From contig JAGOQK010000002.1 of the NCBI GenBank assembly GCA_017991475.1, forward strand, positions 23,673 through 87,672: a DNA stretch of 64,000 nt. The letters run 5' to 3'. This DNA comes from Minisyncoccota bacterium (GTDB taxonomy: Bacteria > Patescibacteriota > Minisyncoccia > Phycocordibacterales > PALSA-1337). Within the stretch, counting starts at the first letter, position 1, and each line of letters opens with the position of its first letter. Positions 1 to 64,000 of the stretch are shown here, in pieces. The notes beneath the pieces were generated by a model, which made no database searches, had not been told where the DNA came from, and worked only from the letters and a program-made list of their open reading frames with translations. The translations under genes were made by a program, and so were the position numbers.

Positions 1-1
1 G

Positions 2-187
2 TATCTCAATATTCCTGCAGGTATTTCTTTCGGTTACTACGGTAGTTTGACAAAGAGTGCAGTCGCTTCATATCAAGCTAAGCTCAATGTTATGCCTGCA
101 GCCGGATACTATGGTCCTCTTACCAAGGTTGCTATGCACTCCGATTTCGTTTCTCACAATTGGCTCACGTTGCTTGGATGGAATTAA
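2..187 (+). CDS. 3' end of a CDS that starts upstream of the window; C-terminal peptidoglycan-binding-like repeat region
   Basis: Frame 2 is open from the window edge to TAA at 185-187. Tandem GYYG(S/P)LTK-AV...repeats resemble PG_binding_1-type motifs. Confidence 0.4.
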   Translation, partial: YLNIPAGISFGYYGSLTKSAVASYQAKLNVMPAAGYYGPLTKVAMHSDFVSHNWLTLLGWN

Positions 188-218
188 TTAATAGTATTCA
201 TCTAATACTAAACTAATT

Positions 219-368
219 ATGTTGAGTACAATCGCAATAGTTCTCGTCGCTTTGTGGCTTCTTGGTGTGGCTACATCGTATACCATTGGTGGCTTCATCC
301 ACGTACTTTTCGTCATTGCAATCATTATGGTCTTGATACGACTAATTAAAGGAGAGAAGATTGTCTAA
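219..368 (+). CDS. 49-aa small hydrophobic membrane protein, lmo0937-family-like
   Basis: ATG 219 to TAA 366-368. MLSTIAIVLVALWLLG...GGFIHVLFVIAIIMVLIRLIKG matches the short lmo0937/YqaE-like membrane peptide pattern. Below the ORF-track length cutoff. Confidence 0.45.
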   Translation: MLSTIAIVLVALWLLGVATSYTIGGFIHVLFVIAIIMVLIRLIKGEKIV

Positions 369-491
369 AAGACGCCTATCACTACAACAGCGGATCCTTC
401 TCAGGGTTCGCTGTTCTGTATTAGCACCCGAGCCTTTGTTTGCTCTGCACCACAATAAGCTTCTCCAGTTTAAATTTGATATAGTAATAAC

Positions 492-743
492 ATGACTTCA
501 AAAGAGATTTCCAGCGGCACAGCGCACAAGCTCCCCAACGATTTGCGGAAAGCCCTTACTTTATCAAGGAAGGCATATGCTGCATGGGAAGATATCACCC
601 CACTTGCTCGCAATGAGTGGATTTGTTGGACAATCTCAGTTAAGACTCAAGAGACAAGAGAGCGACACGTCGACAGGGTTGTTGAGGAGCTCATTGCAGG
701 GAAGCGTCGTCCGTGTTGTTGGGCGGGGTGTGTTCATAGGTAG
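492..743 (+). CDS. YdeI/OmpD-associated (DUF1801-like) small protein
   Basis: Motif ...AWEDITPLARNEWICWTISVKTQETRERHVDRVVEEL... matches the W..L.P..R.E.I.WI..AK..ETR.RRI signature of this family. Confidence 0.5.
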   Translation: MTSKEISSGTAHKLPNDLRKALTLSRKAYAAWEDITPLARNEWICWTISVKTQETRERHVDRVVEELIAGKRRPCCWAGCVHR

Positions 744-796
744 GGGGAAGTAAACCTATCATTTATTTGGCAAACCTGTACAGTGTCTAGTTCTTG

Positions 797-869
797 CTCC
801 GCGGGTAGGATTCGAACCTACGACCAATCCCTTAACAGGGGACCGCTCTACCAACTGAGCTACCGCGGA
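797..869 (-). tRNA. tRNA-Asn (anticodon GTT)
   Basis: Minus-strand cloverleaf: acceptor TCCGCGG/CCGCGGA, D arm GCTC-AGTTGGTA-GAGC, anticodon arm GTCCC-CTGTTAA-GGGAT, T arm GTAGG-TTCGAAT-CCTAC, discriminator G. CCA is not encoded. Confidence 0.9.
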
Positions 870-905
870 ATGTGACGAATTGTACTAACTCCTTTGTGTT
901 ACCTA

Positions 906-1265
906 CTATTTAATCTCTCGAACTCCTGCGTGAACTTCTCTGTGACAGTTTGCACATATCAGGATGCATTTGTCGACCTCCTCTTTGATCTTTTCCCAGG
1001 ATCTGGTTAGTCCTCGCGCTGACAAACCAAAATTCTTTTTTGTAGGGTCCTTGTGGTGAAAATCGAGCGCATCCTGGCAACGATTGTACCCACAAAACAT
1101 GCATTTGCCACCTTTGTATTCACGAGCCATGGCACGGAGCTTTTTACGTCTCAGTGATACAGCTTTGCGCAAATACTGTGCTCGGGATGCATAAGTTCTT
1201 TTTTCTGACATACAATGAAGTATATCAAAATAATACAATGAGCTCGACAGGTAAGAATGTAGCAT
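906..1265 (-). CDS. HNH endonuclease (small, stand-alone)
   Basis: C-terminal CMFCGY...HHKDP...CILICANCHREVH is the HNH/zinc-finger nuclease motif. The likely true start is the internal Met at 1209-1211 (MSEKRTY...). It sits next to the tRNA-Asn. Confidence 0.75.
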   Translation of the reverse strand: MLHSYLSSSLYYFDILHCMSEKRTYASRAQYLRKAVSLRRKKLRAMAREYKGGKCMFCGYNRCQDALDFHHKDPTKKNFGLSARGLTRSWEKIKEEVDKCILICANCHREVHAGVREIK

Positions 1266-1348
1266 ATTTATGGTAGTAAATCAAAAGTGCTGATATAATG
1301 AACATGTATCGGTAGCCGATCGTATTATCAGAATTAACGAATCATCAT

Positions 1349-1717
1349 ATGAATACCAATATCAAGACTACCAACATTTCATTGACCGACGCTATTGCAG
1401 AGTATGTTCAGAAGCGGATGGAGAAGATAGAGAAACTCGTCGGGGATGATACCTCAGTGCAGTGCGATATCGAGCTTGCACGCACGACCGCTCATCATAA
1501 TAAGGGGGATATTTTCAAGGCCGAGATCCATATCGTCGGCACCGGACTCAATATATACAAATCATCTGAAAAAGAAGATCTCTATGCCGCCGTCGATGAG
1601 ATGCGCGATGGGGTACTCCGTGAATTGAAATCGCACCGTCAGAAAAATATGTCACACATTCGCAAAGGGGGAGCCGCCGTCAAAAATATGATGAAAGGTC
1701 TTTGGCCGTGGAAATAG
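1349..1717 (+). CDS. hpf: ribosome hibernation promoting factor (HPF/RaiA family)
   Basis: MNTNIKTTNISLTDAIAEYVQKRMEKIEKL...AEIHIVGTGLNIYKSSEKEDLYAAVDEM fits the sigma-54 modulation protein / S30EA family. Confidence 0.85.
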   Translation: MNTNIKTTNISLTDAIAEYVQKRMEKIEKLVGDDTSVQCDIELARTTAHHNKGDIFKAEIHIVGTGLNIYKSSEKEDLYAAVDEMRDGVLRELKSHRQKNMSHIRKGGAAVKNMMKGLWPWK

Positions 1718-1748
1718 TTTATTCGATCTAGTATTAATCATAGTGCAA

Positions 1749-1928
1749 TGAATCAATCATCATTTTTCAGCATGAAATCGGCTCGTCAGCCAGTTAGCTC
1801 GACACTTGTCGGTATCTTCCTCGCCTCGTGGTGCCTCTGGACCATCGTTTATTACCTCGATCAGAGTGTCGACAAGGTCAGTGCGGCATATCAGAATCAG
1901 CAACAGACAATACAGAACAATCAGTAAG
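1749..1928 (+). CDS. possible 59-aa membrane peptide
   Basis: ATG-initiated ORF with one predicted TM segment (TLVGIFLASWCLWTIVYYL) in an otherwise empty interval. No homology recognised. Confidence 0.2.
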
Positions 1929-1955
1929 AGCTAGCTACTTGCGGGCAGTGTATGA

Positions 1956-2840
1956 TTATCGTGCTTTGAATCCGTTGGTGAAATCAGTGTAACTCATTTC
2001 ATTTTTTCCTTCAGGGATGACCTTTTCTATTATGAGTTTGCCTCCAGAAAGCGAGGCTGCCGTTACCTTCACGCGTACATCTTTTCCGTCTCGGGAAATC
2101 ATAAAATATGCCTGTGGCCATTCGTGGTACGCCTGTATCTTACGAAAATTTTCATAATCATTAGATGACAAATCAACGAGGCCATCCTCTTTTTTTGTTT
2201 TCCTCGTATAGGTAGCCGCTGAATGATCTTGTTCTGTCTCTGTTATCTTGCCGGTCACCCAGTCAGGAAGAATTTCTGCAAGCAATTTTGCGCCTTCGCG
2301 CGCCATCATTTCCTCGAACGCCTCATAGGTGGGCCACTCATTCATGGATACGTCTTTTTGTGCGACGATAGGACCATGATCCATATCCTCGTCGATCCTC
2401 ATGATAGTGACGCCGGTATTCTTCGTGTCATTCAGGATGGCTGCCTGCAAAGGGGAAGCCCCTCGGTACTGCGGAAGTAGTGAAGGATGAATATTGAGTG
2501 TCTTGTGTGGAGGTATTTCAATAAGCTCCCTTGGTAGAATTTTTCCAAAGGAAGCGACGATGAATGTATCGACGGGATCATTTCTCAACAGCTCGATAAA
2601 AGCAGCGTCTATTTTTGCCGGGTTATATACCTCTATATGTTTCTCCGTCGGCAAAGCACTATTGTGCTGAATAGCCCATTTCTTCACCACATTTGGGGTC
2701 ATAACAAGTTTACGTCCCTGGGGTTTGTCGGGAGTCGTAACAATCGCCTTCGGTATGAATCCGAGTTTTGTGAGCTCTTCTAGGACGATCACCGAGAATC
2801 GCGATGATCCGAAGAAAATGAAGGAGGTCTTGTTGTTCAT
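1956..2840 (-). CDS. fmt: methionyl-tRNA formyltransferase
   Basis: N-terminal formyltransferase fold with the HPSLLPQYRGASPLQAAIL motif. Lies downstream of def in the classic priA-def-fmt order. Confidence 0.9.
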   Translation of the reverse strand: MNNKTSFIFFGSSRFSVIVLEELTKLGFIPKAIVTTPDKPQGRKLVMTPNVVKKWAIQHNSALPTEKHIEVYNPAKIDAAFIELLRNDPVDTFIVASFGKILPRELIEIPPHKTLNIHPSLLPQYRGASPLQAAILNDTKNTGVTIMRIDEDMDHGPIVAQKDVSMNEWPTYEAFEEMMAREGAKLLAEILPDWVTGKITETEQDHSAATYTRKTKKEDGLVDLSSNDYENFRKIQAYHEWPQAYFMISRDGKDVRVKVTAASLSGGKLIIEKVIPEGKNEMSYTDFTNGFKAR

Positions 2841-2884
2841 GCAATTACTTATAAATCTTAATTCGAAATTCTGGATTCTCTCTT

Positions 2885-3439
2885 CTAACTCTTACTCTGC
2901 AATTCTCGGACTTCCTCTTCTGACATCTCCCAAATCTCCTTGGCCTTGTCGATGAAAAGTGTGCCATTGAGATGATCGGTTTCGTGCTGGAATATTTGCG
3001 CCAGCAATCCTGATGCACCTCGTTCGATCTTCTCGCCCTTCTCGTTGTATGCGCGGATGGTAGCTTTCATAGATCGTCTGACCTTGCCATACAGCCAGCG
3101 AACAGAGAGGCATCCCTCCTCCATATCTCGCTTCTCTCGTGAGAGCTTGAGGATGGTTGGATTGATGAACACAAGCGGCCCGCCCGGTCCGGTGTATTCC
3201 TTGTCAGCCTGTCTGAGGAGATCGCCTGACACTACGAAGATGCGGAGGGCCACGCCGATCTGGGGTGCAGCAATGGCGACTCCGTCCTTCTGCTCTGCCA
3301 TAGTGACGACCATGTCTTTGATGATGCTATTGATCTTGTCAGTGCCGATATCAGAAATAGGCACTTCTGTTGCTGTGCCGCGGAGGGTCGGGTGCTCGCG
3401 TTGGAGTATCTCGCGTACCATGGGGAAACTGTAACACAC
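2885..3439 (-). CDS. def: peptide deformylase
   Basis: All three PDF motifs are present: GVAIAAPQIG, EGCLSV, QHETDHLNG. The likely start is Met at 3421 (MVREILQ). Confidence 0.9.
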   Translation of the reverse strand: MCYSFPMVREILQREHPTLRGTATEVPISDIGTDKINSIIKDMVVTMAEQKDGVAIAAPQIGVALRIFVVSGDLLRQADKEYTGPGGPLVFINPTILKLSREKRDMEEGCLSVRWLYGKVRRSMKATIRAYNEKGEKIERGASGLLAQIFQHETDHLNGTLFIDKAKEIWEMSEEEVRELQSKS

Positions 3440-3485
3440 AAATAGGGAATTGGGAAAACACTAATAAAAAAGGTAGTGCAACCTT

Positions 3486-5456
3486 TTACAACAAACTCTC
3501 TGGATCTACCTTCACCTTTACGCTTGGTGGAAGTTGCCTAAGTTTAGAGAGCAGGTCAGTATTAGGCCAACCACCTTGTGGAAGTTTTAGCAACCCATGA
3601 ATGATAGAGTTGCCGCGCACCGTCGCCGTGAATGCAGGGAATATGTCGATCTCACGGGGTTCGAGGAGTCGTTGTACTTCAGCCATTTGTGCCGCGATAG
3701 CATCCTTCTTGCCTTCAATAGTGATCTTGATAAGCGTTGAGTACGGTGGATATGAAAATTGCTTGCGGTCATCGAGTGTGGAGCGGTAGAAATCGCTGAG
3801 ATTGCCCTTGAGACCGTATTCAAAAACCTTTTCTTCAGCCTTGCGTGTCTGTACCAGGAATGATCTTCGGGCGAGACTCCTCAAACGGATGAGGAGATGC
3901 ATGATCTTCTCATGGATCCGGAAGTCAGGAAGCGCAAAAAGGGAATCGAGTGAGGCGATAGCTATGTGGTCGATCTTCTCAGTGAGATAGACGAGTGCCA
4001 TTTCGGTACCGAGAAGAATGCTTCCTGGCCTGGTCTTGAACTTCTCGAGAGTATCGGCGATCTGGGTATCAGTCTTGGCACTATCGGCATCGATTTTGAA
4101 TATATCAATATCGGGAAACCGTTCCTTGATGTCCTCGTATACTTTGTCGATACCTATTCCGAGCGGAGCAAGCCTCCATCCGCCACAGGTTATGCAGACT
4201 TCGACCGCGGTTCTACGTTCACCGCAGCGATGGCACATGAAAAAATTCTTACCTGTTCCACCTGAGGTATGCAGTACCACCGGCCCAGAACAATTCTTGC
4301 ATGATACAACAGTATCGCAATCGCTACAGACCGTGATTGGCGATGAACCTCGACGGATGGCGAGAATAAAGAGATGAGTACTCTCACTCTTGTTGTACTG
4401 AATAAGCTCTTCTAGATCTTTTGATAGTACGCGGAACTTCGGCGTAATCACTTCCTCAGGTATTTGATCTGCATCGTGATAAGTTTTTGGTCCTGTAGAT
4501 GTACCTTGCTTCATGTCGATGAGCGCATCAGTTGCAAGTGATACTGATCTCCATTTGAACGGGGAGCCTTGAGCGATCTCGTGGCCATCAGTACGATGAA
4601 GCGTCTCTGTTCTCAGGAGGCTATCTGCACGGTAGACAGTCTGTCCATTGTCACGAGCGATAGTCTCAAGTGCATGTCGCATGTCTATATACGGAAGCTT
4701 CGCTCCGATCCAGCCACGCCCATTTTCACGCTCAATAATTATGGTATCGATGTCTGCTCGTGGAAGTACTGCAAAGGATCCGGTCGCAACTACTACTATC
4801 GAGTGTTTGGTGTTCGCAATACTCTCCCAGGTCTCAATCAGTTGTTTTTTGGGAAGTTTACTATGCAGAGTGAAGATGTACCCCTCGATACCTTTGGTCA
4901 AGGTAGCAGAAATGTTTTTTGCGTCCTCAATGGTTGGCACATAGATTGCTACAGATCTTTTGCGGGCAAATTCCTGTCTGATGAGGCTGCGCCATGATCC
5001 GGTTCGATCCTCATCGTCTCCCTGAACAGCGTAGGTTTCCTCAGGCGCGGAATGTGAGCTGATCGAGGGTGAGGTCCGATTTCGTCCAGAATCTCGGTTT
5101 CCCGGGGCGGCAATTTTGCTGGCATTCTCAAGGAGGGTATCAGATACGAGTGCATCAATAATTGATCCGATATCAGCTGCATAGTAGTCGGCGAGTTTCT
5201 TGCATGAATGGACAAACGCGGCAGGGAAGAAGTGTGTGGCACGGACTCGTTCGAGCTTCTTGAGGGCATAGGGGGCATTTTTGATTTCGGCTTTGATGTC
5301 GAATGCGGGACGAGTAGTAGTTACAAGTGCCGATACGTTCTTGGAGCGCACTGGTACGGTCACGAGGGCGCCTACTGGTACATCAGAGGCGGTGAAGTAG
5401 GAAAGTTCGTTGACTCCCTTAGTTCGTGCAAGCGGTATGACAGTGATGATATTCAT
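3486..5456 (-). CDS. priA: primosomal protein N' (PriA)-like, with degenerate ATPase motifs
   Basis: N-terminal 3'-DNA-binding-like region. A Cys-rich zinc-binding insert is present (CSDCDTVVSCKNCSGPVVLH...CHRCGERRTAVEVCITCGG). The positions of Walker A (TGSGKT), Walker B (DEEHD) and motif VI (QxxGRxGR) read DEDRTGSW, IIIERENG and RLRSLARR. Confidence 0.65.
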   Translation of the reverse strand: MNIITVIPLARTKGVNELSYFTASDVPVGALVTVPVRSKNVSALVTTTRPAFDIKAEIKNAPYALKKLERVRATHFFPAAFVHSCKKLADYYAADIGSIIDALVSDTLLENASKIAAPGNRDSGRNRTSPSISSHSAPEETYAVQGDDEDRTGSWRSLIRQEFARKRSVAIYVPTIEDAKNISATLTKGIEGYIFTLHSKLPKKQLIETWESIANTKHSIVVVATGSFAVLPRADIDTIIIERENGRGWIGAKLPYIDMRHALETIARDNGQTVYRADSLLRTETLHRTDGHEIAQGSPFKWRSVSLATDALIDMKQGTSTGPKTYHDADQIPEEVITPKFRVLSKDLEELIQYNKSESTHLFILAIRRGSSPITVCSDCDTVVSCKNCSGPVVLHTSGGTGKNFFMCHRCGERRTAVEVCITCGGWRLAPLGIGIDKVYEDIKERFPDIDIFKIDADSAKTDTQIADTLEKFKTRPGSILLGTEMALVYLTEKIDHIAIASLDSLFALPDFRIHEKIMHLLIRLRSLARRSFLVQTRKAEEKVFEYGLKGNLSDFYRSTLDDRKQFSYPPYSTLIKITIEGKKDAIAAQMAEVQRLLEPREIDIFPAFTATVRGNSIIHGLLKLPQGGWPNTDLLSKLRQLPPSVKVKVDPESLL

Positions 5457-5543
5457 CGGTTGATGTTTGCGTGTCCTATTTATACCGCATTTTGGGAGTT
5501 TGAGGGGGATTGACGGTTATTCGCACAATGTGTTCTGTTATAT

Positions 5544-6923
5544 TTGTACAATCACCCCAAACCCAGTAGAATATCCCTCATGACCTCGCTCGAAAAGAAA
5601 TCAAAGCCTTCATTTGTCATACAAGGCCTCGGGGGCAAGAGAACCCTCAAGGGAACTATCCGTATCAATGGCGCCAAGAATGCTGCACTCAAGGCCATGG
5701 CTGCTGCAGTACTCTTCGGTGGGCCAGTGGAGCTTCAAAACATTCCTGATAATGCGGATATAGGGACGATGGGAGAAGTGCTCAGAAGACTTGGGGCGGA
5801 TGTCAAAGTTCAAAGTTCAAATGACAAAGATGAATCGCATGGTTTAACTTTAACTATTGATTCAACAACGATTAACTCGACGGATATAGACCAGGAATTG
5901 GCGGGAGGGATGAGGGCATCTGTTGTGTTGACTGGACCACTTCTCGCACGATATGGGAAAGTCAGTTTTCCGGCACCAGGGGGATGTGTTATCGGCGCAC
6001 GCCCAATCGATCTTTTCCTCTCTGCATATGAACAGCTCGGTGCAACTGTTGAGGAGACTGAGTGCTTGTACAACATTCAAGGCAAGAAGTTGTCTCCGAA
6101 AGAAATAACGTTCAAGAAGATATCTGTTGGTGCTACTGAGACCCTCATGATGGCGGCAGTGCTCTTGGATGGTCAGACGATCCTCAATAACTGCGCGAAG
6201 GAGCCAGAAATTGTAAATGTCGCGGAATGGTTGAACGCGTGTGGTGCGAGTATCAAAGGTGCAGGAACTTCAACCATTGTGATTGATGGCACGAATGGAA
6301 GGTTGCTCTCGCCGAAAGTTCCGTTTGTCACGATTCCTGATCGCATCGAAGCGGGCAGTTTCATTCTTTTGGCCGCGTTGACTGCGGAGGATGTGGCTAT
6401 AGAAAACTGCGAACCGAAACATTTGGGCACGCTTCTGGATTTGTTACAAGGTTCCGGAGTGAATATGGAAATAGGTTCAACCTCTATTCGTGTCATCAAT
6501 GATCCAAAGTCTCCAACACCATTCAAGTCATTCAATATTGAAACTCGAGAATACCCAGGTTTCCCAACTGATATTCAGGCACCCGCAGTCGTTTTCCTCA
6601 CTCAAGCAGAGGGAACAAGCAAGGTCACCGAGACTATTTTTGAGGGAAGATTCAAATATATTGAGGATCTCATTGTCCTCGGTGCGAATATTACACCGGT
6701 AAGTCCTCAGGAAATTTCGGTAACTGGTCCGTGCGACCTGAAACAATCAACAGATAGTAGAGAATTGACTACACACGACATCCGAGCTGGTTTTGCTGTC
6801 GTGCTCGCGGCACTCATCGGAGAAGGGAAGTTTGTCGTGAATAATGTCCATCTTATCGATCGTGGGTACGAAAAGTTGGAGGAGCGACTCAGGGGTTTGG
6901 GTGCGGATATTGTGAGGGTTTAA
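5544..6923 (+). CDS. murA: UDP-N-acetylglucosamine 1-carboxyvinyltransferase
   Basis: IQGLGGKRTLKGTIRINGAKNAALKAMAAAVL...GARPIDLF... is the typical MurA/EPSP-synthase fold. The likely start is Met at 5580 (MTSLEKK). Confidence 0.9.
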   Translation: MYNHPKPSRISLMTSLEKKSKPSFVIQGLGGKRTLKGTIRINGAKNAALKAMAAAVLFGGPVELQNIPDNADIGTMGEVLRRLGADVKVQSSNDKDESHGLTLTIDSTTINSTDIDQELAGGMRASVVLTGPLLARYGKVSFPAPGGCVIGARPIDLFLSAYEQLGATVEETECLYNIQGKKLSPKEITFKKISVGATETLMMAAVLLDGQTILNNCAKEPEIVNVAEWLNACGASIKGAGTSTIVIDGTNGRLLSPKVPFVTIPDRIEAGSFILLAALTAEDVAIENCEPKHLGTLLDLLQGSGVNMEIGSTSIRVINDPKSPTPFKSFNIETREYPGFPTDIQAPAVVFLTQAEGTSKVTETIFEGRFKYIEDLIVLGANITPVSPQEISVTGPCDLKQSTDSRELTTHDIRAGFAVVLAALIGEGKFVVNNVHLIDRGYEKLEERLRGLGADIVRV

Positions 6924-7035
6924 AACACAAAATCCGCCGGAGCGGATATGTGCTTTGCGGATTCTGATTATAACCAGTTCCACCTCGTCAGCTATGCAGA
7001 TAGTATATTCTTCTTTATTTATGAAGTCAATTCTG

Positions 7036-7105
7036 TGGACCCAGCGGGAGTCGAACCCGCAGATTCTAGCTGACGAGGTAGAATCGGAGACCACTCCGTG
7101 GGCCC
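7036..7105 (-). tRNA. tRNA-like gene with a non-canonical anticodon arm
   Basis: Acceptor stem GGGCCCA/TGGGTCC is perfect. T arm GCGGG-TTCGACT-CCCGC is perfect. The D arm is short (GGAG-TGGT-CTCC). In place of a 5-bp/7-nt anticodon arm there is a 7-bp stem GATTCTA/TAGAATC with a 10-nt loop CCTCGTCAGC and a 1-nt variable region. The isotype cannot be assigned. Confidence 0.4.
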
Positions 7106-7258
7106 ACTGACAGATTTCTCTGTCCTAATAAGTATAAATGTCCGAAATGAAGAATTAGTGATGAAGTAATAGAGATTTCGTGATAAAGCACTTTTCATGT
7201 TCTAATATTTCTGCAATTGAAGACATCTCACAGTGTGATATAGTCTTTACTACCTTTC

Positions 7259-8272
7259 ATGAGCATTTTCTCCCCAAAACTCGGCATTGACCTAGGTACT
7301 GCAAATACTCTGGTATTCCTGCCGGGTAAAGGAATTGTTTTGAACGAACCTTCAGTCGTCGCTATCTCCGAAGTCGACAAGAAAGTTCTTGCCGTAGGGA
7401 ATGAAGCAAAAGAGATGGTTGGCCGTACACCCGATAGTATTGTCGCGTATCGACCTATGCGCGATGGTGTCATTGCCGACTATCGTGTGACTGAGGCCAT
7501 GCTCCGCTATTTCATCGACAAGGCTTTGGGACGCTGGACTCTCTTCAAGCCTGATGTGATGGTCTCAGTTCCTGCAGGAATTACTTCTACTGAACGTCGT
7601 GCGGTCGTCGAGGCGGCTCTCCGTGCAGGTGCCAAGAATGCCTATGTGGTCAAAGAACCTATTCTCGCCGCTATCGGTGCAGGCATACCGATCCAGGAAC
7701 CTCGTGGACATATGATCGTAGATATCGGAGGAGGTACGACTGACGTTGCGGTGATCTCACTAGGCGGCATTGTCGCATCCACCTCGGTCAAGTGTGCCGG
7801 GAACAAGACTGATGCCGCAATCGCCGACTATGTGAAGAAAACATTTAACCTCGCGATTGGTGATCACATGGCAGAAATCATCAAGATCAATATCGGCTCT
7901 GCAATTCCTCTCGAGCAGGAACTTTCAATGCAAGTGAAGGGTCGTGATTTCATTTCTGGTCTGCCGCGTTCGACCGAGATAAAAACCAATGAGATTGTAA
8001 AAGCTATCGCGGGGCCACTACGCGAGATGATCAAAGCAATCAAGGATGTTCTCCAGGAGACTCCTCCAGAATTGGCTGCTGATATCATCGATCAGGGAAT
8101 TACGCTCACCGGAGGCTCGTCACTTCTTCGTAATTTGCCAGAATTGGTCTTCCGCCGTACGGGTGTGAAGGCACAACTTGCCGAGGAACCGCTTCTTTGT
8201 GTCGCAAAGGGGACTGGTATTGCACTTGATCATTTGGATACATATAAGAAGACGATTATAAGTAAGAGGTAA
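7259..8272 (+). CDS. mreB: MreB/Mbl-family actin homologue (paralogue 1)
   Basis: GIDLGTANTLVF...NEPSVVAI...DIGGGTTDVAVISLGGIV... carries all the actin-fold phosphate and adenosine motifs. Confidence 0.9.
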   Translation: MSIFSPKLGIDLGTANTLVFLPGKGIVLNEPSVVAISEVDKKVLAVGNEAKEMVGRTPDSIVAYRPMRDGVIADYRVTEAMLRYFIDKALGRWTLFKPDVMVSVPAGITSTERRAVVEAALRAGAKNAYVVKEPILAAIGAGIPIQEPRGHMIVDIGGGTTDVAVISLGGIVASTSVKCAGNKTDAAIADYVKKTFNLAIGDHMAEIIKINIGSAIPLEQELSMQVKGRDFISGLPRSTEIKTNEIVKAIAGPLREMIKAIKDVLQETPPELAADIIDQGITLTGGSSLLRNLPELVFRRTGVKAQLAEEPLLCVAKGTGIALDHLDTYKKTIISKR

Positions 8273-8276
8273 AATA

Positions 8277-8483
8277 ATGGAACAATCAAAACTATCTAGG
8301 TTTTTTAAACATAAGACAGGCGGACCCCTACATGCTCCAGTATGGTACGTTTTTCTTGTTGCCCTGTTGGGAATAGTTATCTTTGTGTCAGATAAATTGA
8401 ACTTATTATCTGGCTCTGGATTTATGTACCTAATATTAGTTTTCCTCTGTGCAGCACTTCTATTACTTAGAAAGTATCGCTAA
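8277..8483 (+). CDS. small membrane protein (2 TM)
   Basis: Starts 5 nt after the mreB paralogue-1 stop. Two hydrophobic helices. No homology recognised. Confidence 0.35.
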   Translation: MEQSKLSRFFKHKTGGPLHAPVWYVFLVALLGIVIFVSDKLNLLSGSGFMYLILVFLCAALLLLRKYR

Positions 8484-8571
8484 TTTTCCCTAAAAAGTAG
8501 AGGTTGAACCTCTAAAATATGACTATGTTGAGGTATATTTTGGCTTTTTTCATAGAAAAGACTGTTTATGC

Positions 8572-8600
8572 TTGACAAATATACCGATAGGTGCTACTAT
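8572..8600 (+). promoter_or_regulatory. sigma-70-type promoter (TTGACA-17-TACTAT with an extended -10 TG)
   Basis: TTGACA at 8572-8577, a 17-nt spacer ending in TGc, then TACTAT at 8595-8600. Confidence 0.5.
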
Positions 8601-8606
8601 ATAAAT

Positions 8607-8955
8607 GAATCGTTCCTACTGGGAATCATGTGGCAAATCCCAAGGAGTGCTCAAAAAAGCACAGGTTCAGGTCGACACCAAATGGTCAGGCAATTCTGCG
8701 CCACATCTGACCAGATGTAGAATAGGAGTCACGCTTAACAGGTGATGATTCCCATCCGATCCACGGGGTGATATGTCTCTCCAGTAGTCTGGCAACAGAG
8801 GGGAATAGACTAAGATTCTAAAGAACAGGGGTGAGAGTCGGACATTGTGGTTAGTTCAGGCTCAATAGTTCATTATCGATGAAGGTCATGAAGATCACCA
8901 CAATCTTATGTGATCAAACTGGGTGCGTCGGCTTCGGCTGGCGCACCCTTTTCTC
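8607..8955 (+). ncRNA. candidate ~350-nt non-coding RNA or long structured leader
   Basis: 425-nt interval with no ORF of at least 60 aa on either strand. Bracketed by a consensus promoter and a 12-bp GC-rich hairpin with a UUCG loop plus a T-tract at 8921-8960. Contains several internal hairpins. No RNase P, tmRNA, SRP or T-box signature motifs were recognised. Confidence 0.35.
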
Positions 8956-8960
8956 TTTGC
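8921..8960 (+). terminator. intrinsic terminator
   Basis: GGGTGCGTCGGC-TTCG-GCTGGCGCACCC (12 bp including G.U pairs, UUCG tetraloop) followed by TTTTCTCTTT. It lies inside the ORF-track start of holB, which argues for the later holB start. Confidence 0.7.
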
Positions 8961-8984
8961 GTGAATTTAAAGTACAATGTTTCT

Positions 8985-9674
8985 ATGAATTATAACAACC
9001 TCTCCCACCACGCCTACCTCATCATCGGCAGCGACTCACATCGCCTCGATCTGATCTCCATTCTTGCAAAGGATCACAATATTCTCGCCCAAGCTAACCC
9101 AGACTTTTTTGACCGTTCATATGAAAACCTGACTATCGACGACTCACGAGAATTGAAATCTCTCCACAGTACTCGTCCGATTGGAATTACTGGAAAGAAG
9201 ATTTTCATCATTACAACCAACGCGGCGACTGTTGAAGCACAAAATGCACTTTTGAAACTACTTGAAGAACCTGCGGAGTATGCACATTTCTTTTTGATAG
9301 TTCCATCGGCGCATATTTTACTGCCGACGGTTAAATCACGAATGCAGGAAGTTGTCAGTGGTAAGTTGTCAGTTGTCAGTAAAAAAACTTTAGAACAATT
9401 GAATACTATCGAAGAGGTGCGGAAATTCCTGAAAATGACGCAAGCGAAAAGATTGGAAGTAGTAAAGAAGCTTGTAGAGGATATAACCAAAGAAAAAAAG
9501 ACTAAGCAGGACGTGATCAACTTCCTGGATGCGATCCAGGCTGTTGTCTATGAGGAAAAAGGCATCAAAGAAGGTGCGAAACCTCTTGAAGCTATCGAAA
9601 CTGCTCGAAAATATATCCATGATCGTGCACCGAGCGTGAAGATGCTCATGGAGTATGTGGCGTTGAATATATGA
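8985..9674 (+). CDS. holB: DNA polymerase III delta' subunit (AAA+ clamp-loader)
   Basis: HAYLIIGSD...IFIITTNAATVEAQNALLKLLEEPAEYAHFFLI...LPTVKSRMQEV is typical of delta'. Start placed at Met 8985, downstream of the terminator. Confidence 0.75.
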   Translation: MNYNNLSHHAYLIIGSDSHRLDLISILAKDHNILAQANPDFFDRSYENLTIDDSRELKSLHSTRPIGITGKKIFIITTNAATVEAQNALLKLLEEPAEYAHFFLIVPSAHILLPTVKSRMQEVVSGKLSVVSKKTLEQLNTIEEVRKFLKMTQAKRLEVVKKLVEDITKEKKTKQDVINFLDAIQAVVYEEKGIKEGAKPLEAIETARKYIHDRAPSVKMLMEYVALNI

Positions 9675-9718
9675 TATACTGTTTTTATTAGGAATCAGAT
9701 TAACCAGAATTTTCACCC

Positions 9719-10270
9719 ATGTCCTACGACTTCAACCCATTCAAGAAGCACCTTGCATCATGCGAGGAGTGGCTCAAAAAGGAATTCCAGCAGATCCGCA
9801 CAGGTCAGGCTTCACCATCTGTACTCGACAATGTGAAGGTTGAGGTTTATGGTGCGCCCATGGGACTCAAGGAGGTCGCAAGTGTCACGCTGGAAGGTGC
9901 ACGCACGATTCGTATTTCTCCGTGGGACAAGAGTCAGACCAAGGAAATTGAGAAGGGTATCACCCTCGCTAACACGGGCCTTGCGGTAGTCGTAGATGAT
10001 CAGGGTCTCCGGGTGATATTTCCCGAATTGACCGCCGACCGTCGTACTGAGATCGCAAAAGTCGCCAAAGAAAAGATGGAAGAGGCAAAGAAGCAGGTAC
10101 GCCAGCATCGTGATACGGTGATCAAGGATCTTCAAACAAAGGAAAAGGATGGCCTCATGCCCAAAGACGACGCATTTCGCGCATCCAAAGATGCGCAGAA
10201 GCTTGTCGATGATGCCAATAAGAAGCTTGAAGAAGCGTATGCTAAAAAGGAGAAAGAAATATTAAGTTAA
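9719..10270 (+). CDS. frr: ribosome recycling factor
   Basis: Full-length RRF pattern (…IRTGQASPSVLDNVKVEVYG…TADRRTEIAKVAKEKMEEAK…). Confidence 0.92.
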   Translation: MSYDFNPFKKHLASCEEWLKKEFQQIRTGQASPSVLDNVKVEVYGAPMGLKEVASVTLEGARTIRISPWDKSQTKEIEKGITLANTGLAVVVDDQGLRVIFPELTADRRTEIAKVAKEKMEEAKKQVRQHRDTVIKDLQTKEKDGLMPKDDAFRASKDAQKLVDDANKKLEEAYAKKEKEILS

Positions 10271-11424
10271 TGCTCACCGCGCTCATCTTCATCATTGTTC
10301 TTGCTATCCTAATATTCGTCCATGAACTTGGACATTTTCTTGCTGCTCGTGCGAGCGGTATCCGCGTTGATGCATTCAAGCTCGGCTTTGGACCCAAAAT
10401 ATTCGCATGGAAAAGAGGGGAGACAGAGTACGGGGTCAATCTGATCCCATTCGGCGGATACGTGAAGATACACGGTGAGAATCCTGATGAAGAGTCCTCG
10501 ACAGGTCCTGATGCGGGACGTAGCTTCGTCAATAAGCCGCGCTGGAAGCAGATCATGGTCCTTGTCGCCGGAGTTACATTTAACTTTGTATTCGCGTGGA
10601 TACTGTACGCAGGTGGATTTATGCTTGGTGTGACTGCGACGAGCGATGGATTTGAGCAGTATGCAGATCGCTTCACAGATAATCGTGTCATGATTACCTT
10701 TGTCGAGAAAGGCTCTCCGGCGGAACAAGCTGGACTTATCGTCGGAGATGTTTTGATGGAAGCTCGAATCGTAGCCTCGACCACGCTATCTGGCTTAGTA
10801 TCAACCACGACACGCGAAGGGGTGAGTGCGTCACAGGGAACACTTACAGTCGCATCTATTCAAGGCTTGATTTCGAGCACAAATGGCGGCCCGACGACTT
10901 TGACAGTTGAGAATAGTGCTGGACTCAATGAGGTCGTGATTACTCCCGTGAAAGGAATTGTCGAGGGTAAATACGCTGTCGGTATCGGTATGCAGCAAGT
11001 TGGTGATCTCCGATTGCCATTTTTCACTGCGATCTGGGAAGGTTTGCGCTATATGTTCTTCATGATTCGTGAGACTGCGGTGGGTCTATGGGGGTTTGTC
11101 ATCGGTCTTTTCCAAGGCACAGCGAGTCTGTCAGATGTATCTGGTCCTGTTGGTATTGCTGGTATAGTAGGTACTGCAGCTGACCTCGGATTCACGTACC
11201 TCATCATGATTACCGCGCTTATCTCTATCAACCTCGGCGTTATCAATCTCGTACCTTTCCCTGCGCTCGATGGGGGGCGCGTACTCTTTGTGTTGATCGA
11301 GGGTGTCATCCGTCGTCGTATTCCGATGAAGTTCACCAACTGGGTCAACCTGGTCGGTTTCGGGCTTCTCATGCTCCTCATGGTAGTGATCACCTACAGG
11401 GATATCGCCAAGCTTTTCAAATAA
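10270..11424 (+). CDS. rseP: RIP zinc metalloprotease RseP (site-2 protease) with PDZ domain
   Basis: HELGHF zinc motif in TM1. Central PDZ-like segment. C-terminal LDGG motif. Start overlaps the frr stop (TAATG). Confidence 0.85.
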   Translation: MLTALIFIIVLAILIFVHELGHFLAARASGIRVDAFKLGFGPKIFAWKRGETEYGVNLIPFGGYVKIHGENPDEESSTGPDAGRSFVNKPRWKQIMVLVAGVTFNFVFAWILYAGGFMLGVTATSDGFEQYADRFTDNRVMITFVEKGSPAEQAGLIVGDVLMEARIVASTTLSGLVSTTTREGVSASQGTLTVASIQGLISSTNGGPTTLTVENSAGLNEVVITPVKGIVEGKYAVGIGMQQVGDLRLPFFTAIWEGLRYMFFMIRETAVGLWGFVIGLFQGTASLSDVSGPVGIAGIVGTAADLGFTYLIMITALISINLGVINLVPFPALDGGRVLFVLIEGVIRRRIPMKFTNWVNLVGFGLLMLLMVVITYRDIAKLFK

Positions 11425-11459
11425 TTGGTGAATTTACCTACAAATGATACGATAGTGCC

Positions 11460-12701
11460 ATGAAGCAATCATTCCTTTTCACCAAGACACGTCGCGAAGC
11501 TCCTAAAGATGAGGTCGCCAAGAACGCACAACTTCTCATTCGTGCAGGATTTATCCACAAAGAGATGGCAGGCGTATACTCATTTCTACCACTTGGTCTA
11601 CGTACTCTCCAGAAAATTGTCAGCATCATCCGCGAAGAGATGAACTCGATCGGTGGTCAGGAGGTGACTCTCACAGCACTGCAGGATAAGAAAACTTGGG
11701 AAGCGACCAACCGATGGGACGATGCAGTCGTAGACAATTGGTTCAAGACACACCTCAAGAACGGCAGTGAAGTTGGTCTCGGATTTACCCATGAAGAGCC
11801 ACTCACTGCACTCATGACGGATCACATCAGATCGTTCCGTGATCTTCCTCGAGCTGTGTATCAGTTCCAGACCAAGTTCAGGAATGAGGAGCGTGCAAAG
11901 TCTGGCATCATGCGTGCTCGCGAGTTCCTCATGAAGGATCTCTATTCTTTCAATGTCGATGACGCTGCTCATCAGACATTTTACGAGGAAGCCAAGAAGG
12001 CGTACATCCGCGTATTCGACCGTGTTGGCCTCGGAGGTCAGACATTTGTAACTTTTGCAGCAGGAGGCTCATTTTCGAAATATTCCCATGAATTCCAGAC
12101 TATTACTGATGCAGGCGAGGACACGATTTTTGTGCACGAAGGGAAGAGGATTGCGGTGAACAAGGAGGTATTGAATGATGAAGTTTTAGCTGATCTCGGT
12201 ATTTCTAAGTCAGAACTTGTCGAGAAGAAAGCTGTTGAAGTTGGTAATATTTTCAGTCTTGGTACGAAGTTCTCTGATGCGCTCAACCTGAAGTACAAGG
12301 ATGACAAAGGTGAGTCGAAATCAGTCATAATGGGCAGCTACGGCATCGGCCCTGGGCGCGTCATGGGTACGATCGCAGAGCTCTGGTCTGATGACAAAGG
12401 TCTCGTGTGGCCAGAATCAGTCGCACCATTTGCTGTGCATCTTGTAGCTTTGTTCGACCAGGATGGGGTAGTCCAGAAATCTGCGGACGAACTCTATGAG
12501 AAATTGGTGAAATCTGGTGTTGAGGTTCTCTACGATGATCGCGATGCGACTGCTGGTGAGAAATTCTCTGATTCTGACCTTATCGGTATACCGAAGCGTA
12601 TAGTTATCAGTGCAAAAACTCTCAAAAATGGTGAAGTTGAAGTGAAGTATCGTCAGACAGGGAAGGTTGAGATGGTTAAAATTACAGAAATTTCTAATTA
12701 A
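11460..12701 (+). CDS. proS: prolyl-tRNA synthetase (compact class II form)
   Basis: Motif 2 FRNEERAKSGIMRAREFLMKDLYSF is ProRS-like. A class II anticodon-binding domain lies at the C-terminus. No editing (INS) domain. Confidence 0.75.
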   Translation: MKQSFLFTKTRREAPKDEVAKNAQLLIRAGFIHKEMAGVYSFLPLGLRTLQKIVSIIREEMNSIGGQEVTLTALQDKKTWEATNRWDDAVVDNWFKTHLKNGSEVGLGFTHEEPLTALMTDHIRSFRDLPRAVYQFQTKFRNEERAKSGIMRAREFLMKDLYSFNVDDAAHQTFYEEAKKAYIRVFDRVGLGGQTFVTFAAGGSFSKYSHEFQTITDAGEDTIFVHEGKRIAVNKEVLNDEVLADLGISKSELVEKKAVEVGNIFSLGTKFSDALNLKYKDDKGESKSVIMGSYGIGPGRVMGTIAELWSDDKGLVWPESVAPFAVHLVALFDQDGVVQKSADELYEKLVKSGVEVLYDDRDATAGEKFSDSDLIGIPKRIVISAKTLKNGEVEVKYRQTGKVEMVKITEISN

Positions 12702-12789
12702 CCCAATAATCTTAGGTCAATCGGAAATATTCATGTTGTCCACACTAGTCACCAACTCCCTGGGCAGCTTTGTTGTATAATACTGCTGT

Positions 12790-13134
12790 ATGTCCCTAGA
12801 GTATATTTTTCCCGATCACACCAAGCGCAATCGTACGATTGCTATCGTGGTCGAGTGTGTCGCCGCCTTTTTGGCGATCGGATTGATAGTCTGGGCAGTT
12901 TGGTATTATCGAGCTCCCCAAGAACCAGCTCCTGCGGTTGTGCAGGAACCGGTCAAGGATCTAGCTACCCAGAGACAGGAATGGCTCGATCAACCGAACA
13001 TAGGAACTCCGATAACGGGTGAGCAGCTTGAGCAGCGAAAAGCATTTGTGGAGAAGTCGAGTTCAGCATCATCGGCAACTCCGCTGACCCCGGAGCAGAT
13101 CAAGGCTCGACAGTCATGGGTTGAGAATATTTAG
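12790..13134 (+). CDS. membrane-anchored hypothetical protein
   Basis: Single N-terminal TM helix (AIVVECVAAFLAIGLIVWAVWYY) and a low-complexity C-terminus. Confidence 0.4.
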   Translation: MSLEYIFPDHTKRNRTIAIVVECVAAFLAIGLIVWAVWYYRAPQEPAPAVVQEPVKDLATQRQEWLDQPNIGTPITGEQLEQRKAFVEKSSSASSATPLTPEQIKARQSWVENI

Positions 13135-13168
13135 TGTACTTTGCCTATTATCAAGTTAAATTTTTATC

Positions 13169-13906
13169 ATGAAAAATAAGATCATATCATCGACACTCCT
13201 CCTTATTGGATTCTTCCTCGGCGCAACAGCCCTTTCTACGCTTGCAGCAACATGGACAACCCCAAGTTGTAATCCTTCAACCAGCGGTCCTGGCGCATGT
13301 AATACTGAGGCGCCCGTGCATGTAGGAAGTACTGGGCAGTCGAAGCTCGGACCCCTTCTCGTGAATACAGCCTCAGTTCTCGATGATATTGGTCTCACTA
13401 TAACCGGCAAGATTAAGCTCGATGATATCCGCAAAGGTGCGGGTAAAGTGCTGACCTCTGATGCGGATGGGGTGGGTACGTGGCAGACACCAGGGAATTT
13501 GGATATTTCGAGCCTCTGCAATTCGATACAGACAGGTACGAGCCCATCTGTTACTAGTATTAACTTGATCAAGAACGGAAAAAATATTTGTTCGGATAAC
13601 AATGGTTGCAGTATTCGCCTGCTCGATACGAATGGTACACTCATGAGCACTCCCCCTATTTTATTGCTGATGCAAACGACAAATGGCAACTGGCGAGATA
13701 ATGGCAACGGATCTGGATTGAATGGAGATAGTTCCGCGTCCCCGATAACCAATTCCTCCGTGAACTTTATAACACTTTATGATGATGTTGTTCCTACTAC
13801 ATTAAATAATGTGAGCGGTATCACTGAGACGGCGCCTGATCAGATAAACGTCATTCGATATGGTAACAATGGATACAATACCACGGTGTCGGTTTGTGAT
13901 TTCTAG
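13169..13906 (+). CDS. secreted protein with tail-fibre-like repeat motif
   Basis: Signal peptide (MKNKIISSTLLLIGFFLGATALSTLAA). The motif ...KLDDIRKGAGKVLTSDADGVGTWQTPG resembles the conserved G-KVLTSDxxGxxxW element of phage tail-fibre/endosialidase-chaperone-like proteins. Cys-rich. Confidence 0.45.
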   Translation: MKNKIISSTLLLIGFFLGATALSTLAATWTTPSCNPSTSGPGACNTEAPVHVGSTGQSKLGPLLVNTASVLDDIGLTITGKIKLDDIRKGAGKVLTSDADGVGTWQTPGNLDISSLCNSIQTGTSPSVTSINLIKNGKNICSDNNGCSIRLLDTNGTLMSTPPILLLMQTTNGNWRDNGNGSGLNGDSSASPITNSSVNFITLYDDVVPTTLNNVSGITETAPDQINVIRYGNNGYNTTVSVCDF

Positions 13907-13925
13907 GTTTTCGTTTTTCTAGAAC

Positions 13926-13954
13926 AAAGCCCCGCATCATGGGGCTTTGTTTTT
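13926..13954 (+). terminator. intrinsic terminator
   Basis: AAAGCCCC-gcatcat-GGGGCTTT followed by GTTTTT. Confidence 0.7.
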
Positions 13955-14014
13955 ATACACGACAGTTATTTCGTCCGTGCTTCATTTCCTTGAAAGATGT
14001 GATATGCTGCCTGC

Positions 14015-15079
14015 ATGTTCAAGAAGCATACAGACGCCTTTTTTGCTCGATTCTCCAATGATATTGGGATAGATTTGGGTACAGCAAACACGCTCGTATA
14101 TGTGCGCGGTAAAGGTATCGTCGTAAATGAACCTTCGGTAGTCGCAGTCAATCAGAAAACCGGCCAGGTTGTCGCTGTGGGTCAGACTGCGAAGGATATG
14201 CTCGGAAGGACTCCTCAGCACATCGTAGCGGTGCGACCACTGGTCGACGGAGTCATCTCTGACTTTGAAGTGACTGAGGAGATGCTCTCGTATCTTATGA
14301 AGCGCGCTGGCGAGTATATGCCCAAGAAAATTTTCGGCCCGAGAGTTGTCGTCGGTGTCCCGTCTGGGGTGACCAACGTAGAAGTACGCGCTGTCCGTGA
14401 TGCCACCAAGAACGCTGGTGCGCGGGAAGTCTTCATCATCGAACAACCGATGGCCGGAGCTATAGGCATCCGTCTCCCCGTGAATGAGCCAGTTGGCAGT
14501 ATGATCATCGATATCGGAGGTGGTACAACAGATATAGCAGTCATTTCGCTCGGCGGTATCGTACGCTCCAAGAGTCTCAAGGTTGCAGGCGACAAGCTCA
14601 ACAATGATATCATCTCTTATATCAGGAATGAATTCAAAATTCTCATCGGGGAAACCACTGCAGAGCAGGTCAAGAAAGATGTCGGTGCAGTCATTCCTGG
14701 GGAACCACTTGAAACAACTATTCGTGGTCGTGACCTTATCACCGGTCTTCCGCGCGAGGTCGTTATCACCGACTCTGATATACGAGAGGCAATCAGTCAA
14801 TCAATTGAAGCATTGGTTAGTGCAACAAAAGAGGTGCTAGAAACTACACCGCCTGAGATACTTTCTGATGTCATGAAGCGCGGAGTTCACATTGTTGGAG
14901 GAGGAGCACTCATCAAGGGTCTCGATGAACTTCTTCATGAGATGCTGCGTATTCCCGTAACGGTAGCCGAAGATCCGCTCACTGCCATCGCTCGTGGGGC
15001 AGGTATTGTCCTCGAGGATATCGACGCGCACCGAGCGGTGCTACTTCATAGCGAAGATGATCTACCTGCAACCTCATAG
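14015..15079 (+). CDS. mreB: rod-shape protein MreB (paralogue 2, heads the mreBCD-mrdA cluster)
   Basis: GIDLGTANTLVYV...DIGGGTTDIAVISLGGIV... over the full length. Confidence 0.92.
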   Translation: MFKKHTDAFFARFSNDIGIDLGTANTLVYVRGKGIVVNEPSVVAVNQKTGQVVAVGQTAKDMLGRTPQHIVAVRPLVDGVISDFEVTEEMLSYLMKRAGEYMPKKIFGPRVVVGVPSGVTNVEVRAVRDATKNAGAREVFIIEQPMAGAIGIRLPVNEPVGSMIIDIGGGTTDIAVISLGGIVRSKSLKVAGDKLNNDIISYIRNEFKILIGETTAEQVKKDVGAVIPGEPLETTIRGRDLITGLPREVVITDSDIREAISQSIEALVSATKEVLETTPPEILSDVMKRGVHIVGGGALIKGLDELLHEMLRIPVTVAEDPLTAIARGAGIVLEDIDAHRAVLLHSEDDLPATS

Positions 15080-15893
15080 CCGTCCCTACCAGCGTTTTTC
15101 GCGATTGATCGCGATCTTCTTTGCAGCACTTGTGCTTCTGTGTATCGCTCTCATCATGCTTGCCCCTCATTTCTTTTCCTCTGTCTTTACAAGCATTGCA
15201 CGACCATTCTGGAGGATTCAATTTTCGGTAGAGTCGGGCTCGCTCTCATCACCCGAGCGCCTTCTCGCTGAGAACGAACGACTCAAGTTAGAGATCGAGA
15301 AATTGCGAGTTTCTTCAGAGGGATCAGTATTTTTGATTTCAGAGAATGAAGAGTTCAGAACACTTCTGGGACGGACGGTGTCACCCGCCTCCGCTTCATC
15401 CTCGATACGGCTTGATGCGGGTGTCGCATCGGGCATACTGGAGGAGGGTGCCATCCTCGCGGCCGTCCTCAAGCGCCCTCCTGCGTCTCCGTACGATGTT
15501 CTAATCATAGATGTCGGCTATGCCGACGGCGTCTCTACGACTAGTGCGGTATATGCTCCAGGTAATATTCTCATCGGACGTGTGATCGACGTGCTCAAGG
15601 ATACGTCCAAAGTGAAACTGTATTCCTCACCCGAGGAAAAATACGATGTGCTCATTGGGGCGAACAGGACACCTGCTGTCGCGGTTGGACGAGGTGGCGG
15701 TCATTATGAAGCTCAGATTTCGCGTGAGTCAGGCGTCAAGGAAGGGGACTATGTCATGAGTAACGGATTGAATGATGGTCCGTTTGGTTTGGTGAATTCT
15801 ATTATTTCAGATCCAGCACAAGCATTCCAGACGGTACTCTTCTCTCCGATGACAAATATCTACGAGATTCGTTGGGTGCTCGTGAAGAATTAG
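14994..15893 (+). CDS. mreC: rod-shape protein MreC
   Basis: N-terminal TM segment, a coiled coil (LLAENERLKLEIEKLR) and a beta-rich C-terminal domain. The likely start is Met at 15057 (MIYLQP). Confidence 0.7.
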   Translation: MGQVLSSRISTRTERCYFIAKMIYLQPHSRPYQRFSRLIAIFFAALVLLCIALIMLAPHFFSSVFTSIARPFWRIQFSVESGSLSSPERLLAENERLKLEIEKLRVSSEGSVFLISENEEFRTLLGRTVSPASASSSIRLDAGVASGILEEGAILAAVLKRPPASPYDVLIIDVGYADGVSTTSAVYAPGNILIGRVIDVLKDTSKVKLYSSPEEKYDVLIGANRTPAVAVGRGGGHYEAQISRESGVKEGDYVMSNGLNDGPFGLVNSIISDPAQAFQTVLFSPMTNIYEIRWVLVKN

Positions 15894-16159
15894 TCCACAA
15901 TCCCATGACCATCCGTTTGATACTCGATATTCTCATGTTCCTCACAGTCATCCAGGGGTGGTGGTTTTTTGCTTTACCTATCGCATTGGTCGGCATGCTT
16001 AGGTACTCGAATTATTATGAAGTACTTATAGCCGGTCTCGCGTACGACAGTCTTTTTGGACTGACACCACACGAAGGAATCTCGAGTTATATCGGTTCAA
16101 TTTCAGCTGGTCTTTTATTTGGCGCTATGGTGGTGCTCAAGAAGATCATGAGAAAATAG
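15872..16159 (+). CDS. mreD: MreD-like small polytopic membrane protein
   Basis: Position between mreC and mrdA. Three hydrophobic helices. The likely start is Met at 15905. Confidence 0.4.
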   Translation: MGAREELVHNPMTIRLILDILMFLTVIQGWWFFALPIALVGMLRYSNYYEVLIAGLAYDSLFGLTPHEGISSYIGSISAGLLFGAMVVLKKIMRK

Positions 16160-16186
16160 GTCGTTGTATGTGATATCATTCACGAT

Positions 16187-17950
16187 ATGCGCATATCCTG
16201 GAGAGCTCTAGTGCCCGTATTTCGTCGCCGCAGAAGGCGAGTGACTGAGATTGCGCCTGAGGAGGTGCTCATTGATTCGAGGAATATTCCTGATTTTGAT
16301 ACTACGCAATTCGAGGGCCGCATCGAGCGACCGATATCGCGCGCAATGCTCTATGCTGTTGCGGGTTCCTTCTCTCTGCTCGCACTCGTCTTTATCGGTC
16401 AGGCATGGCATCTACAGATCGCAAAGGGCGAGGAGTACGCAGAAAGAAGCGAGCGCAACATGTTGCGTCCCGTACCCGTATTCGCAGCGCGTGGTGTCAT
16501 CATGGACAGGAATGGGTCATTGTTGGCATGGAATGCACCCAAAGGATCAATCGATACTATCAATTCGCTGGCTTCTACGTCGCTCGGGTCAAGTATCGTA
16601 GGGGATGATGTGGTCGCCCTTAGAGAATACTCCACAACAACAGGACTCGCTCATGTGCTCGGGTATGTACAGTACCCGTCGAAGGACAAGAATGGATTTT
16701 ATTATCAGAATGACTTCGAAGGTATTTCGGGAGTTGAGAAGTATTTCAATAAGGAACTTCAGGGTGAGAACGGTTCTCGACTCGTCGAAGTTGATGCGCA
16801 TGGAGAAATCGTGTCTGAGAACATTGTAAGACCAGCAGAGCCGGGAGTATCCCTCAAGCTGTCGATCGATAGTCGAGTGCAGTCAGCACTCTACAAGAAT
16901 ATAAAAGGTATTGCCGAGCAGGTAGGCTTTGCGGGAGGGGCCGGTATCATCATGGATGTACAGTCGGGAGAGCTTATTGCGATTACAAGCTACCCTGAGT
17001 ATAGTTCTCAAGTCATGTCGGATAGGACTGACAGTGTGGCTGTCCGTGCATTGCTCAACAATCCAAACTTACCCTTTCTGAATAGGGCTGTCGACGGCCT
17101 CTACACACCCGGATCCATCGTCAAGCCGTATGTCGCGCTTGCGGCGCTTACCGAGAATATCATTGACCCAACTACCAATATTGTCACAACAGGTTCTATA
17201 TCCATCCCAAACCCCTACGATTCTACCAAAGCTACTGTTTTTCGCGATTGGAAAAATCATGGGACGATAGATATGCGCCGCGCGCTTGCCGTTTCTTCGG
17301 ATGTGTATTTCTATACGATTGGTGGAGGATACAAAGATCAAAAGGGTCTCGGTATACTGACTATCGATAAGTATCTCAAATTATTTGGTCTTGGCTCTGC
17401 GATTCCGGAATCATTTGCAAGTGGTAAGGTCGGCACTATTCCGACTCCTGAATGGAAAAAAGCCACATTTGATGAGGATTGGTACATAGGAAATACCTAT
17501 CATACCTCCATAGGTCAGTATGGATTCCAAGTCACCCTTATACAGATGGCGCGAGGCATCGCCGCGGTCGCAAATGGAGGAAAACTTCTTGTCCCTACTA
17601 TCATCAAAGACCAGGAGCCTGTCGTTGAGTTTGTCATCGATTCGATCACTCCTCGCAGCTATCAAATCGTCCAGGAAGGCATGCGGGCAGGTACTATCGA
17701 TGGGACTGGTAAGGCTCTCGACGTACCATATACTCACCTAGCAACAAAAACAGGTACCGCCGAGCTCGGTGTATCGAAGGATAAAGTGAACTCCTGGGTG
17801 ACGGGATTTTGGCCCTACGAAAACCCGAAGTATGTTTTTGTGGTGATGTTGGAGAAGGGATCAGTGCACAACCTGATAGGTGCAGCTGCAGCTATGAGGC
17901 AACAGCTCGATTGGATGAATGTAAATACACCTGAATACTTCAAGGAGTAA
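16187..17950 (+). CDS. mrdA: penicillin-binding protein 2 (peptidoglycan D,D-transpeptidase)
   Basis: N-terminal TM segment plus dimerisation domain. Transpeptidase domain with SIVKPY (SxxK). Sits in the mreBCD context. Confidence 0.85.
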   Translation: MRISWRALVPVFRRRRRRVTEIAPEEVLIDSRNIPDFDTTQFEGRIERPISRAMLYAVAGSFSLLALVFIGQAWHLQIAKGEEYAERSERNMLRPVPVFAARGVIMDRNGSLLAWNAPKGSIDTINSLASTSLGSSIVGDDVVALREYSTTTGLAHVLGYVQYPSKDKNGFYYQNDFEGISGVEKYFNKELQGENGSRLVEVDAHGEIVSENIVRPAEPGVSLKLSIDSRVQSALYKNIKGIAEQVGFAGGAGIIMDVQSGELIAITSYPEYSSQVMSDRTDSVAVRALLNNPNLPFLNRAVDGLYTPGSIVKPYVALAALTENIIDPTTNIVTTGSISIPNPYDSTKATVFRDWKNHGTIDMRRALAVSSDVYFYTIGGGYKDQKGLGILTIDKYLKLFGLGSAIPESFASGKVGTIPTPEWKKATFDEDWYIGNTYHTSIGQYGFQVTLIQMARGIAAVANGGKLLVPTIIKDQEPVVEFVIDSITPRSYQIVQEGMRAGTIDGTGKALDVPYTHLATKTGTAELGVSKDKVNSWVTGFWPYENPKYVFVVMLEKGSVHNLIGAAAAMRQQLDWMNVNTPEYFKE

Positions 17951-17959
17951 TTAAAATCA

Positions 17960-18069
17960 CCAGAAGGGCGAGACAAGTGTTTTGTCGCGTGTCATGTTGT
18001 ATTTGTACACGAATCTCTAGTAAACCGTTCTGCATGACACGCGACAAAACACTTGTCTCGCCCTTCTGG
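17960..18069 (-). repeat. palindromic intergenic element, copy A (core in reverse orientation)
   Basis: Perfectly complementary 37-bp arms at 17960-17996 and 18033-18069. They flank the 36-nt core at 17997-18032, whose reverse complement is CAGAACGGT-ttactagagattc-GTGTACAAATACAA. Confidence 0.85.
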
Positions 18070-18142
18070 GGTATGCCGTGCTTCCTTGAAATGATGGGGT
18101 GTATAGTGGTATGATATATTGACTTACCACTTAACTATATAA

Positions 18143-18625
18143 GTGCCTTTTACTATCATGTCCACCGAAACTCAATATCTTACGAACGAAAAGTTCGCGG
18201 AGCTTACGAAAGAACTGGAAAATCTCAAGTCTATTCGTCGCAAGGAAGTTGCTGAACAGCTCGAATACGCAAAGAGGCTCGGTGATCTCTCTGAGAATGC
18301 TGAGTATCATCAGGCCCGCGAGGAGCAGGCTCTCGTCGAGGATCGTATCAGTCGTCTTGAGAATCTCCTCAAGAATGCTGTCATATCAGCAAAAGGAGGC
18401 AGCGATGTTGTGATTGTGGGGTCTACAGTGCGATTGACGAAGGAAGGTGACAACAAATCATACCTCTATACTCTGGTAGGGTCAGAGGAGGCGGATATGT
18501 CACAAGGCAAGGTTTCTAACATGTCACCACTCGGGTCCGCACTCCTCGGACACAAGGAGGGAGACAAAATTCAGGTTACGACCCCAAAGGGAGTTATCAA
18601 GTATCAGGTCGCTGCTGTAAAGTAA
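18143..18625 (+). CDS. greA: transcription elongation factor GreA
   Basis: N-terminal coiled coil with LGDLSENAEYHQAREEQ. C-terminal FKBP-like domain. Confidence 0.88.
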   Translation: MPFTIMSTETQYLTNEKFAELTKELENLKSIRRKEVAEQLEYAKRLGDLSENAEYHQAREEQALVEDRISRLENLLKNAVISAKGGSDVVIVGSTVRLTKEGDNKSYLYTLVGSEEADMSQGKVSNMSPLGSALLGHKEGDKIQVTTPKGVIKYQVAAVK

Positions 18626-18634
18626 TGAAAATCC

Positions 18635-20095
18635 ATGTCCTCACTCGAAGAACTTCGCTCAATACGACTCGGTAAACTCGACCTACTTAAGAAAGCGGGC
18701 ATGAACCCGTATCCAGTCTCTGTACCACGCGACTTCTGTCTCAAGGATGCGCGCGCGAATTTTTCAGAGTATGAAAAGTCTCAGAAAGAGGTTTCTCTGA
18801 GCGGCCGCATCATGGCTATTCGTGGACAAGGCGCCATTCTTTTCGTTGTACTCGATGATGGTAAGTCGACACTCCAGTCGGTCTTCAAGAAGGACACCCT
18901 CAAACCAGAATTATTCGAACTTTTTGCAAATGCGATAGATATTGGTGACATCATCAGTGTCACAGGAACTTTCTTCACCACCAACAGGGGAGAGCAGAGC
19001 ATTCTCGTCACTTCGTGGACTATCGCTTCCAAGTCACTCCTTCCTCTTCCAGAGAAGTGGCACGGTATCACCGATCCTGATGAGCGTTTCCGCAAGAGAT
19101 ATCTCGACTTACTCATGACTCCCGAACTCCGAGTGATGTTTGAGAAGAAATCTCAATTTTGGGATGTAACTCGTAGATTTATGAAGGAACACGGATTTCT
19201 CGAGGTTGAAACTCCAACTTTGGAAACGACGACCGGTGGTGCAGAAGCTACTCCATTTGCAACACATCACAATGATTTTGATTTACCTGTATACCTTCGT
19301 ATTTCAGTGGGTGAGCTTTGGCAGAAGAGACTTATGGCTGCCGGTTTTCAGAAAACATTTGAAATTGGTCGAACATATCGTAACGAAGGTACAAGTCCTG
19401 AGCATGCCCAAGAATTTACCAATATGGAGTTTTATTGGGCGTATGCAAACTATGAGGATGGCATGAAGCTATCTCAGGAACTGTATCGAACACTAGCCAA
19501 GGAGGTCTTCGGAACTACAAAATTTACTACAAGGGGTCACACATTTGATCTGGCGGACGAATGGGTACAAATTGACTACACTGACGAAATCAAGAAACAG
19601 ACTGGTCTAGATATTTCTACTGCATCTGAAAAGGATATGATGAATAAACTTGATGCACTAAACATGAAATATGAGGGAACAAATCGTGAGCGTTTAACAG
19701 ATACTCTCTGGAAGTATTGCCGTAAGAATATTTCCGGACCAGCATTCCTCATCAATCACCCAGTATTGGTTGCTCCGCTAGCAAAGATGGTTCCTGGTAA
19801 AAGTAGTGTAGTTCAAATGTTTCAACCGATCATTGCGGGTAGCGAGGTGGGCAGAGGGTATTCAGAGCTCAATGACCCCATTGATCAGAAGCAACGTTTT
19901 GAAGGGCAGCAAAAATTGATTGAAACTGGTGATACTGAGGCAATGATGTCTGATATGGAATTTGTCGAGATGCTCGAACATGGTATGCCGCCGACATGTG
20001 GTTTCGGGTTTGGCGAAAGACTTTTCAGTTTTATGGTGGATAAACCACTTCGTGAGACGCAGATGTTCCCGCTCATGAGGCCGAAAAGCAAGTAA
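18635..20095 (+). CDS. lysS: lysyl-tRNA synthetase (class II)
   Basis: OB-fold N-terminus. Class II motifs (…FEIGRTYRNEG… / …GSEVGRGYSELNDP… / …GFGFGERL…). Confidence 0.9.
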   Translation: MSSLEELRSIRLGKLDLLKKAGMNPYPVSVPRDFCLKDARANFSEYEKSQKEVSLSGRIMAIRGQGAILFVVLDDGKSTLQSVFKKDTLKPELFELFANAIDIGDIISVTGTFFTTNRGEQSILVTSWTIASKSLLPLPEKWHGITDPDERFRKRYLDLLMTPELRVMFEKKSQFWDVTRRFMKEHGFLEVETPTLETTTGGAEATPFATHHNDFDLPVYLRISVGELWQKRLMAAGFQKTFEIGRTYRNEGTSPEHAQEFTNMEFYWAYANYEDGMKLSQELYRTLAKEVFGTTKFTTRGHTFDLADEWVQIDYTDEIKKQTGLDISTASEKDMMNKLDALNMKYEGTNRERLTDTLWKYCRKNISGPAFLINHPVLVAPLAKMVPGKSSVVQMFQPIIAGSEVGRGYSELNDPIDQKQRFEGQQKLIETGDTEAMMSDMEFVEMLEHGMPPTCGFGFGERLFSFMVDKPLRETQMFPLMRPKSK

Positions 20096-20189
20096 AAAGG
20101 TAAAATTCAAAAGGCAAAATTAAGCGCATTGTCACTTTTGACTTTTGAATTGAACTTTTGATTTTTTAATTTTAACTTTTAAATTTTCC

Positions 20190-20414
20190 ATGAACTTCTT
20201 CACAAAAATGCTCGTCAAGAAACAGCTCAAGGGTAAGATCCCTGAGGGAGAGATGGATAAGATGATAGATATGATCGAGAAGAACCCAGATTTCTTCAAG
20301 CAGATGGCTGCATCTATCCAGGAGAAGATGAAGTCTGGTATGTCACAGGAAGAGGCGGCGATGGCTGTTATGCAGCAAGATGGGGATCAGCTCAAGAAAA
20401 TGATGGGCCAGTAG
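20190..20414 (+). CDS. small hypothetical protein (Lys/Met/Glu-rich)
   Basis: ORF preceded by an AT-rich tract. No homology recognised. Confidence 0.35.
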   Translation: MNFFTKMLVKKQLKGKIPEGEMDKMIDMIEKNPDFFKQMAASIQEKMKSGMSQEEAAMAVMQQDGDQLKKMMGQ

Positions 20415-20421
20415 ACAAAAA

Positions 20422-20440
20422 GCGGGTGATGATCACCCGC
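20422..20440. terminator. bidirectional hairpin between convergent genes
   Basis: GCGGGTGA-tga-TCACCCGC. Confidence 0.5.
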
Positions 20441-20446
20441 CTGGAA

Positions 20447-20620
20447 TTATAGCTTCAAGTATGTCAGTGCAAGCGGCGTAACAATCATCGCACTCGCAAC
20501 AAGCATAAGTGCGATAGCAGTACGGCGGTACTCGCGCGAATTCTGGAATACCTGAAGGAACAGTAGCCCCATCGCTCCTGCAAACATGATAATAATTTTG
20601 ACCAAGAACGCATCTGGCAT
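20447..20620 (-). CDS. 57-aa small membrane protein
   Basis: AAGGAG RBS 7 nt upstream of ATG. Two hydrophobic helices (MPDAFLVKIIIMFAGAMGLLFLQVF...ALMLVASAMIVTPLAL). Below the ORF-track cutoff. Confidence 0.4.
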   Translation of the reverse strand: MPDAFLVKIIIMFAGAMGLLFLQVFQNSREYRRTAIALMLVASAMIVTPLALTYLKL

Positions 20621-20704
20621 AGTATTCTCCTTTCTTCTGAGTTAATAGTAGCATGTAACCCCAAAAACTTTGCAATTTTCAGTATAAACTGTAAACTTCT
20701 CCCT

Positions 20705-21829
20705 ATGTCACTCTCCATCGGCATCGTCGGCCTGCCCAATGTAGGCAAATCAACTCTTTTCAACGCTCTGACCAAGAAGAGTGTTCTTGTTGCAAACTAC
20801 CCATTTGCGACTATCGACCCCTCGGTCGGAGTTGTCGCTGTACCGGATGAACGTCTCCATAAGCTTGCGGAATTTTCAAAGACCCAGAAGACTGTTCCTG
20901 CAGTTGTTGAGTTCGTCGATATTGCCGGTCTCGTCAAGGGTGCATCTGACGGCGAAGGTCTCGGCAACCAATTCCTGACCAACATCCGTGAGACAGACGC
21001 GATCGCAGAAGTGGTGCGCATATTCGAGGATGACAACATCATCCATGTTGATGGCAAGATCAACCCGCTCAAGGATATCGAGGTCATCAATCTCGAGCTC
21101 ATTCTTGCTGATATGCAAACAGTAACCAAGAGACTGGCCAACCTCAACAAGGAGGTTCGTGCGGGTAAGAAGGAGGCCATCATAGAGGCTGGTCTCGTTG
21201 AAAGAATTAAAACAGCCCTTGAATCAGGAAAACTCGCTTCTACGGTCACTCCCGATGAATTTGAGGCGCCATTCCTGCAACATCTCCATCTTCTTACCTC
21301 AAAACCCTTTATGTATGTCCTGAATAAGAAGTCAGGTGGCAAGAATTTGGACGAGATCAACGACGATCGTTTCCAAGCACTTCTGAAATTCTTTGCTGAT
21401 ACCAATGCGAAGTATGTCATTGTCGACGCGGGTATCGAGCAAGAGCTCAAGGATATGGAAGGCCCTGACAAGGTAGAGATGCGTAAGGCATTCTTCGGAG
21501 ACAATATGTCAGTAGAGGCACTCGCGAAGTCTGACGGTATCGATAACCTCATCAAGAAGGGATACGAGCTTTTGAATTTGATTACATATTTTACAACAGG
21601 CGAGAAGGAGACTCGTGCATGGACTATCGGTCGTGGCTGGACAGCGCCCAAGGCTGGCACTGCTATCCATGGAGATTTCGAAGCAAAATTCATCCGAGCG
21701 GAAGTTATTGAGTGGAATAAACTCATCGAAGCTGGATCCTTTGGTGCTGCTCGTGAAAAAGGATGGCTCAGAACTGAAGGGAAGGAGTATGTGGTCAATG
21801 ATGGTGATGTGATGGAATTCAAGATTTAG
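20705..21829 (+). CDS. ychF: ribosome-binding ATPase YchF (Obg-family GTPase)
   Basis: G1 IGIVGLPNVGKSTLFNALT. TGS domain at the C-terminus. Confidence 0.92.
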   Translation: MSLSIGIVGLPNVGKSTLFNALTKKSVLVANYPFATIDPSVGVVAVPDERLHKLAEFSKTQKTVPAVVEFVDIAGLVKGASDGEGLGNQFLTNIRETDAIAEVVRIFEDDNIIHVDGKINPLKDIEVINLELILADMQTVTKRLANLNKEVRAGKKEAIIEAGLVERIKTALESGKLASTVTPDEFEAPFLQHLHLLTSKPFMYVLNKKSGGKNLDEINDDRFQALLKFFADTNAKYVIVDAGIEQELKDMEGPDKVEMRKAFFGDNMSVEALAKSDGIDNLIKKGYELLNLITYFTTGEKETRAWTIGRGWTAPKAGTAIHGDFEAKFIRAEVIEWNKLIEAGSFGAAREKGWLRTEGKEYVVNDGDVMEFKI

Positions 21830-21977
21830 CCCTATTTTAGCCACAATACCGCTCAACAGAGCCATATAATTATCCCCAAAAACTTGCTTTTTGGGGTCAT
21901 ATGTGCTATAATAGTAACAGGTTAGAGTTTCGTCAGTTTGGTAAATTTTGCACAAAAAAATCAACAAGGGATCATCA

Positions 21978-22263
21978 ATATGAGAAGCGTACCGGTCAAG
22001 TCCGCGATCGCCCATCGGAAATGGAATCGCGAACACAACAGTCATTCCTGCAAGCTTCACTTCACTGGTTTCAAACCAGAACGATTGTGGAGATTTGTCG
22101 GGTTAACAGTCCTCATCCTGGCCATCATTGTTCTCCTGGGAAAGGTAACTCAATGAGCAGTAAGCTACGTTCATCGAGCTGGCCACAACTCATCATCACT
22201 GTCATTATCGGAGCTGGCACTATCTGTGCCTTTATCTACGAGCTTCTCAAGATGATCAAGTGA
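21978..22263 (+). CDS. two tandem tiny membrane peptides (59 aa at 21978-22156 and 36 aa at 22153-22263)
   Basis: Each has one hydrophobic helix. AGGGA about 10 nt upstream of the first. Confidence 0.25.
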
Positions 22264-22276
22264 CACAGTTTTCAGA

Positions 22277-22310
22277 AACCGCATCCCTCACCGGACGCGG
22301 TTTTCTTTTT
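22277..22310 (+). terminator. intrinsic terminator
   Basis: AACCGCATCC-ctcacc-GGACGCGGTT followed by TTCTTTTT. Confidence 0.6.
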
Positions 22311-22332
22311 GTAAAAAGTGCCATTTTAAGCT

Positions 22333-25300
22333 ATGATTTTACCCATGAAGAAACCTCAATCGAAAGCGAAGCTGCTCGGCGCATATGACCACAAGAAGGT
22401 AGAAGCAAAGTGGCAGAAGCAGTGGGACAAAACCAAAGCATTCAAAGCTACCGAAGATCCCAAGAAGAAGAAATTCTTTGGCTTGATTGAGTTCCCATAC
22501 CCATCAGGAGATGGTCTCCATGTCGGACATATCCGCTCCAACACAGCCATGGATATCATTGCTCGCAAGAGGCGCCGTGAGGGATACGAGGTGTTGTACC
22601 CAATAGGTTGGGATGCATTCGGTCTGCCAACTGAGAACTACGCTATCAAGACTGGCATCCAGCCTGCCATCGTTACCAAAAAGAACACCGACACATTCCG
22701 TCGCCAGCTCAAGGCACTCGGATTCTCTTTTGATTGGTCACGCGAAATCAACACAACTGATCCGAAGTATTACCGCTGGACACAGTGGATCTTTTTACAG
22801 TTCCTGAAAAAGGGATTGGCATACAAGAAGAAGATGACGATCAACTGGTGTCCCAAGGATCTCATCGGTCTTGCGAACGAAGAGGTGGTCAATGGATGCT
22901 GTGAGCGTTGTGGAACTCCTGTCGAGAAGCGCGACAAGGAGCAGTGGATGCTGGCGATAACAAAGTATGCTGATCGCCTCGACAAGGATCTTGATACGGT
23001 TGATTTTCTCGACAGGATAAAGACACAGCAGAGAAATTGGATAGGGAAGAGTGAAGGAGCGGAGATTAAATTCGAAGTTCGAATATCGAGATCCGAAGCA
23101 AATTCAAAATTAGAAGTACAAATACCTAAAAGGGAGATTACCGTCTTCACGACTCGCCCAGATACCCTCTTTGGTGTGACCTACGTGGTGCTTGCTCCTG
23201 AACATAAGCTCGTGGGTGAATTAATATCCACGATAGAAAATGCTGCAGAAGTTCGTGACTATATTTCAAAGTCCAAGCAGGAGACAGATATCCAAAGAAC
23301 CGACGCCTCAAAAGAAAAGTCAGGCGTGCAACTCAAGGGCATCATGGCCGTCAATCCTGTGAATGGCGAGGAAATCCCAGTCTGGATCTCCGACTATGTG
23401 CTCGCAGACTATGGTACAGGAGCTGTTATGGCTGTTCCTGCACATGATGATCGCGATTTTGAGTTTGCCCAGAAGTACAATCTACCGATCAAGACTGTCA
23501 TCGAGCCTCTCATTGTCAAAGAAGACGGCACTGATGCAGTCAGGAAAGATGCACCCTATGTCGAGCGCAATGCAGCAGTGTGTATCATCAAGCATTGGTC
23601 GGAGGACAAGTATCTCATGTCATTCTACAAAGCCAACGGCTGGAAAGGCTTTGTCGTGGGCGGAATTGAGAATGGTGAGAGCGTCGCAGTTACCGGCACT
23701 CGTGAGATTCATGAGGAGACGGGATACAAAAATGCAAAGTTCGTTCGTGAGGTCGGTACTATTCACTCAAAGTTCTTCCACGCAGTAAAATCTGTGAACA
23801 GGTTCGCTCACTTCAAGGTCGCATATTTCGAACTCTCCGATGGAGATCGTGACGAAATGGCTGAAGAGGAAAAGAAGCTTCATGATGTGGTCTGGCTTTC
23901 TCCCCAAGAAGTCACCACAGCAGTCAATCGCGAAGATATCAAGATCGCTTGGGACTTCTTCAATGGAAAAATTTCATATACAGGAAATGGTCTGCTCACA
24001 AATTCCAACTCATTTGATGGTAAGGATTCAGAATCAGTCAAAAAGGAAATCACCGAGAAGGCGGGTGGCAAGTGGGTTACCACATTCAAGCTCCGTGACT
24101 GGGTGTTCTCTCGCCAGCGTTATTGGGGAGAGCCGATACCAGTCGTACATTGTGATGTATGCGGTGTAGTTCCTGTCCCTGAAAAAGATCTTCCCGTCAA
24201 ACTCCCGAAGGTCAAGAATTATAAGCCGACAGAGACCGGCGAGTCACCACTTGCTGCTATTGAGAAGTGGGTGAATACCACTTGTCCCAATTGTGTCGCG
24301 AATAAGAAGAAACCAAAGTACCTCATCTTCGATTTTGATGGAGTGCTCGGAAACACGTGGACTGAATCAAATGAGGTCAAGGTTGTTATGGGTGATTCGG
24401 CGACTGTAGAGGATGCAGCGGCAGTCACGATGAAACATTTTGATAAGAAGCCATCTACAGAACGCAACCATTCGCTAACGACTGAGCAGTTGCAGAAGAA
24501 GCAAGAATGGATTACTACATTCGGAAAACATCTTTCCGAAACGGATTTTGGTTTGTTCAAAGGCTTTATTGCTGAACTGAAGAAGATCAAGAATGCAAAG
24601 TTTGCAGTCGTCTCATCAGGTTCATCACAGTATGTACTTCCTGCACTCAAAAAATCGGGGATTAAGTTCACACACATTCTTGCCTACGAAGATCACTACT
24701 CGAAGGAGGAAAAGGTAGAAAAAGTCTGTAAGGACTGGGGTATCTCACCGAAGGATGCATATTATTTTACCGATACTAAGGCGGACATTCTTGAGCTTCA
24801 GGATTTGATGGGTCGCGAGCGCATGATTGGATGTGCCTGGGGATGGCATGGATATGAAAAACTAAACGAGCTTCTTCCTGAAAAAATGATCCTTAGGGAA
24901 TTCAAAGACGTTCGCAAAGTCCTCAATCTTGACTGTCTTGCAAAGCGCGAAACAGATACGATGCCAAACTGGGCAGGTTCGAGCTGGTACTATCTCCGCT
25001 ACACAGATCCCAAAAATTCGAAAGAGTTCGCATCAATAGACAATCTCAAGTACTGGACTCCTGTCGACTGGTACAACGGCGGCATGGAGCATACAACTTT
25101 GCACTTGCTCTACTCTCGCTTCTGGCACAAATTCTTGTTCGACCTCGGACTCGTTCCGACCAGTGAGCCGTATCAGAAGAGGACATCTCACGGCCTCATC
25201 CTTGCCGCAGGTGGCGAGAAGATGTCCAAGTCAAAGGGTAATGTCGTGAACCCTGACAGCATCATCGAGACTGTCGGTGCAGATAGTTTGCGCCTGTATG

Positions 25301-25890
25301 AGATGTTCATGGGTCCATTTGATCAGCCGATTGCATGGAATACAGATAATATTGCGGGAGTGCGACGCTTTATTGAGAGAGTGTGGAAGCTCCGTGAGAA
25401 AATTCAGATAGGCACGGCCTCATCTAGGGATGCACAGAAAACCATCCACAAAACGATCAAGAAAGTAACTGAGGATATCGAAGCCATGCGTTTCAATACT
25501 GCAATCAGTTCACTTATGATCGCGCTCAATGAGCTTGAAAAGGTGGAATCGGTGACGGTTGAAAATTTTGAAGCTCTGCTCCAGCTCCTCGCTCCGTTTG
25601 CTCCACACGTCACTGAGGAGCTCTGGGCGTCACTTGGGTACAAGGATTCTATTCATGCATCACCATGGCCCGTATATGACCCTGCACAGGCAGTCGATAG
25701 TGAGGTGACTATCATGATCCAAATCAATGGCAAGACTCGTGGTTCATTTACCGCACCTATCGATACCTCGAAAGAGGAGCTTGAAAAACTCGCCAAGGAT
25801 TCACCGGAAGGAAAAAAGTGGTTGGAAGGTAAGTCCATCTCTAAAGTTATTGTAGTACCGAACAAGTTGGTGAACATTGTAGTCTTATAG
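22333..25890 (+). CDS. leuS: leucyl-tRNA synthetase with two inserted extra domains (Nudix and HAD)
   Basis: HIGH (PYPSGDGLHVGH), the editing region, KMSKS and the C-terminal anticodon-binding region are all present in one 1185-aa frame. An extra Nudix box lies at about 23570-23960 (GGIENGESVAVTGTREIHEETGY). An extra HAD motif-I segment lies at about 24300-24940 (LIFDFDGVLG), between CPNC and AKRETDTM. Confidence 0.9.
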   Translation: MILPMKKPQSKAKLLGAYDHKKVEAKWQKQWDKTKAFKATEDPKKKKFFGLIEFPYPSGDGLHVGHIRSNTAMDIIARKRRREGYEVLYPIGWDAFGLPTENYAIKTGIQPAIVTKKNTDTFRRQLKALGFSFDWSREINTTDPKYYRWTQWIFLQFLKKGLAYKKKMTINWCPKDLIGLANEEVVNGCCERCGTPVEKRDKEQWMLAITKYADRLDKDLDTVDFLDRIKTQQRNWIGKSEGAEIKFEVRISRSEANSKLEVQIPKREITVFTTRPDTLFGVTYVVLAPEHKLVGELISTIENAAEVRDYISKSKQETDIQRTDASKEKSGVQLKGIMAVNPVNGEEIPVWISDYVLADYGTGAVMAVPAHDDRDFEFAQKYNLPIKTVIEPLIVKEDGTDAVRKDAPYVERNAAVCIIKHWSEDKYLMSFYKANGWKGFVVGGIENGESVAVTGTREIHEETGYKNAKFVREVGTIHSKFFHAVKSVNRFAHFKVAYFELSDGDRDEMAEEEKKLHDVVWLSPQEVTTAVNREDIKIAWDFFNGKISYTGNGLLTNSNSFDGKDSESVKKEITEKAGGKWVTTFKLRDWVFSRQRYWGEPIPVVHCDVCGVVPVPEKDLPVKLPKVKNYKPTETGESPLAAIEKWVNTTCPNCVANKKKPKYLIFDFDGVLGNTWTESNEVKVVMGDSATVEDAAAVTMKHFDKKPSTERNHSLTTEQLQKKQEWITTFGKHLSETDFGLFKGFIAELKKIKNAKFAVVSSGSSQYVLPALKKSGIKFTHILAYEDHYSKEEKVEKVCKDWGISPKDAYYFTDTKADILELQDLMGRERMIGCAWGWHGYEKLNELLPEKMILREFKDVRKVLNLDCLAKRETDTMPNWAGSSWYYLRYTDPKNSKEFASIDNLKYWTPVDWYNGGMEHTTLHLLYSRFWHKFLFDLGLVPTSEPYQKRTSHGLILAAGGEKMSKSKGNVVNPDSIIETVGADSLRLYEMFMGPFDQPIAWNTDNIAGVRRFIERVWKLREKIQIGTASSRDAQKTIHKTIKKVTEDIEAMRFNTAISSLMIALNELEKVESVTVENFEALLQLLAPFAPHVTEELWASLGYKDSIHASPWPVYDPAQAVDSEVTIMIQINGKTRGSFTAPIDTSKEELEKLAKDSPEGKKWLEGKSISKVIVVPNKLVNIVVL

Positions 25891-26007
25891 AAACCGAGCG
25901 TGACGACATGTGTGCTCTCACGCTACATCGCAGAACGGTTCGCGAAAGTGTAGTGTACAAATACAACGATGTAGCGTGAGAGCACACATGTCGTCACGCT
26001 CGGTTTC
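25890..26007 (+). repeat. palindromic intergenic element, copy B
   Basis: Perfect 41-bp inverted arms at 25890-25930 and 25967-26007. Core at 25931-25966 is CAGAACGGT-tcgcgaaagtgta-GTGTACAAATACAA. The left arm begins on the last base of the leuS stop codon. Confidence 0.85.
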
Positions 26008-26089
26008 GCTCTATTTGACCAGATTTCCAAGATATGGTAGTATGATTCTATCAAGCCTGGGCATAGGGGATTAGCATATCCCCACAAGA

Positions 26090-27181
26090 TTGACTTTATT
26101 ACAACCAAGTGCTACAAATAGTAGCAATTACTTATCAGCGAATTACATGGCAACTACAACCATTTCGTTCAAGCCCAAGCAAATCGTCAAGAGACTCCTC
26201 GCCTCACTTCCTGACCGTGCCCGTGATGTTATTCTCTATCGTTACGGACTCGGTGCAGACACACGCCGCATGACCCTCGATGGTATCGGCAAGAAGTACA
26301 GCATTACTCGTGAGCGCGTACGCCAAATCGAGAACTACGCTCTCGGAATGATCCGCAAATCAGATGAGTACAAGCTTGAAAAAGCCGTATTCTCTGAAAT
26401 CGAAAACCTCCTTCATGCATTTGGTGGTGTCGTCGTCGAAGATGATTTCCTCGGACATCTCACCAAAGACAAGAGTCTCCAGAACCATATCCATTTCCTC
26501 CTTGTGATCGGCGAACCGTTCACCAAGAAGAAGGAAGACGACGAATTCAGTCATCGCTGGCACGTCAACGAGGCTCTCGCCAACCAGGTCGAGGATGCTC
26601 TTCGCAAGCTCTATGCCAATCTCAACAATCAAGATCTCCTTCCTGAATCAGAGATCATCAACAAGTTCCTCAATCATCTTGAAGGCGTCTCTGAGCGCTA
26701 CAAGAACCAGGAGATTATGAAGCGCTGGCTTGCCCTCTCAAAGTCGATCGGCAAGAATGCCCTCGGCGACTGGGGTACCGCCAAGTCATCAAACATCAAG
26801 ACCAAGGGTATGCGTGATTATGCGTTCCTCGTTATCAGGAAACATGGTTCACCGATACACTTCCGTGATGTTGCAAAACAGATCACCTCTATGTTCAACA
26901 AGAAAGCCCATGTCGCAACGACGCACAATGAGCTCATCAAGGATCCTCGTTTCGTTCTCGTTGGCCGCGGTCTCTATGCTCTCGCTGAGTGGGGATACGC
27001 TCCCGGTATCGTCCGCGATGTCATCCGTCACGTGATCGAGAAGAATGGCCCAATGACCAAGGATGAGATCGTCACCAAAGTCATGAAGGAACGCTATGTG
27101 AAGGAAAACACTATCGCCGTCAATCTTCAGAATCCAAAGTATTTCAAGAAGGACAAGGAAGGTAAATATTCCGCAGCGTAA
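26090..27181 (+). CDS. sigma-70 region-4-like HTH fused to a C-terminal HARE-HTH-like domain
   Basis: Region 4-like segment: ...LPDRARDVILYRYGL...TLDGIGKKYSITRERVRQIENYAL. C-terminal winged-helix resembles the HARE-HTH of RNAP delta/restriction enzymes: DYAFLVIRKHGSPIHFRDVAKQI...KDPRFVLVGRGLYALAEWGY. The likely start is Met at 26147. Confidence 0.55.
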   Translation: MTLLQPSATNSSNYLSANYMATTTISFKPKQIVKRLLASLPDRARDVILYRYGLGADTRRMTLDGIGKKYSITRERVRQIENYALGMIRKSDEYKLEKAVFSEIENLLHAFGGVVVEDDFLGHLTKDKSLQNHIHFLLVIGEPFTKKKEDDEFSHRWHVNEALANQVEDALRKLYANLNNQDLLPESEIINKFLNHLEGVSERYKNQEIMKRWLALSKSIGKNALGDWGTAKSSNIKTKGMRDYAFLVIRKHGSPIHFRDVAKQITSMFNKKAHVATTHNELIKDPRFVLVGRGLYALAEWGYAPGIVRDVIRHVIEKNGPMTKDEIVTKVMKERYVKENTIAVNLQNPKYFKKDKEGKYSAA

Positions 27182-27294
27182 ATAATAGCAAGTTGCTTGG
27201 AAGAAGAGGTTATAATGACCTCTTTTTTCATGCATGAAGATCCTCATTGTTTTGCTGATTTTGGACTTTCCACATTATGTTGTAAACTTAGAGC

Positions 27295-28575
27295 ATGCCA
27301 CTCGAACAGTACTTCCCGGTGCTCGTCAAAGAGTTCCAGGGTATCATTCTTCCGCAATCAATACAGTTCGCCATCACGATAGCCCCTATCGTGCTGTGCA
27401 TCATTCTTGCAACGATCATGTGGCCTCTCTGGGTGCGCTATGTCCGTGCCAAGTTCTTCCTGTCACTCAAATACACGGTACTGGAAATATCACTCCCGAA
27501 GGACACATTCAAATCGCCCCTTGCAATGGAGGTCTTCCTCCAGTCGCTCCACAATACTTCGAACGGAAGCCACTTCGCACAATTCTGGAAAGGGGAGATG
27601 AGGCCATGGTATTCACTCGAGGTTGTCTCGATCGAAGGCCGCATCAAGTTTTTCGTCTGGACAGAGGATCGCCGTAAGGCAGGTGTCATCAATGGTCTGT
27701 ACTCACAATTCCCAGGGATTGAGGTCAAAGAAGTTGAGGATTACACCAAGTCAGTGCATTTCGATCCAGACACCATGAAGGTATGGGCAGCAGAAATGAA
27801 ATTTACTAAAGATGACGCGTACCCGATAAAATCCTATGTCGACTATGGTCTCGACAAAGATCCGAAGGAAGAATTTAAAGTTGATCCCATGCTCCCGATG
27901 CTCGAATTCCTCGGCAGCGTCGGCCCCAATCAGCAGGTATGGATACAAATACTCATTCAGGCACATATTCCCGATAAGCGTAAACCCGGACACTGGTTCA
28001 AAAAGGTGGATAGCTACCAGGAAGGAGCCAAGAAGCTCGTCAACGATATCATGATCCGCGACTCCAAGACCAAAGGTATCAAGGCTGAGAATAAGAAAAG
28101 TGGGGAAGTATTTCCTGACATACCACGCCTCTCAAAAGGTGAGCAAGATGTTGCTGAAGCGATCGAGCGCAGTGTCTCCAAACTTTCTTTTGATACCGGT
28201 ATCCGTGGTATATACATGGGCAGCAAGGAATCATTCAATACTATCTTTGGTGTTGGTGGTATCCTCGGAAGCTTCAAGCATTTCAACACAGAGCACCTCA
28301 ATGGATTCAAGCCTAACGGCGATGTATGGCATCCACGCCTCGGAGATCCGTGGAAAGACTACAAAGATATCCGCAGGAATAGGTACGCGGCCGACGCTAT
28401 CGCGATGTACAAACGTCGCTCATATCACTATGCACCTCACGAAGGGAAGCCGCTTGTCATGAGCACCGAGGAGCTCGCTACGGTCTACCACTTCCCAGGA
28501 TCTGTTGCTGCAACCCCTACACTCCAGCGCATACCATCCAAGAAAGCCGAAGCTCCATCCAATCTTCCTCTCTAG
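27295..28575 (+). CDS. large membrane-anchored hypothetical protein
   Basis: One N-terminal TM helix (ITIAPIVLCIILATIMWPLWV) then about 380 aa of soluble domain with no recognised motif. Confidence 0.4.
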   Translation: MPLEQYFPVLVKEFQGIILPQSIQFAITIAPIVLCIILATIMWPLWVRYVRAKFFLSLKYTVLEISLPKDTFKSPLAMEVFLQSLHNTSNGSHFAQFWKGEMRPWYSLEVVSIEGRIKFFVWTEDRRKAGVINGLYSQFPGIEVKEVEDYTKSVHFDPDTMKVWAAEMKFTKDDAYPIKSYVDYGLDKDPKEEFKVDPMLPMLEFLGSVGPNQQVWIQILIQAHIPDKRKPGHWFKKVDSYQEGAKKLVNDIMIRDSKTKGIKAENKKSGEVFPDIPRLSKGEQDVAEAIERSVSKLSFDTGIRGIYMGSKESFNTIFGVGGILGSFKHFNTEHLNGFKPNGDVWHPRLGDPWKDYKDIRRNRYAADAIAMYKRRSYHYAPHEGKPLVMSTEELATVYHFPGSVAATPTLQRIPSKKAEAPSNLPL

Positions 28576-28578
28576 TCT

Positions 28579-29604
28579 ATGTCTGCTCTCAATTTCAGAA
28601 TCATACCGGATACCCGGCGCTCGCCCAGCCTGTACACCAGGATCAAGAGGGTCCTCCGTGGAAGCAAGATGGCTATCGGCGCATTCTTCATTGTATTGAT
28701 AGCGGTATCGCTGTTCGGTATAGCCAAATCACTAGCGCCGAGCGACTTCTCTCGCGGCACGATCGTCCGTATCAAGGACGGCATGACGGTATCAGAAACG
28801 GCATCGTTGCTCGCGGAAAAGAATATCATCCGGTCTCAATTTATGTACAAAGCATATGTACGCCTGGTACATAGCAGCAATGGTGTCCGTGCCGGCAGCT
28901 ATCTGTTCGACAACCCTCAGTCAGCACTGCGGGTGGCGTATAGGACTGCATATGGCGTCGATGAACTACAGAAGATCAAAGTTGCGATACCCGAGGGTTC
29001 GAGCTCAGTGAATATTGCGCGGATTATTAAAAAGGCGATACCGGCATTTGATGACAAAGCATTCCTGGCTGAAGCGCGGGTGCATGAAGGATATTTATTC
29101 CCTGAAACATACTTTTTTAATCCTGATGTGACTCCAAAGGAAGTGATCTCTGAAATGAAGAGTCAATTCAATGAGAAGGTGGCGACACTGATGGACGCTA
29201 TTGCAACATCTACTCATTCCCTGAATAACATCATCATTCTTGCGTCCATCCTCGAAGAGGAGGCGAACAATACCGTCGACCGGCGCTTGATTTCAGGAGT
29301 GCTCTGGAATCGCACTGATATAGGCATGGCGCTCCAAGTCGATGCACCGTTCTATTATCTCTTTGGTAAAACATCGAGCCAGCTGACTCTGGCTGACCTC
29401 GCGACCACATCACCCTATAACACCTACAAAAATAAGGGGCTTCCACCTGGTGCGATATCCAATCCTGGCCTCGACTCCATCAAGGCCGCGCTTTATCCGA
29501 CACCCTCGAAGTATCTGTTTTATCTTGCTGATTCGAAGGGGGTGACGCACTATGCGGTCACACATGAGCAGCATGTTGAGAATAAGTTCAAGTATTTGCA
29601 ATAA
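28579..29604 (+). CDS. mltG: endolytic murein transglycosylase MltG (YceG family)
   Basis: TM anchor. YceG motifs: GYLFPETY, ASILEEE and a SPYNTYKNKGLPPGAISNPG-type C-terminus. Confidence 0.8.
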   Translation: MSALNFRIIPDTRRSPSLYTRIKRVLRGSKMAIGAFFIVLIAVSLFGIAKSLAPSDFSRGTIVRIKDGMTVSETASLLAEKNIIRSQFMYKAYVRLVHSSNGVRAGSYLFDNPQSALRVAYRTAYGVDELQKIKVAIPEGSSSVNIARIIKKAIPAFDDKAFLAEARVHEGYLFPETYFFNPDVTPKEVISEMKSQFNEKVATLMDAIATSTHSLNNIIILASILEEEANNTVDRRLISGVLWNRTDIGMALQVDAPFYYLFGKTSSQLTLADLATTSPYNTYKNKGLPPGAISNPGLDSIKAALYPTPSKYLFYLADSKGVTHYAVTHEQHVENKFKYLQ

Positions 29605-29672
29605 ACAGTTATCAGTTGTCAGTTACAAGTTGTAAGTAGTAAACAGCAAAAGCGTTTTCATGTAAAAGAAAA

Positions 29673-29701
29673 GGCCGGCGACAGGTGAGTGTCGCGCGGC
29701 C
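29673..29701. terminator. GC-rich hairpin between convergent genes
   Basis: GGCCGGCGAC-aggtgagt-GTCGCGCGGCC. Confidence 0.5.
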
Positions 29702-29726
29702 AGTTGGTGTTGCCGTCAATGCTTGC

Positions 29727-30122
29727 CTACGCGGCTACAGGTAACGGACATATGATTCCCCGGTCACGAAGCATTATCATGAGGTCGCTTTTGAATACCG
29801 TCAGCGCTCCAGTTTCCTGAACCTGAAGAACCAGATTGGGTGCGCTGATGGCGAGCGATGATGACCAAATAACAAGCGGAAGGGGACTAAGCTTCTGTGC
29901 GTGCTGAGCAACAGTCAGACCATCTCCCCCGCGTCCCATTTGATGGTCAGTAATGATTAGATCAAACTGCTCAGTACTCATCAGTCCAATGGCCTCTGGA
30001 GCATTTTTTGCTTCCATGACAGTGTGACCCACTAGTTCCAGATTCATCCGAATCATTTCAATCATTTCGGGTAGATCATCAACCACAAGTATTTTCATTT
30101 TCATAGGTACTATTTCCTTCAA
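29727..30122 (-). CDS. stand-alone response-regulator receiver domain (CheY-like)
   Basis: KILVVDD...LIITDHQM...receiver signature. No output domain. No histidine kinase in the window. Confidence 0.7.
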   Translation of the reverse strand: MKEIVPMKMKILVVDDLPEMIEMIRMNLELVGHTVMEAKNAPEAIGLMSTEQFDLIITDHQMGRGGDGLTVAQHAQKLSPLPLVIWSSSLAISAPNLVLQVQETGALTVFKSDLMIMLRDRGIICPLPVAA

Positions 30123-30139
30123 TGCCTCCCTCGAAATGA

Positions 30140-31396
30140 GTGAGGACTTTCTCCTTGGATAGCTCCGAAGTGGGGCTATTTGAGCTCGCTTTTTGTTGTT
30201 TGTATTGGCGAACTCTCTGTATATATGATAGCATATCCAACATGAAAAGTCAAGCTATTAAACGGCTCAGCAAGGGCTTGAAAAAGCACACTTCGGGCGA
30301 AAAACTCCCCAATAAGCGCGTATTCGTCGGACTCTCAGGTGGAGTAGACAGCTCTGTTTCTGCAGCCCTGCTCAAAGAAGCGGGATATGACGTCACTGGT
30401 GTCTTCATCAAGGTCTGGCAGCCTGACTGGATAGAATGCACCTGGAAGGAGGAGCGCCGTGACGCTATGCGCGTGGCAGCACACCTCGACATACCATTTG
30501 TCACGCTCGATCTGGAGAAAGAGTACAAGCGTGATGTTGCTGACTATATGATCGCTGAGTATCGCGCCGGTCGCACACCCAATCCTGATGTCATGTGCAA
30601 CAAGGCGGTGAAGTTCGGCGGATTTTACGACTGGGCGATGAAAGAGGGGGCGGACTATGTTGCGACAGGACATTATAGTCAAATTCATAGTTCAAAAAGT
30701 GGCATGGGGTACTCATTGAAAATGGGAATCGATCAGAACAAGGATCAATCCTACTTTCTCTGGAATATTCGTGCTGAGCAACTAGGGCACATCTTGTTCC
30801 CGATAGGACACCTGACCAAGCCTGAGGTTCGAAAGCTTGCGGCGAAGTTCAAGCTACCTACCGCAGAAAAGAAGGATAGTCAGGGCATCTGCTTCATAGG
30901 CATGGTTGATATGAAGGAATTTCTTGCACACTATATTGAAGCGAAACCGGGCGATGTCATAGACGAAACGGGTAAGGTCATCGGGAAGCATTCTGGTGCA
31001 GTGTTCTCAACGATCGGGGAGCGCCACGGGTTTACTATTCATGAGAAGGGAACTCAGGACAAACCACGATTCGTAATTGCCAAGGATGTTGAGATGAATA
31101 CTATTACTGTTTCCGAGAGTAAGCACGGTACGCATTCCCCTGAAAAAATAACCTCGCCTGTATCAGTGCGCATCGAGAAGACCAACTGGCCTGGAAGTAT
31201 CCCATCTGTCGGCACTGAATACACCGCGCGAGCTCGGTATCGCCAGAAGCTTGAAACGGTAATTTTCGCTTCAATTGATTTGGCTGCCCAGACTGCTGAG
31301 GTTAGATTTGAACATGCCCCCGAAGCAATGACCCCTGGACAATCTCTCGTAATCTACGATGGTGATACCTGCATCGGTGGCGGCATCATCGAGTAA
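30140..31396 (+). CDS. mnmA: tRNA-specific 2-thiouridylase MnmA
   Basis: PP-loop GLSGGVDSSV and the catalytic Cys region. The likely start is Met at 30242. Confidence 0.88.
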   Translation: MRTFSLDSSEVGLFELAFCCLYWRTLCIYDSISNMKSQAIKRLSKGLKKHTSGEKLPNKRVFVGLSGGVDSSVSAALLKEAGYDVTGVFIKVWQPDWIECTWKEERRDAMRVAAHLDIPFVTLDLEKEYKRDVADYMIAEYRAGRTPNPDVMCNKAVKFGGFYDWAMKEGADYVATGHYSQIHSSKSGMGYSLKMGIDQNKDQSYFLWNIRAEQLGHILFPIGHLTKPEVRKLAAKFKLPTAEKKDSQGICFIGMVDMKEFLAHYIEAKPGDVIDETGKVIGKHSGAVFSTIGERHGFTIHEKGTQDKPRFVIAKDVEMNTITVSESKHGTHSPEKITSPVSVRIEKTNWPGSIPSVGTEYTARARYRQKLETVIFASIDLAAQTAEVRFEHAPEAMTPGQSLVIYDGDTCIGGGIIE

Positions 31397-31405
31397 TTCA
31401 CAGGG

Positions 31406-32179
31406 GTGCGTGACCGTCTTTCTGCTACAATATCCGCCATGCATCACCAGACTCGCACGGCCGTACTCCTCATTATCCTATTGGCAGTAATGAGTGGTCT
31501 CTATGTATTCAACAGGATCAGTGAGCCGTATAGTGTCAACCCAGAGACAGCAGAAGTATATCCATTCAATGGCACCGTCCCTCCTGAGATATCACTCGGC
31601 ACCACCACACAGAAGAATATTATTTTCACTTTCGATGCAGGGTCTGGTACCGCATCAGTAGTCCCTGTCTTGAATGCGCTCAAAAAGCATGGCATCAAAT
31701 CTACATTTTTCATGACAGGTCAGTGGGTACTTCGCAATCCTGAGCTTGCACGAATGATTGTTGCGGATGGCCACGAAGTATTCAATCATTCATTCAACCA
31801 CCCACACCTCACCGAGCTCAGTGACGAACTGATCGCTGCACAGCTCCGCACTGCGGATGAAGCAATTTCTGACATTATCGGTAGTAGCACCAAACCGTAT
31901 TTCCGCCCGCCGTATGGAGATCGAGATGCCCGAGTACTTGCGGCCGCTGCCAAAGCGGGATATCAGTCGGTATATTGGACGGCAGACGCAGGTGACTGGA
32001 TGGAGAGCGAGGGTATGACTTCAGACGAGGTGAAGTACCGTATTTTCTCCAATCTTCGGCCAGGCGCAATCATACTGATGCACCTCGGTGACTCCATCAC
32101 TGGCACCATACTCGACGAAGTGATCACTGAAGTAGAGAGGCTTGGATATGAGACTGTTTCATTGACGCAAGGTCTGTAG
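31406..32179 (+). CDS. polysaccharide deacetylase (NodB homology domain), membrane-anchored
   Basis: TFDAGSGT..., HEVFNHSFNHP and the LMHLGD motif. Confidence 0.8.
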   Translation: MRDRLSATISAMHHQTRTAVLLIILLAVMSGLYVFNRISEPYSVNPETAEVYPFNGTVPPEISLGTTTQKNIIFTFDAGSGTASVVPVLNALKKHGIKSTFFMTGQWVLRNPELARMIVADGHEVFNHSFNHPHLTELSDELIAAQLRTADEAISDIIGSSTKPYFRPPYGDRDARVLAAAAKAGYQSVYWTADAGDWMESEGMTSDEVKYRIFSNLRPGAIILMHLGDSITGTILDEVITEVERLGYETVSLTQGL

Positions 32180-32187
32180 TCAAGAAA

Positions 32188-32297
32188 GCGCGGTGTGCGC
32201 ACATGTATTTTTACTCATGTTATGCAGAACGGTACACTGTAGAATCGTGTACAAATACAACATAACATGAGTAAAAACACATGTGCGCACCTCGCGC
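32188..32297 (+). repeat. palindromic intergenic element, copy C
   Basis: Arms at 32188-32224 and 32261-32297 are complementary apart from one internal A/C position and the two outermost positions. Core at 32225-32260 is CAGAACGGT-acactgtagaatc-GTGTACAAATACAA. Confidence 0.8.
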
Positions 32298-32317
32298 TTC
32301 CCTGATATACTATCGCC

Positions 32318-33166
32318 ATGAATCACCTCATCACCATCACCAAATCTGACGGAACGCAGCAACTTTTTGAAGAAGAGAAGCTCATCAACTCACTTAAACA
32401 CGCAGGTGCCAATGATCAGGCCATCGACGACATACTCGAAACCGTCGAGGCGCATATGAAGGATGGTATGACTACTAATGAGATCTACAGTCATGCCTTC
32501 TCATTGCTGCGCAAACAATCATTCCATACTGCGGTGAAATATTCGGTTCGACGCGCGCTCGCCGAGCTCGGCCCTGATGGATTCCCATTCGAGCGGTTTG
32601 TGTCGCGCATATTCCATGCATGGGGATATGAGACGCTCACTGACCAGCAGGTGATGGGTGCTTGCATCGAGCACGAAATGGATGTGGTCGCCTGGAAAGG
32701 CAAGTCTCTCGCTATGGTCGAGGCCAAGTTCCACAATGAGTTTGGTCTCAAGTCGGATGTGAAAGTCGCTCTCTATGTGAAGGCGCGCTTCGACGATATC
32801 GCTCTCAACGAGTTTGATTATGGAGGAGTACGTCGTAAGCTCACTGAACGCTGGCTCTTCACCAATACCAAGTTTACTGACCAGGCTGTGAAGTATGGTG
32901 CCTGCAATGATCTCAAGCTGATTGGTTGGAACTATCCATCAACTGGAAATCTTCATTCACTTATAGAACAGTTCAGTCTACACCCCATCACCTGCGTAAC
33001 CTCACTCAATCATCAGCAGAAGAAAGATCTCATCGGAAGGAATATCATCACCTGCGCGGATCTCGTCAAAAGGCCTGAAATATTGAAGGATATTGGGGTG
33101 AGGGTGGAGGGTGATGCGCAGAGAGCTGTCGAGGAGGCGAAGTTGATCATGGGGAGTGGGAGGTAA
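32318..33166 (+). CDS. ATP-cone domain fused to a restriction-endonuclease-like (Mrr-cat/PD-(D/E)xK) domain
   Basis: N-terminal ITKSDGTQQLFEEEKLINSL resembles the NrdR/RNR ATP cone. The central ...DVVAWKGKSLAMVEAKFHNE... has a D...E.K nuclease-like motif. Confidence 0.55.
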   Translation: MNHLITITKSDGTQQLFEEEKLINSLKHAGANDQAIDDILETVEAHMKDGMTTNEIYSHAFSLLRKQSFHTAVKYSVRRALAELGPDGFPFERFVSRIFHAWGYETLTDQQVMGACIEHEMDVVAWKGKSLAMVEAKFHNEFGLKSDVKVALYVKARFDDIALNEFDYGGVRRKLTERWLFTNTKFTDQAVKYGACNDLKLIGWNYPSTGNLHSLIEQFSLHPITCVTSLNHQQKKDLIGRNIITCADLVKRPEILKDIGVRVEGDAQRAVEEAKLIMGSGR

Positions 33167-33222
33167 GTTTATCGAGTTTGATCTATCCCTCAGTGTATAC
33201 CTTCCCCACCATGCAGTATTGC

Positions 33223-33296
33223 AAACGCAAATCACTTGCGTTTAGATGACGAAGCCTAGCCATATTATTTCACTCAAACGCAAGTGATTTGCGTTT
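33223..33296. promoter_or_regulatory. two copies of a perfect palindromic operator-like site AAACGCAA-N5-TTGCGTTT
   Basis: Sites at 33223-33243 and 33276-33296 are exact reverse complements of each other, including the 5-nt spacer. A half-site GAACGCAAAA lies at 33353-33362. All are in the 300-nt interval upstream of the UDG gene. Confidence 0.45.
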
Positions 33297-33471
33297 GCTG
33301 TACCACCCCTATTGAGACATAGTTCCACCATTTCCCCCTTTTTGAATCTTGTGAACGCAAAATTTATAAAAGGGGGTAGTAAGGGTGGTGGGTGTTATAG
33401 AGTTTAAAATCTGGCAAGAAAAATGAGAATATCACTTTTCCTTACCTAAATCCCTTTGTTATCATGTCACT

Positions 33472-34077
33472 ATGTTAATCACCTCAAAAACCTCTCTCCT
33501 ACACCAGATCAACGAGGAAATTCTTGCCCTGAAGACTTCTCCACTCTACTCGTACCGCACCACCAACAACTATCTCCCCGTGATCGGAGAAGGAAGTCAT
33601 GATGCAAAAATAATGTTTGTTGGAGAGGCACCTGGCAGGAATGAAGCCAAGACCGGCAAACCATTTTGCGGGGCGGCTGGAAAAGTGCTCGACCAACTTC
33701 TTGCACATGTGAACATTACCCGAGAATCAGTCTACATCACCAACATCGTCAAAGATCGTCCTCCGGAGAATAGAGATCCTACGACACAGGAGATAGCGGC
33801 ATACGGCCCATTCCTGGACAGGCAGATCGAAATCATCCAACCAATGGTGATTGCAGCTCTCGGACGATATTCTATGGGCTATATCATGAAGAAGTTCGGA
33901 CTCGATTTCCAGCTTGAACCCATCAGTCATGCACATGGCAAGTCATACCCTACACAAGCGTCATATGGTCCTATCGAGATCGTTGTGCTGTACCATCCAT
34001 GTGTCGGCGTGTATAATCCACACAACATCCCAAATCTGAAGAAAGATATGGAGGTATTGGGAAGGATTATGAAGTAA
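33472..34077 (+). CDS. uracil-DNA glycosylase, family 4
   Basis: MFVGEAPGRNE motif-A and the Fe-S Cys pattern. Confidence 0.85.
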   Translation: MLITSKTSLLHQINEEILALKTSPLYSYRTTNNYLPVIGEGSHDAKIMFVGEAPGRNEAKTGKPFCGAAGKVLDQLLAHVNITRESVYITNIVKDRPPENRDPTTQEIAAYGPFLDRQIEIIQPMVIAALGRYSMGYIMKKFGLDFQLEPISHAHGKSYPTQASYGPIEIVVLYHPCVGVYNPHNIPNLKKDMEVLGRIMK

Positions 34078-34086
34078 CGAATCACT

Positions 34087-35919
34087 ATGAAGAAAAAGGC
34101 AACAAAATTCACCTCCGCAAGGCAGCTTCTCGACTATCTCAACGATACTCATGTTCGTCTTCATAAGAAGTTTGAAGATTTATTTTGGCTCACACGCATG
34201 GGTCAGGCAGAGAAAGGTCCAGCTATGGCCACTGCAGAACAGGCCCGAGATGCATTTCGTGCAGATGCAGCACTCAAACTCGAGGTTGAATCTCAGATAA
34301 AAAAAGCTAAAGGAAAGATCAAGGCTCGACTACTTATCTGGAAACACTTTTTCGATTTGTATCAAACTCCAGATCATGCACTTGTCATCAAGAAACGTGT
34401 CGCAGACCTCGAAGTAGCATTGCTCGAGAAACGAGGAAAAAGGAAGGAAGGCTATGTCGACCCTGTGACGAATTCATTTATCGAAGCTTCTGAGAACCAG
34501 ATGAGGATGCTCATGCGTACGCACAAAGATGAGGCTGTTAGAAAAGCATGCTTTGATGCGATGGAAAAACTACCTCTCGATCTTCTCGATGAATACATAG
34601 AGATCATCAAAGGTAGGAATGAGTTTGCCCGAGCTCTTGGTTTTGAGAATTTCTATGCCTACAAGGCACGAATCGATGAGGATATGGATATGGATGAGCT
34701 CTTTTCTGTATTTGAAAAAATATATGACAAGACCAAGTATGCATTTGAAAATATCAGAAAGATGGAAAAGCAGAGGCCAGGATTGAGGAAGCCATGGAAT
34801 TTTGCCTACATGCTCACTGGCAATTTTGTTGCAGAAGAAGATCCGTATTTCCAATTCGATGATGTCCTTTCATATTGGGGCCGCTCATTTGCAGCACTTG
34901 GTATCGGATTCCGAGGCGGAAAAGTTACTCTCGACCTACTCGATAGGGAAGGTAAATGGAACAATGGATTCTGCCATTATCCAGACCTCGTGCACTACAA
35001 AAAAGGAAAGTTTATTCCGGGATCAAGTGGTTTTACCTCAAATGCTGTGTATGGTCAGGTCGGATCAGGTGTACTGGGTATCGATACCGTATTTCATGAG
35101 GCAGGACATGCGGCCGATCGTCTCAACTCGCTCCAGGAAGATACCTGCATCAACACAGAGTACCCACCATCGAGCGTATCATGGGCAGAGACACATAGTA
35201 TGTTCATGGATAGTATATCGAGTAGTATCGAGTGGAAAACGCGATATGCAAAAAATGAGAAGGGTGAGTCATATCCTTTTGAATTATTTGAGCGTAAACT
35301 TCGGGCCGTGTATCCACTCAGGCCACTCGAGATGATGCACATACATTTTGTGATGGCATTTGAGCGAGAGGTGTATGAACATAAAAATCTTACACGAGAT
35401 GCAGTGCTTGAGATTGCTCGTACAATTAACAAGAAATTCTTTGACCGCTCCGAGGAATCTATATCGATCCTCAATGTGCCTCATATCTATTCGTGGGAAA
35501 GTTCCGCCTACTATCACGGATATGGTCTAGCCGAGCTCGGTGTATGCCAGTGGAGAGAGTACTTCTTCAAGAAATATGGTTACATCGTCGACAATCCGAA
35601 GGTTGGCAAGGAAATTACGAAAGTCTGGTCGTATGCTTCACTCTATCCTGCAAAGAAATTGATCCGTATAGCCACTGGGAAATCTCTGAGCCCTGATGCT
35701 TTCATACGAATAGTTACAAAGCCTTTCGATGCATTTATTGCTGAAACAAAAAAGAGGGTTGCTGATATGAAGAAGGTACCCCTTTACACCAAACCGGTTG
35801 ACCTCAATGGTACGATAACACTTGTTCATGGTAAGCAGAAAATCGCTGACAACAAGAAAAGTTTTGAAGATATGGACAAGAAGTGGCGTGCTTGGCTCAG
35901 GAAGCTTCCGAGGAACTAA
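34087..35919 (+). CDS. pepF: M3B oligoendopeptidase F-family metallopeptidase
   Basis: HEAGHA zinc motif in an M3-length protein. Confidence 0.75.
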   Translation: MKKKATKFTSARQLLDYLNDTHVRLHKKFEDLFWLTRMGQAEKGPAMATAEQARDAFRADAALKLEVESQIKKAKGKIKARLLIWKHFFDLYQTPDHALVIKKRVADLEVALLEKRGKRKEGYVDPVTNSFIEASENQMRMLMRTHKDEAVRKACFDAMEKLPLDLLDEYIEIIKGRNEFARALGFENFYAYKARIDEDMDMDELFSVFEKIYDKTKYAFENIRKMEKQRPGLRKPWNFAYMLTGNFVAEEDPYFQFDDVLSYWGRSFAALGIGFRGGKVTLDLLDREGKWNNGFCHYPDLVHYKKGKFIPGSSGFTSNAVYGQVGSGVLGIDTVFHEAGHAADRLNSLQEDTCINTEYPPSSVSWAETHSMFMDSISSSIEWKTRYAKNEKGESYPFELFERKLRAVYPLRPLEMMHIHFVMAFEREVYEHKNLTRDAVLEIARTINKKFFDRSEESISILNVPHIYSWESSAYYHGYGLAELGVCQWREYFFKKYGYIVDNPKVGKEITKVWSYASLYPAKKLIRIATGKSLSPDAFIRIVTKPFDAFIAETKKRVADMKKVPLYTKPVDLNGTITLVHGKQKIADNKKSFEDMDKKWRAWLRKLPRN

Positions 35920-35955
35920 TTGGAAACAACGCCCTATATTTGCTAGTATGTCCGC

Positions 35956-37836
35956 ATGACCCAGAAGCTCACCTCCGCGGATATTCGTTCACGATTCCTC
36001 GCATTCTTCGAGAAGCGTGGCCACACGGTCATACCTTCAGCATCACTGGTGACTCCAGATGAGAAGGGTATCACCAATGCAACTCTCTTCAACACCGCGG
36101 GCATGCAGCCACTGGTGCCATATTTGCTGGGCAAACCCTACATCGCAGATGGCAAGAATGTAACTCGGCTCGTAGATGCCCAGAAATGCGTCCGTACAGT
36201 GGATATCGATGATATTGGTGATAAGACACACGCAACTTTTTTCGAAATGCTCGGCAACTGGTCTCTCGGTGATTATTTCAAGCGTGAAGCTATCGAGTGG
36301 AGCTATGAATTCCTAACATCGAAGAGTACTGTGCCTGGTGATCAAGGACTTGGTCTCGATCCGAACCAACTCTATGTGACCGTCTTCGAAGGTGATACTG
36401 TCGCCCCTCGCGACGATGAGGCTGCATCTATCTGGCGTGAAATATTTACGAAAAACGGTATTGAGGTTGGTGGTGACACTACAAAAGGCGAGAAGGGAAG
36501 AATTTTCTATCTTCCTGCGAAGAACAACTGGTGGGAAGCGGGCGACAATGGTCCGTGCGGTCCAGATACCGAGATGTTCTATGATATTTCTGGCAAATTC
36601 TCAGGAAAGCTTTTGACACATACAGAATTCGTCGCTGCTGATGATACTCGTGATGTCGTAGAGGTCTGGAATGATGTCTTCATGCAATATGAGAAGAAGG
36701 ATGGCACGATCATCGGCAAACTTCCGAAGCCCTCGGTGGATACGGGTGCTGGTCTCGAGCGTCTCACGATGACACTCCAGGGTGTGGATAATATCTATGA
36801 TACGGATCTTCTCAAGCCGGTGATGGATCTCATGAAGAGTCCTGACAACCCTATCCGTAACAGACGCATCATCGCCGATCATCTCCGTGGAAGTGCATTC
36901 ATGATCACTGACGGGGTGATCCCATCGAACACAGATCGTGGGTACATCCTTCGCCGCCTCATCCGTCGTGCGATCGTCAATACGACTGACAAGAAGTTGG
37001 ATGCTGAACGTATCTCTGTATTCGTCGACACATTGGTTAACATTTACAAGGATGCATATCCGGAACTTTCCAAGAATGGGGAACATATCAAGAAGGTTTT
37101 GTCCGAGGAGTCTGCCAAGTTTGCAGAAGCGCTCACACACGGCATGCATGAATTTGGTCGCATCTCAAATTCTGGGGCTATCTCGGGAGCCGATGCCTTT
37201 ATGTTGTTCTCATCTTTTGGACTGCCGATCGATGTGACCAAGGAACTAGCGAAGGAAAAGGGGCTTACTGTTGACCTTGTCGCATTTGAGGCAGAATTCA
37301 AAGCCCACCAAGACCTCTCCCGCGCTGGCGCAGAACAAAAATTCAAGGGTGGTCTCGCAGATGCCAATGATCCGATGGTTGTTCGTTATCACACAGCCAC
37401 TCATTTGCTCCACCAAGCTCTCCATGATGTTCTCGGTGAGGATACAGGCAATCAGAAGGGCTCGAATATTACTGCAGAGCGATTGCGCTTCGACTTCACA
37501 GGTGTCAAACTGACTGATGAGCAGAAGAAGCGTGTAGAAGATATCGTGAATGAGAAGATCGCTGCTTCACTACCAATGAACAATGTGGTTCTTCCACGAG
37601 CAGAGGCAGAGAAGACTGGTGCGTGTCACTTCTTCGGAGAGAAGTATGGTGAGGAAATTTCTATTTATTTTGTCGGGAATGATCTCGCATCTGCATATTC
37701 CAAGGAATTTTGTGGCGGCCCTCATGTGAAGAATACGAGTGAACTTGCGGGACCAGAAGGGAAGTGGAGATTCAAGATTCAGAAGGAGGAGGCTGTGTCG
37801 CAGGGGGTGAGGAGGATTAAGGCGATGCTTGGCTAG
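35956..37836 (+). CDS. alaS: alanyl-tRNA synthetase, short form lacking the C-terminal C-Ala domain
   Basis: Catalytic N-terminus (FLAFFEKRGH...NAGMQPL...FEMLGNWSLGDYFK), the editing-domain HxxxH (HTATHLLHQALH) and CGGPHV. Confidence 0.88.
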   Translation: MTQKLTSADIRSRFLAFFEKRGHTVIPSASLVTPDEKGITNATLFNTAGMQPLVPYLLGKPYIADGKNVTRLVDAQKCVRTVDIDDIGDKTHATFFEMLGNWSLGDYFKREAIEWSYEFLTSKSTVPGDQGLGLDPNQLYVTVFEGDTVAPRDDEAASIWREIFTKNGIEVGGDTTKGEKGRIFYLPAKNNWWEAGDNGPCGPDTEMFYDISGKFSGKLLTHTEFVAADDTRDVVEVWNDVFMQYEKKDGTIIGKLPKPSVDTGAGLERLTMTLQGVDNIYDTDLLKPVMDLMKSPDNPIRNRRIIADHLRGSAFMITDGVIPSNTDRGYILRRLIRRAIVNTTDKKLDAERISVFVDTLVNIYKDAYPELSKNGEHIKKVLSEESAKFAEALTHGMHEFGRISNSGAISGADAFMLFSSFGLPIDVTKELAKEKGLTVDLVAFEAEFKAHQDLSRAGAEQKFKGGLADANDPMVVRYHTATHLLHQALHDVLGEDTGNQKGSNITAERLRFDFTGVKLTDEQKKRVEDIVNEKIAASLPMNNVVLPRAEAEKTGACHFFGEKYGEEISIYFVGNDLASAYSKEFCGGPHVKNTSELAGPEGKWRFKIQKEEAVSQGVRRIKAMLG

Positions 37837-38010
37837 GTAGTTGTAGCTGCAAATTTTTCATTCACAGAAATGAGTTTTTGTGGCATAGAATGTTGTTATT
37901 TTGAGCCACCGTTTTTCAAACTATACCACATCTGAAAAAGAAGTTGGGCTTCAGGAATTTCACGAATCGTTGATATGCCTCTGCGGGGTATTGTTACCAC
38001 ATAGCATCAG

Positions 38011-38037
38011 AACACCCTTATTTTTAGGGGTGTTTTT
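38011..38037 (+). terminator. intrinsic terminator
   Basis: ACACCC-ttattttta-GGGTGT followed by TTTTT. Confidence 0.6.
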
Positions 38038-38041
38038 GTGA

Positions 38042-38071
38042 TTGACAGATAGGTACTAAGTATGCTATAAT
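38042..38071 (+). promoter_or_regulatory. sigma-70 consensus promoter (TTGACA-18-TATAAT)
   Basis: TTGACA at 38042-38047 and TATAAT at 38066-38071. Confidence 0.5.
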
Positions 38072-38169
38072 AGTACTAAGTTAGTGAGGTCTTTGAGAAC
38101 TTGGATTGTGGAAGTGGGGTAATAAAGCACGTCGTTTTGTTATCTTGCAAACCACAATTCAAATAATTT

Positions 38170-38376
38170 ATGATTATCCATCTAATCGGCATAACATTCG
38201 GTATATTCCTGATTTGGGCAATCCTAGGACTCATTCCCGGGTTCATATCACTCTACATCCTCAATCGTTTAAACTATAACGAGAATGGATGGCAGACCAA
38301 AATCACTATCATCTGCGGAGGTCCGATTGTCTGGCTCTTTGACTTGGCTTTAGATGATCTTGTGAACAGAGGTTAA
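38170..38376 (+). CDS. small 2-TM membrane protein
   Basis: MIIHLIGITFGIFLIWAILGLIPGFISLYIL... Has its own promoter and a terminator at 38420-38450. Confidence 0.45.
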   Translation: MIIHLIGITFGIFLIWAILGLIPGFISLYILNRLNYNENGWQTKITIICGGPIVWLFDLALDDLVNRG

Positions 38377-38419
38377 TTGGTGACACCTTAAAACATTACA
38401 AGTCACTCGAGAATTTCCC

Positions 38420-38450
38420 CGGCGGTCAGCAATGACTGCCGGTTTTCTTT
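38420..38450 (+). terminator. intrinsic terminator
   Basis: CCGGCGGTCA-gcaa-TGACTGCCGG followed by TTTTCTTTT. Confidence 0.7.
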
Positions 38451-38489
38451 TACACAGGTACCAAATGCACCTATGTTATACTTATTGCA

Positions 38490-39647
38490 ATGTTTTTCTC
38501 GCACCCCAAAAGCTCCCTGATCCTCATTCTCGACGTACAGAGCTCTATCGTGAGAGGCACACTCGTCCACATGCATGCCACGAGCAAGCCCCATGTTGTG
38601 TTCACGCACAGCGTCGGTATCGCCTACAAACCTCATGCGCGTAGTGGATATCTCGTGAAAGCCGCGCTCGCTGCAGTCGAGGAGAATGTAGCCGAATCAC
38701 TTCGATTCATATCTCAGGTCCACTCGATCAAGAATCCTACTCACAATCTTCCCAAGCATATCTCAGCTGTTCACTACGTCCTTTCTTCACCTTGGGTCGT
38801 CTCGCAGGCAAAAACTATCTCACAGTCATTCAAGAAGGAGACCTCCGTCACCAAGGCTGATATTCTCAAACTCGTTTCAGAGGAGCGTGCCAAGATGAGT
38901 CAGAAGGATGAGCACGATATCCGCGTTATCGAGGAAAAAATATTCGATGTCCGCCTCAACGGCTACTCTATCGCATCATGGGAGAGCAGGGCCACTACCC
39001 AACTCGAGGTGTCTTTTGTCAGTAGTCTGGCAGGAGGGCGCATGATCGAACGCTTTATCCAAGCGTGCGACCGAGCAGTCGGCAAGAAGTCAGTGATGTT
39101 CCATTCCTCGCTCTTCCTGCAGCATGTGGCTATCCAGAAGGTGGTACCAGACCGAGCCTCATACGCACTTATTCATGTTCACGGCGAGCTCACCGATATC
39201 GCGATTATGCATGCTCACTCCTGTATATTCTTTGGATCATACCCATTTGGCATACATTCCATCGTCCGTACGATCGCCCGCGAATTGAAGGTGAGCGAAC
39301 AGACTGCGGATTCTACACTCAATCTAGTCACTCAGAAGGCGCTCGATACTGCTCAGTCCAAGAAACAGGCTTCAATTGTTGATAATATGAGTAACGGATG
39401 GATCGGTGAATTCAGGAAATTGCTCAAAATCAATCCTCTGGCATGTGGAATCCCTCATCACGTCATCATTTCTGCACGATCTCATGAGGATTTTTTCATG
39501 AATAGTTTCAAGAAGGCATATCCACAGTCCACACTCGAGGTGCTCGATTTGGACATGATGCGCGCACATGTAGACTTCGAGAATACCGCAGAAAAATTGC
39601 GCCTCACCGGCCTCTATATCATCGCTATACACAGCATGGAAAAGTAG
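38490..39647 (+). CDS. divergent actin-fold (FtsA/PilM-like, ASKHA superfamily) protein
   Basis: N-terminal LILILDVQSSIVRGTLV resembles the phosphate-1 motif. ALIHVHGELTDIAIM...GSYPFG resembles the phosphate-2/adenosine region, with His in place of the usual Asp. Confidence 0.3.
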   Translation: MFFSHPKSSLILILDVQSSIVRGTLVHMHATSKPHVVFTHSVGIAYKPHARSGYLVKAALAAVEENVAESLRFISQVHSIKNPTHNLPKHISAVHYVLSSPWVVSQAKTISQSFKKETSVTKADILKLVSEERAKMSQKDEHDIRVIEEKIFDVRLNGYSIASWESRATTQLEVSFVSSLAGGRMIERFIQACDRAVGKKSVMFHSSLFLQHVAIQKVVPDRASYALIHVHGELTDIAIMHAHSCIFFGSYPFGIHSIVRTIARELKVSEQTADSTLNLVTQKALDTAQSKKQASIVDNMSNGWIGEFRKLLKINPLACGIPHHVIISARSHEDFFMNSFKKAYPQSTLEVLDLDMMRAHVDFENTAEKLRLTGLYIIAIHSMEK

Positions 39648-39712
39648 GTTGATTATGGTATAATTTCTCTGTTACATTTTGACCTTTGCCTTTTAACCTT
39701 TGAATTATCTCC

Positions 39713-41140
39713 ATGCCCCGACGCGTCCAAGACATTGTACCCAACAATCATCGCTCCATCAGGGATATTCCTGTCGAGCGCAATGATATCCAAGCTCCTG
39801 TCGAGCCTCCACGCAAGCGCACTTCGGGCAAACCGATCACTGTCAGAAAGCCTGAAATGGAAATGCGCCGAGAAGTGCGTGAAGAGGATACTGCTGATGA
39901 AGCCCCTGAGCCCGTCAAGCGCGTATCCGTCACTCCGCCGAGCAGAAAGAAGAGATCTTCTGGATCAAAGAAGTTCATACTCATGCTTATGGGTATTGTG
40001 GTCATTGTCGCGGGAGCCGGGTATGTAGCCTCAGTATATTTCTCTCGAGCTGCATTCAGCATCGTCCCGAAATCTATACCTATCACTGTGAATGGGGCGT
40101 ACACTGCGCAACCTGCTGGAACCAAGAGTACCCTCACGTATGAACTCGCTGTCGTGAAGGGAAGCGCCAATGTCTCAGTTCCCGCAACCGATGGTCCAAG
40201 TATTTCTACTTCTGCGAAGGGTAGGATCACGGTGTACAACAAATATATCGCTACCGCTCAACGCCTCATCGCAGGGACTCGATTTGCGGATAGTACGGGT
40301 CGTATTTATAAGCTCACTGACTCTATTTCAGTACCTGGGTACACCACATCAGGCGGCACCATAGTTCCCGGCAGTATTACTGCATCCGTCGTAGCCGATC
40401 AGCCCGGTGAATCGTACAATCTGACCAAGAATGAAGCGACCGCCGACCTTACCATCGTCGCATACAAAGGAACACCTCGATATGAGACTGTCTACGGTAG
40501 GGTTTCGACCGATATTATCGGCGGATTCGTAGGTACGAAGAAAACCGTAAGTCCATCAGCCCTTGCGTCTACCACCGAAGAGCTCAAAGCCAAGATTGTT
40601 GCTTCGCTTTCTGAACAGATCCGAAATACTCTCCCTGAAGGTTATGTCATGTATCCAAATGCATATGTTCCCGTATTCTCGGCCGCTACTGTCGGAACAG
40701 GGGATCCCAAATCAGCTACAGTTACGCTTCAAGGAACTCTGTACGGAATTCTTTTCAAGAAGAGCGAACTCGTTGCGCGTGTAGCGGGTGAAGAAGCGAT
40801 CTCCATGTTTGATGGATTTGCCTTCGATACTCCTGGGTTTGAGTCACTCGATTTTAGTATTGCAAACCTCAAGGATTTCTCGCCTGAAAAGAAGAATACT
40901 CTCATCATCAAACTCAAGGGCGACGCTCATCTCGTCGGTTCGATACCTGTTGAGGAGCTCAAAAAGAAGCTTGCAGGACTCTCGCTTGCAGATACAAGCA
41001 GCGTACTTCGCCAGTACAAACCTGTTATAGAGATTGACAAAAGTTCTGGTGAAATCACTCCTCCGTGGTCCAAAGTTCCGAGCAATCCAGAGCGTATTCG
41101 CGTAGAAGTACAACCTACGAGCGGTACTCAAACTGAGTAA
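39713..41140 (+). CDS. bitopic membrane protein with a large beta-rich extracytoplasmic domain
   Basis: Basic/acidic cytoplasmic N-terminus. One TM helix (FILMLMGIVVIVAGAGYVASVYF). About 350 aa of Thr/Ser/Val-rich domain. Operonic with the actin-fold gene upstream. Confidence 0.4.
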   Translation: MPRRVQDIVPNNHRSIRDIPVERNDIQAPVEPPRKRTSGKPITVRKPEMEMRREVREEDTADEAPEPVKRVSVTPPSRKKRSSGSKKFILMLMGIVVIVAGAGYVASVYFSRAAFSIVPKSIPITVNGAYTAQPAGTKSTLTYELAVVKGSANVSVPATDGPSISTSAKGRITVYNKYIATAQRLIAGTRFADSTGRIYKLTDSISVPGYTTSGGTIVPGSITASVVADQPGESYNLTKNEATADLTIVAYKGTPRYETVYGRVSTDIIGGFVGTKKTVSPSALASTTEELKAKIVASLSEQIRNTLPEGYVMYPNAYVPVFSAATVGTGDPKSATVTLQGTLYGILFKKSELVARVAGEEAISMFDGFAFDTPGFESLDFSIANLKDFSPEKKNTLIIKLKGDAHLVGSIPVEELKKKLAGLSLADTSSVLRQYKPVIEIDKSSGEITPPWSKVPSNPERIRVEVQPTSGTQTE

Positions 41141-41249
41141 TAGTCGCATGACTACAACCGGAAGTGCGTTACTTCCAAGCAAGTAGTCGCATGACTATTG
41201 ACGAAATAGGTATACATCTGCTAAGATACCGAGACGCGCAAAATAACAG

Positions 41250-41483
41250 ATGGACACCGCGCCGCAACCCAAAAATAGTTCAAAAAATACCGCAAACGGC
41301 ATTGTCGTAGAGGCATTGCCTGATACGTTGTTCCGAGTGGAACTGAACGACTCGAAAGAGATCGTCCTTGCGTATCTCGCCGGCAAGATGCGTATGAATC
41401 GCATACGAGTCCTGATTGGCGACAAGGTTGAGCTAGAGTTGGATCCATATGGTGGCCGCGCTCGTATCACTAGACGTTCATAA
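41250..41483 (+). CDS. infA: translation initiation factor IF-1
   Basis: S1-like OB fold (…[52 protein letters not shown]…). Confidence 0.9.
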
Positions 41484-41486
41484 CCA

Positions 41487-41603
41487 TGAGAGTAAAAGCA
41501 TCAGTCAAAAAGATCTGCCCAAAGTGTACCGTCGTCCGTCGATGGGGCTACGTGTATGTCGTATGCAAGTCCAACCCAAGGCATAAACAGCGCCAGGGAT
41601 AAT
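41487..41603 (+). CDS. rpmJ: 50S ribosomal protein L36
   Basis: [38 protein letters not shown]. 38 aa, so below the ORF-track cutoff. Confidence 0.9.
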
Positions 41604-41628
41604 TTTCAATATTCATCAACTAACTCAT

Positions 41629-42009
41629 ATGCGTATCCTCGGTATCACAGTCCCAGAAAACAAGCGCCTCGAAGTTGCGCTCACCGCTATTTATGGTATC
41701 GGACGTTCCCGAGCTCACCTCATACTCAAGACGGTAAAAGTCGACCCTGCTACCAAGTCAACTCAGCTCTCAGTCGATCAGGAAAATGAGATCCGTAAGC
41801 TCGTCGAGAGCTACAAGATCGAAGGTGACCTCAAGCGTGAGGTTGCAGGCAACATCAAGCGTCTCAAGGATATCAAAGCCTATCGCGGCAGTAGACATGC
41901 TCGTCACTTGCCGACGCGTGGCCAGAGAACCAAGACCAATTCCCGAACCGTTAGAGGTAACGTACGAAAGACTATGGGATCTGGTAAGCGTAAGGAAGAG
42001 AAGAAGTAA
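41629..42009 (+). CDS. rpsM: 30S ribosomal protein S13
   Basis: MRILGITVPENKRLEVALTAIYGIGRSRA... Confidence 0.92.
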   Translation: MRILGITVPENKRLEVALTAIYGIGRSRAHLILKTVKVDPATKSTQLSVDQENEIRKLVESYKIEGDLKREVAGNIKRLKDIKAYRGSRHARHLPTRGQRTKTNSRTVRGNVRKTMGSGKRKEEKK

Positions 42010-42027
42010 TCAACAATAATCACTACC

Positions 42028-42456
42028 ATGGGAAAGAAGCGAATAGCAACAACTGAAGGAGCAGAAGCAAAGGGTGCAGACAAGGCACCAGTGGTTTCGG
42101 CCAAGAAGCGTATCGAGTCTGGAATCCTCCATGTCCAGTCAACCTACAACAACACCAAGGTTATGGTTACTGATGTTAAAGGCAATGCACTCATGTGGGG
42201 ATCAAGCGGTGGTGCAGGATTCCGTGGTGCCAAGAAGGGAACTCCATTTGCAGCAGCCAAGGTGGGCGAGACGCTCGCTCTCAAGGCAGCCAATATTGGC
42301 ATGAAGGAGGTCGCCGTTGTCGTAAAGGGTGTCGGATCTGGCCGTGAGTCAGCTATCCGCGGCTTCATCAGCAAAGGCATCATCATCACATCCATCAAGG
42401 ATGAGACACCGATACCATTCAATGGTCCGAAGCCTAAGAAGCCTCGCCGCGTATAA
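42028..42456 (+). CDS. rpsK: 30S ribosomal protein S11
   Basis: ...GILHVQSTYNNTKVMVTDVKGNALMWGSSG... Confidence 0.92.
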   Translation: MGKKRIATTEGAEAKGADKAPVVSAKKRIESGILHVQSTYNNTKVMVTDVKGNALMWGSSGGAGFRGAKKGTPFAAAKVGETLALKAANIGMKEVAVVVKGVGSGRESAIRGFISKGIIITSIKDETPIPFNGPKPKKPRRV

Positions 42457-42488
42457 ATTCACTTATCTAACCCTTATCATCTAATCCT

Positions 42489-43094
42489 ATGCAAATCGGC
42501 CCACGCTACAAGAAAGCACGATATCTCGGAGCAGCAATCTTCAAGAAGACTCAGTCTCCGAAGTACGCTATTCGCGCACAAGCAAAGACGAAGACGGGTA
42601 AGCGTAGGGGTGCGAAGAGTGAGTATGGCCGTCAGTTGCTAGAAAAGCAGAAGGCTCGCTACAGCTACGGTGTTTCAGGAGGCCAGTTCACCAACTACGT
42701 CAAGGACGCTCTTCAGACCAAGGGTGACAACTCCAAGAACCTCCTTCGTATTCTCGAAGGTCGCCTCGATAATGTCATCCTCCGTGCTGGTTTTGCACAG
42801 GGACGCTCTGCAGCTCGCCAGATGGTCTCTCACGGCCACCTCTGTGTCAACGGTGGTATCGTGACCATCCCGTCATATCAGGTTCGCATCGGGGACGTTG
42901 TCACCATCCGTGAGGGCAGTAAGAAGAAGGTTCTTTTCGCAAAGCTGGATGAGGAGCTCAAGGCAGTCAAGGCTCCTGCGTGGATTTCAGTCGATACAGA
43001 GAAGAAGTCTATCAAAGTCGAAGGGGAACCGACGACTGATACGACAGAGCTCCTCTTCGACGTCAAGGCAGTGCTCGAGTTCTACACTCGCTAG
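42489..43094 (+). CDS. rpsD: 30S ribosomal protein S4
   Basis: MQIGPRYKKARYLG...S4 domain... Confidence 0.92.
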   Translation: MQIGPRYKKARYLGAAIFKKTQSPKYAIRAQAKTKTGKRRGAKSEYGRQLLEKQKARYSYGVSGGQFTNYVKDALQTKGDNSKNLLRILEGRLDNVILRAGFAQGRSAARQMVSHGHLCVNGGIVTIPSYQVRIGDVVTIREGSKKKVLFAKLDEELKAVKAPAWISVDTEKKSIKVEGEPTTDTTELLFDVKAVLEFYTR

Positions 43095-43141
43095 ACAAAT
43101 ATCATTTTTAATGTATAATTAATCGTCTATTTACAAATACC

Positions 43142-44116
43142 ATGACACACGACCTTATCCTCCCATCAAAACCAAAGATCGTTAGCGAGCAGGGCACCAG
43201 CGGCGTCTACGAGATCGATGGACTCTATCCTGGTTACGGCCACACTCTCGGCAACTCACTTCGCCGTATTATCCTCTCATCTCTCCCTGGTGCAGCAGTA
43301 ACCAAGGTCAAGATCAAGGGTGTTGAGCACGAGTTTTCTTCAGTCGATGGCGTCAAAGAAGATGTTATCGTAATTTTGCTTGCTCTCAAGAAGCTCCGCG
43401 TCCGTATCACCGGTGATGAGGCTATCGTCATGAACCTCAAGGTCAAGGGTGCCAAGGATGTTACTGCCAAGGATATCGAGGCACCTGGTCAGATCGAGAT
43501 CCTCAATCCTGAGCTCCATATCGCAACCCTTACCGAGAAGTCGTCTGAGCTCGATATTGAGATCACGGTCGAGAAGGGTCTCGGATATGTTTCCAAGGAA
43601 GTCATCCAGAAGGATCGTGTCGACATCGGCTCTATCACTCTCGATGCAGCCTTCACACCTATTCGCAAGGCCAACTACGAGGTCGAGAATATGCGCGTCG
43701 GAGATCGTACTGATTTCAATCGCCTCCGTATCTCTATCGAGACAGATGGCACCATGACTCCTCGTGAAGCACTCGAGCAGTCCATCACACTCATGATCCA
43801 CCAGCTCAAGGCTATTGTCGGTTTTGTCGACAAAGAAGAGGTCAAGGCTGAAGCCGCTGAGGATGATTCAGCAAAGGCTGAGTCCCCAGAAGGATCACTC
43901 AAGGATATCGATGCTGAGCTCCTCAAGACTCGCATAGACAGCCTCGGATTCTCTGCTCGCACCGCCAAGGCTCTCGTCAACGGCAACGTCCGCACCCTCG
44001 GGGGACTTGCTCGCAAGAAGGAGTCAGATATCATGGATATCGACGGCCTTGGAGCAAAGGGAGTTCAGGAGATCAAGAAGTTATTGGCCCAGCACGGAAT
44101 CACACTAAAGCAGTAA
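43142..44116 (+). CDS. rpoA: DNA-directed RNA polymerase alpha subunit
   Basis: N-terminal dimerisation domain, and a C-terminal alpha-CTD (…IDSLGFSARTAKALVNGNVRTLGGLA…). Confidence 0.92.
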   Translation: MTHDLILPSKPKIVSEQGTSGVYEIDGLYPGYGHTLGNSLRRIILSSLPGAAVTKVKIKGVEHEFSSVDGVKEDVIVILLALKKLRVRITGDEAIVMNLKVKGAKDVTAKDIEAPGQIEILNPELHIATLTEKSSELDIEITVEKGLGYVSKEVIQKDRVDIGSITLDAAFTPIRKANYEVENMRVGDRTDFNRLRISIETDGTMTPREALEQSITLMIHQLKAIVGFVDKEEVKAEAAEDDSAKAESPEGSLKDIDAELLKTRIDSLGFSARTAKALVNGNVRTLGGLARKKESDIMDIDGLGAKGVQEIKKLLAQHGITLKQ

Positions 44117-44137
44117 CTTTTAACTTATTACTTATTT

Positions 44138-44488
44138 ATGAGACACAGTAGCAACAAAAGAAAGTTCGGCCGCGAGAAGAATCAGCGTAATGCTCTGATG
44201 TCATCTTTGGCGCGCAACCTCATCCGCGATACGCGCATCAAAACAACCACTGCCAAGGCCAAGGAGCTCCGCCCAATGGTCGAGAAGCTCGTCACCAGGG
44301 CCAAGTCTGGTACTATTGCTGCACGCCGCCTCATCAATAGTCGCATCAAGAGCCCAATCGAGACCAAGAAGCTCGTCGAGGTTGTGGCTCCGAAGTACGC
44401 TGACCGCAAGGGAGGCTACACCCGTATTATCCGCCTACCAAACCGTGATCTCGACGGTAGTCCGATGTCTCTCATAGAATTTGTATAA
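44138..44488 (+). CDS. rplQ: 50S ribosomal protein L17
   Basis: MRHSSNKRKFGREKNQRNALMSSLARNLI... Confidence 0.92.
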   Translation: MRHSSNKRKFGREKNQRNALMSSLARNLIRDTRIKTTTAKAKELRPMVEKLVTRAKSGTIAARRLINSRIKSPIETKKLVEVVAPKYADRKGGYTRIIRLPNRDLDGSPMSLIEFV

Positions 44489-44496
44489 TTACTGCC

Positions 44497-44841
44497 ATGA
44501 AATACACCATTGACGCACAAGGTAAGAAGATCGGGCGCATCGCCAGCCAAGCTGCTGCGTATCTTCTTGGCAAGAGTATGACTTCATTTGCAAAGAATGA
44601 GGTTGCAGATGCACAGGTCGAAATCATCAACGCAGACAAGGCTGATATCACAGCTCGCAAGAAGGCCAACGATACCTATGTCACCTACACTGGATTCCGC
44701 GGAGGTCTCAACAGCGAGACACTTGGTGAACTCATCAAGCGTCGTGGTATGACAGAGGTCTTCCGCCGCACTGTTTACCGAATGCTCCCAAATAACAGAT
44801 TGAGGGATTTGAGGATTAAGAACCTGAGCATCAAAGAGTAA
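44497..44841 (+). CDS. rplM: 50S ribosomal protein L13
   Basis: MKYTIDAQGKKIGRIASQAAAYLLGK... Confidence 0.9.
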   Translation: MKYTIDAQGKKIGRIASQAAAYLLGKSMTSFAKNEVADAQVEIINADKADITARKKANDTYVTYTGFRGGLNSETLGELIKRRGMTEVFRRTVYRMLPNNRLRDLRIKNLSIKE

Positions 44842-44853
44842 TAGTATTTATCC

Positions 44854-45264
44854 ATGACTGCAAAAACCACCACAACCAAATACTTCGAAGCTGTCGGTCG
44901 CCGCAAGACCGCTACTGCTCGTGTCCGCCTCTTCCCATCTGCAAAGGCTGGATTTGAGGTCAACGGCAAGACGCTCGAGGCATATTTCCCGGTCAAAGAG
45001 ATGCAGATGAATGCAACTGATCCTTTCACCAATGCCAAGGCTGCAGAGAAGTTCCATGTCACCGCCAAGATTGCAGGAGGAGGTATCTCAGCTCAGTCTG
45101 AGGCTCTTCGCCACGGCATCTCCCGCGCGCTCCTCGTCTACGATGTAGAGCTCCGCAGCAAGCTCAAGAAGATCGGTTTCCTCCGCCGCGACCCTCGTGC
45201 CAAGGAACGCCGCAAGTTCGGATTTAAGAAGGCTCGCAAGTCTCCTCAGTGGAGTAAGCGTTAG
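44854..45264 (+). CDS. rpsI: 30S ribosomal protein S9
   Basis: ...YFEAVGRRKTATARVRLF...RRDPRAKERRKFGFKKARKSPQWSKR. Confidence 0.92.
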   Translation: MTAKTTTTKYFEAVGRRKTATARVRLFPSAKAGFEVNGKTLEAYFPVKEMQMNATDPFTNAKAAEKFHVTAKIAGGGISAQSEALRHGISRALLVYDVELRSKLKKIGFLRRDPRAKERRKFGFKKARKSPQWSKR

Positions 45265-45364
45265 TCCTATCGATTTTATATCAATGAAAAGGGGAGTGGC
45301 AACACTCCTTTTTTCGTGCTAAATTCACTGTGAACACGGAATCAACATCTGACCTTTACAATAT

Positions 45365-45889
45365 ATGAATGCACCGACACTAGTGGCACTTTGCGCAACG
45401 GTCCTCCTTATCGTATGCGTATGCATCTACCAATACATTATCGAAAGGGATGAGTTGGCGCGTGCGCGATGCCGTAAGATAATACAGCAGCTATATGGCT
45501 CACGCGGATGCGGCGGAGATCGATATGCCCTCAAATTGTTCGAAGAGGGCATGACAATCTTCCTTAGTTCACGAGTAGACTTCTCACGCCTCGGACTCCT
45601 TCCAGGTGACAACTTCGCTGCTGCGGCATACGACGCATTCTGCGAGTACATGACAGGGTGGCGTAGGCAACACGAACAGCTGGAGGAGGATGTCTTGGAG
45701 CTCAAAGCTGAAGACATGGATCGATTTGTCTACTTGAGTCGAGTCGCCCAACTCGGGTCTGAGCTCCAGAAGTCTCAGATTGAGCTTGAAATCCTCGAGA
45801 AGGAAGCCTCACGCTTCTATGTCGTCTGGTTACAGCCGAAGGATGGTACTATCGGCCATAATCCCGATATGGAAATAAGTACAACATGA
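45365..45889 (+). CDS. membrane-anchored hypothetical protein with coiled-coil C-terminus
   Basis: N-terminal TM helix. No homology recognised. Confidence 0.4.
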   Translation: MNAPTLVALCATVLLIVCVCIYQYIIERDELARARCRKIIQQLYGSRGCGGDRYALKLFEEGMTIFLSSRVDFSRLGLLPGDNFAAAAYDAFCEYMTGWRRQHEQLEEDVLELKAEDMDRFVYLSRVAQLGSELQKSQIELEILEKEASRFYVVWLQPKDGTIGHNPDMEISTT

Positions 45890-46569
45890 ACCAAAATAGT
45901 TTCAACCTCCCCTTGCCGGGAGGTTTTTTCTTGCAAGAATTCGTGAAAATCCGTATACTCAATCCACCTATGAAGAAACCTCATGAAGACAACGATATCA
46001 TCCCTGAGGAAGAAAGTCTCAAGAAAGACCTCGATTCCGGCACCGACACTCTCGACGACAGCGTCGTAGCTGAAGAAGCTATGGGTGACACTATCAAGAA
46101 ACTCCGCGAAAAGATCAAGAAGCTTGAATCAGAAAAGCAGGAATACCTCACCGGCTGGCAGCGTGCAAAGGCTGACATGGTCAATGCACGACAGCGCGAT
46201 GAGGCAGAGCGCAAAGATTTCATCAAGTATGCCAACGAAGGGCTCATTTCTAATCTTATTTCCGTACTCGATAGCTTCGATATGGCTATGGGGAACAAGG
46301 AAGCTTGGGAAAAGGCTGACAAGAATTGGCGTGTAGGGGTTGAGTATATCTATTCGCAGCTGATAAAGGTGCTTACCGAGAATGGGTTGACAGAGATTAA
46401 TCCTATGAATGAAAAGTTCGACAATGCCAAGCATGAGGCAGTCTCCTATGAGCCGGTCACCGATGAGAAGCTTGATCATATGATCGTTGGGGTTATACAA
46501 AAAGGGTATTCCTTGAATGGAAAGCTGCTCAAGGTGCCAAAAGTGAAGGTTGCTGAGTTTAAGAAATAG
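45886..46569 (+). CDS. grpE: nucleotide exchange factor GrpE
   Basis: Coiled-coil region, then DSFDMAM...GVEYIYSQLIKVL...KGYSLNGKLLKVPKVKV. The likely start is Met at 45970. Confidence 0.88.
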   Translation: MNQNSFNLPLPGGFFLQEFVKIRILNPPMKKPHEDNDIIPEEESLKKDLDSGTDTLDDSVVAEEAMGDTIKKLREKIKKLESEKQEYLTGWQRAKADMVNARQRDEAERKDFIKYANEGLISNLISVLDSFDMAMGNKEAWEKADKNWRVGVEYIYSQLIKVLTENGLTEINPMNEKFDNAKHEAVSYEPVTDEKLDHMIVGVIQKGYSLNGKLLKVPKVKVAEFKK

Positions 46570-46580
46570 GTGAAATAAAA

Positions 46581-46610
46581 ATGACCAGCAACATGATGCT
46601 GGTCATTTCT
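46581..46610 (+). terminator. intrinsic terminator after grpE
   Basis: ATGACCAGCA-acatga-TGCTGGTCAT followed by TTCT. Confidence 0.6.
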
Positions 46611-46634
46611 GAAAAGGGAGTACTGCTTTCTGTG

Positions 46635-46880
46635 CTATGTGTCGAACGGGGTCACCATAACGACCCGTTGATGCCAGGCCATCAAACTCCACCAACCTTC
46701 AGCTGCACCAGCGATGCCATCTGGAAGAACGAAGAACCTGCCTGATTTGCCATAGGGATTATCGATTCTCGTCAAATCATATTCCGCTGGATCGATGCAA
46801 ATCCATTTCTCTCTGGCCGGTTGTTTACCCGCACTCGTAGTGTCCAAAACCTGGACTGGTAAGATAACCTGTATCTTCAT
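46635..46880 (-). CDS. 81-aa hypothetical protein
   Basis: AAGGA RBS 8 nt upstream of the ATG. No homology recognised. Confidence 0.4.
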   Translation of the reverse strand: MKIQVILPVQVLDTTSAGKQPAREKWICIDPAEYDLTRIDNPYGKSGRFFVLPDGIAGAAEGWWSLMAWHQRVVMVTPFDT

Positions 46881-46907
46881 CGGTCAATCCTTTGTGTAAA
46901 TTGTTGT

Positions 46908-47363
46908 ATGCTTTTGTTCTATTTCAAATTATCATATATTTTGTATCATGTCAAAATATTGTACTGGAAAATCTCTTCATTTTTTCATCAGTTCTGCTAT
47001 ACTACTCACATGTTAGCTACCCGCGAACTACAGCTCGTCCCGACCCAGAATCAAGCCCTTCAGAACGGTCAGCTGGTTTCGCGCATATTCACAGACACCT
47101 CAGGCCGTTCATTCCGCCTGACCTTCTTGGTCACTATGATCGATGGGGAAGCTCGTGGCCATCTCGTCTCTGCGCAAGAGATTGGTAAGAAAGCATCTGC
47201 GACCGATCAGGTCTTCTGCCTCCCATTTTCATGCCCGAAGATTGTAGCCTCCACTCCATATGTTTCCAAAGTCACCTCATTTGTATCACCGTATTTTTCT
47301 CTCGATTTTTTGATCAATAGTCAACCTACGAGAGCACCTTCTCGAACAAACTCTAATTTTTAA
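46908..47363 (+). CDS. hypothetical protein, probably leaderless from Met at 47010
   Basis: TATACT -10 hexamer at 46998-47003 sits 6 nt upstream of ATG 47010. No SD sequence. Confidence 0.35.
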   Translation: MLLFYFKLSYILYHVKILYWKISSFFHQFCYTTHMLATRELQLVPTQNQALQNGQLVSRIFTDTSGRSFRLTFLVTMIDGEARGHLVSAQEIGKKASATDQVFCLPFSCPKIVASTPYVSKVTSFVSPYFSLDFLINSQPTRAPSRTNSNF

Positions 47364-47460
47364 TTTTAAATTTTGAAATAATAATTTAATGTCTAAATTG
47401 ATAAATTAAGACATTCGAAATTATTTAAAAATTCAAAATTCATAATTAAAAATTATCTCC

Positions 47461-47703
47461 ATGTACATCAAAGTTCGTGCAAAAACTGGTCAACGCAAAG
47501 AAGAAATCATTACCGAAAGCGCCGACCACTTCGTCATATCAGTGAAGGAGAAAGCTGAACGAAATATGGCAAATAAAAGGATACTTGAAATCGTCAGAAG
47601 TTTGTTTCCCGGAAAGTCTGTCAGGATCATCAATGGTCACCAGAGTCCAGGGAAGTTGATAGCGGTGGATTCCCCCTCGCATAAAGCTTCGGAGGACAAG
47701 TAA
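47461..47703 (+). CDS. DUF167/YggU-family small protein
   Basis: ...KVRAKTGQRKEEI...HFVISVKEKAERNMANKRILEIVRSLF...IINGHQSPGKLIAV matches UPF0235. Confidence 0.6.
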   Translation: MYIKVRAKTGQRKEEIITESADHFVISVKEKAERNMANKRILEIVRSLFPGKSVRIINGHQSPGKLIAVDSPSHKASEDK

Positions 47704-47775
47704 TAAAGAGTGAATACTGAAAGTTCTAAAAAAATACCGCCAGGTTTTGTACTGGCGGCTAGGATCAAGATTATT

Positions 47776-47994
47776 TTAGTGCATCTTGAGCTGAATCGTT
47801 CTTTCAAGGGGTTTCTCTGAACTGTACTGTGCAGCATTCATTTTAGTGGCTATGTGCAAGGCAATCATAAGGCCAAACACCATCACTGGAAATGCGAGGG
47901 CACAGAAAAGCGCAGTCCACAGTCCACGAACTTCTTGAAGACTCATTACAAACTTCTTGAACATACAGGTATTCCCCAATGCTTTAACCTCCAA
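47776..47994 (-). CDS. possible small membrane protein
   Basis: One hydrophobic helix. Weak translation signals. Confidence 0.2.
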   Translation of the reverse strand: MEVKALGNTCMFKKFVMSLQEVRGLWTALFCALAFPVMVFGLMIALHIATKMNAAQYSSEKPLERTIQLKMH

Positions 47995-48078
47995 ATGAAA
48001 ACTTGGTCAAATGAGCATAATTGTTAGGTTACTGAAACTAAAATTAGATTACTACATTAATCATTAATTGTCAATACC

Positions 48079-49980
48079 ATGTCCAAAATTATCGGAATCG
48101 ACCTCGGTACAACATTCAGCGCCGTCGCAGTGATGGAAGCTGGCGTACCGAGAGTCCTCGAAAACGCAGAAGGTGCGCGTACAACACCTTCGATTGTCGC
48201 CCAATCAAAAACAGGCGAAAGACTCGTGGGACTTCTTGCAAAGAGGCAGGCCGTCACCAACCCCAAGAACACGATATTCCAGATCAAGCGCTTCATCGGA
48301 CACACCTTCGATGAGGAGAGTGTGCAAAAGGATATCAAAAATGTTTCATTCGAAGTCAGGAAGTCATCCAACGGTGGCATCGAAGTCAATATGGCTGGAA
48401 CTTGGATGAGGCCGGAAGAAGTCTCAGCCATGATCCTCACCAAGCTCAAGAATGACGCAGAAGCCCGTCTCGGCGAGAAGGTCACTCAGGCAGTCATCAC
48501 TGTTCCTGCGTACTTCAACGACAGTCAGCGCCAAGCTACCAAGGATGCAGGCAAGATCGCAGGACTCGAGGTCATGCGTATCATCAATGAACCTACAGCT
48601 GCAGCGCTCGCATACGGATTTGCAAAGAAGAAGGACGAGAAGATCGCTGTGTTCGACTTTGGTGGAGGAACATTCGATATCTCCGTCCTCGAAGTAGGCG
48701 ATGATGTCATCGAAGTCAAATCTACTGATGGTGACTCACACCTCGGCGGACGCGATATCGATGCGAAGATCGTGAACTGGCTCGCTGATACATTCCAGAA
48801 AGAGAACGGTATCGACCTTCGCAAGGATGCACTCGCACTCCAGAGACTCGATGAAGCAGCAGAGAAGGCAAAGATCGAGCTCTCGACAGCAGCACAGACC
48901 GAGATCAATATCCCATTTATCACTTCAGGATCTGATGGACCGAAGCACCTCCTCGTCACTCTCACTCGCGCACAGCTCGAGCAGATGACACAGGAATTCA
49001 TCGATCGCGCTATGGCTATCACCAAGCGCGCAGTCGAAGCTTCTCCATTCAAGGTAGGTGAAATCAATGAGATCGTCATGGTGGGCGGACAGACACGTAT
49101 GCCAGCTCTCCAGGATGCGGTCAAGAAGTTCTTCGGTAAGGAGCTCCACATGGGAGTTAATCCTGACGAGGTGGTTGCGGTGGGCGCGGCTATCCAGGGA
49201 GGTATCCTTGGTGGCGATGTGAAGGATGTGCTCCTCTTGGATGTCATTCCTCTGTCACTCGGAATCGAAACTATGGGTGGTGTTGCGACAAAACTCATCG
49301 AGAAGAACACCACTGTTCCTACCCAGAAGTCACAGATATTCTCGACCGCGGCTGACAATCAGCCATCAGTAGAGATTCATATCACGCAAGGTGAGCGACC
49401 TATGTCTGCAGACAACAAATCTCTCGGCAGATTCATCCTCGATGGTATCGCCCCAGCACCACGCGGTACACCACAAGTAGAGGTGACCTTCGATGTGGAT
49501 GCAAACGGTATCCTCAATGTGACTGCAAAGGACAAGGCGACCGGAAAGGCGAACTCGATCAAGATCACAGCTTCTTCAGGTCTCTCCAAGGAAGAGGTTG
49601 AGAAGATGAAGCAGGAAGCTGCTGCTCATGAAGCAGAAGATAAGGCCAAGAAGGATATCGTCGAGGCCAAGAATATCGCCGAGCAGCTCATCTACATGTC
49701 AGAGAAGTCTCTCAAGGATGCAGGTGACAAGGTGCCTGCTGATCTCAAGAAGTCTATAGATGAGAAGATACTCGCACTCAAGAATGCAAAGGATGCAGGT
49801 ACACCAGATCTCAACGTGATCAAGGCTGCAACTGAGCTTTTGTCAGGTGAGATACAGAAGGTGGGACCATTCATAGCTGAAGCTGAAAAGGCAAAGCAGG
49901 GTGGTGACAAGACGAATCCAGAGGCTGGTAAGGCGCCAGAAGGAGATGTGAAGGACGCTGAGTTTAAGGAGAAGAAGTAG
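48079..49980 (+). CDS. dnaK: chaperone DnaK (Hsp70)
   Basis: [14 protein letters not shown]...DLGGGTFD...full Hsp70 architecture. Confidence 0.95.
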
Positions 49981-50045
49981 GTAATAAAAAAGACCTCCGT
50001 AGCTTCCCTGAAGTAATTCGGGGAAGCGAACGGGGGTCTGTGAAA

Positions 50046-50474
50046 CTACGCAACATTACAAAGCACCCAACCATGTTTCTTGAGATTTTCGATGTCAGCT
50101 TCTGTTGCATCCCAACTCTCACAATCCGGTAGGCTGAGAACGACCTCGACGAGGTATTCCAAATTCACTCCTCCACGGTCTAATCCTTGAAGTAATCGTG
50201 CACTCCGCACAACATGAGGCTTAGATATTCCCCAGCACAACACCTCCATTCCATTGACCAAATTGATGGTACAATCGTCAACATTACGTTTGTAGATCTG
50301 CTTTGTGAATGAGGCTTTAACCGTTAGAAATATTGAGTACGGTGATTTCATAGAATGATTTAAAAGAATTTTGTTGATTGATCCAAGGCAAAACATCCCA
50401 AGATGCCCTGCCTGTCCACGAAGCTTCATGCGAAGTAGGACAAAACTACTGAAATCAAAGTAACATAATATCAC
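50046..50474 (-). CDS. hypothetical protein in the inserted islet between dnaK and dnaJ
   Basis: No homology recognised. Divergently oriented to the TA pair. Confidence 0.35.
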   Translation of the reverse strand: MILCYFDFSSFVLLRMKLRGQAGHLGMFCLGSINKILLNHSMKSPYSIFLTVKASFTKQIYKRNVDDCTINLVNGMEVLCWGISKPHVVRSARLLQGLDRGGVNLEYLVEVVLSLPDCESWDATEADIENLKKHGWVLCNVA

Positions 50475-50574
50475 TGTAAAGTCAACTAGTGCGCTTGCTC
50501 ACTCTAAATAGCGTGGTATACTACCTTTACAGGTCGCCTTCGGGCGTCAGCGGCTGAAATAACCGCAAACTAAC

Positions 50575-50754
50575 ATGAATACACTCACTCTACAAAAACA
50601 ATCAAACAAACTTGAGAAGATCATTAAAACAGCAAGCAGAGCCTTGTTTGAATTTGAGGTCGCTCAAGCAAAATGGGAAAGAGCTCACGGTATGGGAAGA
50701 TCTTATAAGTCCGTTGATGCTTTCATGCGTCACATCAAGCGTAAACTGAAATAA
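50575..50754 (+). CDS. putative antitoxin (59 aa) of a type II TA pair
   Basis: Small basic ORF ending 5 nt before the toxin start. Below the ORF-track cutoff. Confidence 0.45.
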   Translation: MNTLTLQKQSNKLEKIIKTASRALFEFEVAQAKWERAHGMGRSYKSVDAFMRHIKRKLK

Positions 50755-50759
50755 GACCA

Positions 50760-51029
50760 ATGGCACGAGAGATTTTCCCGTTACCGGCATTCGAAAGGAG
50801 GCTGGAAAAGTTTCTTAACTACCATCCGAACATGGATTCAGATGTCAAACGCGCACTCAAATTTCTTGTGCGCGATGTGCACTATCCGCGACTAAAAACC
50901 CACAAGCTCCATGGAAAGATGAAAGAATCGTACGCTTGCAGCATAAACTACCAGTACCGCATTTCCTTCACTTTTGATGAAAAGTATATCTATCTTGAAT
51001 CTATCGGTTCACACGATGACGTTTACTAG
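50760..51029 (+). CDS. RelE/ParE-superfamily type II toxin
   Basis: ...HYPRLKTHKLHGKMKESYACSINYQYRISFTFDEKYIYLESIGSHDDVY matches the RelE/ParE family C-terminal pattern. Confidence 0.65.
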   Translation: MAREIFPLPAFERRLEKFLNYHPNMDSDVKRALKFLVRDVHYPRLKTHKLHGKMKESYACSINYQYRISFTFDEKYIYLESIGSHDDVY

Positions 51030-51060
51030 AAATATACTTTGATCAAAATATCAACTCAAC

Positions 51061-51975
51061 ATGTCCAAAGATTACTACAAAACCCTAGGCCTCGAAAAAT
51101 CCGCCTCCAAAGACGACGTCAAGAAGGCGTTTCGTAAACTCGCGCATGAACATCACCCTGACAAGAACAAAGGTAATGCAGCATCTGAGCAGAAATTCAA
51201 AGAGGCGAGCGAGGCTTACAGTGTACTCTCAGATGACCAGAAACGTGCGCAATACGACAGATTCGGATCGGCAGGAATGGGTGGGGGAGGATTCAACCCA
51301 GGAGCTGGTGGTTTCGGCGGACAAGGCTTCGGTGGTTTTGACTTCTCAGGATTCCAGCAGGGTGGGGGAGGATTTCATTTCAATCAAGGTGGCGTGGAGT
51401 TTGATCTCGGAGATATTTTCGGAGACTTCTTCGGTGGCGGACGCCGACCACGCAAGGGCAGGAATATTACGGTGGACGTCGAACTCACATTCAAGGATTC
51501 TATCTTCGGCATCGAGAAGGAGATCAACGTGGAGAGCGTGAAGCTCGCCGTGAAGATTCCAGCAGGAATTGAGAACGGACAAGGATTGCGTATCGGAGGA
51601 AAAGGGGAGGATGGACCGGGCGGCAAAGGTGACCTCATCGTGCGTGTCTGGGTCAAGGAACATGCTCACATAAGAAAGGAGGGCTTCGACCTCGTCATGC
51701 AGCTACCGATCAAGCTCACAACTGCGCTCGCCGGCGGCTCCATGGACATCGAGACACTTGATGGAACTATCGAACTAAAAATACCCGCAGGGACTTCTCA
51801 CGGCGAAATCCTTCGCGTCAAAGGCAAGGGAGTACCCTATGAGAATCAAGGCAGCGTCTTTGGCACAGGTGGCCGTCGTGGCGATCTCCTTGTCGTGACC
51901 CATATTGAGATGCCGAGGAAGTTGTCCAAGAAGGCGAAGGAGCTTATTGAAGGGCTCAAAGAAGAGGGGGTGTAG
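51061..51975 (+). CDS. dnaJ: DnaJ-family co-chaperone lacking the zinc-finger (type II/CbpA-like)
   Basis: J domain with HPD, then a long Gly/Phe-rich region, then C-terminal substrate-binding domains. There is no CxxCxGxG repeat. Confidence 0.85.
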   Translation: MSKDYYKTLGLEKSASKDDVKKAFRKLAHEHHPDKNKGNAASEQKFKEASEAYSVLSDDQKRAQYDRFGSAGMGGGGFNPGAGGFGGQGFGGFDFSGFQQGGGGFHFNQGGVEFDLGDIFGDFFGGGRRPRKGRNITVDVELTFKDSIFGIEKEINVESVKLAVKIPAGIENGQGLRIGGKGEDGPGGKGDLIVRVWVKEHAHIRKEGFDLVMQLPIKLTTALAGGSMDIETLDGTIELKIPAGTSHGEILRVKGKGVPYENQGSVFGTGGRRGDLLVVTHIEMPRKLSKKAKELIEGLKEEGV

Positions 51976-52005
51976 AAATCGTCTATTATCTGATATCATA
52001 TCTCC

Positions 52006-52959
52006 ATGTCCAAGAAAATCCTTCTCTCAGGTGTCAAACCTACTGGCTCAGCCCATATCGGCAACTATTTCGGTGCAATGAAGCAGTTCGTCGATCTCCA
52101 GAATAGTGGCAACTACGAGTGCCACCTCTTCATCGCCGACTATCATGCCCTCAACCTTATCCAGGACAGGGAACAGATGAAAAAGCTCACCTATGAGCTT
52201 GCTCTCGACTATCTCGCTATCGGTCTCGATCCGGCCAAGTCCATAATTTTCAAGCAGTCAGATATCTCAGCACATACCGAGCTCGCGTGGATTTTCGACA
52301 CCATCGTTACCATGCCATACCTCATGCGTGCGCATGCATACAAGGACGCAGAGGCCAAGAACAAGGAGATTAGTGTTGGCACTTTCAACTATCCCGTCCT
52401 CATGGCCGCTGATATCCTCCTCTATGACACTGACGTCGTCCCAGTCGGACAAGATCAGAAACAACACGTCGAATATTCCCGCGACATCGCGCTCAAGTTC
52501 AACCACACATTCAAAGAAGAGACATTCAAACTCCCTGAGCCGCTCATCCTGGAATCCGTCGCCACAGTCCCGGGAATCGACGGCCGCAAAATGTCCAAGA
52601 GTTACAACAACACCATTCCGCTCTTCGCAACGCGTGACGAGATCACCAAGGCAGTCATGAGCATCGTCACTGATTCAAGCGGAGATGTTCCGATGAATGT
52701 TTACAATATTCACAAGCTATTCAAGACCGAGTCCGAACTCAAGCCGCTCTATGACGCCAACAAGGGCAAATACAAGGCACTCAAGGACGCACTCATCGAC
52801 GACATAGACGCATTCATCAAGCCGATGCGCGAGAGGAGGGCAGAGCTCGCGCACGACGAGAAGACCATCATGAAAATACTTGAACAAGGTGCTGAGCAGG
52901 CCAAGAAGGTCGCAAACCAGAAGCTCGAAGAGGTCAAGAAGGCGATCGGCGTACTCTAA
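52006..52959 (+). CDS. trpS: tryptophanyl-tRNA synthetase
   Basis: GVKPTGSAHIGNY (HIGH region) and KMSKS. Confidence 0.9.
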   Translation: MSKKILLSGVKPTGSAHIGNYFGAMKQFVDLQNSGNYECHLFIADYHALNLIQDREQMKKLTYELALDYLAIGLDPAKSIIFKQSDISAHTELAWIFDTIVTMPYLMRAHAYKDAEAKNKEISVGTFNYPVLMAADILLYDTDVVPVGQDQKQHVEYSRDIALKFNHTFKEETFKLPEPLILESVATVPGIDGRKMSKSYNNTIPLFATRDEITKAVMSIVTDSSGDVPMNVYNIHKLFKTESELKPLYDANKGKYKALKDALIDDIDAFIKPMRERRAELAHDEKTIMKILEQGAEQAKKVANQKLEEVKKAIGVL

Positions 52960-53106
52960 TCTCTGATCTCTGATCATTGATGCTCGTCCGCAGGGTAGAC
53001 CTGTGCACCCCTGCTCCATCACGATTTCTCTATCACTTCTTCACTATTCCTTCATATCAACTTGGTATGATCGTGTGTATTAGTAGTCAGTAATCACACA
53101 CACATC

Positions 53107-53301
53107 ATGTCACTAGATTCAAAAGATCTTGAACTCATAGAACGCATCGTTTACAAAAATAGCGACGATATCGCCATATCTATTGCTCGTAGCTTTCAAC
53201 GCCTCGAAGAGCGCATCGACGGCTCGGAGTCGCGAATATATTCACGCCTTGCAGACCTAGAAGACCGTATCGAATCCAGCAGCCTTGCGGTACTCGATTG
53301 A
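53107..53301 (+). CDS. possible 64-aa acidic coiled-coil peptide
   Basis: ORF only. Converges on the cysS 3' end. Confidence 0.2.
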   Translation: MSLDSKDLELIERIVYKNSDDIAISIARSFQRLEERIDGSESRIYSRLADLEDRIESSSLAVLD

Positions 53302-53316
53302 CTGCACACTCGAAAC

Positions 53317-54681
53317 CTATTTGCTCACAACCTTGATACCAGTAGGAGTATCGGAGATAGTATATCCACGGCCCTCTATCTCAACACGGAGCGCATCAGC
53401 CTTGTCCCATTCCTTGGCTTTACGAGCTTCCTCACGCGCATCGACGAGCGCCTGTATCTCGAGTGGAATCTTCTCCTCCTCGATCGGCGCAAGTGACCCA
53501 AGCTTGAGACCAAAAACACGGTCGAAATCAAGAATGGTCGCACGCTTGTCAGCATCTGAAACAGCGGCATCCTTGAGCAATTCCCAGACGAGCGCGAGTG
53601 CCTGTGCAGTACCTAGATCTTCATTGATATAGGCTGTAAAACGGGCCTTATAGGCTTCAGAAACAGTGCCTCCGTCTCTGAGGTTGCTCATAGTAGTCAT
53701 GAGCTTTATGAGGGCATTTTGAGCCCCACGGACGGCTTCTAGAGTGAAATTCACGGGCGATCTATAGTGAGCAGTCAGAAGCCAGTAGCGGTAAGCGAGA
53801 GGAGATATCATGTCATCTTCGAGGGTTTCAAGCTTCGCAATGTTACCCTTGGACTTGGCCATCTTCTCATCAGCCATTGTGATGAATGCGCCGTGCATCC
53901 AGTAGCGAGCAAATGGTTTACCTGTCGCACTCTCAGACTGCGCGATCTCATTGGTATGATGAGGGAATATGAGATCGGCACCGCCGGTATGTATATCAAT
54001 GGTTTCGCCGAGTGCCTTCATAGCCATTGCCGAACACTCGATATGCCATCCGGGACGACCAGCCCCGAAAGAAGCGTCCCATGAATTATCTCCATCCTGA
54101 TCTGTTGTGAATTTCCACAGTGCAAAATCATGCGGGTTATCCTTGTCATACTCATCATTGGCGACACGCTGGTGCGCGGTGTCGTCTGATGTTGCTGCAT
54201 CAAGCTTCAGATGCGCAAGCATCCCATAATCCTTCACCTTGGAGATGCTCATATACACACCATCAGTAGCTTTGTATGCAAATCCTTTCTCGAGGAGCTT
54301 TTCGATAAGCGCAACCATATCAGCAATATGATCGGTGGCACGGATAAGATGGTGAGGTACGAGGATGTTCAAGGATTTCAATCCTTCAATAAAGAGGTCT
54401 TCGTACTTGCGGGTGAGTGCCGTGAGGGTAACACCTTCTTCGCGACTCCTTCTGATCGTCTTGTCGTCGACATCGGTGATATTCATCGCCTGATTGACCG
54501 TGTATTCGTTGTACTCGAAAGCGCGTCGAATCAGATCATTCATGACGAAAGTGCGATAGTTACCTATGTGGGGTGTGTCATACACCGTCGGGCCACAGTG
54601 ATACATAGAAACTGCTCCTTCTTTGAGAGGGGAGAATAATTCCAGAGAGCGTGACAGGGTATTGTAGAGTTTAATAGGCAT
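53317..54681 (-). CDS. cysS: cysteinyl-tRNA synthetase
   Basis: HCGPTVYDTPHIGN (HIGH) and KMAKSKGN (KMSKS). Confidence 0.92.
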   Translation of the reverse strand: MPIKLYNTLSRSLELFSPLKEGAVSMYHCGPTVYDTPHIGNYRTFVMNDLIRRAFEYNEYTVNQAMNITDVDDKTIRRSREEGVTLTALTRKYEDLFIEGLKSLNILVPHHLIRATDHIADMVALIEKLLEKGFAYKATDGVYMSISKVKDYGMLAHLKLDAATSDDTAHQRVANDEYDKDNPHDFALWKFTTDQDGDNSWDASFGAGRPGWHIECSAMAMKALGETIDIHTGGADLIFPHHTNEIAQSESATGKPFARYWMHGAFITMADEKMAKSKGNIAKLETLEDDMISPLAYRYWLLTAHYRSPVNFTLEAVRGAQNALIKLMTTMSNLRDGGTVSEAYKARFTAYINEDLGTAQALALVWELLKDAAVSDADKRATILDFDRVFGLKLGSLAPIEEEKIPLEIQALVDAREEARKAKEWDKADALRVEIEGRGYTISDTPTGIKVVSK

Positions 54682-54684
54682 GTT

Positions 54685-55614
54685 CTACATCCACTTCTTC
54701 CTTCTAAACATATACCAAATCGCCGCGCTCACCGCGAGCATAAAGAAGAGGATAGCGTACCATCCGACACCATATTCAATGAGCGGGACATTGATAGCAG
54801 GAATAGTGAAGAGTGCAGCGATGAATGTGGCTGGCTGGAATATGAAAGCGACCAGTGTGAGACGCTTCATGATGTCATTCTGCTTGGTGTTGAGTAAAGA
54901 ATCGTTGGTCTCACGCAGATCCGCGAGGAGTTCACGGGAATTGGAAATAAGCTCGCGGATGCGATTGAAATCATCTCTGATGTCGCGCATGTAGATACTG
55001 AATTCTTTGCCGAAAATCGACGACTCATCGCGAGAAATCATGTCTGACCAGATCTCCTCGTGAACACGGGCGGTCTGCTTGAAATCGATAAGTTCACGCG
55101 ACAGATCTGAGAGCCCCTCGACCATCCTGCGCTCATCACCACCGAATACACGTGTCTCGGCACTCACGAGGGCATCCTTGATATTCTCGAGATCCTCACA
55201 CATACCCGCATAGATGCGCTTGACTATATAGTAGAAGAGGTGGCCTGCGTGCTCAATCTTCTCCTCCTTGTTGAGGATAGAATTGGTCTCGAAGACCTTG
55301 CCGAAATACTCGAGCTGCTCGATAGTATCGAAGCGCGAGGTGATGAGGAAATTCTTGCCAATGACGAAATCAACCTCGCGATCCTCGATCTCGTAGCCGT
55401 CACCTTTCTTGGCACGGACACGGACGGGGAGTGTGAGCACAACGAGAATGTATTCCTTGTAGAAATCGATCTTCGCAAGAGATGAGGACTCCATGAGCTC
55501 CTCGCCGACGAGTGGATGGAGACTGTAGCGCTTAACTAGACCAGAAATCTCTTCGGTATCAGGATTGGAGACATCGAGCCAGACAAGACCTTTCGAAGCG
55601 TGATGGGTAATCAT
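54685..55614 (-). CDS. corA: CorA-family divalent cation transporter-like protein with altered signature motif
   Basis: Cytoplasmic alpha/beta domain plus two C-terminal TM helices. The inter-TM loop reads FTIPAINVP where the canonical YGMNF would be. Confidence 0.6.
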   Translation of the reverse strand: MITHHASKGLVWLDVSNPDTEEISGLVKRYSLHPLVGEELMESSSLAKIDFYKEYILVVLTLPVRVRAKKGDGYEIEDREVDFVIGKNFLITSRFDTIEQLEYFGKVFETNSILNKEEKIEHAGHLFYYIVKRIYAGMCEDLENIKDALVSAETRVFGGDERRMVEGLSDLSRELIDFKQTARVHEEIWSDMISRDESSIFGKEFSIYMRDIRDDFNRIRELISNSRELLADLRETNDSLLNTKQNDIMKRLTLVAFIFQPATFIAALFTIPAINVPLIEYGVGWYAILFFMLAVSAAIWYMFRRKKWM

Positions 55615-56872
55615 GGTTGTTATTGTAGCAAATCATTTCCACTTATGCGATAATACTCGCACCATGAACACTCAAGACCGCAAGATTATTATTTTCCTCG
55701 TCGGACTTCCCGCACTCATCTTCGCTTTCTTCATCGGCATGTATGTCGGAGGAGGGGATACACCAGGGGGCGGCGCTCTCGGTGGTAGCAACTCTGCCGT
55801 CTCAGATGATGAGTTCGCACCATTCTGGAGAGCATGGCGAGAGCTCGATGACAAATACGTAGCTGCAGCGAGTACCACTCCGCAAGAGCGTGTCTGGGGT
55901 TCCATCGAAGGCCTCGCCGCTTCGTACGGCGATCCATACACCGTCTTCTTCCCACCCGTAGAGGCCAAAATGTTTGCCGAGGAAATTTCAGGTAACTTCG
56001 AGGGTGTCGGTATGGAGATCGGCGTCAAGGACAAGCAGCTCCAAGTCGTCGCTCCTATCAAGAATAGTCCTGCAGAACGCGCAGGTGTCAAAGCTGGTGA
56101 CCTCATCCTGAAGATCGACGAGAAGAGTGCCTCGGATATGTCGACTGATGCTGCCGTGAAGCTCATTCGTGGTGCGAAGGGTACTGCGGTCAAAATCACC
56201 TTCCTCCCCAAAGGAGCAACCAAACCCGTCGAGCGTACCATCATCCGAGATGTCATCGACATACCGACACTTGATACCGAGAGGAAAGAGGGTGGCATAT
56301 TCGTGATTCGCCTCTACAGTTTCACCGCCAATTCCGCCAACCTCTTCAGGAATGCACTCCGCGAGTTCGTACTTTCAGGTGACAAGAAGCTCATTCTCGA
56401 CCTTCGCGGCAATCCAGGCGGCTATCTCGATGCCTCATGGGATATGGCCTCATGGTTCCTTCCTGCAGGACAGACCGTCGTCACCGAAGATTTCGGGGGC
56501 AACGCAGAACCCAAGGTATATCGCAGCAAGGGATACAACATATTCACCAAGAATCTCAAAATGCTCGTGCTCGTCGACGGAGGTTCTGCATCAGCATCGG
56601 AGATTCTCGCAGGTGCACTCAAGGAAAATGGTGTCGCCAAGCTCCTCGGAACCAAGACATTTGGTAAGGGATCGGTTCAGCAACTCATCTCCATCACTTC
56701 AGACACCTCACTCAAGGTTACTATAGCTCGCTGGCTCACTCCTGGAGGCCACAATCTCTCACACGACGGCCTGGAGCCTGATTACAAGGTCGAGCCGACC
56801 GAGAAGGACATAGCTGACAAGAATGATGTCCAGATGGCCAAGGCAGTTGAAATATTGAACGCGGCACAGTAG
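55613..56872 (+). CDS. ctpA: carboxyl-terminal processing protease (S41) with PDZ domain
   Basis: PDZ segment (GVGMEIGVKDKQLQVVAPIKNSPAERAGVKAGDLI) and S41 catalytic region (VLVDGGSASASEILAGAL...GKGSVQ). The likely start is Met at 55664. Confidence 0.88.
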   Translation: MVVIVANHFHLCDNTRTMNTQDRKIIIFLVGLPALIFAFFIGMYVGGGDTPGGGALGGSNSAVSDDEFAPFWRAWRELDDKYVAAASTTPQERVWGSIEGLAASYGDPYTVFFPPVEAKMFAEEISGNFEGVGMEIGVKDKQLQVVAPIKNSPAERAGVKAGDLILKIDEKSASDMSTDAAVKLIRGAKGTAVKITFLPKGATKPVERTIIRDVIDIPTLDTERKEGGIFVIRLYSFTANSANLFRNALREFVLSGDKKLILDLRGNPGGYLDASWDMASWFLPAGQTVVTEDFGGNAEPKVYRSKGYNIFTKNLKMLVLVDGGSASASEILAGALKENGVAKLLGTKTFGKGSVQQLISITSDTSLKVTIARWLTPGGHNLSHDGLEPDYKVEPTEKDIADKNDVQMAKAVEILNAAQ

Positions 56873-56895
56873 TATAGGCTCATAATCCCAAACAC

Positions 56896-57339
56896 ATGAA
56901 AATCATCCTATTGAAAGACATCTCTAAGCTCGGCAGGAAGTATGAAGTCAAAACCGTCAGTGACGGATACGCTATCAACATGCTCATCCCACAAGGACAG
57001 GCTATCGCAGCCACCGCAGACGCTCTCAAGCGTCTCGAGAAAGAGCGAGCTCAGGTAGAAGGTGAGCGCAAGATTCAGGATGAGCTCCTCGTCAAGAATC
57101 TTGAAGGCCTCAAGAATGTGACTCTCACTATTGCCGGTAAAGCCAATGAGAAGGGTCACCTCTTCGCCGGTCTCCACAAGGAAGTCATCGCCACTGAAAT
57201 TGAGAAGCAGACTCGACTCAACATTGACCCTTCATTTATTGAGCTCGCACATCCACTCAAGGAAGTCGGTGAGCACACGGTTGATATCAAGGCAGCAGGG
57301 AAGGTGGTGAAGTTGAAAGTGGTGATTGAGGGGAAATAA
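56896..57339 (+). CDS. rplI: 50S ribosomal protein L9
   Basis: MKIILLKDISKLGRKYEVKTVSDGYAINMLIP... Confidence 0.9.
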   Translation: MKIILLKDISKLGRKYEVKTVSDGYAINMLIPQGQAIAATADALKRLEKERAQVEGERKIQDELLVKNLEGLKNVTLTIAGKANEKGHLFAGLHKEVIATEIEKQTRLNIDPSFIELAHPLKEVGEHTVDIKAAGKVVKLKVVIEGK

Positions 57340-57368
57340 CGGCTCAGCGAGCATCTGAATATGTAAAA

Positions 57369-57395
57369 AAGCCGCCGAATTGCATTCGGCGGCTT
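57369..57395. terminator. bidirectional intrinsic terminator
   Basis: AAGCCGCCGAAT-tgc-ATTCGGCGGCTT, flanked by an A-run upstream and T's downstream. Confidence 0.7.
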
Positions 57396-57403
57396 GTTGC
57401 GAG

Positions 57404-58567
57404 CTATGACAGAGACATGTCTCTCATTTGAGCCATGAGATTTCGCGCACGCTTGTGCTGCTCAGAATTCATGATCTTCGAGATCTCCGTGCGCTGTGTT
57501 TCCAAACTCCGGAGACGCTCATTAAGAACGCTAATTTCAGCCTCCTTTGAAGCGATACTGTTCTGGATATTCTCGATCTGTGCAATGATCTGTGCACTTT
57601 TTTCAGATGCCTGTCCAAGCTCTCGAGCCATCTCAATCAGCGTTTCAATCTGAGCGAGCATGGATACTGGATCTGTTGGCTGTGGAACCGCGACTGGAGT
57701 TACCTGTGGAGGTGTAGTACTTGAAGATTCCTTCTCTGGTACAGCAGGGGATGCTGGAGAAAGAACTGTTGCTTCATCTGGAGCAAGCTCATAGTAGTGC
57801 TTGTCCTCACTGACCTTCATCAACCCACGATTGATCATTCCACGGAAAACAGGACCCATGGCATTCGGGCTAACCCTGAGTCCAAGCTTACTTATTACCG
57901 CAAACGTCAAACCCTTTACTGGTGCACGACCCATTGGGTAGTGTTCACGTATTGCCATCCTGATCACCTTGAGCGCCTCGAGGTCATTGGACATGCCAGT
58001 CATTGACTCATGCTGCGGCACAGCCGGCAATGGAGGGATTGATGGTGTAACTTCTGTTGGCTGAGGTACTGATGGTGACTTGGTGGTCACATCAGTGACG
58101 GGAATGAAAGCCCTCGAATCTCCATCGTGCGACAACTTATTGGCTTTTGCATCCAGCACAGGAGCTTTTTCAGCCCTCTGCAGCTTGAGCGGTTGCCAAT
58201 AACCCTTTTCAGTATACCTGCTGAGAGATGTGAATAGATACTGCGGAGGATGACCACTCTGCGAATGGAGGTAGCCACCGTACCGACAATCATTGGTACC
58301 TATCCGAACGATCATACCGCAGCTTCCACCATTACCCTCAGACCGGATACGTATCCAATCCTCAGCGTGAAAGGTGACACAGTCATTGGGGCCAGTTATA
58401 TGGAAGGTGAAATTACCTTTGAGACCAGCCTCATTCAAGAAACTCTCGACGAGCGGAGCTATCCTGGATGATATCTTGCTGCTTGCGGTGATATTGCCCT
58501 TGAGGCTGACCACTGCTCTGGAAGGTGATACGACGGGGGACTTCTTTGCGATTGTACTTGTACTCAT
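57404..58567 (-). CDS. hypothetical protein: Pro/Ser/Thr-rich linkers, a winged-helix-like middle and a C-terminal coiled coil
   Basis: No TM helix. No enzymatic motif recognised. Confidence 0.4.
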   Translation of the reverse strand: MSTSTIAKKSPVVSPSRAVVSLKGNITASSKISSRIAPLVESFLNEAGLKGNFTFHITGPNDCVTFHAEDWIRIRSEGNGGSCGMIVRIGTNDCRYGGYLHSQSGHPPQYLFTSLSRYTEKGYWQPLKLQRAEKAPVLDAKANKLSHDGDSRAFIPVTDVTTKSPSVPQPTEVTPSIPPLPAVPQHESMTGMSNDLEALKVIRMAIREHYPMGRAPVKGLTFAVISKLGLRVSPNAMGPVFRGMINRGLMKVSEDKHYYELAPDEATVLSPASPAVPEKESSSTTPPQVTPVAVPQPTDPVSMLAQIETLIEMARELGQASEKSAQIIAQIENIQNSIASKEAEISVLNERLRSLETQRTEISKIMNSEQHKRARNLMAQMRDMSLS

Positions 58568-58796
58568 ACCATTTCAATGATCCAACGAACAAGCTCAATG
58601 ATGCCACATGGCATGCCTGATCTACTCGACCAAACACTTCTTCGATACTCATTCTTTAGTATACACAATACTATTTTATTCTGTTTTTGTCAAAACAAAC
58701 TTGCTGCAAGCCTACTGTATGTGATCAACTCGTACAACAACAAAAAAGAGGCTGAGCGACCTCTTTTTTCACTTGAACTCGTAGTAAAGCTGGATA

Positions 58797-59069
58797 CTAC
58801 TTCACATGCACAATATTCTTCCTCACAATATCATTGTTGAATGAAGTCTTGCGCTTGGTTCCGTATGAGACGACACCATCCTTGAGTGCAAAGAGGGTGT
58901 GATCCTTACCAGTACCGACATTGGTACCTGGAAGGGTAGAAGTTCCACGCTGGCGGAGGATGATCTGACCAACCGTGATCTTCTGGCCATGATTGACCTT
59001 AACACCAAGGTATTTTGGATTTGAATCTCGACCGTTTTTTGTCTGACCGGCGGCTTTCTTATGTGCCAT
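58797..59069 (-). CDS. rpmA: 50S ribosomal protein L27
   Basis: [24 protein letters not shown]... Confidence 0.92.
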
Positions 59070-59400
59070 AGTAGTAGGGGATTGCGGTTAAATTAGTCAG
59101 GACAATATAACATATACCCTTGGAAATTACAAGAAATAGGGGAGTTATTGGGCCAAAACACCTATCTAGCCTACCAACCCCCTATTCCAAGACCCATTCT
59201 AGCCTCTTGATTGGCACCAAAATCGCCCTTAGCCGCGATCCTGTCAATAGATCCGAAGGGAAATCCATCTGCCTCGTAATGCTATATTCTAAGCCATTCT
59301 ACAGCCCTATGAATCCTCGACACCCATTATATGGCTCAAAATAAGGGTATTTGAGGTGTAAAATATGGCCTTGTTGAGCCATATTATGGCGTCTCAGCTA

Positions 59401-59479
59401 TTGACTTCTAGGGTCAAAGGTGCTATACTTGTTAGGTAAAGCGAATAGGTAACCTCATGGTTACTTCATTCGTTTTTTT
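59401..59479 (+). promoter_or_regulatory. promoter (TTGACT-17-TATACT) followed by a leader-embedded intrinsic terminator
   Basis: TTGACT at 59401-59406 and TATACT at 59424-59429. A compound hairpin (outer CGAAT/ATTCG, inner GTAACC/GGTTAC, loop TCAT) plus T7 spans 59442-59479 and ends 8 nt before ATG 59488. Confidence 0.45.
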
Positions 59480-59487
59480 ATTGAATT

Positions 59488-59955
59488 ATGCTTGAACTTA
59501 CAACTGGTGTGGTGTTCCTCATGTCATCTCTCTATGGTTCCGGACACAGCGACAATCACATCGACACGATTATTGCGAACTCCGACGCTCCGATAGAAGT
59601 GACCGCGAACGAAGCTCGCTCTCTGACAAGCTCAAAGCAGATGCAATCATATCTCCAGCAGGAGTACTTCGACACACCCGTCCTCATTGAGGTCGCGCGC
59701 TGTGAATCAGAGTACCGCCAGTTCGACTCGAACGGCAAAGTTATCCGAGGACGTATCGTTCCGGACGACATCGGCGTGATGCAGATCAACGAGTACTTCC
59801 ATGGCGAGACCGCCAAGAAGCTCGGCTACGACATCTATACCGCAGAAGGTAACGTCGCATACGCGAAGTATCTCTATGGTAAGTATGGACTCAAGCCCTG
59901 GTCAGCCTCAGCACCGTGTTGGAACAAAAATGGTGACATCGCTTTGGCAAAGTAA
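59488..59955 (+). CDS. secreted lysozyme-like/SLT-domain (lytic transglycosylase-like) protein
   Basis: Signal-peptide-like N-terminus. ...ARCESEYRQF...DIGVMQINEYFHG...YDIYTAEGNVAYAKYLY... resembles the SLT-family E-S...GLMQ...Y signature. Confidence 0.5.
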   Translation: MLELTTGVVFLMSSLYGSGHSDNHIDTIIANSDAPIEVTANEARSLTSSKQMQSYLQQEYFDTPVLIEVARCESEYRQFDSNGKVIRGRIVPDDIGVMQINEYFHGETAKKLGYDIYTAEGNVAYAKYLYGKYGLKPWSASAPCWNKNGDIALAK

Positions 59956-59989
59956 TTGAGTCTGGAAATTAGTAAACAGTAAACAGAGA

Positions 59990-60016
59990 GGCGCATCATA
60001 TATGGTGCGCTTTTTC
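59990..60016 (+). terminator. intrinsic terminator
   Basis: GCGCA-tcatatatgg-TGCGC followed by TTTTT. Confidence 0.55.
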
Positions 60017-60208
60017 TGTTTACAAATTTCTGGTTACTGTTTACTTATCGTGCTGTCTGCAGGGAAGAGAGGAGTAGAATAAATTCCAGCCCGAACCTTG
60101 GCCTGAATTCTCCACTCGATACCATGTCGCACAATATACATTAACTACCTTACCTAGGGTAAAAAATAAAGCCTCTGAGGCTTATGGGCTATATAATCTC
60201 TAGACAGT

Positions 60209-60592
60209 TCAGATCGGTATCGCCTCTGGCTGTGGAATAACTGGCGCACTTGATTGTAAACTATCTGGTTCCCCATTCTTGATTTTCGTAAGCGCTTCGA
60301 TAGCTGGGTTCCAGATCAAATCCAGGAAAATATCATTCCAGAGATACGTGACCGGCTTCTTCAGATAATTATTCCAGACATTGATCATGATCTCCTGCGT
60401 GAACGAGAAATTGTCCCTCCCTGCCGGTGAATTGACGATATCTCGGATATTGAGGCCAAAGTAGCTCAATATAAGAAGTGCGACGACGATAAGGATGATA
60501 GTACGGATGAAACCTTGATTATGAGGTATTTTTTTCATGACTCTATTGTAGCGCATTTTCCTGATGAAGTTCTGGGGGTTATTCACATACAC
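60209..60592 (-). CDS. membrane-anchored hypothetical protein
   Basis: One TM helix (IILIVVALLILSYFGL). No homology recognised. Confidence 0.4.
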   Translation of the reverse strand: MYVNNPQNFIRKMRYNRVMKKIPHNQGFIRTIILIVVALLILSYFGLNIRDIVNSPAGRDNFSFTQEIMINVWNNYLKKPVTYLWNDIFLDLIWNPAIEALTKIKNGEPDSLQSSAPVIPQPEAIPI

Positions 60593-60611
60593 ATGACCGC
60601 ATATACAAGCC

Positions 60612-61931
60612 CTAGAGGTAGGACAGCGGGTTCAGGTAGGCATTGAGTGGCGCGTACGGGATGATGATGCCAGGACATGACCTACTGTTGGCCACCTGAA
60701 GACCTTGGGTCGCGTACACACCGAAATGAAGGTGCGGACCTGTGGTGAAGCCTGTATTGCCGCTATAGCCAATGATCTGTCCACGAGCTATAGGATCACC
60801 AATCTTAACCGTGTTGAGCGACATGTGCGCGTAGAGGGTTGTGATGCCATTGGGGTGCTCGACCGATATCCAATTCCCGTATCCGCATTTGATCTGCGAC
60901 TTCGTAGTGAACGTATGACTTACGACGCCACTTGCAGCAGCCTTGACCGGAGTGCCGATAGAAGCTCTAAAATCTATTCCGTTGTGTTCGCCGCTCGAGC
61001 CTTTGTAAACCTGCGGATTGGCCGTCGAGAACGGTGTATTGCCGAAGTATTGAGTTACGAATACATTATCGAGTGGCCACGACAAAACTCCAGATCCAAC
61101 ATGGGGAAGTACGGTCGGGTCAATAGCTATTTTGAGGGCCTGTTCAAGCGAGGCCACTTCCCTCTCGAATGATTCCTTCAAAGCCTTACGCTCAGCCAAC
61201 ACTCTCTGATACTGAGATTCGCTCTGTTTGGTTTCCTTCAAGAGATAATTCTGCTCAGCCGTGGTGGTCAGTACAACCTCACGCTGATCCTTGAGCTGTT
61301 TACTGAGTGTAAGAAGATCGGCTTTGGCCTTTTCGGTAGCCTTCTTGTTGGTCTCGAGATTCGCCTTGGCATTCTGAAGACTTGCGATACGGTCGACGAG
61401 CGCGTTCTGAATAGCTGCTATGTTATCCATCGAATTCCACGCATCAGAGAGAGATTTCTCGCCAAGAAGCAATTCCGGCAAGGAACGATCACTAATCTCA
61501 TTCACGCTCTGATATGAACGCGCGATAATACGACGATCCTCGGTAATTGTTTCCTCCTTGTCCGATATCTGACCACCGAGCTGCTGTATGAGGAGATTCT
61601 TCTCGGCAATCTTACTCTCAGTGACCTTGATATCGGCCTCGAGCTTCTTCTGAGTGAGTTGAAGAGACTTGATCGTCGCTGACAATGAAGACACCTGTGA
61701 ACCGATCTCATTGAGCTGCTTCTGGTAGCTTGCGATCTCTTTTTCAAGTGCCTGAATTTCGTTTGCGCGTTGATCTATCTTTGACTGAAGTTCGTCGACT
61801 GATTGAGCGGAGACGGAGGCAAAAAACAATCCGTGTATACAGATGAGTGCAAGTATCGTTGCTAGAAAAACTGATCGGTAGGGGACTCCCCTATTCACGC
61901 TACCTTGCCTTGTATTCTGAAAGTGCTGCAT
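60612..61931 (-). CDS. M23-family peptidase with N-terminal coiled coil (EnvC/NlpD-like)
   Basis: Signal peptide and a long coiled coil. M23 motifs are HNGIDF and GPHLHFGVY. Confidence 0.88.
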   Translation of the reverse strand: MQHFQNTRQGSVNRGVPYRSVFLATILALICIHGLFFASVSAQSVDELQSKIDQRANEIQALEKEIASYQKQLNEIGSQVSSLSATIKSLQLTQKKLEADIKVTESKIAEKNLLIQQLGGQISDKEETITEDRRIIARSYQSVNEISDRSLPELLLGEKSLSDAWNSMDNIAAIQNALVDRIASLQNAKANLETNKKATEKAKADLLTLSKQLKDQREVVLTTTAEQNYLLKETKQSESQYQRVLAERKALKESFEREVASLEQALKIAIDPTVLPHVGSGVLSWPLDNVFVTQYFGNTPFSTANPQVYKGSSGEHNGIDFRASIGTPVKAAASGVVSHTFTTKSQIKCGYGNWISVEHPNGITTLYAHMSLNTVKIGDPIARGQIIGYSGNTGFTTGPHLHFGVYATQGLQVANSRSCPGIIIPYAPLNAYLNPLSYL

Positions 61932-61955
61932 AATTCATGATCATCGATACGCAGG

Positions 61956-63350
61956 TTATCCGAGCTTCTTAAGTGCAGAGGAAATTCTTGCAAGCGCCTC
62001 TTCCCTACCGAGGACAACTGCAGAAATAAATGGATCGGGTGACTTCTCTTGTCCAGTGAGTGACATGCGAAGCGGCCAGAGGACATCACCTTTGCCGTTG
62101 GCTTCCACGTAGGGCCAGAGCGCACTCTTGACGGCATCAGCAGTGAATTCGTCGGGTGAAATTGCTGAAAGTATTTCAGAAGCCTGAGTAAGGTGCGTTA
62201 CGGCCGCTTTCGCATCAGGATTTTTTTTCCAGAGGAGGGATTGCGCGGGATAATCCTGTATCGCGCGTACGAAAGCCAGTTCTCCTGTGGATGCGAGCAT
62301 CGTTGAAACCTCTGAGAAAGTCGTAATCTTGTCACGCAAGATGGGTACAAGTTTCTTGAATACATCGCTCTTGGGCACGACCCATTCTGGCAAGAATGGA
62401 ATCGTATGTTCAATGAAATCAGCATCAGAAAGCTTCAAAACATATTGGCGATTGAACCATTTGAGTTTCTCTTCATCGAAAACGGCACCGGACTTTTGTA
62501 CGCGGTCGAGGGTAAATCCACTGAGAATCTCATCAATAGAAAGCACCTCCTTGTCATCTGACGGATGCCAGCCAAGGAGCGCGAGATAGTTGACTATAGC
62601 TTCACGAATAAATCCCTTCCCGCGATACTCACTGATTGGAACTGCGCCCTTCCTCTTGGAAAGCTTGGACTTGTCCGCAGATAGCAAGAGCGGAATATGA
62701 GCATAGTGAGGTACAGGTGCACCGATAGCCTCGAATATGAGGATCTGGCGTGGTGTATTGGAGATATGATCCTCGCCGCGAATGATGTGCGTGATACCCA
62801 TCTCATGGTCGTCAATAACCACGACGAGATGGAATACTGGCTCGTCTTCACTCTTGGCAATGACGAAATCACCGAGCTCAGTTGTATCGAACTCGATGCG
62901 GCCGCGGATGATGTCGTCGAACACAACCTTCTTGTTTGGATTCTTGAAACGAATAACTGAGCGGGGTGGTGCATCATCCTTCGTCGACAATCCTGTAACA
63001 CCACCCTCCTTGTTTCTAGCAGCCTTCAGTGCAGCCTCATTTTCCGAAGTAGAAACATACGCATGACCGCTTTCGATCAACTTTTTGATATAGCCTTTGT
63101 AGATATCGGTACGATCCGACTGGCGGTAGAATTCATCGTACTCAAGACCTAGCCATTTGAGACTTTCGACGATATTCTCCTCGTACTCTTTCTTGGAGCG
63201 TTCTTTATCTGTGTCTTCAATACGCAGGATGAACTTGCCCTTGTTCTGCCGCGCGTATATCCATGAAAAAAGCGCCGTGCGGTATGATCCTGCATGGAAA
63301 TAGCCTGTCGGCGACGGGGCAAAGCGGGTTACGACCTTCTGAGTGGACAT
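61956..63350 (-). CDS. gltX: glutamyl-tRNA synthetase
   Basis: RFAPSPTGYFHAG (HIGH region), ...KLSKRKG and the anticodon-binding domain. Confidence 0.9.
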   Translation of the reverse strand: MSTQKVVTRFAPSPTGYFHAGSYRTALFSWIYARQNKGKFILRIEDTDKERSKKEYEENIVESLKWLGLEYDEFYRQSDRTDIYKGYIKKLIESGHAYVSTSENEAALKAARNKEGGVTGLSTKDDAPPRSVIRFKNPNKKVVFDDIIRGRIEFDTTELGDFVIAKSEDEPVFHLVVVIDDHEMGITHIIRGEDHISNTPRQILIFEAIGAPVPHYAHIPLLLSADKSKLSKRKGAVPISEYRGKGFIREAIVNYLALLGWHPSDDKEVLSIDEILSGFTLDRVQKSGAVFDEEKLKWFNRQYVLKLSDADFIEHTIPFLPEWVVPKSDVFKKLVPILRDKITTFSEVSTMLASTGELAFVRAIQDYPAQSLLWKKNPDAKAAVTHLTQASEILSAISPDEFTADAVKSALWPYVEANGKGDVLWPLRMSLTGQEKSPDPFISAVVLGREEALARISSALKKLG

Positions 63351-63543
63351 GCAAACAGTATAGCAGAAATTGGCGGTTTAGAAACACAAAAGCCCCTGAA
63401 AGGGCTTAAAGTGTTACCGATTGTATGCCTCTTAAAAAGAGACATGGGACCACGCTGGGGTTTGATTCCCTTTGCTCCACCAGTCGATATAATCGACTCT
63501 ACAAGTTTAATGCTTCCATATAAAAAGTCAATAACTATTTTCA

Positions 63544-63613
63544 TGGACCATGGGGGAATCGAACCCCTAACGCATCACTGGTAAGATGGTGCATTGACGC
63601 CAGTCATGGCCCC
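63544..63613 (-). tRNA. tRNA-like element (acceptor and T arm present, no canonical D/anticodon arms)
   Basis: Minus strand GGGGCCATG...GGGGTTCGATTCCCC-CATGGTCCA. An 8-bp acceptor-like stem and a perfect T arm are present. The 37 nt between them do not fold into D and anticodon arms; 7-nt, 8-nt and 9-nt loops were tried. Confidence 0.3.
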
Positions 63614-63694
63614 TCACGGAATTACTTCCGCACTAAAATCATACACAATTGAAATGAGGAAACAGTGATGATGCGATAGAGAAACCGTGATGAT

Positions 63695-64000
63695 CTATTT
63701 GATCACCGAATTCTTGACGGTTCCATGCTCGATGAACTCAATCACATTCTGTGCAGCAACCTTCGCCATCTCAGTACGAGCAGATTCACGTGCAGAGGCG
63801 ATATGAGGCGTCAGAATGACATTGGGCAGCTTGTTGAGGCCGCGCGCGAGCTTGGGCTCAAATTCGAAGACATCGAGTCCTGCACCAGCGATAGCACCAT
63901 CCTGTAAGGCTTTGACGAGGGCATTTTCGTCGACAACCGGACCACGAGAGGTATTGATCAGGAATGCAGTCGGCTTCATCATCTTGAGACGAAGCTCATT
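63695..64000 (-). CDS. D-isomer-specific 2-hydroxyacid dehydrogenase, C-terminal part (gene continues beyond the window end)
   Basis: ...[36 protein letters not shown]...[12 protein letters not shown] is the NAD-binding/catalytic C-terminus of 2-HADH enzymes. Confidence 0.7.

Follow-up and report, generated by a model that had tools for sequence, protein, structure and literature searches.

The unit described here lies between mreB and holB in a 64,000-nt stretch of DNA (referred to below as the window) from an uncultured member of the Paceibacteria (Parcubacteria, CPR/Patescibacteria). The local gene order, taken from the list of open reading frames, is murA (5544-6923), mreB (7259-8272), a 712-nt spacer, and then holB, frr, rseP and proS. 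A protein search found HolB (8985-9674) to be 100% identical to a protein of a 'Candidatus Pacebacteria bacterium' MAG with the NCBI protein locus tag KBC33_01145; the next relatives, at 84% identity and below, all belong to Patescibacteria, and full-length HolB homologues confirmed the holB start at 8985. Few large gaps interrupt this compact genome, and the mreB-holB spacer is one of them. The features recognized or predicted in this spacer are:

8277-8483, plus strand: ORF68, a hydrophobic orphan ORF of 68 codons immediately behind the mreB stop, doubtful as a gene
8498-8514, no strand assigned: hairpin TAGAGGTTGAACCTCTA upstream of the promoter, called on the minus strand
8572-8600, plus strand: sigma-70 promoter, with -35 TTGACA at 8572-8577, a 17-nt spacer, TG at 8592-8593 and -10 TACTAT at 8595-8600
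8607-8920, plus strand: body of a predicted RNA of ~350 nt, non-coding, without homologue, with two predicted domains
8616-8787, plus strand: predicted domain 1, multibranch, in which CUACUGG (8616-8622) pairs with CCAGUAG (8781-8787)
8845-8903, plus strand: predicted domain 2, a long irregular hairpin in which UUGUGGU (8845-8851) pairs with ACCACAA (8897-8903)
8921-8958, plus strand: intrinsic terminator of -23.9 kcal/mol, a 12-bp stem capped by UUCG with UUUUCUCUUU after it
8973-8978, plus strand: holB's own -10, TACAAT, which precedes the ATG of holB (8985) by 6 nt and marks the downstream limit of the RNA unit

ORF68 has no homologue among 5.8 billion proteins, a hexamer coding score of 0.09 and only a sub-threshold match to Pfam, and the ~215-nt stretch that holds it is missing in two related loci, L088 and L084. 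The hairpin at 8498-8514 looks like a terminator closing the mreB/ORF68 transcript, and a terminator hairpin occurs at this post-mreB position in relatives too. The U-run of TAGAGGTTGAACCTCTA is better on the minus strand. A type I toxin-antitoxin pair formed by ORF68 and the RNA was rejected, as no inverted repeat links 8277-8483 with 8606-8920 and the candidate toxin is itself doubtful. A 10-nt inverted repeat flanks the unit (8549-8558 and 8980-8989), of which we estimate that about 0.3-0.5 pairs would be expected by chance; it was not seen in relatives, L088 having a 12-nt direct repeat instead, and it is at best a tentative sign of a mobile element.

The initial annotation had described a near-consensus extended -10 promoter and, just before holB, a GC-rich UUCG hairpin with a T-tract, and both are present as described. 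The promoter, a 10/12 match with an extended -10, is one of the best in the window, where 13 sites on both strands match at 10/12 or better with at least 5/6 in the -35, five of them carrying the TG. Weak promoter-like matches near the unit occur at chance level (6 vs 5.8 expected), so it is the quality of the promoter rather than the number of sites that stands out. Transcription would start at about 8607-8608, judging from the 6-7 nt that separate -10 and start in this genome. The minus strand of the unit has no promoter and folds poorly, and a gene on that strand was discarded. At the other end, the terminator reads GGGTGCGTCGGC-TTCG-GCTGGCGCACCC (8921-8948) followed by TTTTCTCTTT (8949-8958), with a stem that is perfect over its 12 bp.

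The holB gene does not depend on this unit for its promoter. Its own -10 sits 6 nt before the ATG, so the holB mRNA is predicted to be leaderless, and this spacing is the modal leaderless geometry of the genome. A Shine-Dalgarno motif precedes none of the 51 window genes (vs 11% of random positions), and in 20 of the 51 a TAnnnT -10 lies 4-8 nt ahead of the start codon (vs 6.5% of random positions), a pattern that points to the use of leaderless mRNAs in this genome. The arrangement of -10 plus ATG at holB is the same in relatives that carry the element and in those that lack it.

As one of its two readings the initial annotation had proposed a riboswitch-like or attenuator leader controlling holB-frr-rseP. 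This is not supported, given holB's own -10, the failure to find an antiterminator or an aptamer, and the lack of the element in relatives. We also consider improbable the broader case of a cis-acting module for holB-frr-rseP-proS, whether attenuator or riboswitch leader, insulator, or modulator of the adjacent, weak holB promoter through supercoiling or interference. Several observations would suit such a module: the terminator U-tract runs right up to the holB promoter, holB and the unit point in the same direction, the units of relatives always lie immediately upstream of holB, operon-internal genes here are translated without a Shine-Dalgarno sequence and a read-through RNA would be translatable in principle, and in a fold ended before the terminator 3' arm the 5' arm pairs with 8671-8679 (a 10-bp candidate with 8922-8932). 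That pairing is, however, no better than is obtained with shuffled upstream sequence (best upstream duplex to the 5' arm -13.2 kcal/mol, z +0.58, with 70% of shuffles as good) and the candidate antiterminator, 240 nt from the terminator, was discarded; the same analysis was negative in 13 of 14 units, all but L088. Against the module also stand the promoter with leaderless spacing (TACAAT, 8973-8978) that intervenes between terminator and holB and is kept in relatives without the element, and the bodies, which are unalignable across relatives and offer no conserved aptamer-like sequence or ligand/effector domain.

The unit is non-coding by all measures applied. An earlier statement that the ~350 nt hold no ORF of at least 60 aa on either strand was borne out for 8572-8960, where the longest ORFs are 50, 46, 42 and 38 aa. 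Hexamer coding scores are at or below 0 in all six frames (maximum -0.01); held-out window genes scored 0.2-0.77 in seven of eight cases and -0.12 in the eighth. The 46-codon ORF at 8605 had been singled out as a small protein that could overturn a non-coding reading, and it has neither a homologue nor a coding signal. We regard it as very improbable that the unit encodes a small protein, be it from this ORF translated without a leader or from the short ORFs at 8568, 8879 or 8667 (minus strand), even though ATG 8605 lies near the predicted start site, genes of this genome are normally translated without a leader, and another strongly promoted unit of the window (38042-38450) contains a plausible 68-aa membrane ORF. 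The ATG follows the -10 by 4 nt, vs 6 nt (11 cases) or 7 nt (five cases) in genuine leaderless genes here, so the predicted start at 8607-8608 would lie within or after this codon and cut it off. The ORF itself has a coding score of 0.02, no Pfam match and, in a word search of 5.8 billion proteins, no homologue, and a comparison with 1.84 billion cluster representatives returned only weak, repeat-driven matches inside proteins of 431-1708 aa, such as 9/21 identities to a repeated W-G-x-x-x-P-H-x-x-R-C motif. No ORF is common to the unit and the corresponding units of relatives, tblastx comparisons included.

No described RNA family was recognized in the unit. The initial annotation had seen no signature of RNase P, tmRNA, SRP, 6S or T-box and had called for an Rfam scan; Rfam 15 and ARAGORN agree with it, the former giving no match in the unit at the gathering threshold or at E<=10. 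With permissive filters, a search of region 8400-9050 at E<=10 returned only three chance snoRNA matches, all inside holB, and the only match at the gathering threshold in the whole window is one tRNA (797-869). No Rfam 15 family, riboswitches, ribozymes and introns included, thus reached threshold in the unit, and Rfam searches of 12-20 related loci found no known family at the mreB-holB spacer. ARAGORN detected no tRNA or tmRNA in the unit, and a tmRNA neither elsewhere in the window nor in any of 16 related loci. At its 3' end the RNA would have an ordinary terminator that lacks a T-arm/CCA and does not pair with the 5' end, and a tmRNA was rejected for want of an ARAGORN match and of a tRNA-like 3' end. 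A literature search on CPR non-coding RNAs or RNase P found nothing relevant.

Since CPR RNAs can be aberrant, and ~350 nt with a stable-RNA-type promoter would suit RNase P RNA or tmRNA, a divergent housekeeping RNA (RNase P RNA, tmRNA, 6S or SRP RNA) missed by covariance models in this phylum has to be considered. Of all the alternatives weighed here we consider it the least probable: not only did the searches down to E<=10 and ARAGORN return nothing and the 3' end lack T-arm/CCA or 5'-end pairing, but the gene is missing at this locus in close relatives, and between genomes with 78-79% HolB identity an essential RNA would still be expected to show homology.

Structure prediction divides the RNA into two domains. 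Domain 1 is a prediction only, without comparative support; it contains predicted hairpins at 8647-8662 and 8725-8752 and its helices have pair probabilities of 0.96-1.0, but a perfect 10-bp helix between 8620-8629 and 8745-8754 (inverted repeat I2) competes with it. Domain 2, with a pair probability of 0.83-0.85 for its closing helix, competes with the local hairpin GATCAC...GTGATC (8894-8916). Both hairpins named in the initial annotation can form, TGGTCAG (8684-8690) pairing with CTGACCA (8709-8715) and GATCAC (8894-8899) with GTGATC (8911-8916). Folded as a whole, the unit reaches z -3.3 on the plus strand and -0.9 on the minus strand, the minus-strand folds together ranging from -0.2 to -0.9, and the better folding of the plus strand speaks for a non-coding RNA gene. 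Most of this z is due to the terminator: the body alone (8606-8918) gives z -1.43, a fold matched by 7 of 100 shuffles, and the internal hairpins are therefore not shown to exceed chance. That the body folds no better than chance without its terminator speaks against a non-coding RNA gene. In a scan of 35 other 355-nt segments of the genome, three were more extreme than the unit. The earlier label of 'unclassified structured sRNA' consequently holds in part: an unclassified sRNA agrees with the promoter, the terminator, the missing coding capacity and the Rfam results, whereas 'structured' is not upheld by a body at z -1.43.

The place of the unit was compared across 130 related loci gathered through HolB. 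Their mreB-holB spacers form two main classes, of about 4-90 nt and about 350-1000 nt, with some intermediate or longer. Among nine sampled loci with 77-84% HolB identity the element is missing in five (L081 at 84%, L128 and L129 at 81%, L086 and L089 at 79%), in which the holB -10 comes directly after mreB; four of these (L081, L128, L086 and L089) share a homologous short junction composed of the mreB stop, TTCTGG, TATACT, 6 nt and the ATG. The others include L084 (79%) and L088/L130 (77-78%), whose units are built like that of the window: TTGACA-17-TATGAT or TATACT is followed by a body of 240-360 nt without ORFs, then by a GC-rich terminator and by an A/T-rich stretch that leads to the holB -10. 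Units of this layout were also found in L100, L112, L101, L102, L105, L113, L111, L094, L002, L015 and L097, usually with an mreB terminator before them. At least 13 distinct relatives share this architecture between the mreB terminator and the holB -10.

Homology to these units is confined to the flanks of the unit. Upstream, 8500-8614 of the window can be aligned at 68% to the stretch of L088 that comprises its post-mreB hairpin and promoter flank; the unit's 3' flank (8923-8980) aligns with L084, and its terminator is homologous to those of both loci; these flank homologies favour a non-coding RNA gene. Searches with blastn and nhmmer found no homologue of the body in the 130 related loci or in phage or plasmid collections, only the flanks matching, and there is no paralogue within the window. 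Without a body homologue in these searches nothing shows selection on the body, which weighs against a non-coding RNA gene. Global alignments of the body with those of L084, L088, L100 and L112 gave z -0.9 to +1.4, and the murA-mreB spacers of the same genomes aligned at z 25-32. The comparative alignment of this spacer that the initial annotation had suggested in search of covariation thus failed on unalignable bodies: the nearest genomes either have no element or a different body, and covariation analysis of the window's RNA is for that reason impossible. On a rough HolB tree every lineage with the element has a sister without it, an interleaving that implies repeated loss or gain, or recombination, and since sister lineages do without the unit it is dispensable, which also weighs against a non-coding RNA gene. 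As judged by sequence comparison, the mreB-holB locus is a hypervariable slot whose occupant in the window is an orphan.

This slot does host real RNAs, as is demonstrated by a covariation-supported family. Homologous bodies in the same slot of L101, L102, L105, L113 and L111, here called family A, share a consensus fold of 86 pairs with compensatory changes in 31 of the 86, vs 4-13 with slid partners; pairing extends to 86% of cells, vs about 41% in slid controls, and none of 500 shuffles reached the observed values, although the alignment on which covariation was scored is also the one that yielded the structure. Family A is not in Rfam. A covariance model of its core (R1; 180 positions, 42 pairs) matched only its five training loci; run on the window with filters off, it found nothing in 8600-8960 and its best window match scored 5.7 bits elsewhere, so membership of the window's RNA in family A was rejected. 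The bodies of L084 and L088 fold far above chance (z -4.3 and -3.8), whereas that of L102, a covariation-supported member of family A, reaches only z -0.8. The fold test therefore has little power, and the weak z of the window's body is not decisive.

Many of the units also carry a short 5' motif. GTTC[A/T]TTGAA, a pattern defined after the fact on these very data, occurs at 8/10 or better within the first 80 nt of 11 of 18 sampled units vs 6% of shuffles; the carriers are 10 units in relatives and a second window unit at 38042, and four loci (L002, L015, L101 and L111b) have it perfect. On sequence grounds this motif may be likened to BoxA, the NusB/NusE site of rRNA leaders, of which the Gram-positive form GTTCTTTGAAAA is the closer to it. 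The BoxA consensus GYTCTTTAANA is gamma-proteobacterial (PMC5725501). The window's RNA has no BoxA-like motif at its 5' end, its best match being 7/10 at +268, and it was not retained as a BoxA-bearing, Nus-dependent RNA. The missing motif, the lack of an R1 match and the lack of target complementarity beyond chance within the window are observations that count against a non-coding RNA gene.

The main rival is that the unit is transcribed but functionless, its promoter and terminator being relics of an earlier RNA gene, or of a duplication or insertion at this place, while the body drifts or has been replaced. A body that cannot be aligned (z -0.9 to +1.4, against z 25-32 for the murA-mreB spacer) and folds no better than chance, a presence/absence pattern so interleaved on the HolB tree that the unit must be easily lost, and the adjoining orphan 68-codon ORF would all be explained in this way. 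Nevertheless, the -35, TG and -10 and the 12-bp UUCG terminator are intact, though either would decay fast without selection, the spacer is among the few large gaps of a compact genome, and structure has been demonstrated for other RNAs that occupy the slot; we consider this explanation unlikely, though it is the most credible of the alternatives. We regard as doubtful the idea that the Paceibacteria spacer serves as an expression socket, in which promoter flank and terminator are conserved and unrelated structured RNAs of 140-750 nt are swapped, lost or reinvented. If so, the locus would be a hotspot for RNA cassettes, perhaps driven by phage or host conflict, and the window's RNA a functional cassette without described relative.

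The most likely reading, to which we assign a probability of roughly 55%, is that the unit is a stand-alone, lineage-specific non-coding RNA gene, as it has its own promoter and its own intrinsic terminator and no translated ORF was found in it; we favour it over a small protein, a divergent housekeeping RNA or a role in cis on holB. RNA polymerase would start at ~8607 from the near-consensus extended -10 promoter and make an RNA of ~350 nt, which no ribosome would be expected to read, transcription would stop at the constitutive intrinsic terminator at 8921-8958, and holB would be expressed separately as a leaderless mRNA from the -10 at 8973-8978. What the analysis shows is how promoter and terminator are built, that the unit is non-coding and independent of holB, and how the slot varies among relatives; we infer that the unit is transcribed and that its RNA acts in trans, more likely as a protein-binding or regulatory RNA than as a base-pairing sRNA, because the promoter is strong and of stable-RNA type, the RNA would be too long for a typical seed-pairing sRNA, and its pairing with mRNA 5' ends in the window is no better than that of shuffles. 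The unit may be described as a real, unclassified orphan non-coding RNA candidate of a familiar general kind.

CPR bacteria are uncultured symbionts with tiny genomes and few protein regulators, and to our knowledge almost nothing is known of their non-coding RNAs. If expressed, the unit would provide an abundant RNA of unassigned role in a compact genome seemingly run on leaderless mRNAs free of Shine-Dalgarno sequences. Its interest comes mainly from this context, and the by-products of the comparison may outweigh the element itself: a recurrent hypervariable RNA slot beside genes of core replication and translation, one or more new large RNAs of relatives with support from covariation, and a BoxA-like 5' motif on many of the predicted transcripts.

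Among known systems, attenuator and riboswitch leaders share with the unit a strong intrinsic terminator directly upstream of a co-directional operon, but differ in that holB has its own promoter after the terminator and is predicted to be leaderless, in that no antiterminator beyond chance was found, and in that there is no conserved aptamer and the element is missing in sister genomes. Any likeness to the BoxA/Nus antitermination leaders of rRNA operons and suhB concerns the units of relatives and the 38042 unit, not the window's RNA. The protein-sequestering RNAs CsrB and RsmZ resemble the unit in anatomy, with ~350 nt, many hairpins, a strong promoter and terminator, fast sequence turnover and a length that varies among relatives. 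They differ in their loops: a GGA motif occurs in none of the eight predicted hairpin loops of the unit (CAAAAA, AAAU, GACC, AAC, AAAGAACA, AUC, GAUCAA and UUCG), and a CsrB/Rsm sponge RNA was rejected for want of repeated GGA; an rsmX match of only 16.5 bits lies in the murA-mreB spacer, not in the unit. 6S RNA (SsrS) is a rod with a central bubble, whereas the predicted fold of the unit is a two-domain multibranch, and the unit matches neither the covariance model of 6S nor that of another family. Family A resembles the unit in position, promoter type, orientation and homologous terminator, although its RNAs are 500-750 nt long, unlike the window's ~350 nt, and an nhmmer search with it found only terminator matches in other loci. 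Known sRNA genes differ in belonging to families, which cannot be defined for a unit without homologue. In their general plan 6S RNA, Ms1 and generic sRNA genes nonetheless match the unit, being non-coding with their own sigma-70 promoter and intrinsic terminator, and stand-alone sRNA genes share with it a length of a few hundred nt, an intergenic position and poor sequence conservation across lineages.

The mreB-holB spacer, occupied in the window by a promoter-RNA-terminator unit, holds a structured RNA with covariation support in five related loci. This RNA, which we call family A, has no entry in Rfam 15 and spans the following positions, each numbered within its own locus:

2040-2412 (L101), family A RNA
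2083-2442 (L102), family A RNA
2093-2440 (L105), family A RNA
2040-2390 (L113), family A RNA
270-626 (L111), family A RNA

Family A transcripts measure 500-750 nt and share invariant single-stranded motifs, namely GGAGAG, ACUCC in a hairpin loop, and GGAAAUUGG ahead of the terminator. The spacer can accommodate more than one unit (L111, 114-936; L002, 1619-2985; L112, 1460-2488); that of L111 carries two promoter-RNA-terminator units in tandem, that of L002 additionally contains a four-helix-bundle ORF (23S IVS/Avd-like) and that of L112 a NUDIX-like ORF. In more distant relatives, the spacer is instead occupied by a gene on the minus strand that encodes a membrane protein of 145-190 aa. Two relatives without a unit between mreB and holB, L081 and L128, have a rseP-proS spacer of 470-550 nt (5520-5990 and 3440-3986, respectively) that includes tiny hydrophobic ORFs on the minus strand; the same spacer in the window is only 36 nt long. 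Repeats bracket some of the units: a perfect 10-nt inverted repeat (8549-8558 and 8980-8989; TTCATAGAAA and TTTCTATGAA) lies on both sides of the window's promoter-RNA-terminator unit, and the unit of L088 is flanked by a direct repeat matching at 11 of 12 positions (1981-1992 and 2492-2503; AATGGCTTTATG and AATAGCTTTATG). Both repeats may have been left by an insertion or a duplication, but taken alone they do not exceed chance expectation.

Beyond this spacer, two further units were identified elsewhere in the window:

38042-38450, second strongly promoted unit
38088-38097, BoxA-like motif
38419-38442, terminator of the unit at 38042-38450
roughly 37880-38036, small unit of ~140 nt with a -10 element and a terminator

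The promoter of the second unit is perfect (TTGACA-18-TATAAT, with TG), and the unit includes an ORF of 68 aa (38170-38376) with two TM segments and no Shine-Dalgarno sequence. The first 94 nt of the small unit (37854-37947) match the holB-frr spacers of the relatives L086 and L089 at 78% identity (E 8e-16); the gene neighbourhood of this small non-coding unit therefore differs between related genomes.

The spacer between murA and mreB (6924-7258), which is ~67% conserved in relatives over its full length of 336 nt, contains two minus-strand features:

7036-7106, minus strand, tRNA-like cloverleaf
7030 to 7002, minus strand, promoter TTGACT-17-TATACT, within the region 6925-7030

The cloverleaf (z -3.5, MFE -38.1 kcal/mol) has a 9-bp acceptor stem, a D arm of GGAG-UGGU-CUCC, an 'anticodon' stem of 7 bp capped by a loop of 10 nt (CCUCGUCAGC), and a T arm of canonical form. 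It was called neither by ARAGORN nor by Rfam at the gathering threshold, and scores 21.5 bits against the tRNA-Sec model; homologous positions in relatives score 21-30 bits against tmRNA or tRNA models. About 70 nt past the promoter, a hairpin (UCCGC-UCCG-GCGGA) is followed by a U-run that ends at the murA stop. The minus strand of 6925-7030 could represent a small sRNA unit in antisense orientation or else a bidirectional terminator.

Unusually good folding was detected at 25800-26155 (z about -12.5), 41100-41455 (-4.2) and 59800-60155 (-3.8). Directly past the stop of a 1185-aa ORF, positions 25890-26007 form an inverted repeat whose arms pair perfectly over ~41 bp around a ~36-nt loop; no match to it was found in the related loci.

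The genome appears to be without Shine-Dalgarno sequences and largely leaderless: none of the 51 window genes has such a sequence, as compared to 11% of random positions, and ~40% of the 51 gene starts have a TAnnnT -10 element, often TG-extended, 6-7 nt ahead of the start codon.

Of 18 units, 11 have a BoxA-like motif, GTTC[A/T]TTGAA, no further than 80 nt from their predicted start, as compared to 6% of shuffles. Among RNAs of the mreB-holB spacer it is found in the 5' part of those from these loci:

L002, L015, L101, L105, L088, L084, L100 and L112
L111, second unit (687-910)

The second strongly promoted unit of the window carries its copy, GGTCTTTGAG, at +17. The motif's resemblance to BoxA, the NusB/NusE site of rRNA leaders, suggests that Nus-type antitermination may operate on these untranslated RNAs.

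Follow-up and report, generated by a model that had tools for sequence, protein, structure and literature searches.

In the window, by which we mean the whole 64-kb stretch of DNA analyzed here from a Candidatus Paceibacterota MAG, the spacer between an mrdA-like gene and greA is occupied by a long palindrome. The two arms of this element, termed copy A, are complementary at all 37 of their 37 positions and are separated by 36 nt. The arm sequence has no second occurrence in the window, and no match was obtained in 100 shuffles. On folding, either strand forms one long hairpin, with a z-score of -13 to -15. An inverted-repeat scan of the whole window revealed the same arm spacing of 36 nt in two further hairpins, copies B and C. 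All three copies are intergenic, and they are spaced singly, 6-8 kb apart, within the 64 kb. The coordinates are collected in Table 1.

Table 1. Positions of the three elements and of their neighboring features in the window. Core strands are given relative to the plus-strand reading of copy A.
Feature	Positions	Strand	Basis or remark
Copy A left arm, 37 nt	17960-17996		Pairs 37/37 with right arm; confirmed to 17989 in independent assembly L022
Copy A type-I core, 36 nt, plus-strand reading TTGTATTTGTACAC-N13-ACCGTTCTG	17997-18032	+	Minus-strand pattern match; 31/36 versus flipped L005 core
Copy A right arm, 37 nt	18033-18069		Complementarity to left arm
Outer inverted repeat, left half, coding end of mrdA	17925-17946		77% complementarity with 18083-18104 over 22 nt
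Outer inverted repeat, right half, overlaps -35 region of greA promoter	18083-18104		Complementarity to 17925-17946
greA sigma70-type promoter, TTGAAA-18-TATGAT with TG, just outside element	18086-18115	+	Conserved in L003, L005 and L008
mrdA-like PBP2 transpeptidase gene, upstream neighbor of A	16187-17950	+	Pfam PBP_dimer and Transpeptidase
greA, downstream neighbor of A	18158-18625	+	Pfam GreA_GreB_N and GreA_GreB
Copy B, 41/41 arms 25890-25930 and 25967-26007, type-I core 25931-25966	25890-26007	-	Core orientation opposite to A
Copy B neighbors: leuS (LeuRS) / sigma70_r4-HARE-HTH gene	around 25890-26007	both +	
Copy C, 45-nt arms 89% complementary, type-I core 32225-32260	32180-32305	-	Core orientation same as B; identical in assembly L038
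Copy C neighbors: polysaccharide deacetylase gene / ATP-cone/Mrr_cat gene	around 32180-32305	both +	

The cores of the three copies have the sequence CAGAACGGT-N13-GTGTACAAATACAA in common, lying on the minus strand in copy A and on the plus strand in copies B and C. When core A is flipped it matches core B at 29 of 36 positions and core C at 31 of 36, compared with 18 of 37 and 21 of 41 when it is left unflipped. The core orientation therefore differs among the copies, all of which lie between co-directional genes on the plus strand. A preliminary description of this DNA had given the arms of copy A as fully complementary, core A as the reverse complement of cores B and C, and the flanking genes as co-directional at all three copies. 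The arm pairing and the gene directions are just as it stated, and the pairing is absent from the 100 shuffles. The relationship between the cores holds for the conserved ends (9 + 14 nt), but not for the middle 13 nt, which are variable. Copy A is a member of a previously undescribed family of hairpin-forming repeats of ~110-126 bp in the tiny genomes of Paceibacteria (CPR).

The window contains other inverted repeats. That at 33216-33303 has 28-nt arms with 93% complementarity and a 32-nt loop, each arm being a small palindrome in itself (AAACGCAAnTCACTTGCGTTT). It lies in the 305-nt spacer leading from the ATP-cone/Mrr_cat gene to a UDG gene, and its center is unrelated to the type-I family; the equivalent spacer is 27 nt long in the relative L039, and 280 nt long with no similarity in L042. 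A further inverted repeat at 59968-60048, adjoining unannotated small ORFs, has 20-nt arms with 90% complementarity and a 41-nt loop, and is rich in GTAAACAG repeats. AT-rich imperfect inverted repeats are found directly past genes, lysS included, at 47354-47455 and 20095-20190 in the window and at 13876-13977 in the relative L003, the last with a 36-nt spacing. These may be a separate class of AT-rich hairpin, or ordinary terminator regions. Both neighbors of copy B have features of their own. The leucyl-tRNA synthetase (22333-25890) comprises 1185 aa with inserted NUDIX and HAD hydrolase domains, while its homolog in L043 has 956 aa, with a NUDIX match and no HAD match. The leader of the sigma70_r4/HARE-HTH gene (26015-26090, and also in L043 at 9110-9246 and in L003) is well conserved from promoter to start codon and contains a GGGGATTAGCATATCCCC hairpin. 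It has no match in Rfam, and from its sequence it may be a regulatory 5' UTR.

The structure of the family was analyzed using six intact copies, three from the window and three from two relatives. Within the stems 97.3% of cells are Watson-Crick paired, and 37 of the 44 stem pairs have changed on both sides with none varying on one side only. None of 500 shuffles reached this level of covariation, and controls in which the alignment was slid gave no more than 17 pairs. The arms themselves have a pairwise identity of 47%, with 136 transitions and 193 transversions between them, so that the compensation is rich in transversions, and it includes mirrored indels. Arms of 37-42 bp have neither a mismatch nor a G-U pair in five of the six copies, and there are almost no G-U pairs in ~200 bp of stem. 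With divergence that is near-saturated and rich in transversions, passage through G-U intermediates would not be possible. The core behaves differently. Its ends (14 + 9 nt) are 97% identical, and the middle 13 nt are 61.5% identical, falling into two subtypes. Thus the arms are constrained almost solely by pairing, and the core by sequence.

Each element has the same layout, in which a distal arm is followed by a semi-conserved mid-arm motif CACATGTGTTTT, a proximal arm of 13-14 nt and a conserved core of 33-36 nt, and then by the mirror image. The outer ends differ among copies (CCAG.., GAAAC.., TCAAG.., CCCCG.. and TCCAC..), with no shared terminal tetranucleotide. We considered whether the arms could be REP-like mini-hairpins, but their folding is inconsistent; four of seven single arms fold modestly (z of -1.6 to -3.4), and three do not (z ~0). 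A small helix predicted within the loop exhibits no covariation and was likewise discarded. Three of the four transition-type mismatches in copy C become G-U pairs on the strand carrying UUGUAUUUGUACAC, which hints weakly at a preferred strand in the one informative copy.

Relatives were found through their PBP2, deacetylase and sigma-like proteins, and their contigs were compared with the window site by site. At locus A, between mrdA and greA, an element is present in relatives having 91, 83 and 82% identity in PBP2, and probably in one having 74%. In the relative with 83% identity, L005, the arms pair at 39 of 39 positions. They are 72% identical to those of the window, and each change is mirrored in the opposite arm. 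The core matches that of the window at 31 of 36 positions when flipped, and at 19 of 39 unflipped. The relative with 91% identity, L003, has 40-nt arms that are 95% complementary around a loop of just 14 nt. In L008, with 75% identity, there is no element, and the 66-nt spacer is a short palindrome made of the mrdA end and the greA -35 region. The outer repeat that surrounds copy A in the window also flanks the L005 element (23 nt, 91%), and in L008, where the site is empty, the two halves of this repeat join into one contiguous palindrome. The comparison of mrdA-greA spacers that had been proposed in the preliminary description therefore yields an element with a flipped core, an element with a short loop and an empty site, and the orientation independence that it had proposed is borne out at the orthologous site. 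We asked if the 14-nt loop of L003 could be a remnant of a type-I core, but 13% of shuffles likewise form a full ordered subsequence, so the resemblance is not significant.

At locus B the relative L003 has an element with a center unrelated to type I, and the sites of L043 and L044 are empty. At locus C the element is missing from L039, L041 and L042, whose spacers measure 42-52 nt, while L043 is filled, its 138-nt spacer being equal in length to that of the window. Compared segment by segment, the L043 and window spacers are 75-80% identical over the outer 32 and 44 nt but only ~16% identical over the central 62 nt, which comprise the proximal arms and core. The distal arms are therefore orthologous, whereas the center has been exchanged. 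The new center is not unique to that site. A second core, type II (CAGTTTCTnGAATAGGT...TTCACTT), is common to the locus C center of L043 and the locus B center of L003, which are identical to each other at 27 of 34 positions. The leuS|sigma element of L003 is consequently not a case of mere core loss. Nor is type II a rearranged type I, as the two are ~50% identical in either orientation. When filled sites were compared with empty ones at loci A, B and C, no target-site duplications were found, and at loci B and C the empty site is not palindromic. Among close relatives, therefore, whole elements are gained and lost, the center flips, and the central cassette delimited by the mid-arm motif can be swapped.

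The same genome pairs are unevenly diverged. The sigma-like protein (26090-27181) is 97-98% identical, and the deacetylase (31406-32179), 5 kb away, is 63-65% identical. In L043 a phage-integrase fragment and a large serine recombinase of 538 aa lie directly upstream of ychF (1-4814), where the window has a block of mreB-mrdA-greA-lysS, suggesting an integrated element or a rearrangement.

Searches were made for further copies. When one genome per species was scanned for the exact pattern, two more came to light, in a single Parcubacteria MAG (JBDLTF01), each with perfect 42-nt arms of new sequence. A first exact-pattern scan of metagenomes found no copies. A second gave 12 matches and a relaxed scan of viral sequences gave 13, all of them lacking arms and attributable to chance or coding sequence. 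The type-II core was not found among viral contigs. A covariance model, R1, built from the six copies detected nothing beyond the known copies, either in the window or in ~250 kb of DNA from the relatives. In Rfam at gathering thresholds nothing matched at the elements, a tRNA being the sole match in the window; at permissive thresholds the region around copy A matched just generic miRNA-precursor hairpin models, far below threshold. The phage and plasmid collections contained no match to the element, and no description of such a repeat was found in the published literature. Among the genes of the 64-kb window there is no transposase, recombinase, HUH nuclease, RAYT or Nop-domain/Tas gene, nor any other candidate partner gene for the element.

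The palindromes systematically fragment assemblies at the mrdA housekeeping locus. A Logan contig (k=31) from run SRR11088367, of the same organism, is 100% identical to the window over 15137-17989 and ends 30 nt into the left arm of copy A. The contigs of several relatives likewise end within arm-like sequence just past the mrdA stop. Because palindromes break short-k assemblies intact copies are rare in contig collections, and the census is biased accordingly. Our sample is small, with six copies of type I, two of type II and one that has a short loop. The orientation of a core can be resolved only by k-mers or reads longer than the arm, which is 37 nt in copy A. In five short-read assemblies the contig ends 27-52 nt past the mrdA stop in arm-like sequence (L006 8224-8250, L007 1996-2027, L022 2815-2853, L023 10269-10320 and L024 3664-3694).

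This raises the question of whether the inversion of core A could be an artefact, an assembly error at this spacer having been named in the preliminary description as a possible source of the observation. With perfect arms of 37 nt a de Bruijn graph with k ≤37 could cross the loop either way, and the k=31 contigs of the host and its relatives do break inside the arms. We nevertheless give this explanation almost no credence. The 119.6-kb source contig crosses three such elements, implying a larger k or spanning reads. A second contig from SRR11088367 is 100% identical over 4.7 kb that include the whole of copy C, so that the orientation of that core is reproduced independently. An independent JGI assembly of a relative has the opposite orientation at the same site as copy A, and both states are thus natural. 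At copy A itself the left arm is independently matched as far as 17989, whereas the orientation of its core is that of a single assembly.

We have examined whether the elements act as RNA or as DNA. There are no promoter-like sites inside elements A, B and C, the core included; the sigma70-type promoters of the downstream genes lie just outside A (Table 1) and B (26015-26043). On the sense strand none of these three hairpins is followed by a run of T, although the window has canonical terminators at other sites. Of the nine elements, seven start 0-10 nt past a stop codon and end just before the promoter or start of the next gene. The copy in L001 lies between divergent genes, and that in L002 between convergent genes. 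An intrinsic (Rho-independent) terminator can be discounted, given the lack of a U-tract after the hairpin and the copy between divergent genes. The orientation of the core bears no relation to gene direction within what is a single replichore-like block of plus-strand genes. Taken together, the near-absence of G-U pairs, the transversions and mirrored indels, the equal conservation of the core in both orientations and the lack of a fixed polarity with respect to the neighbors point to a process that would act on DNA and treat both strands alike.

The placement of most elements immediately past a stop codon would fit an RNA-level 3'-UTR element, co-transcribed with the upstream gene. Its hairpin of 37-45 bp could stop or insulate transcription, block 3' exonucleases or be a target for RNase III, with the core as a loop bound by a protein or a pairing partner. 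As RNA, either strand folds into an extremely stable structure, and template switching can maintain perfect RNA hairpins (PMC8794818). There is also precedent among mobile palindromic repeats. Correia/NEMIS and ERIC repeats act as RNA-level 3'-UTR hairpins. We think this explanation unlikely here, however. The U-tract is missing in a genome that has canonical terminators, and no upstream transcript would arrive at the L001 copy between divergent genes. With neighbors that are all on the plus strand, the loop in A would be the complement of that in B and C, yet the core is equally well conserved both ways, and there are virtually no G-U pairs across ~200 bp of stem. The combination of a conserved loop with a variable yet paired stem is also the classic signature of a structured RNA, and might be taken to indicate a stand-alone small RNA gene with its own promoter, in which the loop is the seed and the orientation relative to the neighbors is irrelevant. 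Copy C does fold better on the strand carrying UUGUAUUU, at -84 compared to -71 kcal/mol. Nonetheless, no promoter-like site occupies a consistent position with respect to the core, either within the elements or beside them, and the flanking sequences show no conservation from copy to copy. Because the arms have the same sequence on either strand, a promoter located in them would be bidirectional. There is neither a terminator nor an Rfam match, the in-loop helix does not covary, and the same arms are shared by two unrelated types of core. We regard a small RNA gene as very improbable. The preference for a DNA-level or bidirectionally functional element over a simple strand-specific sRNA that had been voiced earlier is thus partly supported. 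Its leaning toward DNA is reasonable, but there is no need for bidirectional function.

Our best reading, which we hold with about even confidence, is that this is a lineage-restricted, dispersed and modular palindromic repeat resembling REPINs and BIMEs that acts at the level of DNA, where the core is a putative recognition site, and where template switching would homogenize the arms and invert the center. The long arms would allow the locus to extrude a hairpin or cruciform, or to fold on the lagging-strand template. Extrusion would display the core as a single-stranded loop, and its two conserved ends could then be recognized in a sequence-specific manner, probably by a protein. Arm complementarity might be kept by template switching during replication, or by hairpin-templated correction, with the arms carrying almost no sequence information. 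The same process, or recombination between the arms, would invert the center, making the orientation of the core a neutral coin-flip. Template switching between the arms of inverted repeats homogenizes the arms and inverts the spacer, preferentially where the arms are long (PMC8604942), and it can create and maintain perfect hairpins (PMC8794818). Since long perfect inverted repeats invert their spacers in this way (PMC8604942), the core orientation is most simply a neutral by-product, rather than a mark of bidirectional function.

Some of the observations could also be accommodated by an enzyme-driven modular system. The mid-arm motifs would be putative sites of recombination or nicking, and a dedicated recombinase or hairpin-specific nuclease would flip the 62-nt cassette and swap it among loci, much as happens in invertons and shufflons or in parvoviral flip/flop. 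The cassette could instead be a tiny mobile unit that targets hairpin tips. The exchange at locus C is exactly equal in length (62 nt), with its boundaries at the conserved motif CACATGTnTTTT / AAAAnACATGTG, there are two unrelated types of core that are each conserved, and a flip is seen at an orthologous site. Moreover, the element at locus A lies in the middle of a palindrome older than itself, which is unbroken where the site is empty. Against this, the window contains no recombinase, HUH nuclease or transposase, the empty sites of loci B and C are not palindromes, and a single exchange and a single flip have been observed, both of which are explained by template switching without an enzyme. 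In addition, at 62-72 bp the segment is very short for a conventional invertase to bring its sites into synapsis. We consider such a system improbable. Taken further, CPR might possess an undescribed DNA system built on hairpins, of which the family would be the cis-component. A dedicated structure-specific recombinase or HUH-type nuclease would recognize the loop and mid-arm motif, regenerate perfect arms and flip and exchange the 62-nt cassette, the type-I and type-II cores acting as interchangeable 'addresses'. This extension we find equally improbable.

It is unexpected to find non-coding repeats of 110-126 bp at orthologous sites in the genomes of CPR/Patescibacteria, which are tiny and tightly packed, and no repeated elements of this sort have been catalogued in CPR so far. 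The family presents an unusually clean natural case of arm homogenization and spacer inversion on a selected element. If the core is a site of protein recognition on extruded DNA, this would point to a factor that binds hairpins in an uncultured phylum. In practical terms, short-k assemblies break at conserved housekeeping loci, and the orientation of the center cannot be trusted unless reads span it.

The elements can be compared with a number of known systems. TIGR-Tas arrays (PMC12045711) also have variable yet palindromic stems and loops of ~36 nt, and occur in Parcubacteria among others. TIGR units are however in tandem beside a Nop-domain Tas gene, with two variable loop spacers of 8-12 nt between tiny box C/D motifs, whereas here there are single copies among housekeeping genes, with invariant loop ends. 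We rejected this assignment, as the copies lie singly 6-8 kb apart, the loop ends are 97% identical and there is no Nop domain among the proteins of the window. An integron attC site was rejected also, since conservation is central rather than terminal, both orientations occur and the neighbors are housekeeping genes. Invertons and shufflons, and parvoviral termini, resemble the elements in having a segment bounded by inverted repeats that exists in two orientations, and both orientations are seen here on comparing copy A with L005 at the orthologous site. Invertons are usually >100 bp, with a promoter and a nearby invertase, and parvoviral flip-flop arises from hairpin-primed replication of linear genomes. 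There is no invertase in the 64-kb window, and no promoter in the core. Short inverted repeats subject to template switching (quasipalindrome correction; PMC8604942, PMC8794818, PMC7202029) undergo arm homogenization and spacer inversion, both of which are found here; those are generic mutational events that can strike any such repeat, the spacers in the yeast cases being 2-5 nt, whereas here we have a repeated family with a selected 36-nt center.

MITE-like repeats such as Correia/NEMIS, ERIC and the Rickettsia RPE (PMC3184786, PMC2229807) are similarly non-coding and 100-150 bp in length, with inverted ends that form hairpins. They are found in either orientation, often in 3' UTRs, and in reduced genomes too. 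In MITEs the terminal inverted repeats are conserved and match those of a parent IS, and the target site is duplicated; in the present elements conservation is lowest at the outer ends, and there is no direct duplication of the target. REPINs are REP doublets that form hairpins and are mobilized by RAYT transposases (PMC3116915, PMC3337134). They too are ~100-bp hairpins with two inverted arms around a spacer, dispersed between genes in tens of copies, inherited vertically over long periods and variably present among relatives. The elements described here are similarly extragenic and dispersed, with three in 64 kb, and persist vertically, that at locus A being kept in relatives. The arms of REPINs (REPs of ~25 nt) are conserved, tagged with GTAG/CGTC and each form a small hairpin, and their spacer is variable, whereas here the arms are near-saturated (47% identical) and untagged, and it is the center that is conserved. 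The pattern of conservation is thus the reverse of that in REPINs and MITEs.

The closest architecture is that of BIME-1/RIP (RIB) of the enterobacteria, in which two inverted REPs surround a conserved L motif of ~34 bp that binds IHF. The two have in common palindromic arms on either side of a conserved center of ~34-36 bp, located between genes. On direct reading of the sequence the IHF-like consensus WATCAANNNNTTR is absent from the core. The arms of BIME-1/RIP are conserved REPs, and the phylum is unrelated, while the arms of the present element are near-saturated. In BIME-1/RIP the center is bound by protein, and in the Paceibacteria element an equivalent role for the core is putative.

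Follow-up and report, generated by a model that had tools for sequence, protein, structure and literature searches.

The window, a stretch of 64,000 nucleotides from the genome of a Minisyncoccota bacterium, encodes a bacterial-type leucyl-tRNA synthetase (LeuRS) within which two further enzymes are nested. The parts of LeuRS and the conserved neighbours of its gene are as follows, in positions of the window.

20705–21829, + strand: YchF GTPase gene, a conserved upstream synteny partner
22333–25890, + strand: leuS, a single open reading frame of 1185 aa (stop codon included in the coordinates), bacterial-type LeuRS with two nested enzyme modules
22333–23508, + strand: N-terminal catalytic half of LeuRS, ZN1 and most of the CP1 editing domain
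22519–22530, + strand: HIGH motif, here HVGH (aa 63–66)
23149–23166, + strand: T-rich editing motif TTRPDT (aa 273–278)
23440–23457, + strand: editing Asp residues within AHDDRD (D372 and D375 invariant)
23971–24300, + strand: LeuRS segment separating the two modules, with the CP1 return strand RDWVFSRQRYWGEPIP and two zinc knuckles
24148–24165, + strand: first zinc knuckle, HCDVCG
24283–24294, + strand: second zinc knuckle, CPNC (aa 651–654)
24937–25890, + strand: C-terminal half of LeuRS from AKRETDTM onward, comprising the second Rossmann half, the anticodon-binding domain and the C-terminal domain
25219–25233, + strand: KMSKS motif (aa 963–967)
26090–27181, + strand: sigma70-r4/HARE-HTH protein, conserved downstream synteny
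27295–28575, + strand: DUF8128-family protein, conserved downstream synteny
28579–29604, + strand: YceG, conserved downstream synteny

An earlier reading of the sequence, made without database searches, had described leuS as one uninterrupted frame, and this description stands: translation of the 1185 aa gives no internal stop, and the whole protein scores 994.9 bits against the bacterial LeuRS model (TIGR00396 leuS_bact, cut-off 548.4). Across 61 homologues there is little or no variation in the HIGH, KMSKS and T-rich motifs, the editing Asp residues or the zinc cysteines, and Pfam recognises the CP1 editing domain (PF13603) at 212 bits. In the full-length AlphaFold model (pLDDT 85, with both modules at about 85–96), the LeuRS scaffold fits solved bacterial LeuRS structures at a target-normalised TM of about 0.8. 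The downstream gene order (26090–29604) is conserved, which identifies this as the canonical leuS locus. Judged by its sequence, the gene encodes the housekeeping LeuRS of a member of the Paceibacterota (Patescibacteria/CPR), predicted to carry out both leucylation and editing.

The protein belongs to the same family as canonical bacterial LeuRS (E. coli 4AQ7/4ARC, T. thermophilus 1H3N/2BTE, N. gonorrhoeae 7NU3), and has the same domain order, HIGH and KMSKS motifs, CP1 motifs and zinc sites. It differs from them in carrying two foreign enzyme domains that make up some 340 extra residues, a figure that follows from the length of the nearest insert-less relatives (843–861 aa). Unlike the E. coli and Thermus LeuRS sequences, it also lacks a leucine-specific domain before KMSKS.

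Identity of the nested modules

The first module follows the segment AHDDRDFEFAQKYNLPIKTVIEP (aa 370–392), and LeuRS restarts after it at GLLTNSNSFDGK (aa 553).

23509–23970, + strand: nested Nudix module at insertion site C, within the C-terminal portion of the editing domain (aa ~393–546)
23659–23727, + strand: Nudix box GGIENGESVAVTGTREIHEETGY, predicted metal-binding and catalytic helix (aa 443–465)

Pfam NUDIX (PF00293) matches aa 432–530 at 44 bits, or at 48.3 bits when the module is excised (gathering cut-off 21.1), and the box fits GX5EX7REUXEEXGU exactly. Modelled on its own, the module adopts the alpha/beta/alpha Nudix fold at a pLDDT of 94.6, and a Foldseek comparison of this model with the PDB returned 494 Nudix-type matches at E <= 1e-3, with TM values up to 0.81. 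A strict box is present in 101 of the 115 Nudix-bearing LeuRS, and E458, E462 and G464 are at least 90% conserved. The remaining boxes, in about 12% of modules, are variants (E7 to Q or D, R15 to A or S) in which E..EE is mostly kept; the activity of these copies could be altered or lost. The Nudix region as a whole has diverged faster than the LeuRS core (mean identity 43% against roughly 70–80%), and it opens with a signature, P.VER.A..I.KHW.ED.Y, common only to Patescibacteria relatives.

The second module is bounded precisely by CPNC (aa 651–654) and AKRETDTM (aa 870–877), as had been proposed.

24301–24936, + strand: nested HAD module at insertion site E, directly past the second zinc knuckle (aa ~657–868)
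24331–24345, + strand: HAD motif I, DFDGV (aa 667–671), predicted nucleophile D667 and acid/base D669
24607–24624, + strand: HAD motif II, VVSSGS (aa 759–764), with S762
24700–24714, + strand: HAD motif III, SKEEK (aa 790–794), with K791/K794
24766–24786, + strand: HAD motif IV, FTDTKAD (aa 812–818), with D814/D818

Pfam HAD_2 (PF13419) matches aa 664–819 at 46.9 bits (cut-off 23.8), and the excised module also passes TIGR01549 HAD-SF-IA-v1 (26.7 bits, cut-off 23.3). Every one of the 24 embedded copies keeps all four motifs unchanged, as do all 36 sequences when free-standing relatives are counted in, across hosts that fall to about 53% identity. Between motif I (residue 667) and motif II (residue 762) the model places four helices (676–685, 692–702, 717–735 and 743–750) that form a C1 helical cap. 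The four motifs and this cap are common to C1-capped HAD subfamily IA phosphatases such as 3MC1, TM_1254 (3KBB), beta-phosphoglucomutase and PpaX. In contrast to those enzymes, the module has no equivalog-level match (24.8 bits against a cut-off of 218 for the NCBIfam PpaX model, 23.7 against 225 for the phosphoglycolate phosphatase model PRK13222) and belongs to a Patescibacteria-specific family with an extra conserved GCAWG motif. A search of the PDB with the single HAD sequence gave no match, and a profile search gave generic or uncharacterised phosphatases only.

The limits that we find for the two modules lie within a few tens of bases of those first given (23570–23960 for the Nudix, 24300–24940 for the HAD). 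HMM searches and structure prediction, which the sequence-only reading had put forward as checks, upheld both of its domain assignments, with significant NUDIX and HAD_2 matches and confidently modelled, autonomous domains.

Both modules have relatives that are not embedded in anything. The HAD module aligns from its residue 2 to its C-terminus with about 110 free-standing proteins of about 205 aa, and the Nudix module with about 25 free-standing proteins of 155–190 aa; for the latter, a word-index search gave two matches, and an exhaustive search of representatives was used instead. The homology of the modules to these enzymes is full-length, with E-values down to 1e-62. On these alignments, each module is the counterpart of an entire free-standing Patescibacteria gene, a Nudix of about 160 aa and a C1-capped HAD of about 205 aa.

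This bears on whether the inserts might instead be lineage-specific expansions of LeuRS, or dead remnants, in which the motif matches arose by chance and which have a structural or tRNA-binding role at most. The non-canonical boxes and the faster divergence of the Nudix region would fit such a reading, but Pfam scores of about twice the gathering cut-offs, the full-length homology to free-standing enzymes, catalytic residues that vary little or not at all despite deep divergence, and canonical folds modelled with high confidence all argue against it. As regards domain identity it is already largely refuted, and we consider it very improbable.

We give still less credence to an artefact or a removable element, whether an assembly chimera, a frameshift joining separate genes, or an intein or intron removed by splicing. 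Two observations might suggest one: a GenBank product on this contig (MBP6858434.1) is a protein of 360 aa whose start lies inside the HAD, and in one relative (L010) a TAA stop interrupts the frame precisely where LeuRS meets the HAD. Against this, an independent assembly (L004) contains the identical full-length ORF, and the same architecture recurs in at least 21 species-representative genomes and in many independent metagenome contigs. Beyond the uninterrupted frame, Pfam finds no Hint, intein, LAGLIDADG or homing-endonuclease family in the LeuRS protein, the sequence HN[CST] occurs nowhere in it, and no Rfam intron lies within the window, where the single Rfam match is one tRNA. The flanks of the inserts contain only short repeats at chance level, and so show no transposon or mobile-element signature; GC content is only mildly lower across the HAD. 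The whole of each insert is accounted for by its enzyme domain. The inserts are neither inteins, introns nor assembly artefacts, and the earlier view of them as domain insertions rather than inteins is borne out by the absence of a Hint family and of HN[CST] together with their end-to-end homology to free-standing enzymes. What they have in common with inteins in essential genes is that both are foreign, autonomous, in-frame modules recurring at several sites and in several hosts; unlike inteins, they lack Hint and endonuclease domains as well as splicing residues, and the metabolic enzyme is presumably kept in the mature protein.

Recurrence at the leuS locus and in other hosts

Free-standing copies of both families are also found beside leuS. 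A free HAD gene lies directly upstream of leuS on the same strand in six loci with conserved synteny, at spacings from an 8-bp overlap to a 151-bp gap. Similarly, in two assemblies 2 nt separate one free Nudix gene (P0254) from the insert-less leuS downstream of it, and another (P0249) forms one operon with an insert-less leuS. Within flanks of up to 10 kb, embedded and free HAD do not occur together: all 19 loci with an embedded HAD have no free one nearby, and all six with an adjacent free HAD have no embedded one. In the window itself there is no free copy of either family, and the interval between YchF and leuS, occupied in relatives by a DUF5671 gene and the free HAD gene, is here about 500 bp with neither. 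Some free-standing relatives, however, lie away from leuS (L003, L022, L024, L027, L029, L058, L059 and L063).

A first neighbour-joining tree placed the embedded HADs as sister to the leuS-adjacent free genes, and this grouping correctly predicted leuS adjacency in four further loci. Its bootstrap values were 8–32% (8% for embedded plus leuS-adjacent copies, 20% for monophyly of the embedded HADs), and mean distances did not favour it. We therefore withdrew the proposal that the embedded HADs descend from leuS-adjacent genes, and retain the observation of synteny. Two other leads were set aside. L059 has a free Nudix gene and a free HAD gene that overlap by 4 nt at the start of the latter, which might have suggested a Nudix-to-HAD operon, but this Nudix is unrelated to that of LeuRS (E = 17); and a Ser_hydrolase near the free HAD gene of L058 resembles a LeuRS-embedded alpha/beta-hydrolase too weakly (23% identity, E = 8e-5).

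The inserts had been presented as a peculiarity of one gene. The survey of related LeuRS that was then suggested does recover the same kinds of insert, but shows them to be lineage-wide: 115 of the 120 closest LeuRS carry between one and three Nudix modules, and the HAD is present in 24 of the 120. Others contain alpha/beta-hydrolase or unassigned modules, and the lengths of these LeuRS go up to 1722 aa; one unassigned insert (P0056) has only faint ITPase-like matches (E 0.15–0.34), and another (P0106) gave no match. At least five to six positions in LeuRS are used recurrently. The Nudix family occupies at least five of them (sites A to E) and is also found in ProRS; our tree of Nudix modules is read qualitatively only, as its site labels are crude for some single-copy proteins. 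The HAD family is found at at least five LeuRS sites, and also in CTP synthase (PyrG), Der, PNPase and another class I synthetase. Nested modules are absent from the other synthetases encoded in the window (Asp/Asn-type and AlaRS).

A literature search, in which subscription journals were thinly covered, found no description of a LeuRS or other aminoacyl-tRNA synthetase with a nested Nudix or HAD. The nesting of whole hydrolases inside LeuRS and other essential proteins is apparently an undescribed habit of this lineage.

One way to account for such a habit is a neutral ratchet, in which housekeeping hydrolases functionally unrelated to LeuRS hitch-hiked into it, strong drift in a small genome having fused operon neighbours irreversibly into tolerant loops of an essential gene. 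The promiscuity of hosts (LeuRS, ProRS, another class I synthetase, PyrG, Der and PNPase) and of sites is consistent with this, as is the fact that the modules are whole genes and that several unrelated types share one scaffold. Chance fusion alone does not predict, however, that the link to leuS should recur both as adjacency and as nesting and in two unrelated enzyme families, and every host identified is a growth-machinery enzyme that uses nucleotides, a hint of selection. We regard the neutral account as possible, and on balance doubtful.

Possible roles of the modules

Our preferred reading, which we consider probable, is that LeuRS acts as the scaffold in which two complete hydrolases, each folding on its own, are housed, a Nudix pyrophosphohydrolase in a loop on the surface of the CP1 editing domain and a C1-capped HAD phosphatase at the tip of the second zinc knuckle, and that the nested and free-standing forms would be alternative encodings of one enzyme. 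Both modules are probably active, since their catalytic residues are conserved. They would act as tethered enzymes made in a 1:1 ratio with LeuRS, and would leave the chemistry of aminoacylation unaltered. The HAD would most likely dephosphorylate a small phosphomonoester, for example a nucleotide or sugar phosphate. For the Nudix, the most likely substrate would be a (di)nucleoside polyphosphate or other nucleotide-derived by-product, with Ap4A/ApnN the leading candidate.

A Nudix substrate of the Ap4A type is compatible with the modelled fold. The best solved matches include the Aquifex Ap4A hydrolase aq_158 (3I7U, TM 0.81), the Rv2985/MutT1 ApnA hydrolases (9CXX for Rv2985 of M. tuberculosis), Chlamydia CT771 (4MPO), Thermus Ndx1 (1VC8) and E. 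coli RppH. ApnA hydrolases and RppH have the same fold and box as the module and are among the structures closest to it (TM up to 0.81, rmsd 2.4 A); it differs from them in its low identity (14–20%), its own N-terminal signature and its position inside another enzyme. The four structures 3I7U, 9CXX, 4MPO and 1VC8 are intermixed with MutT1, NUDT7, NudI and RppH over about 2.5 log units of E-value, all at 14–20% identity. PDB profile matches to the module are generic, and among NCBIfam equivalogs no Nudix subfamily model comes near its cut-off (RppH, for example, scores 25 bits against 118). A Tyr 16–18 residues past the box reportedly marks ApnA hydrolases, according to work from the Bessman laboratory. 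At this position the module has F481-F482-H483, and several relatives have a Tyr there, as in SKFYH; as an aromatic residue is kept, the marker is weak either way.

These observations bear on a stricter form of the idea, put forward in the sequence-only reading, that the embedded Nudix is an Ap4A hydrolase that destroys the Ap4A/Ap4N made by the same LeuRS molecule, as part of its catalytic cycle. Ap4A comes mainly from aminoacyl-tRNA synthetases and is split by Nudix enzymes into ATP and AMP (PMC13627108). ApnA hydrolases are, moreover, enriched among the nearest solved folds, and the Nudix family is tied to adenylate-forming enzymes in three ways (inside LeuRS, inside ProRS and in the leuS operon). 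The fold matches share low identity and closely bunched E-values, and with no subfamily HMM at cut-off they do not establish such coupling; neither an Ap4A-specific model nor an Ap4A-specific motif matches, with Phe-Phe-His in place of the reported Tyr. Nor does the module keep a constant geometry, appearing at five or more LeuRS positions and in one to three copies per protein, and in-cis coupling leaves the HAD, alpha/beta-hydrolase and other modules of the same protein unexplained. We therefore think this strict form unlikely. Since the Nudix family occurs at several LeuRS sites and in ProRS, and the HAD family at several LeuRS sites and in four unrelated proteins, geometry relative to the LeuRS active sites should not be critical. 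Under the scaffold reading, nesting would be of benefit because each module is always expressed and located together with an essential enzyme tied to growth, or it would simply be an irreversible fusion; geometry-dependent substrate channelling would not be the reason.

More tentatively, we suggest that the locus may reflect a recurrent process of gene nesting in Paceibacteria-type Patescibacteria, in which entire small hydrolase genes (Nudix, HAD, alpha/beta hydrolases of the Ser_hydrolase type, and possibly ITPase-like and other ones) enter surface loops of essential nucleotide-using enzymes in frame and repeatedly, LeuRS above all and also ProRS, another class I synthetase, CTP synthase, Der and PNPase, perhaps through split-gene intermediates such as L010. 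LeuRS would then be a multi-enzyme 'sanitation platform' of up to 1722 aa, whose modules would be functionally tied to the synthetase, for instance by clearing Ap4N or non-canonical nucleotides where adenylates form.

Two known systems offer partial parallels. Mycobacterial MutT1 (5GG5) likewise combines a Nudix with a phosphatase in one polypeptide, and its Nudix part is among the top fold matches, but it is an end-to-end fusion with a phosphatase of the histidine type, whereas here a Nudix and a HAD are each nested in a third, unrelated enzyme. The curated family NF040702 (ileS_w_GNAT, isoleucine--tRNA ligase, N-acetyltransferase domain-containing) is a class I synthetase with an accessory small-molecule enzyme domain; with a different synthetase and a different accessory fold, it is an analogy only. 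LeuRS of the window scores 77 bits against the family's cut-off of 1999, and we came across no publication describing what the family does.

Few proteins are as conserved as aminoacyl-tRNA synthetases, and to our knowledge nearly all accessory catalytic domains of bacterial synthetases serve editing. The LeuRS proteins of this large uncultivated lineage are essential synthetases that house between one and five hydrolase domains foreign to them, at about six loop positions that recur. Automatic annotation mishandles the nested leuS, as shown by the 360-aa GenBank fragment and by the JGI label of a close homologue (just 'HAD superfamily hydrolase'), and therefore marker-gene and completeness pipelines for CPR genomes may be affected. 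If the modules are hitch-hikers, they would constitute a natural experiment in tolerance of domain insertion, giving protein engineers a map of permissive sites in LeuRS, and would show how genes can become irreversibly nested when genomes are reduced. If they are active and linked to LeuRS, they would represent a natural physical coupling of translation to nucleotide and alarmone (Ap4A) housekeeping in ultra-small cells, and the old question of local control over synthetase-made Ap4A would become testable.

The leuS gene and its two modules

The window's leuS product scores 995 bits against TIGR00396 (cut-off 548), which identifies it as a bacterial-type leucyl-tRNA synthetase (LeuRS), and its LeuRS part carries the class I catalytic, LeuRS editing and anticodon-binding domains of Pfam. 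A sequence-only reading had described Nudix and HAD insertions in this protein. Given the reading frame, Pfam domains, motifs and insertion points found here, that observation is correct in content, and its coordinates hold to within tens of bases. The features are listed here, with amino acid (aa) positions counted along the protein.

22333-25890, + strand: leuS open reading frame, 1185 aa, uninterrupted
aa 432-530: NUDIX domain (Pfam, 44 bits; cut-off 21.1)
aa 443-465: Nudix box GGIENGESVAVTGTREIHEETGY, an exact fit to the consensus
aa 664-819: HAD_2 domain (Pfam, 46.9 bits; cut-off 23.8)
aa 667-671, 759-764, 790-794, 812-818: HAD motifs DFDGV, VVSSGS, SKEEK and FTDTKAD, respectively
Nudix flanks: ...KYNLPIKTVIEP before and GLLTNSNSFDGK after, in the C-terminal part of the CP1 editing domain
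HAD flanks: CPNC (second zinc knuckle) before and AKRETDTM after, with an exact junction

At the two module positions, the insert-less relative P0086 has the loops VIVISDCFTGDGKMINSG and CPQCKGPARRETDTM. Of the LeuRS signatures, HIGH and KMSKS, the T-rich motif and Asp residues of editing, and the zinc cysteines vary little or not at all across 61 homologues. An AlphaFold2 model from a 61-sequence alignment (mean pLDDT 85, pTM 0.72) gave pLDDT values of about 89-96 for the Nudix and about 85-96 for the HAD region, and its LeuRS scaffold matched the solved E. coli, Thermus and Neisseria enzymes (TM about 0.8, target-normalised). The gene occupies the canonical leuS locus, because the synteny YchF ... 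leuS, sigma70-r4/HARE-HTH, DUF8128, YceG is conserved. In GenBank its source carries the name Candidatus Paceibacterota/Pacebacteria. The ychF-leuS gap of about 500 bp (window 21830-22332) is without the DUF5671 and HAD genes found there in relatives and holds a 120-aa frame at 21901-22263. The window's AlaRS (35956-37836) is only 626 aa long, with the catalytic domain and tRNA_SAD, and appears to be without the usual long C-terminal region.

An identical gene is present in an independent assembly (L004), numerous contigs in NCBI, JGI, ENA and Logan contain homologues with this architecture, and a genome scan, whose counts are lower bounds, found that architecture in at least 21 species-representative genomes. 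In the window LeuRS, Pfam found no Hint, intein or endonuclease family and the protein has no HN[C/S/T] boundary, in agreement with the earlier statement that the insertions are not inteins. An Rfam scan of the window found no intron, no repeats were found flanking the leuS inserts, and the HAD module shows only a slight drop in GC content. The architecture is not an artefact, an intein or an intron. GenBank MBP6858434.1 (our P0230), a 360-aa 'class I tRNA ligase family protein' on the same 119,640-bp contig, spans approximately window 24811-25890 and starts inside the HAD module, so the 1185-aa mosaic frame is not represented there as a single product; the JGI name of a close homologue, P0002, is merely 'HAD superfamily hydrolase'. 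At L010, the locus of another relative, an in-frame TAA (5591-5593) falls exactly at the LeuRS/HAD junction (...KWVNVKA-stop-NEKKYFIFDFDGV...) and the CPxC knuckle is absent; this sequence could represent a genuinely split LeuRS (a possible nesting intermediate), a pseudogene or an assembly error.

The scaffold shows every testable defining feature of a bacterial LeuRS, and the inserts show those of the Nudix and HAD superfamilies; the window protein belongs neither to a characterised subfamily of Nudix or HAD enzymes nor to the inteins. Among class I synthetases, ileS_w_GNAT (NCBIfam) comes nearest as a precedent for carrying an additional enzyme domain, by analogy only, and MutT1 is a precedent for a Nudix domain and a phosphatase on one chain. 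Full-text literature searches returned no account of a Nudix or HAD domain nested in LeuRS or in another aminoacyl-tRNA synthetase (aaRS).

Catalytic motifs and candidate substrates

The strict Nudix box is found in 101 of 115 Nudix-bearing LeuRS; most variant boxes differ by E7 to Q or D or by R15 to A or S, with the E..EE metal ligands mostly preserved. The four HAD motifs do not vary among the 24 embedded modules, nor among 36 sequences when free-standing ones are added, while the HAD hosts diverge to about 53% identity. Because box, metal ligands and motifs are conserved despite host divergence, we infer that catalysis has been retained; the pattern argues for it in both modules.

No NCBIfam equivalog came near its cut-off for either module, and PDB sequence and profile matches were generic only. 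The window HAD belongs to the C1-capped enzymes of subfamily IA, which act on small phosphomonoesters. The Nudix module model (pLDDT 94.6) is closest in fold to 2AZW, an uncharacterised Enterococcus Nudix, followed by the Aquifex Ap4A hydrolase (TM 0.81), the mycobacterial MutT1/Rv2985 ApnA hydrolases, CT771, Ndx1 and RppH, at identities of 14-20% and with E-values confined to about 7e-10 to 2e-7. Synthetases are known to make Ap4A, and Nudix enzymes cleave it asymmetrically (PMC13627108). With folds near the ApnA hydrolases, the model fits Ap4A as the Nudix substrate, as agreement rather than proof; the embedded Nudix might act in cis on Ap4A, as the sequence-only reading had proposed.

Sites and hosts of the nested modules

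Among the 120 closest LeuRS, which range from 843 to 1722 aa, Nudix is present in 115 (one module in 91, two in 20, three in 4), HAD in 24 and a Ser_hydrolase/alpha-beta-hydrolase module in about 24, and a few carry modules without a family match. Six LeuRS of relatives (P0010, at 1722 aa, P0014, P0016, P0052, P0057 and P0116) have up to five foreign modules; a five-module example combines a tandem Nudix pair at the CP1 hinge with an alpha/beta-hydrolase, a HAD and one more Nudix at the position of the window's (site C). Numbered on P0086, the recurrent insertion points are the following.

about 220-230: CP1 hinge
about 259: inside CP1
about 412: window's Nudix
about 473: after the first zinc knuckle
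about 520: after the second zinc knuckle; window's HAD

All five are occupied by the Nudix family. HAD is mostly at the second zinc knuckle, and also at the Nudix site (L016-L018, L021, L023) and inside CP1 (L034); L028 has it instead of the first knuckle, and L026 has it within the anticodon-binding domain. In the 24-module alignment, zinc-knuckle HADs mostly end in a conserved Cys (...FNTDC / NLDC) before AKRETDTM that is absent from free-standing HADs, and which might be a restored zinc ligand or a junction-specific adaptation. Inserts without a Pfam match are found in P0056 (site B, 217 aa), P0106 (site D, about 148 aa) and P0118 (134 aa); the first has faint co-linear dITP/XTP pyrophosphatase matches (E 0.15-0.34), and the other two have no detectable relatives.

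Nesting extends to other hosts. In other Patescibacteria, HAD-family relatives with 33-39% identity to the window's module are nested in or fused to CTP synthase (between the synthase and GATase domains), the Der/EngA GTPase, PNPase and another class I aaRS (L030 3125-5497; L031 2060-3769; L032 9791-11890; L033 2-2287). An archaeal-type ProRS (P0365, 643 aa) has a LeuRS-type Nudix at residues ~393-538, between its anticodon-binding and C-terminal domains, and P0294 combines an HGTP_anticodon domain with a LeuRS-type Nudix.

LeuRS cores 75-87% identical to the window's may hold, at the same site, a Nudix only 32-35% identical, and in the module tree (distance-based and poorly supported, as are all our phylogenies) Nudix from different sites are interleaved with free-standing genes. 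These two patterns suggest repeated capture, replacement or relocation of modules. Since the same module is found at many positions and in several hosts, it cannot depend on an exact placement with respect to the LeuRS active sites. This weakens the case for strict in-cis channelling; we regard specific action on Ap4A in cis as unlikely. The spread of positions and hosts favours instead either co-expression with co-localisation or an irreversible neutral fusion. Pure hitch-hiking of the latter kind, to which one module type at many positions and in several hosts also points, seems to us a possible though rather doubtful explanation.

Free-standing counterparts and the leuS neighbourhood

The window HAD segment aligns over the full length, start Met excepted, of about 110 free-standing Patescibacteria HADs of about 205 aa (35-53% identity, E down to 4e-62). 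When the Nudix segment was searched exhaustively against 1.84 billion representatives, 338 relatives were obtained, of which 182 had E <= 1e-10. The best 149 include 108 LeuRS or fragments of LeuRS and about 25 free-standing proteins, M-started and 155-190 aa long, which have the window module's N-terminal signature (P.VER.A..I.KH...) in common. Both modules thus correspond to whole genes, and the nested copies are the sole members of the two families within the window. Four M-started proteins (P0321, P0346, P0351, P0366; 273-287 aa) consist of a partial LeuRS editing-domain segment and then a Nudix module, and could be split or mis-called leuS pieces or free-standing CP1-Nudix proteins.

Six free-standing HAD genes (L001, L025, L054-L057) lie directly 5' of leuS on the same strand, with spacing from an 8-bp overlap to a 151-bp gap and the common order DUF5671, HAD, leuS, sigma70-r4, DUF8128. 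Within flanks of up to 10 kb, a free copy was found at 0 of 19 embedded-HAD loci and an embedded copy at 0 of these 6. Other free-standing members are away from leuS (L003, L022, L024, L027, L029, L058, L059, L063). A sister relationship of embedded and leuS-adjacent HADs, suggested by a first NJ tree, is poorly supported (bootstrap 8%, mean distances not in favour). For Nudix, the free-standing P0254 (47% identity to the window module) is 2 nt 5' of an insert-less leuS in two assemblies, and P0249 (44%) shares an operon with an insert-less leuS of 823 aa. The latter, operon-like row (L062 1482-10389) runs MetRS, unknown, TatD, Nudix (P0249), two small frames, a YfbR-like HD-domain protein, unknown, a second Nudix of another subfamily and leuS, forming a nucleotide-hydrolase gene cluster beside leuS.

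Overall, we consider it probable that each module works as a hydrolase in its own right, attached to LeuRS and expressed together with it; this reading overlaps in part with both in-cis Ap4A cleavage and hitch-hiking. The nested modules would then be alternative encodings of enzymes that sister genomes keep as separate genes, often within the leuS operon. Nesting itself, from its distribution among these sequences, is a lineage-wide phenomenon.
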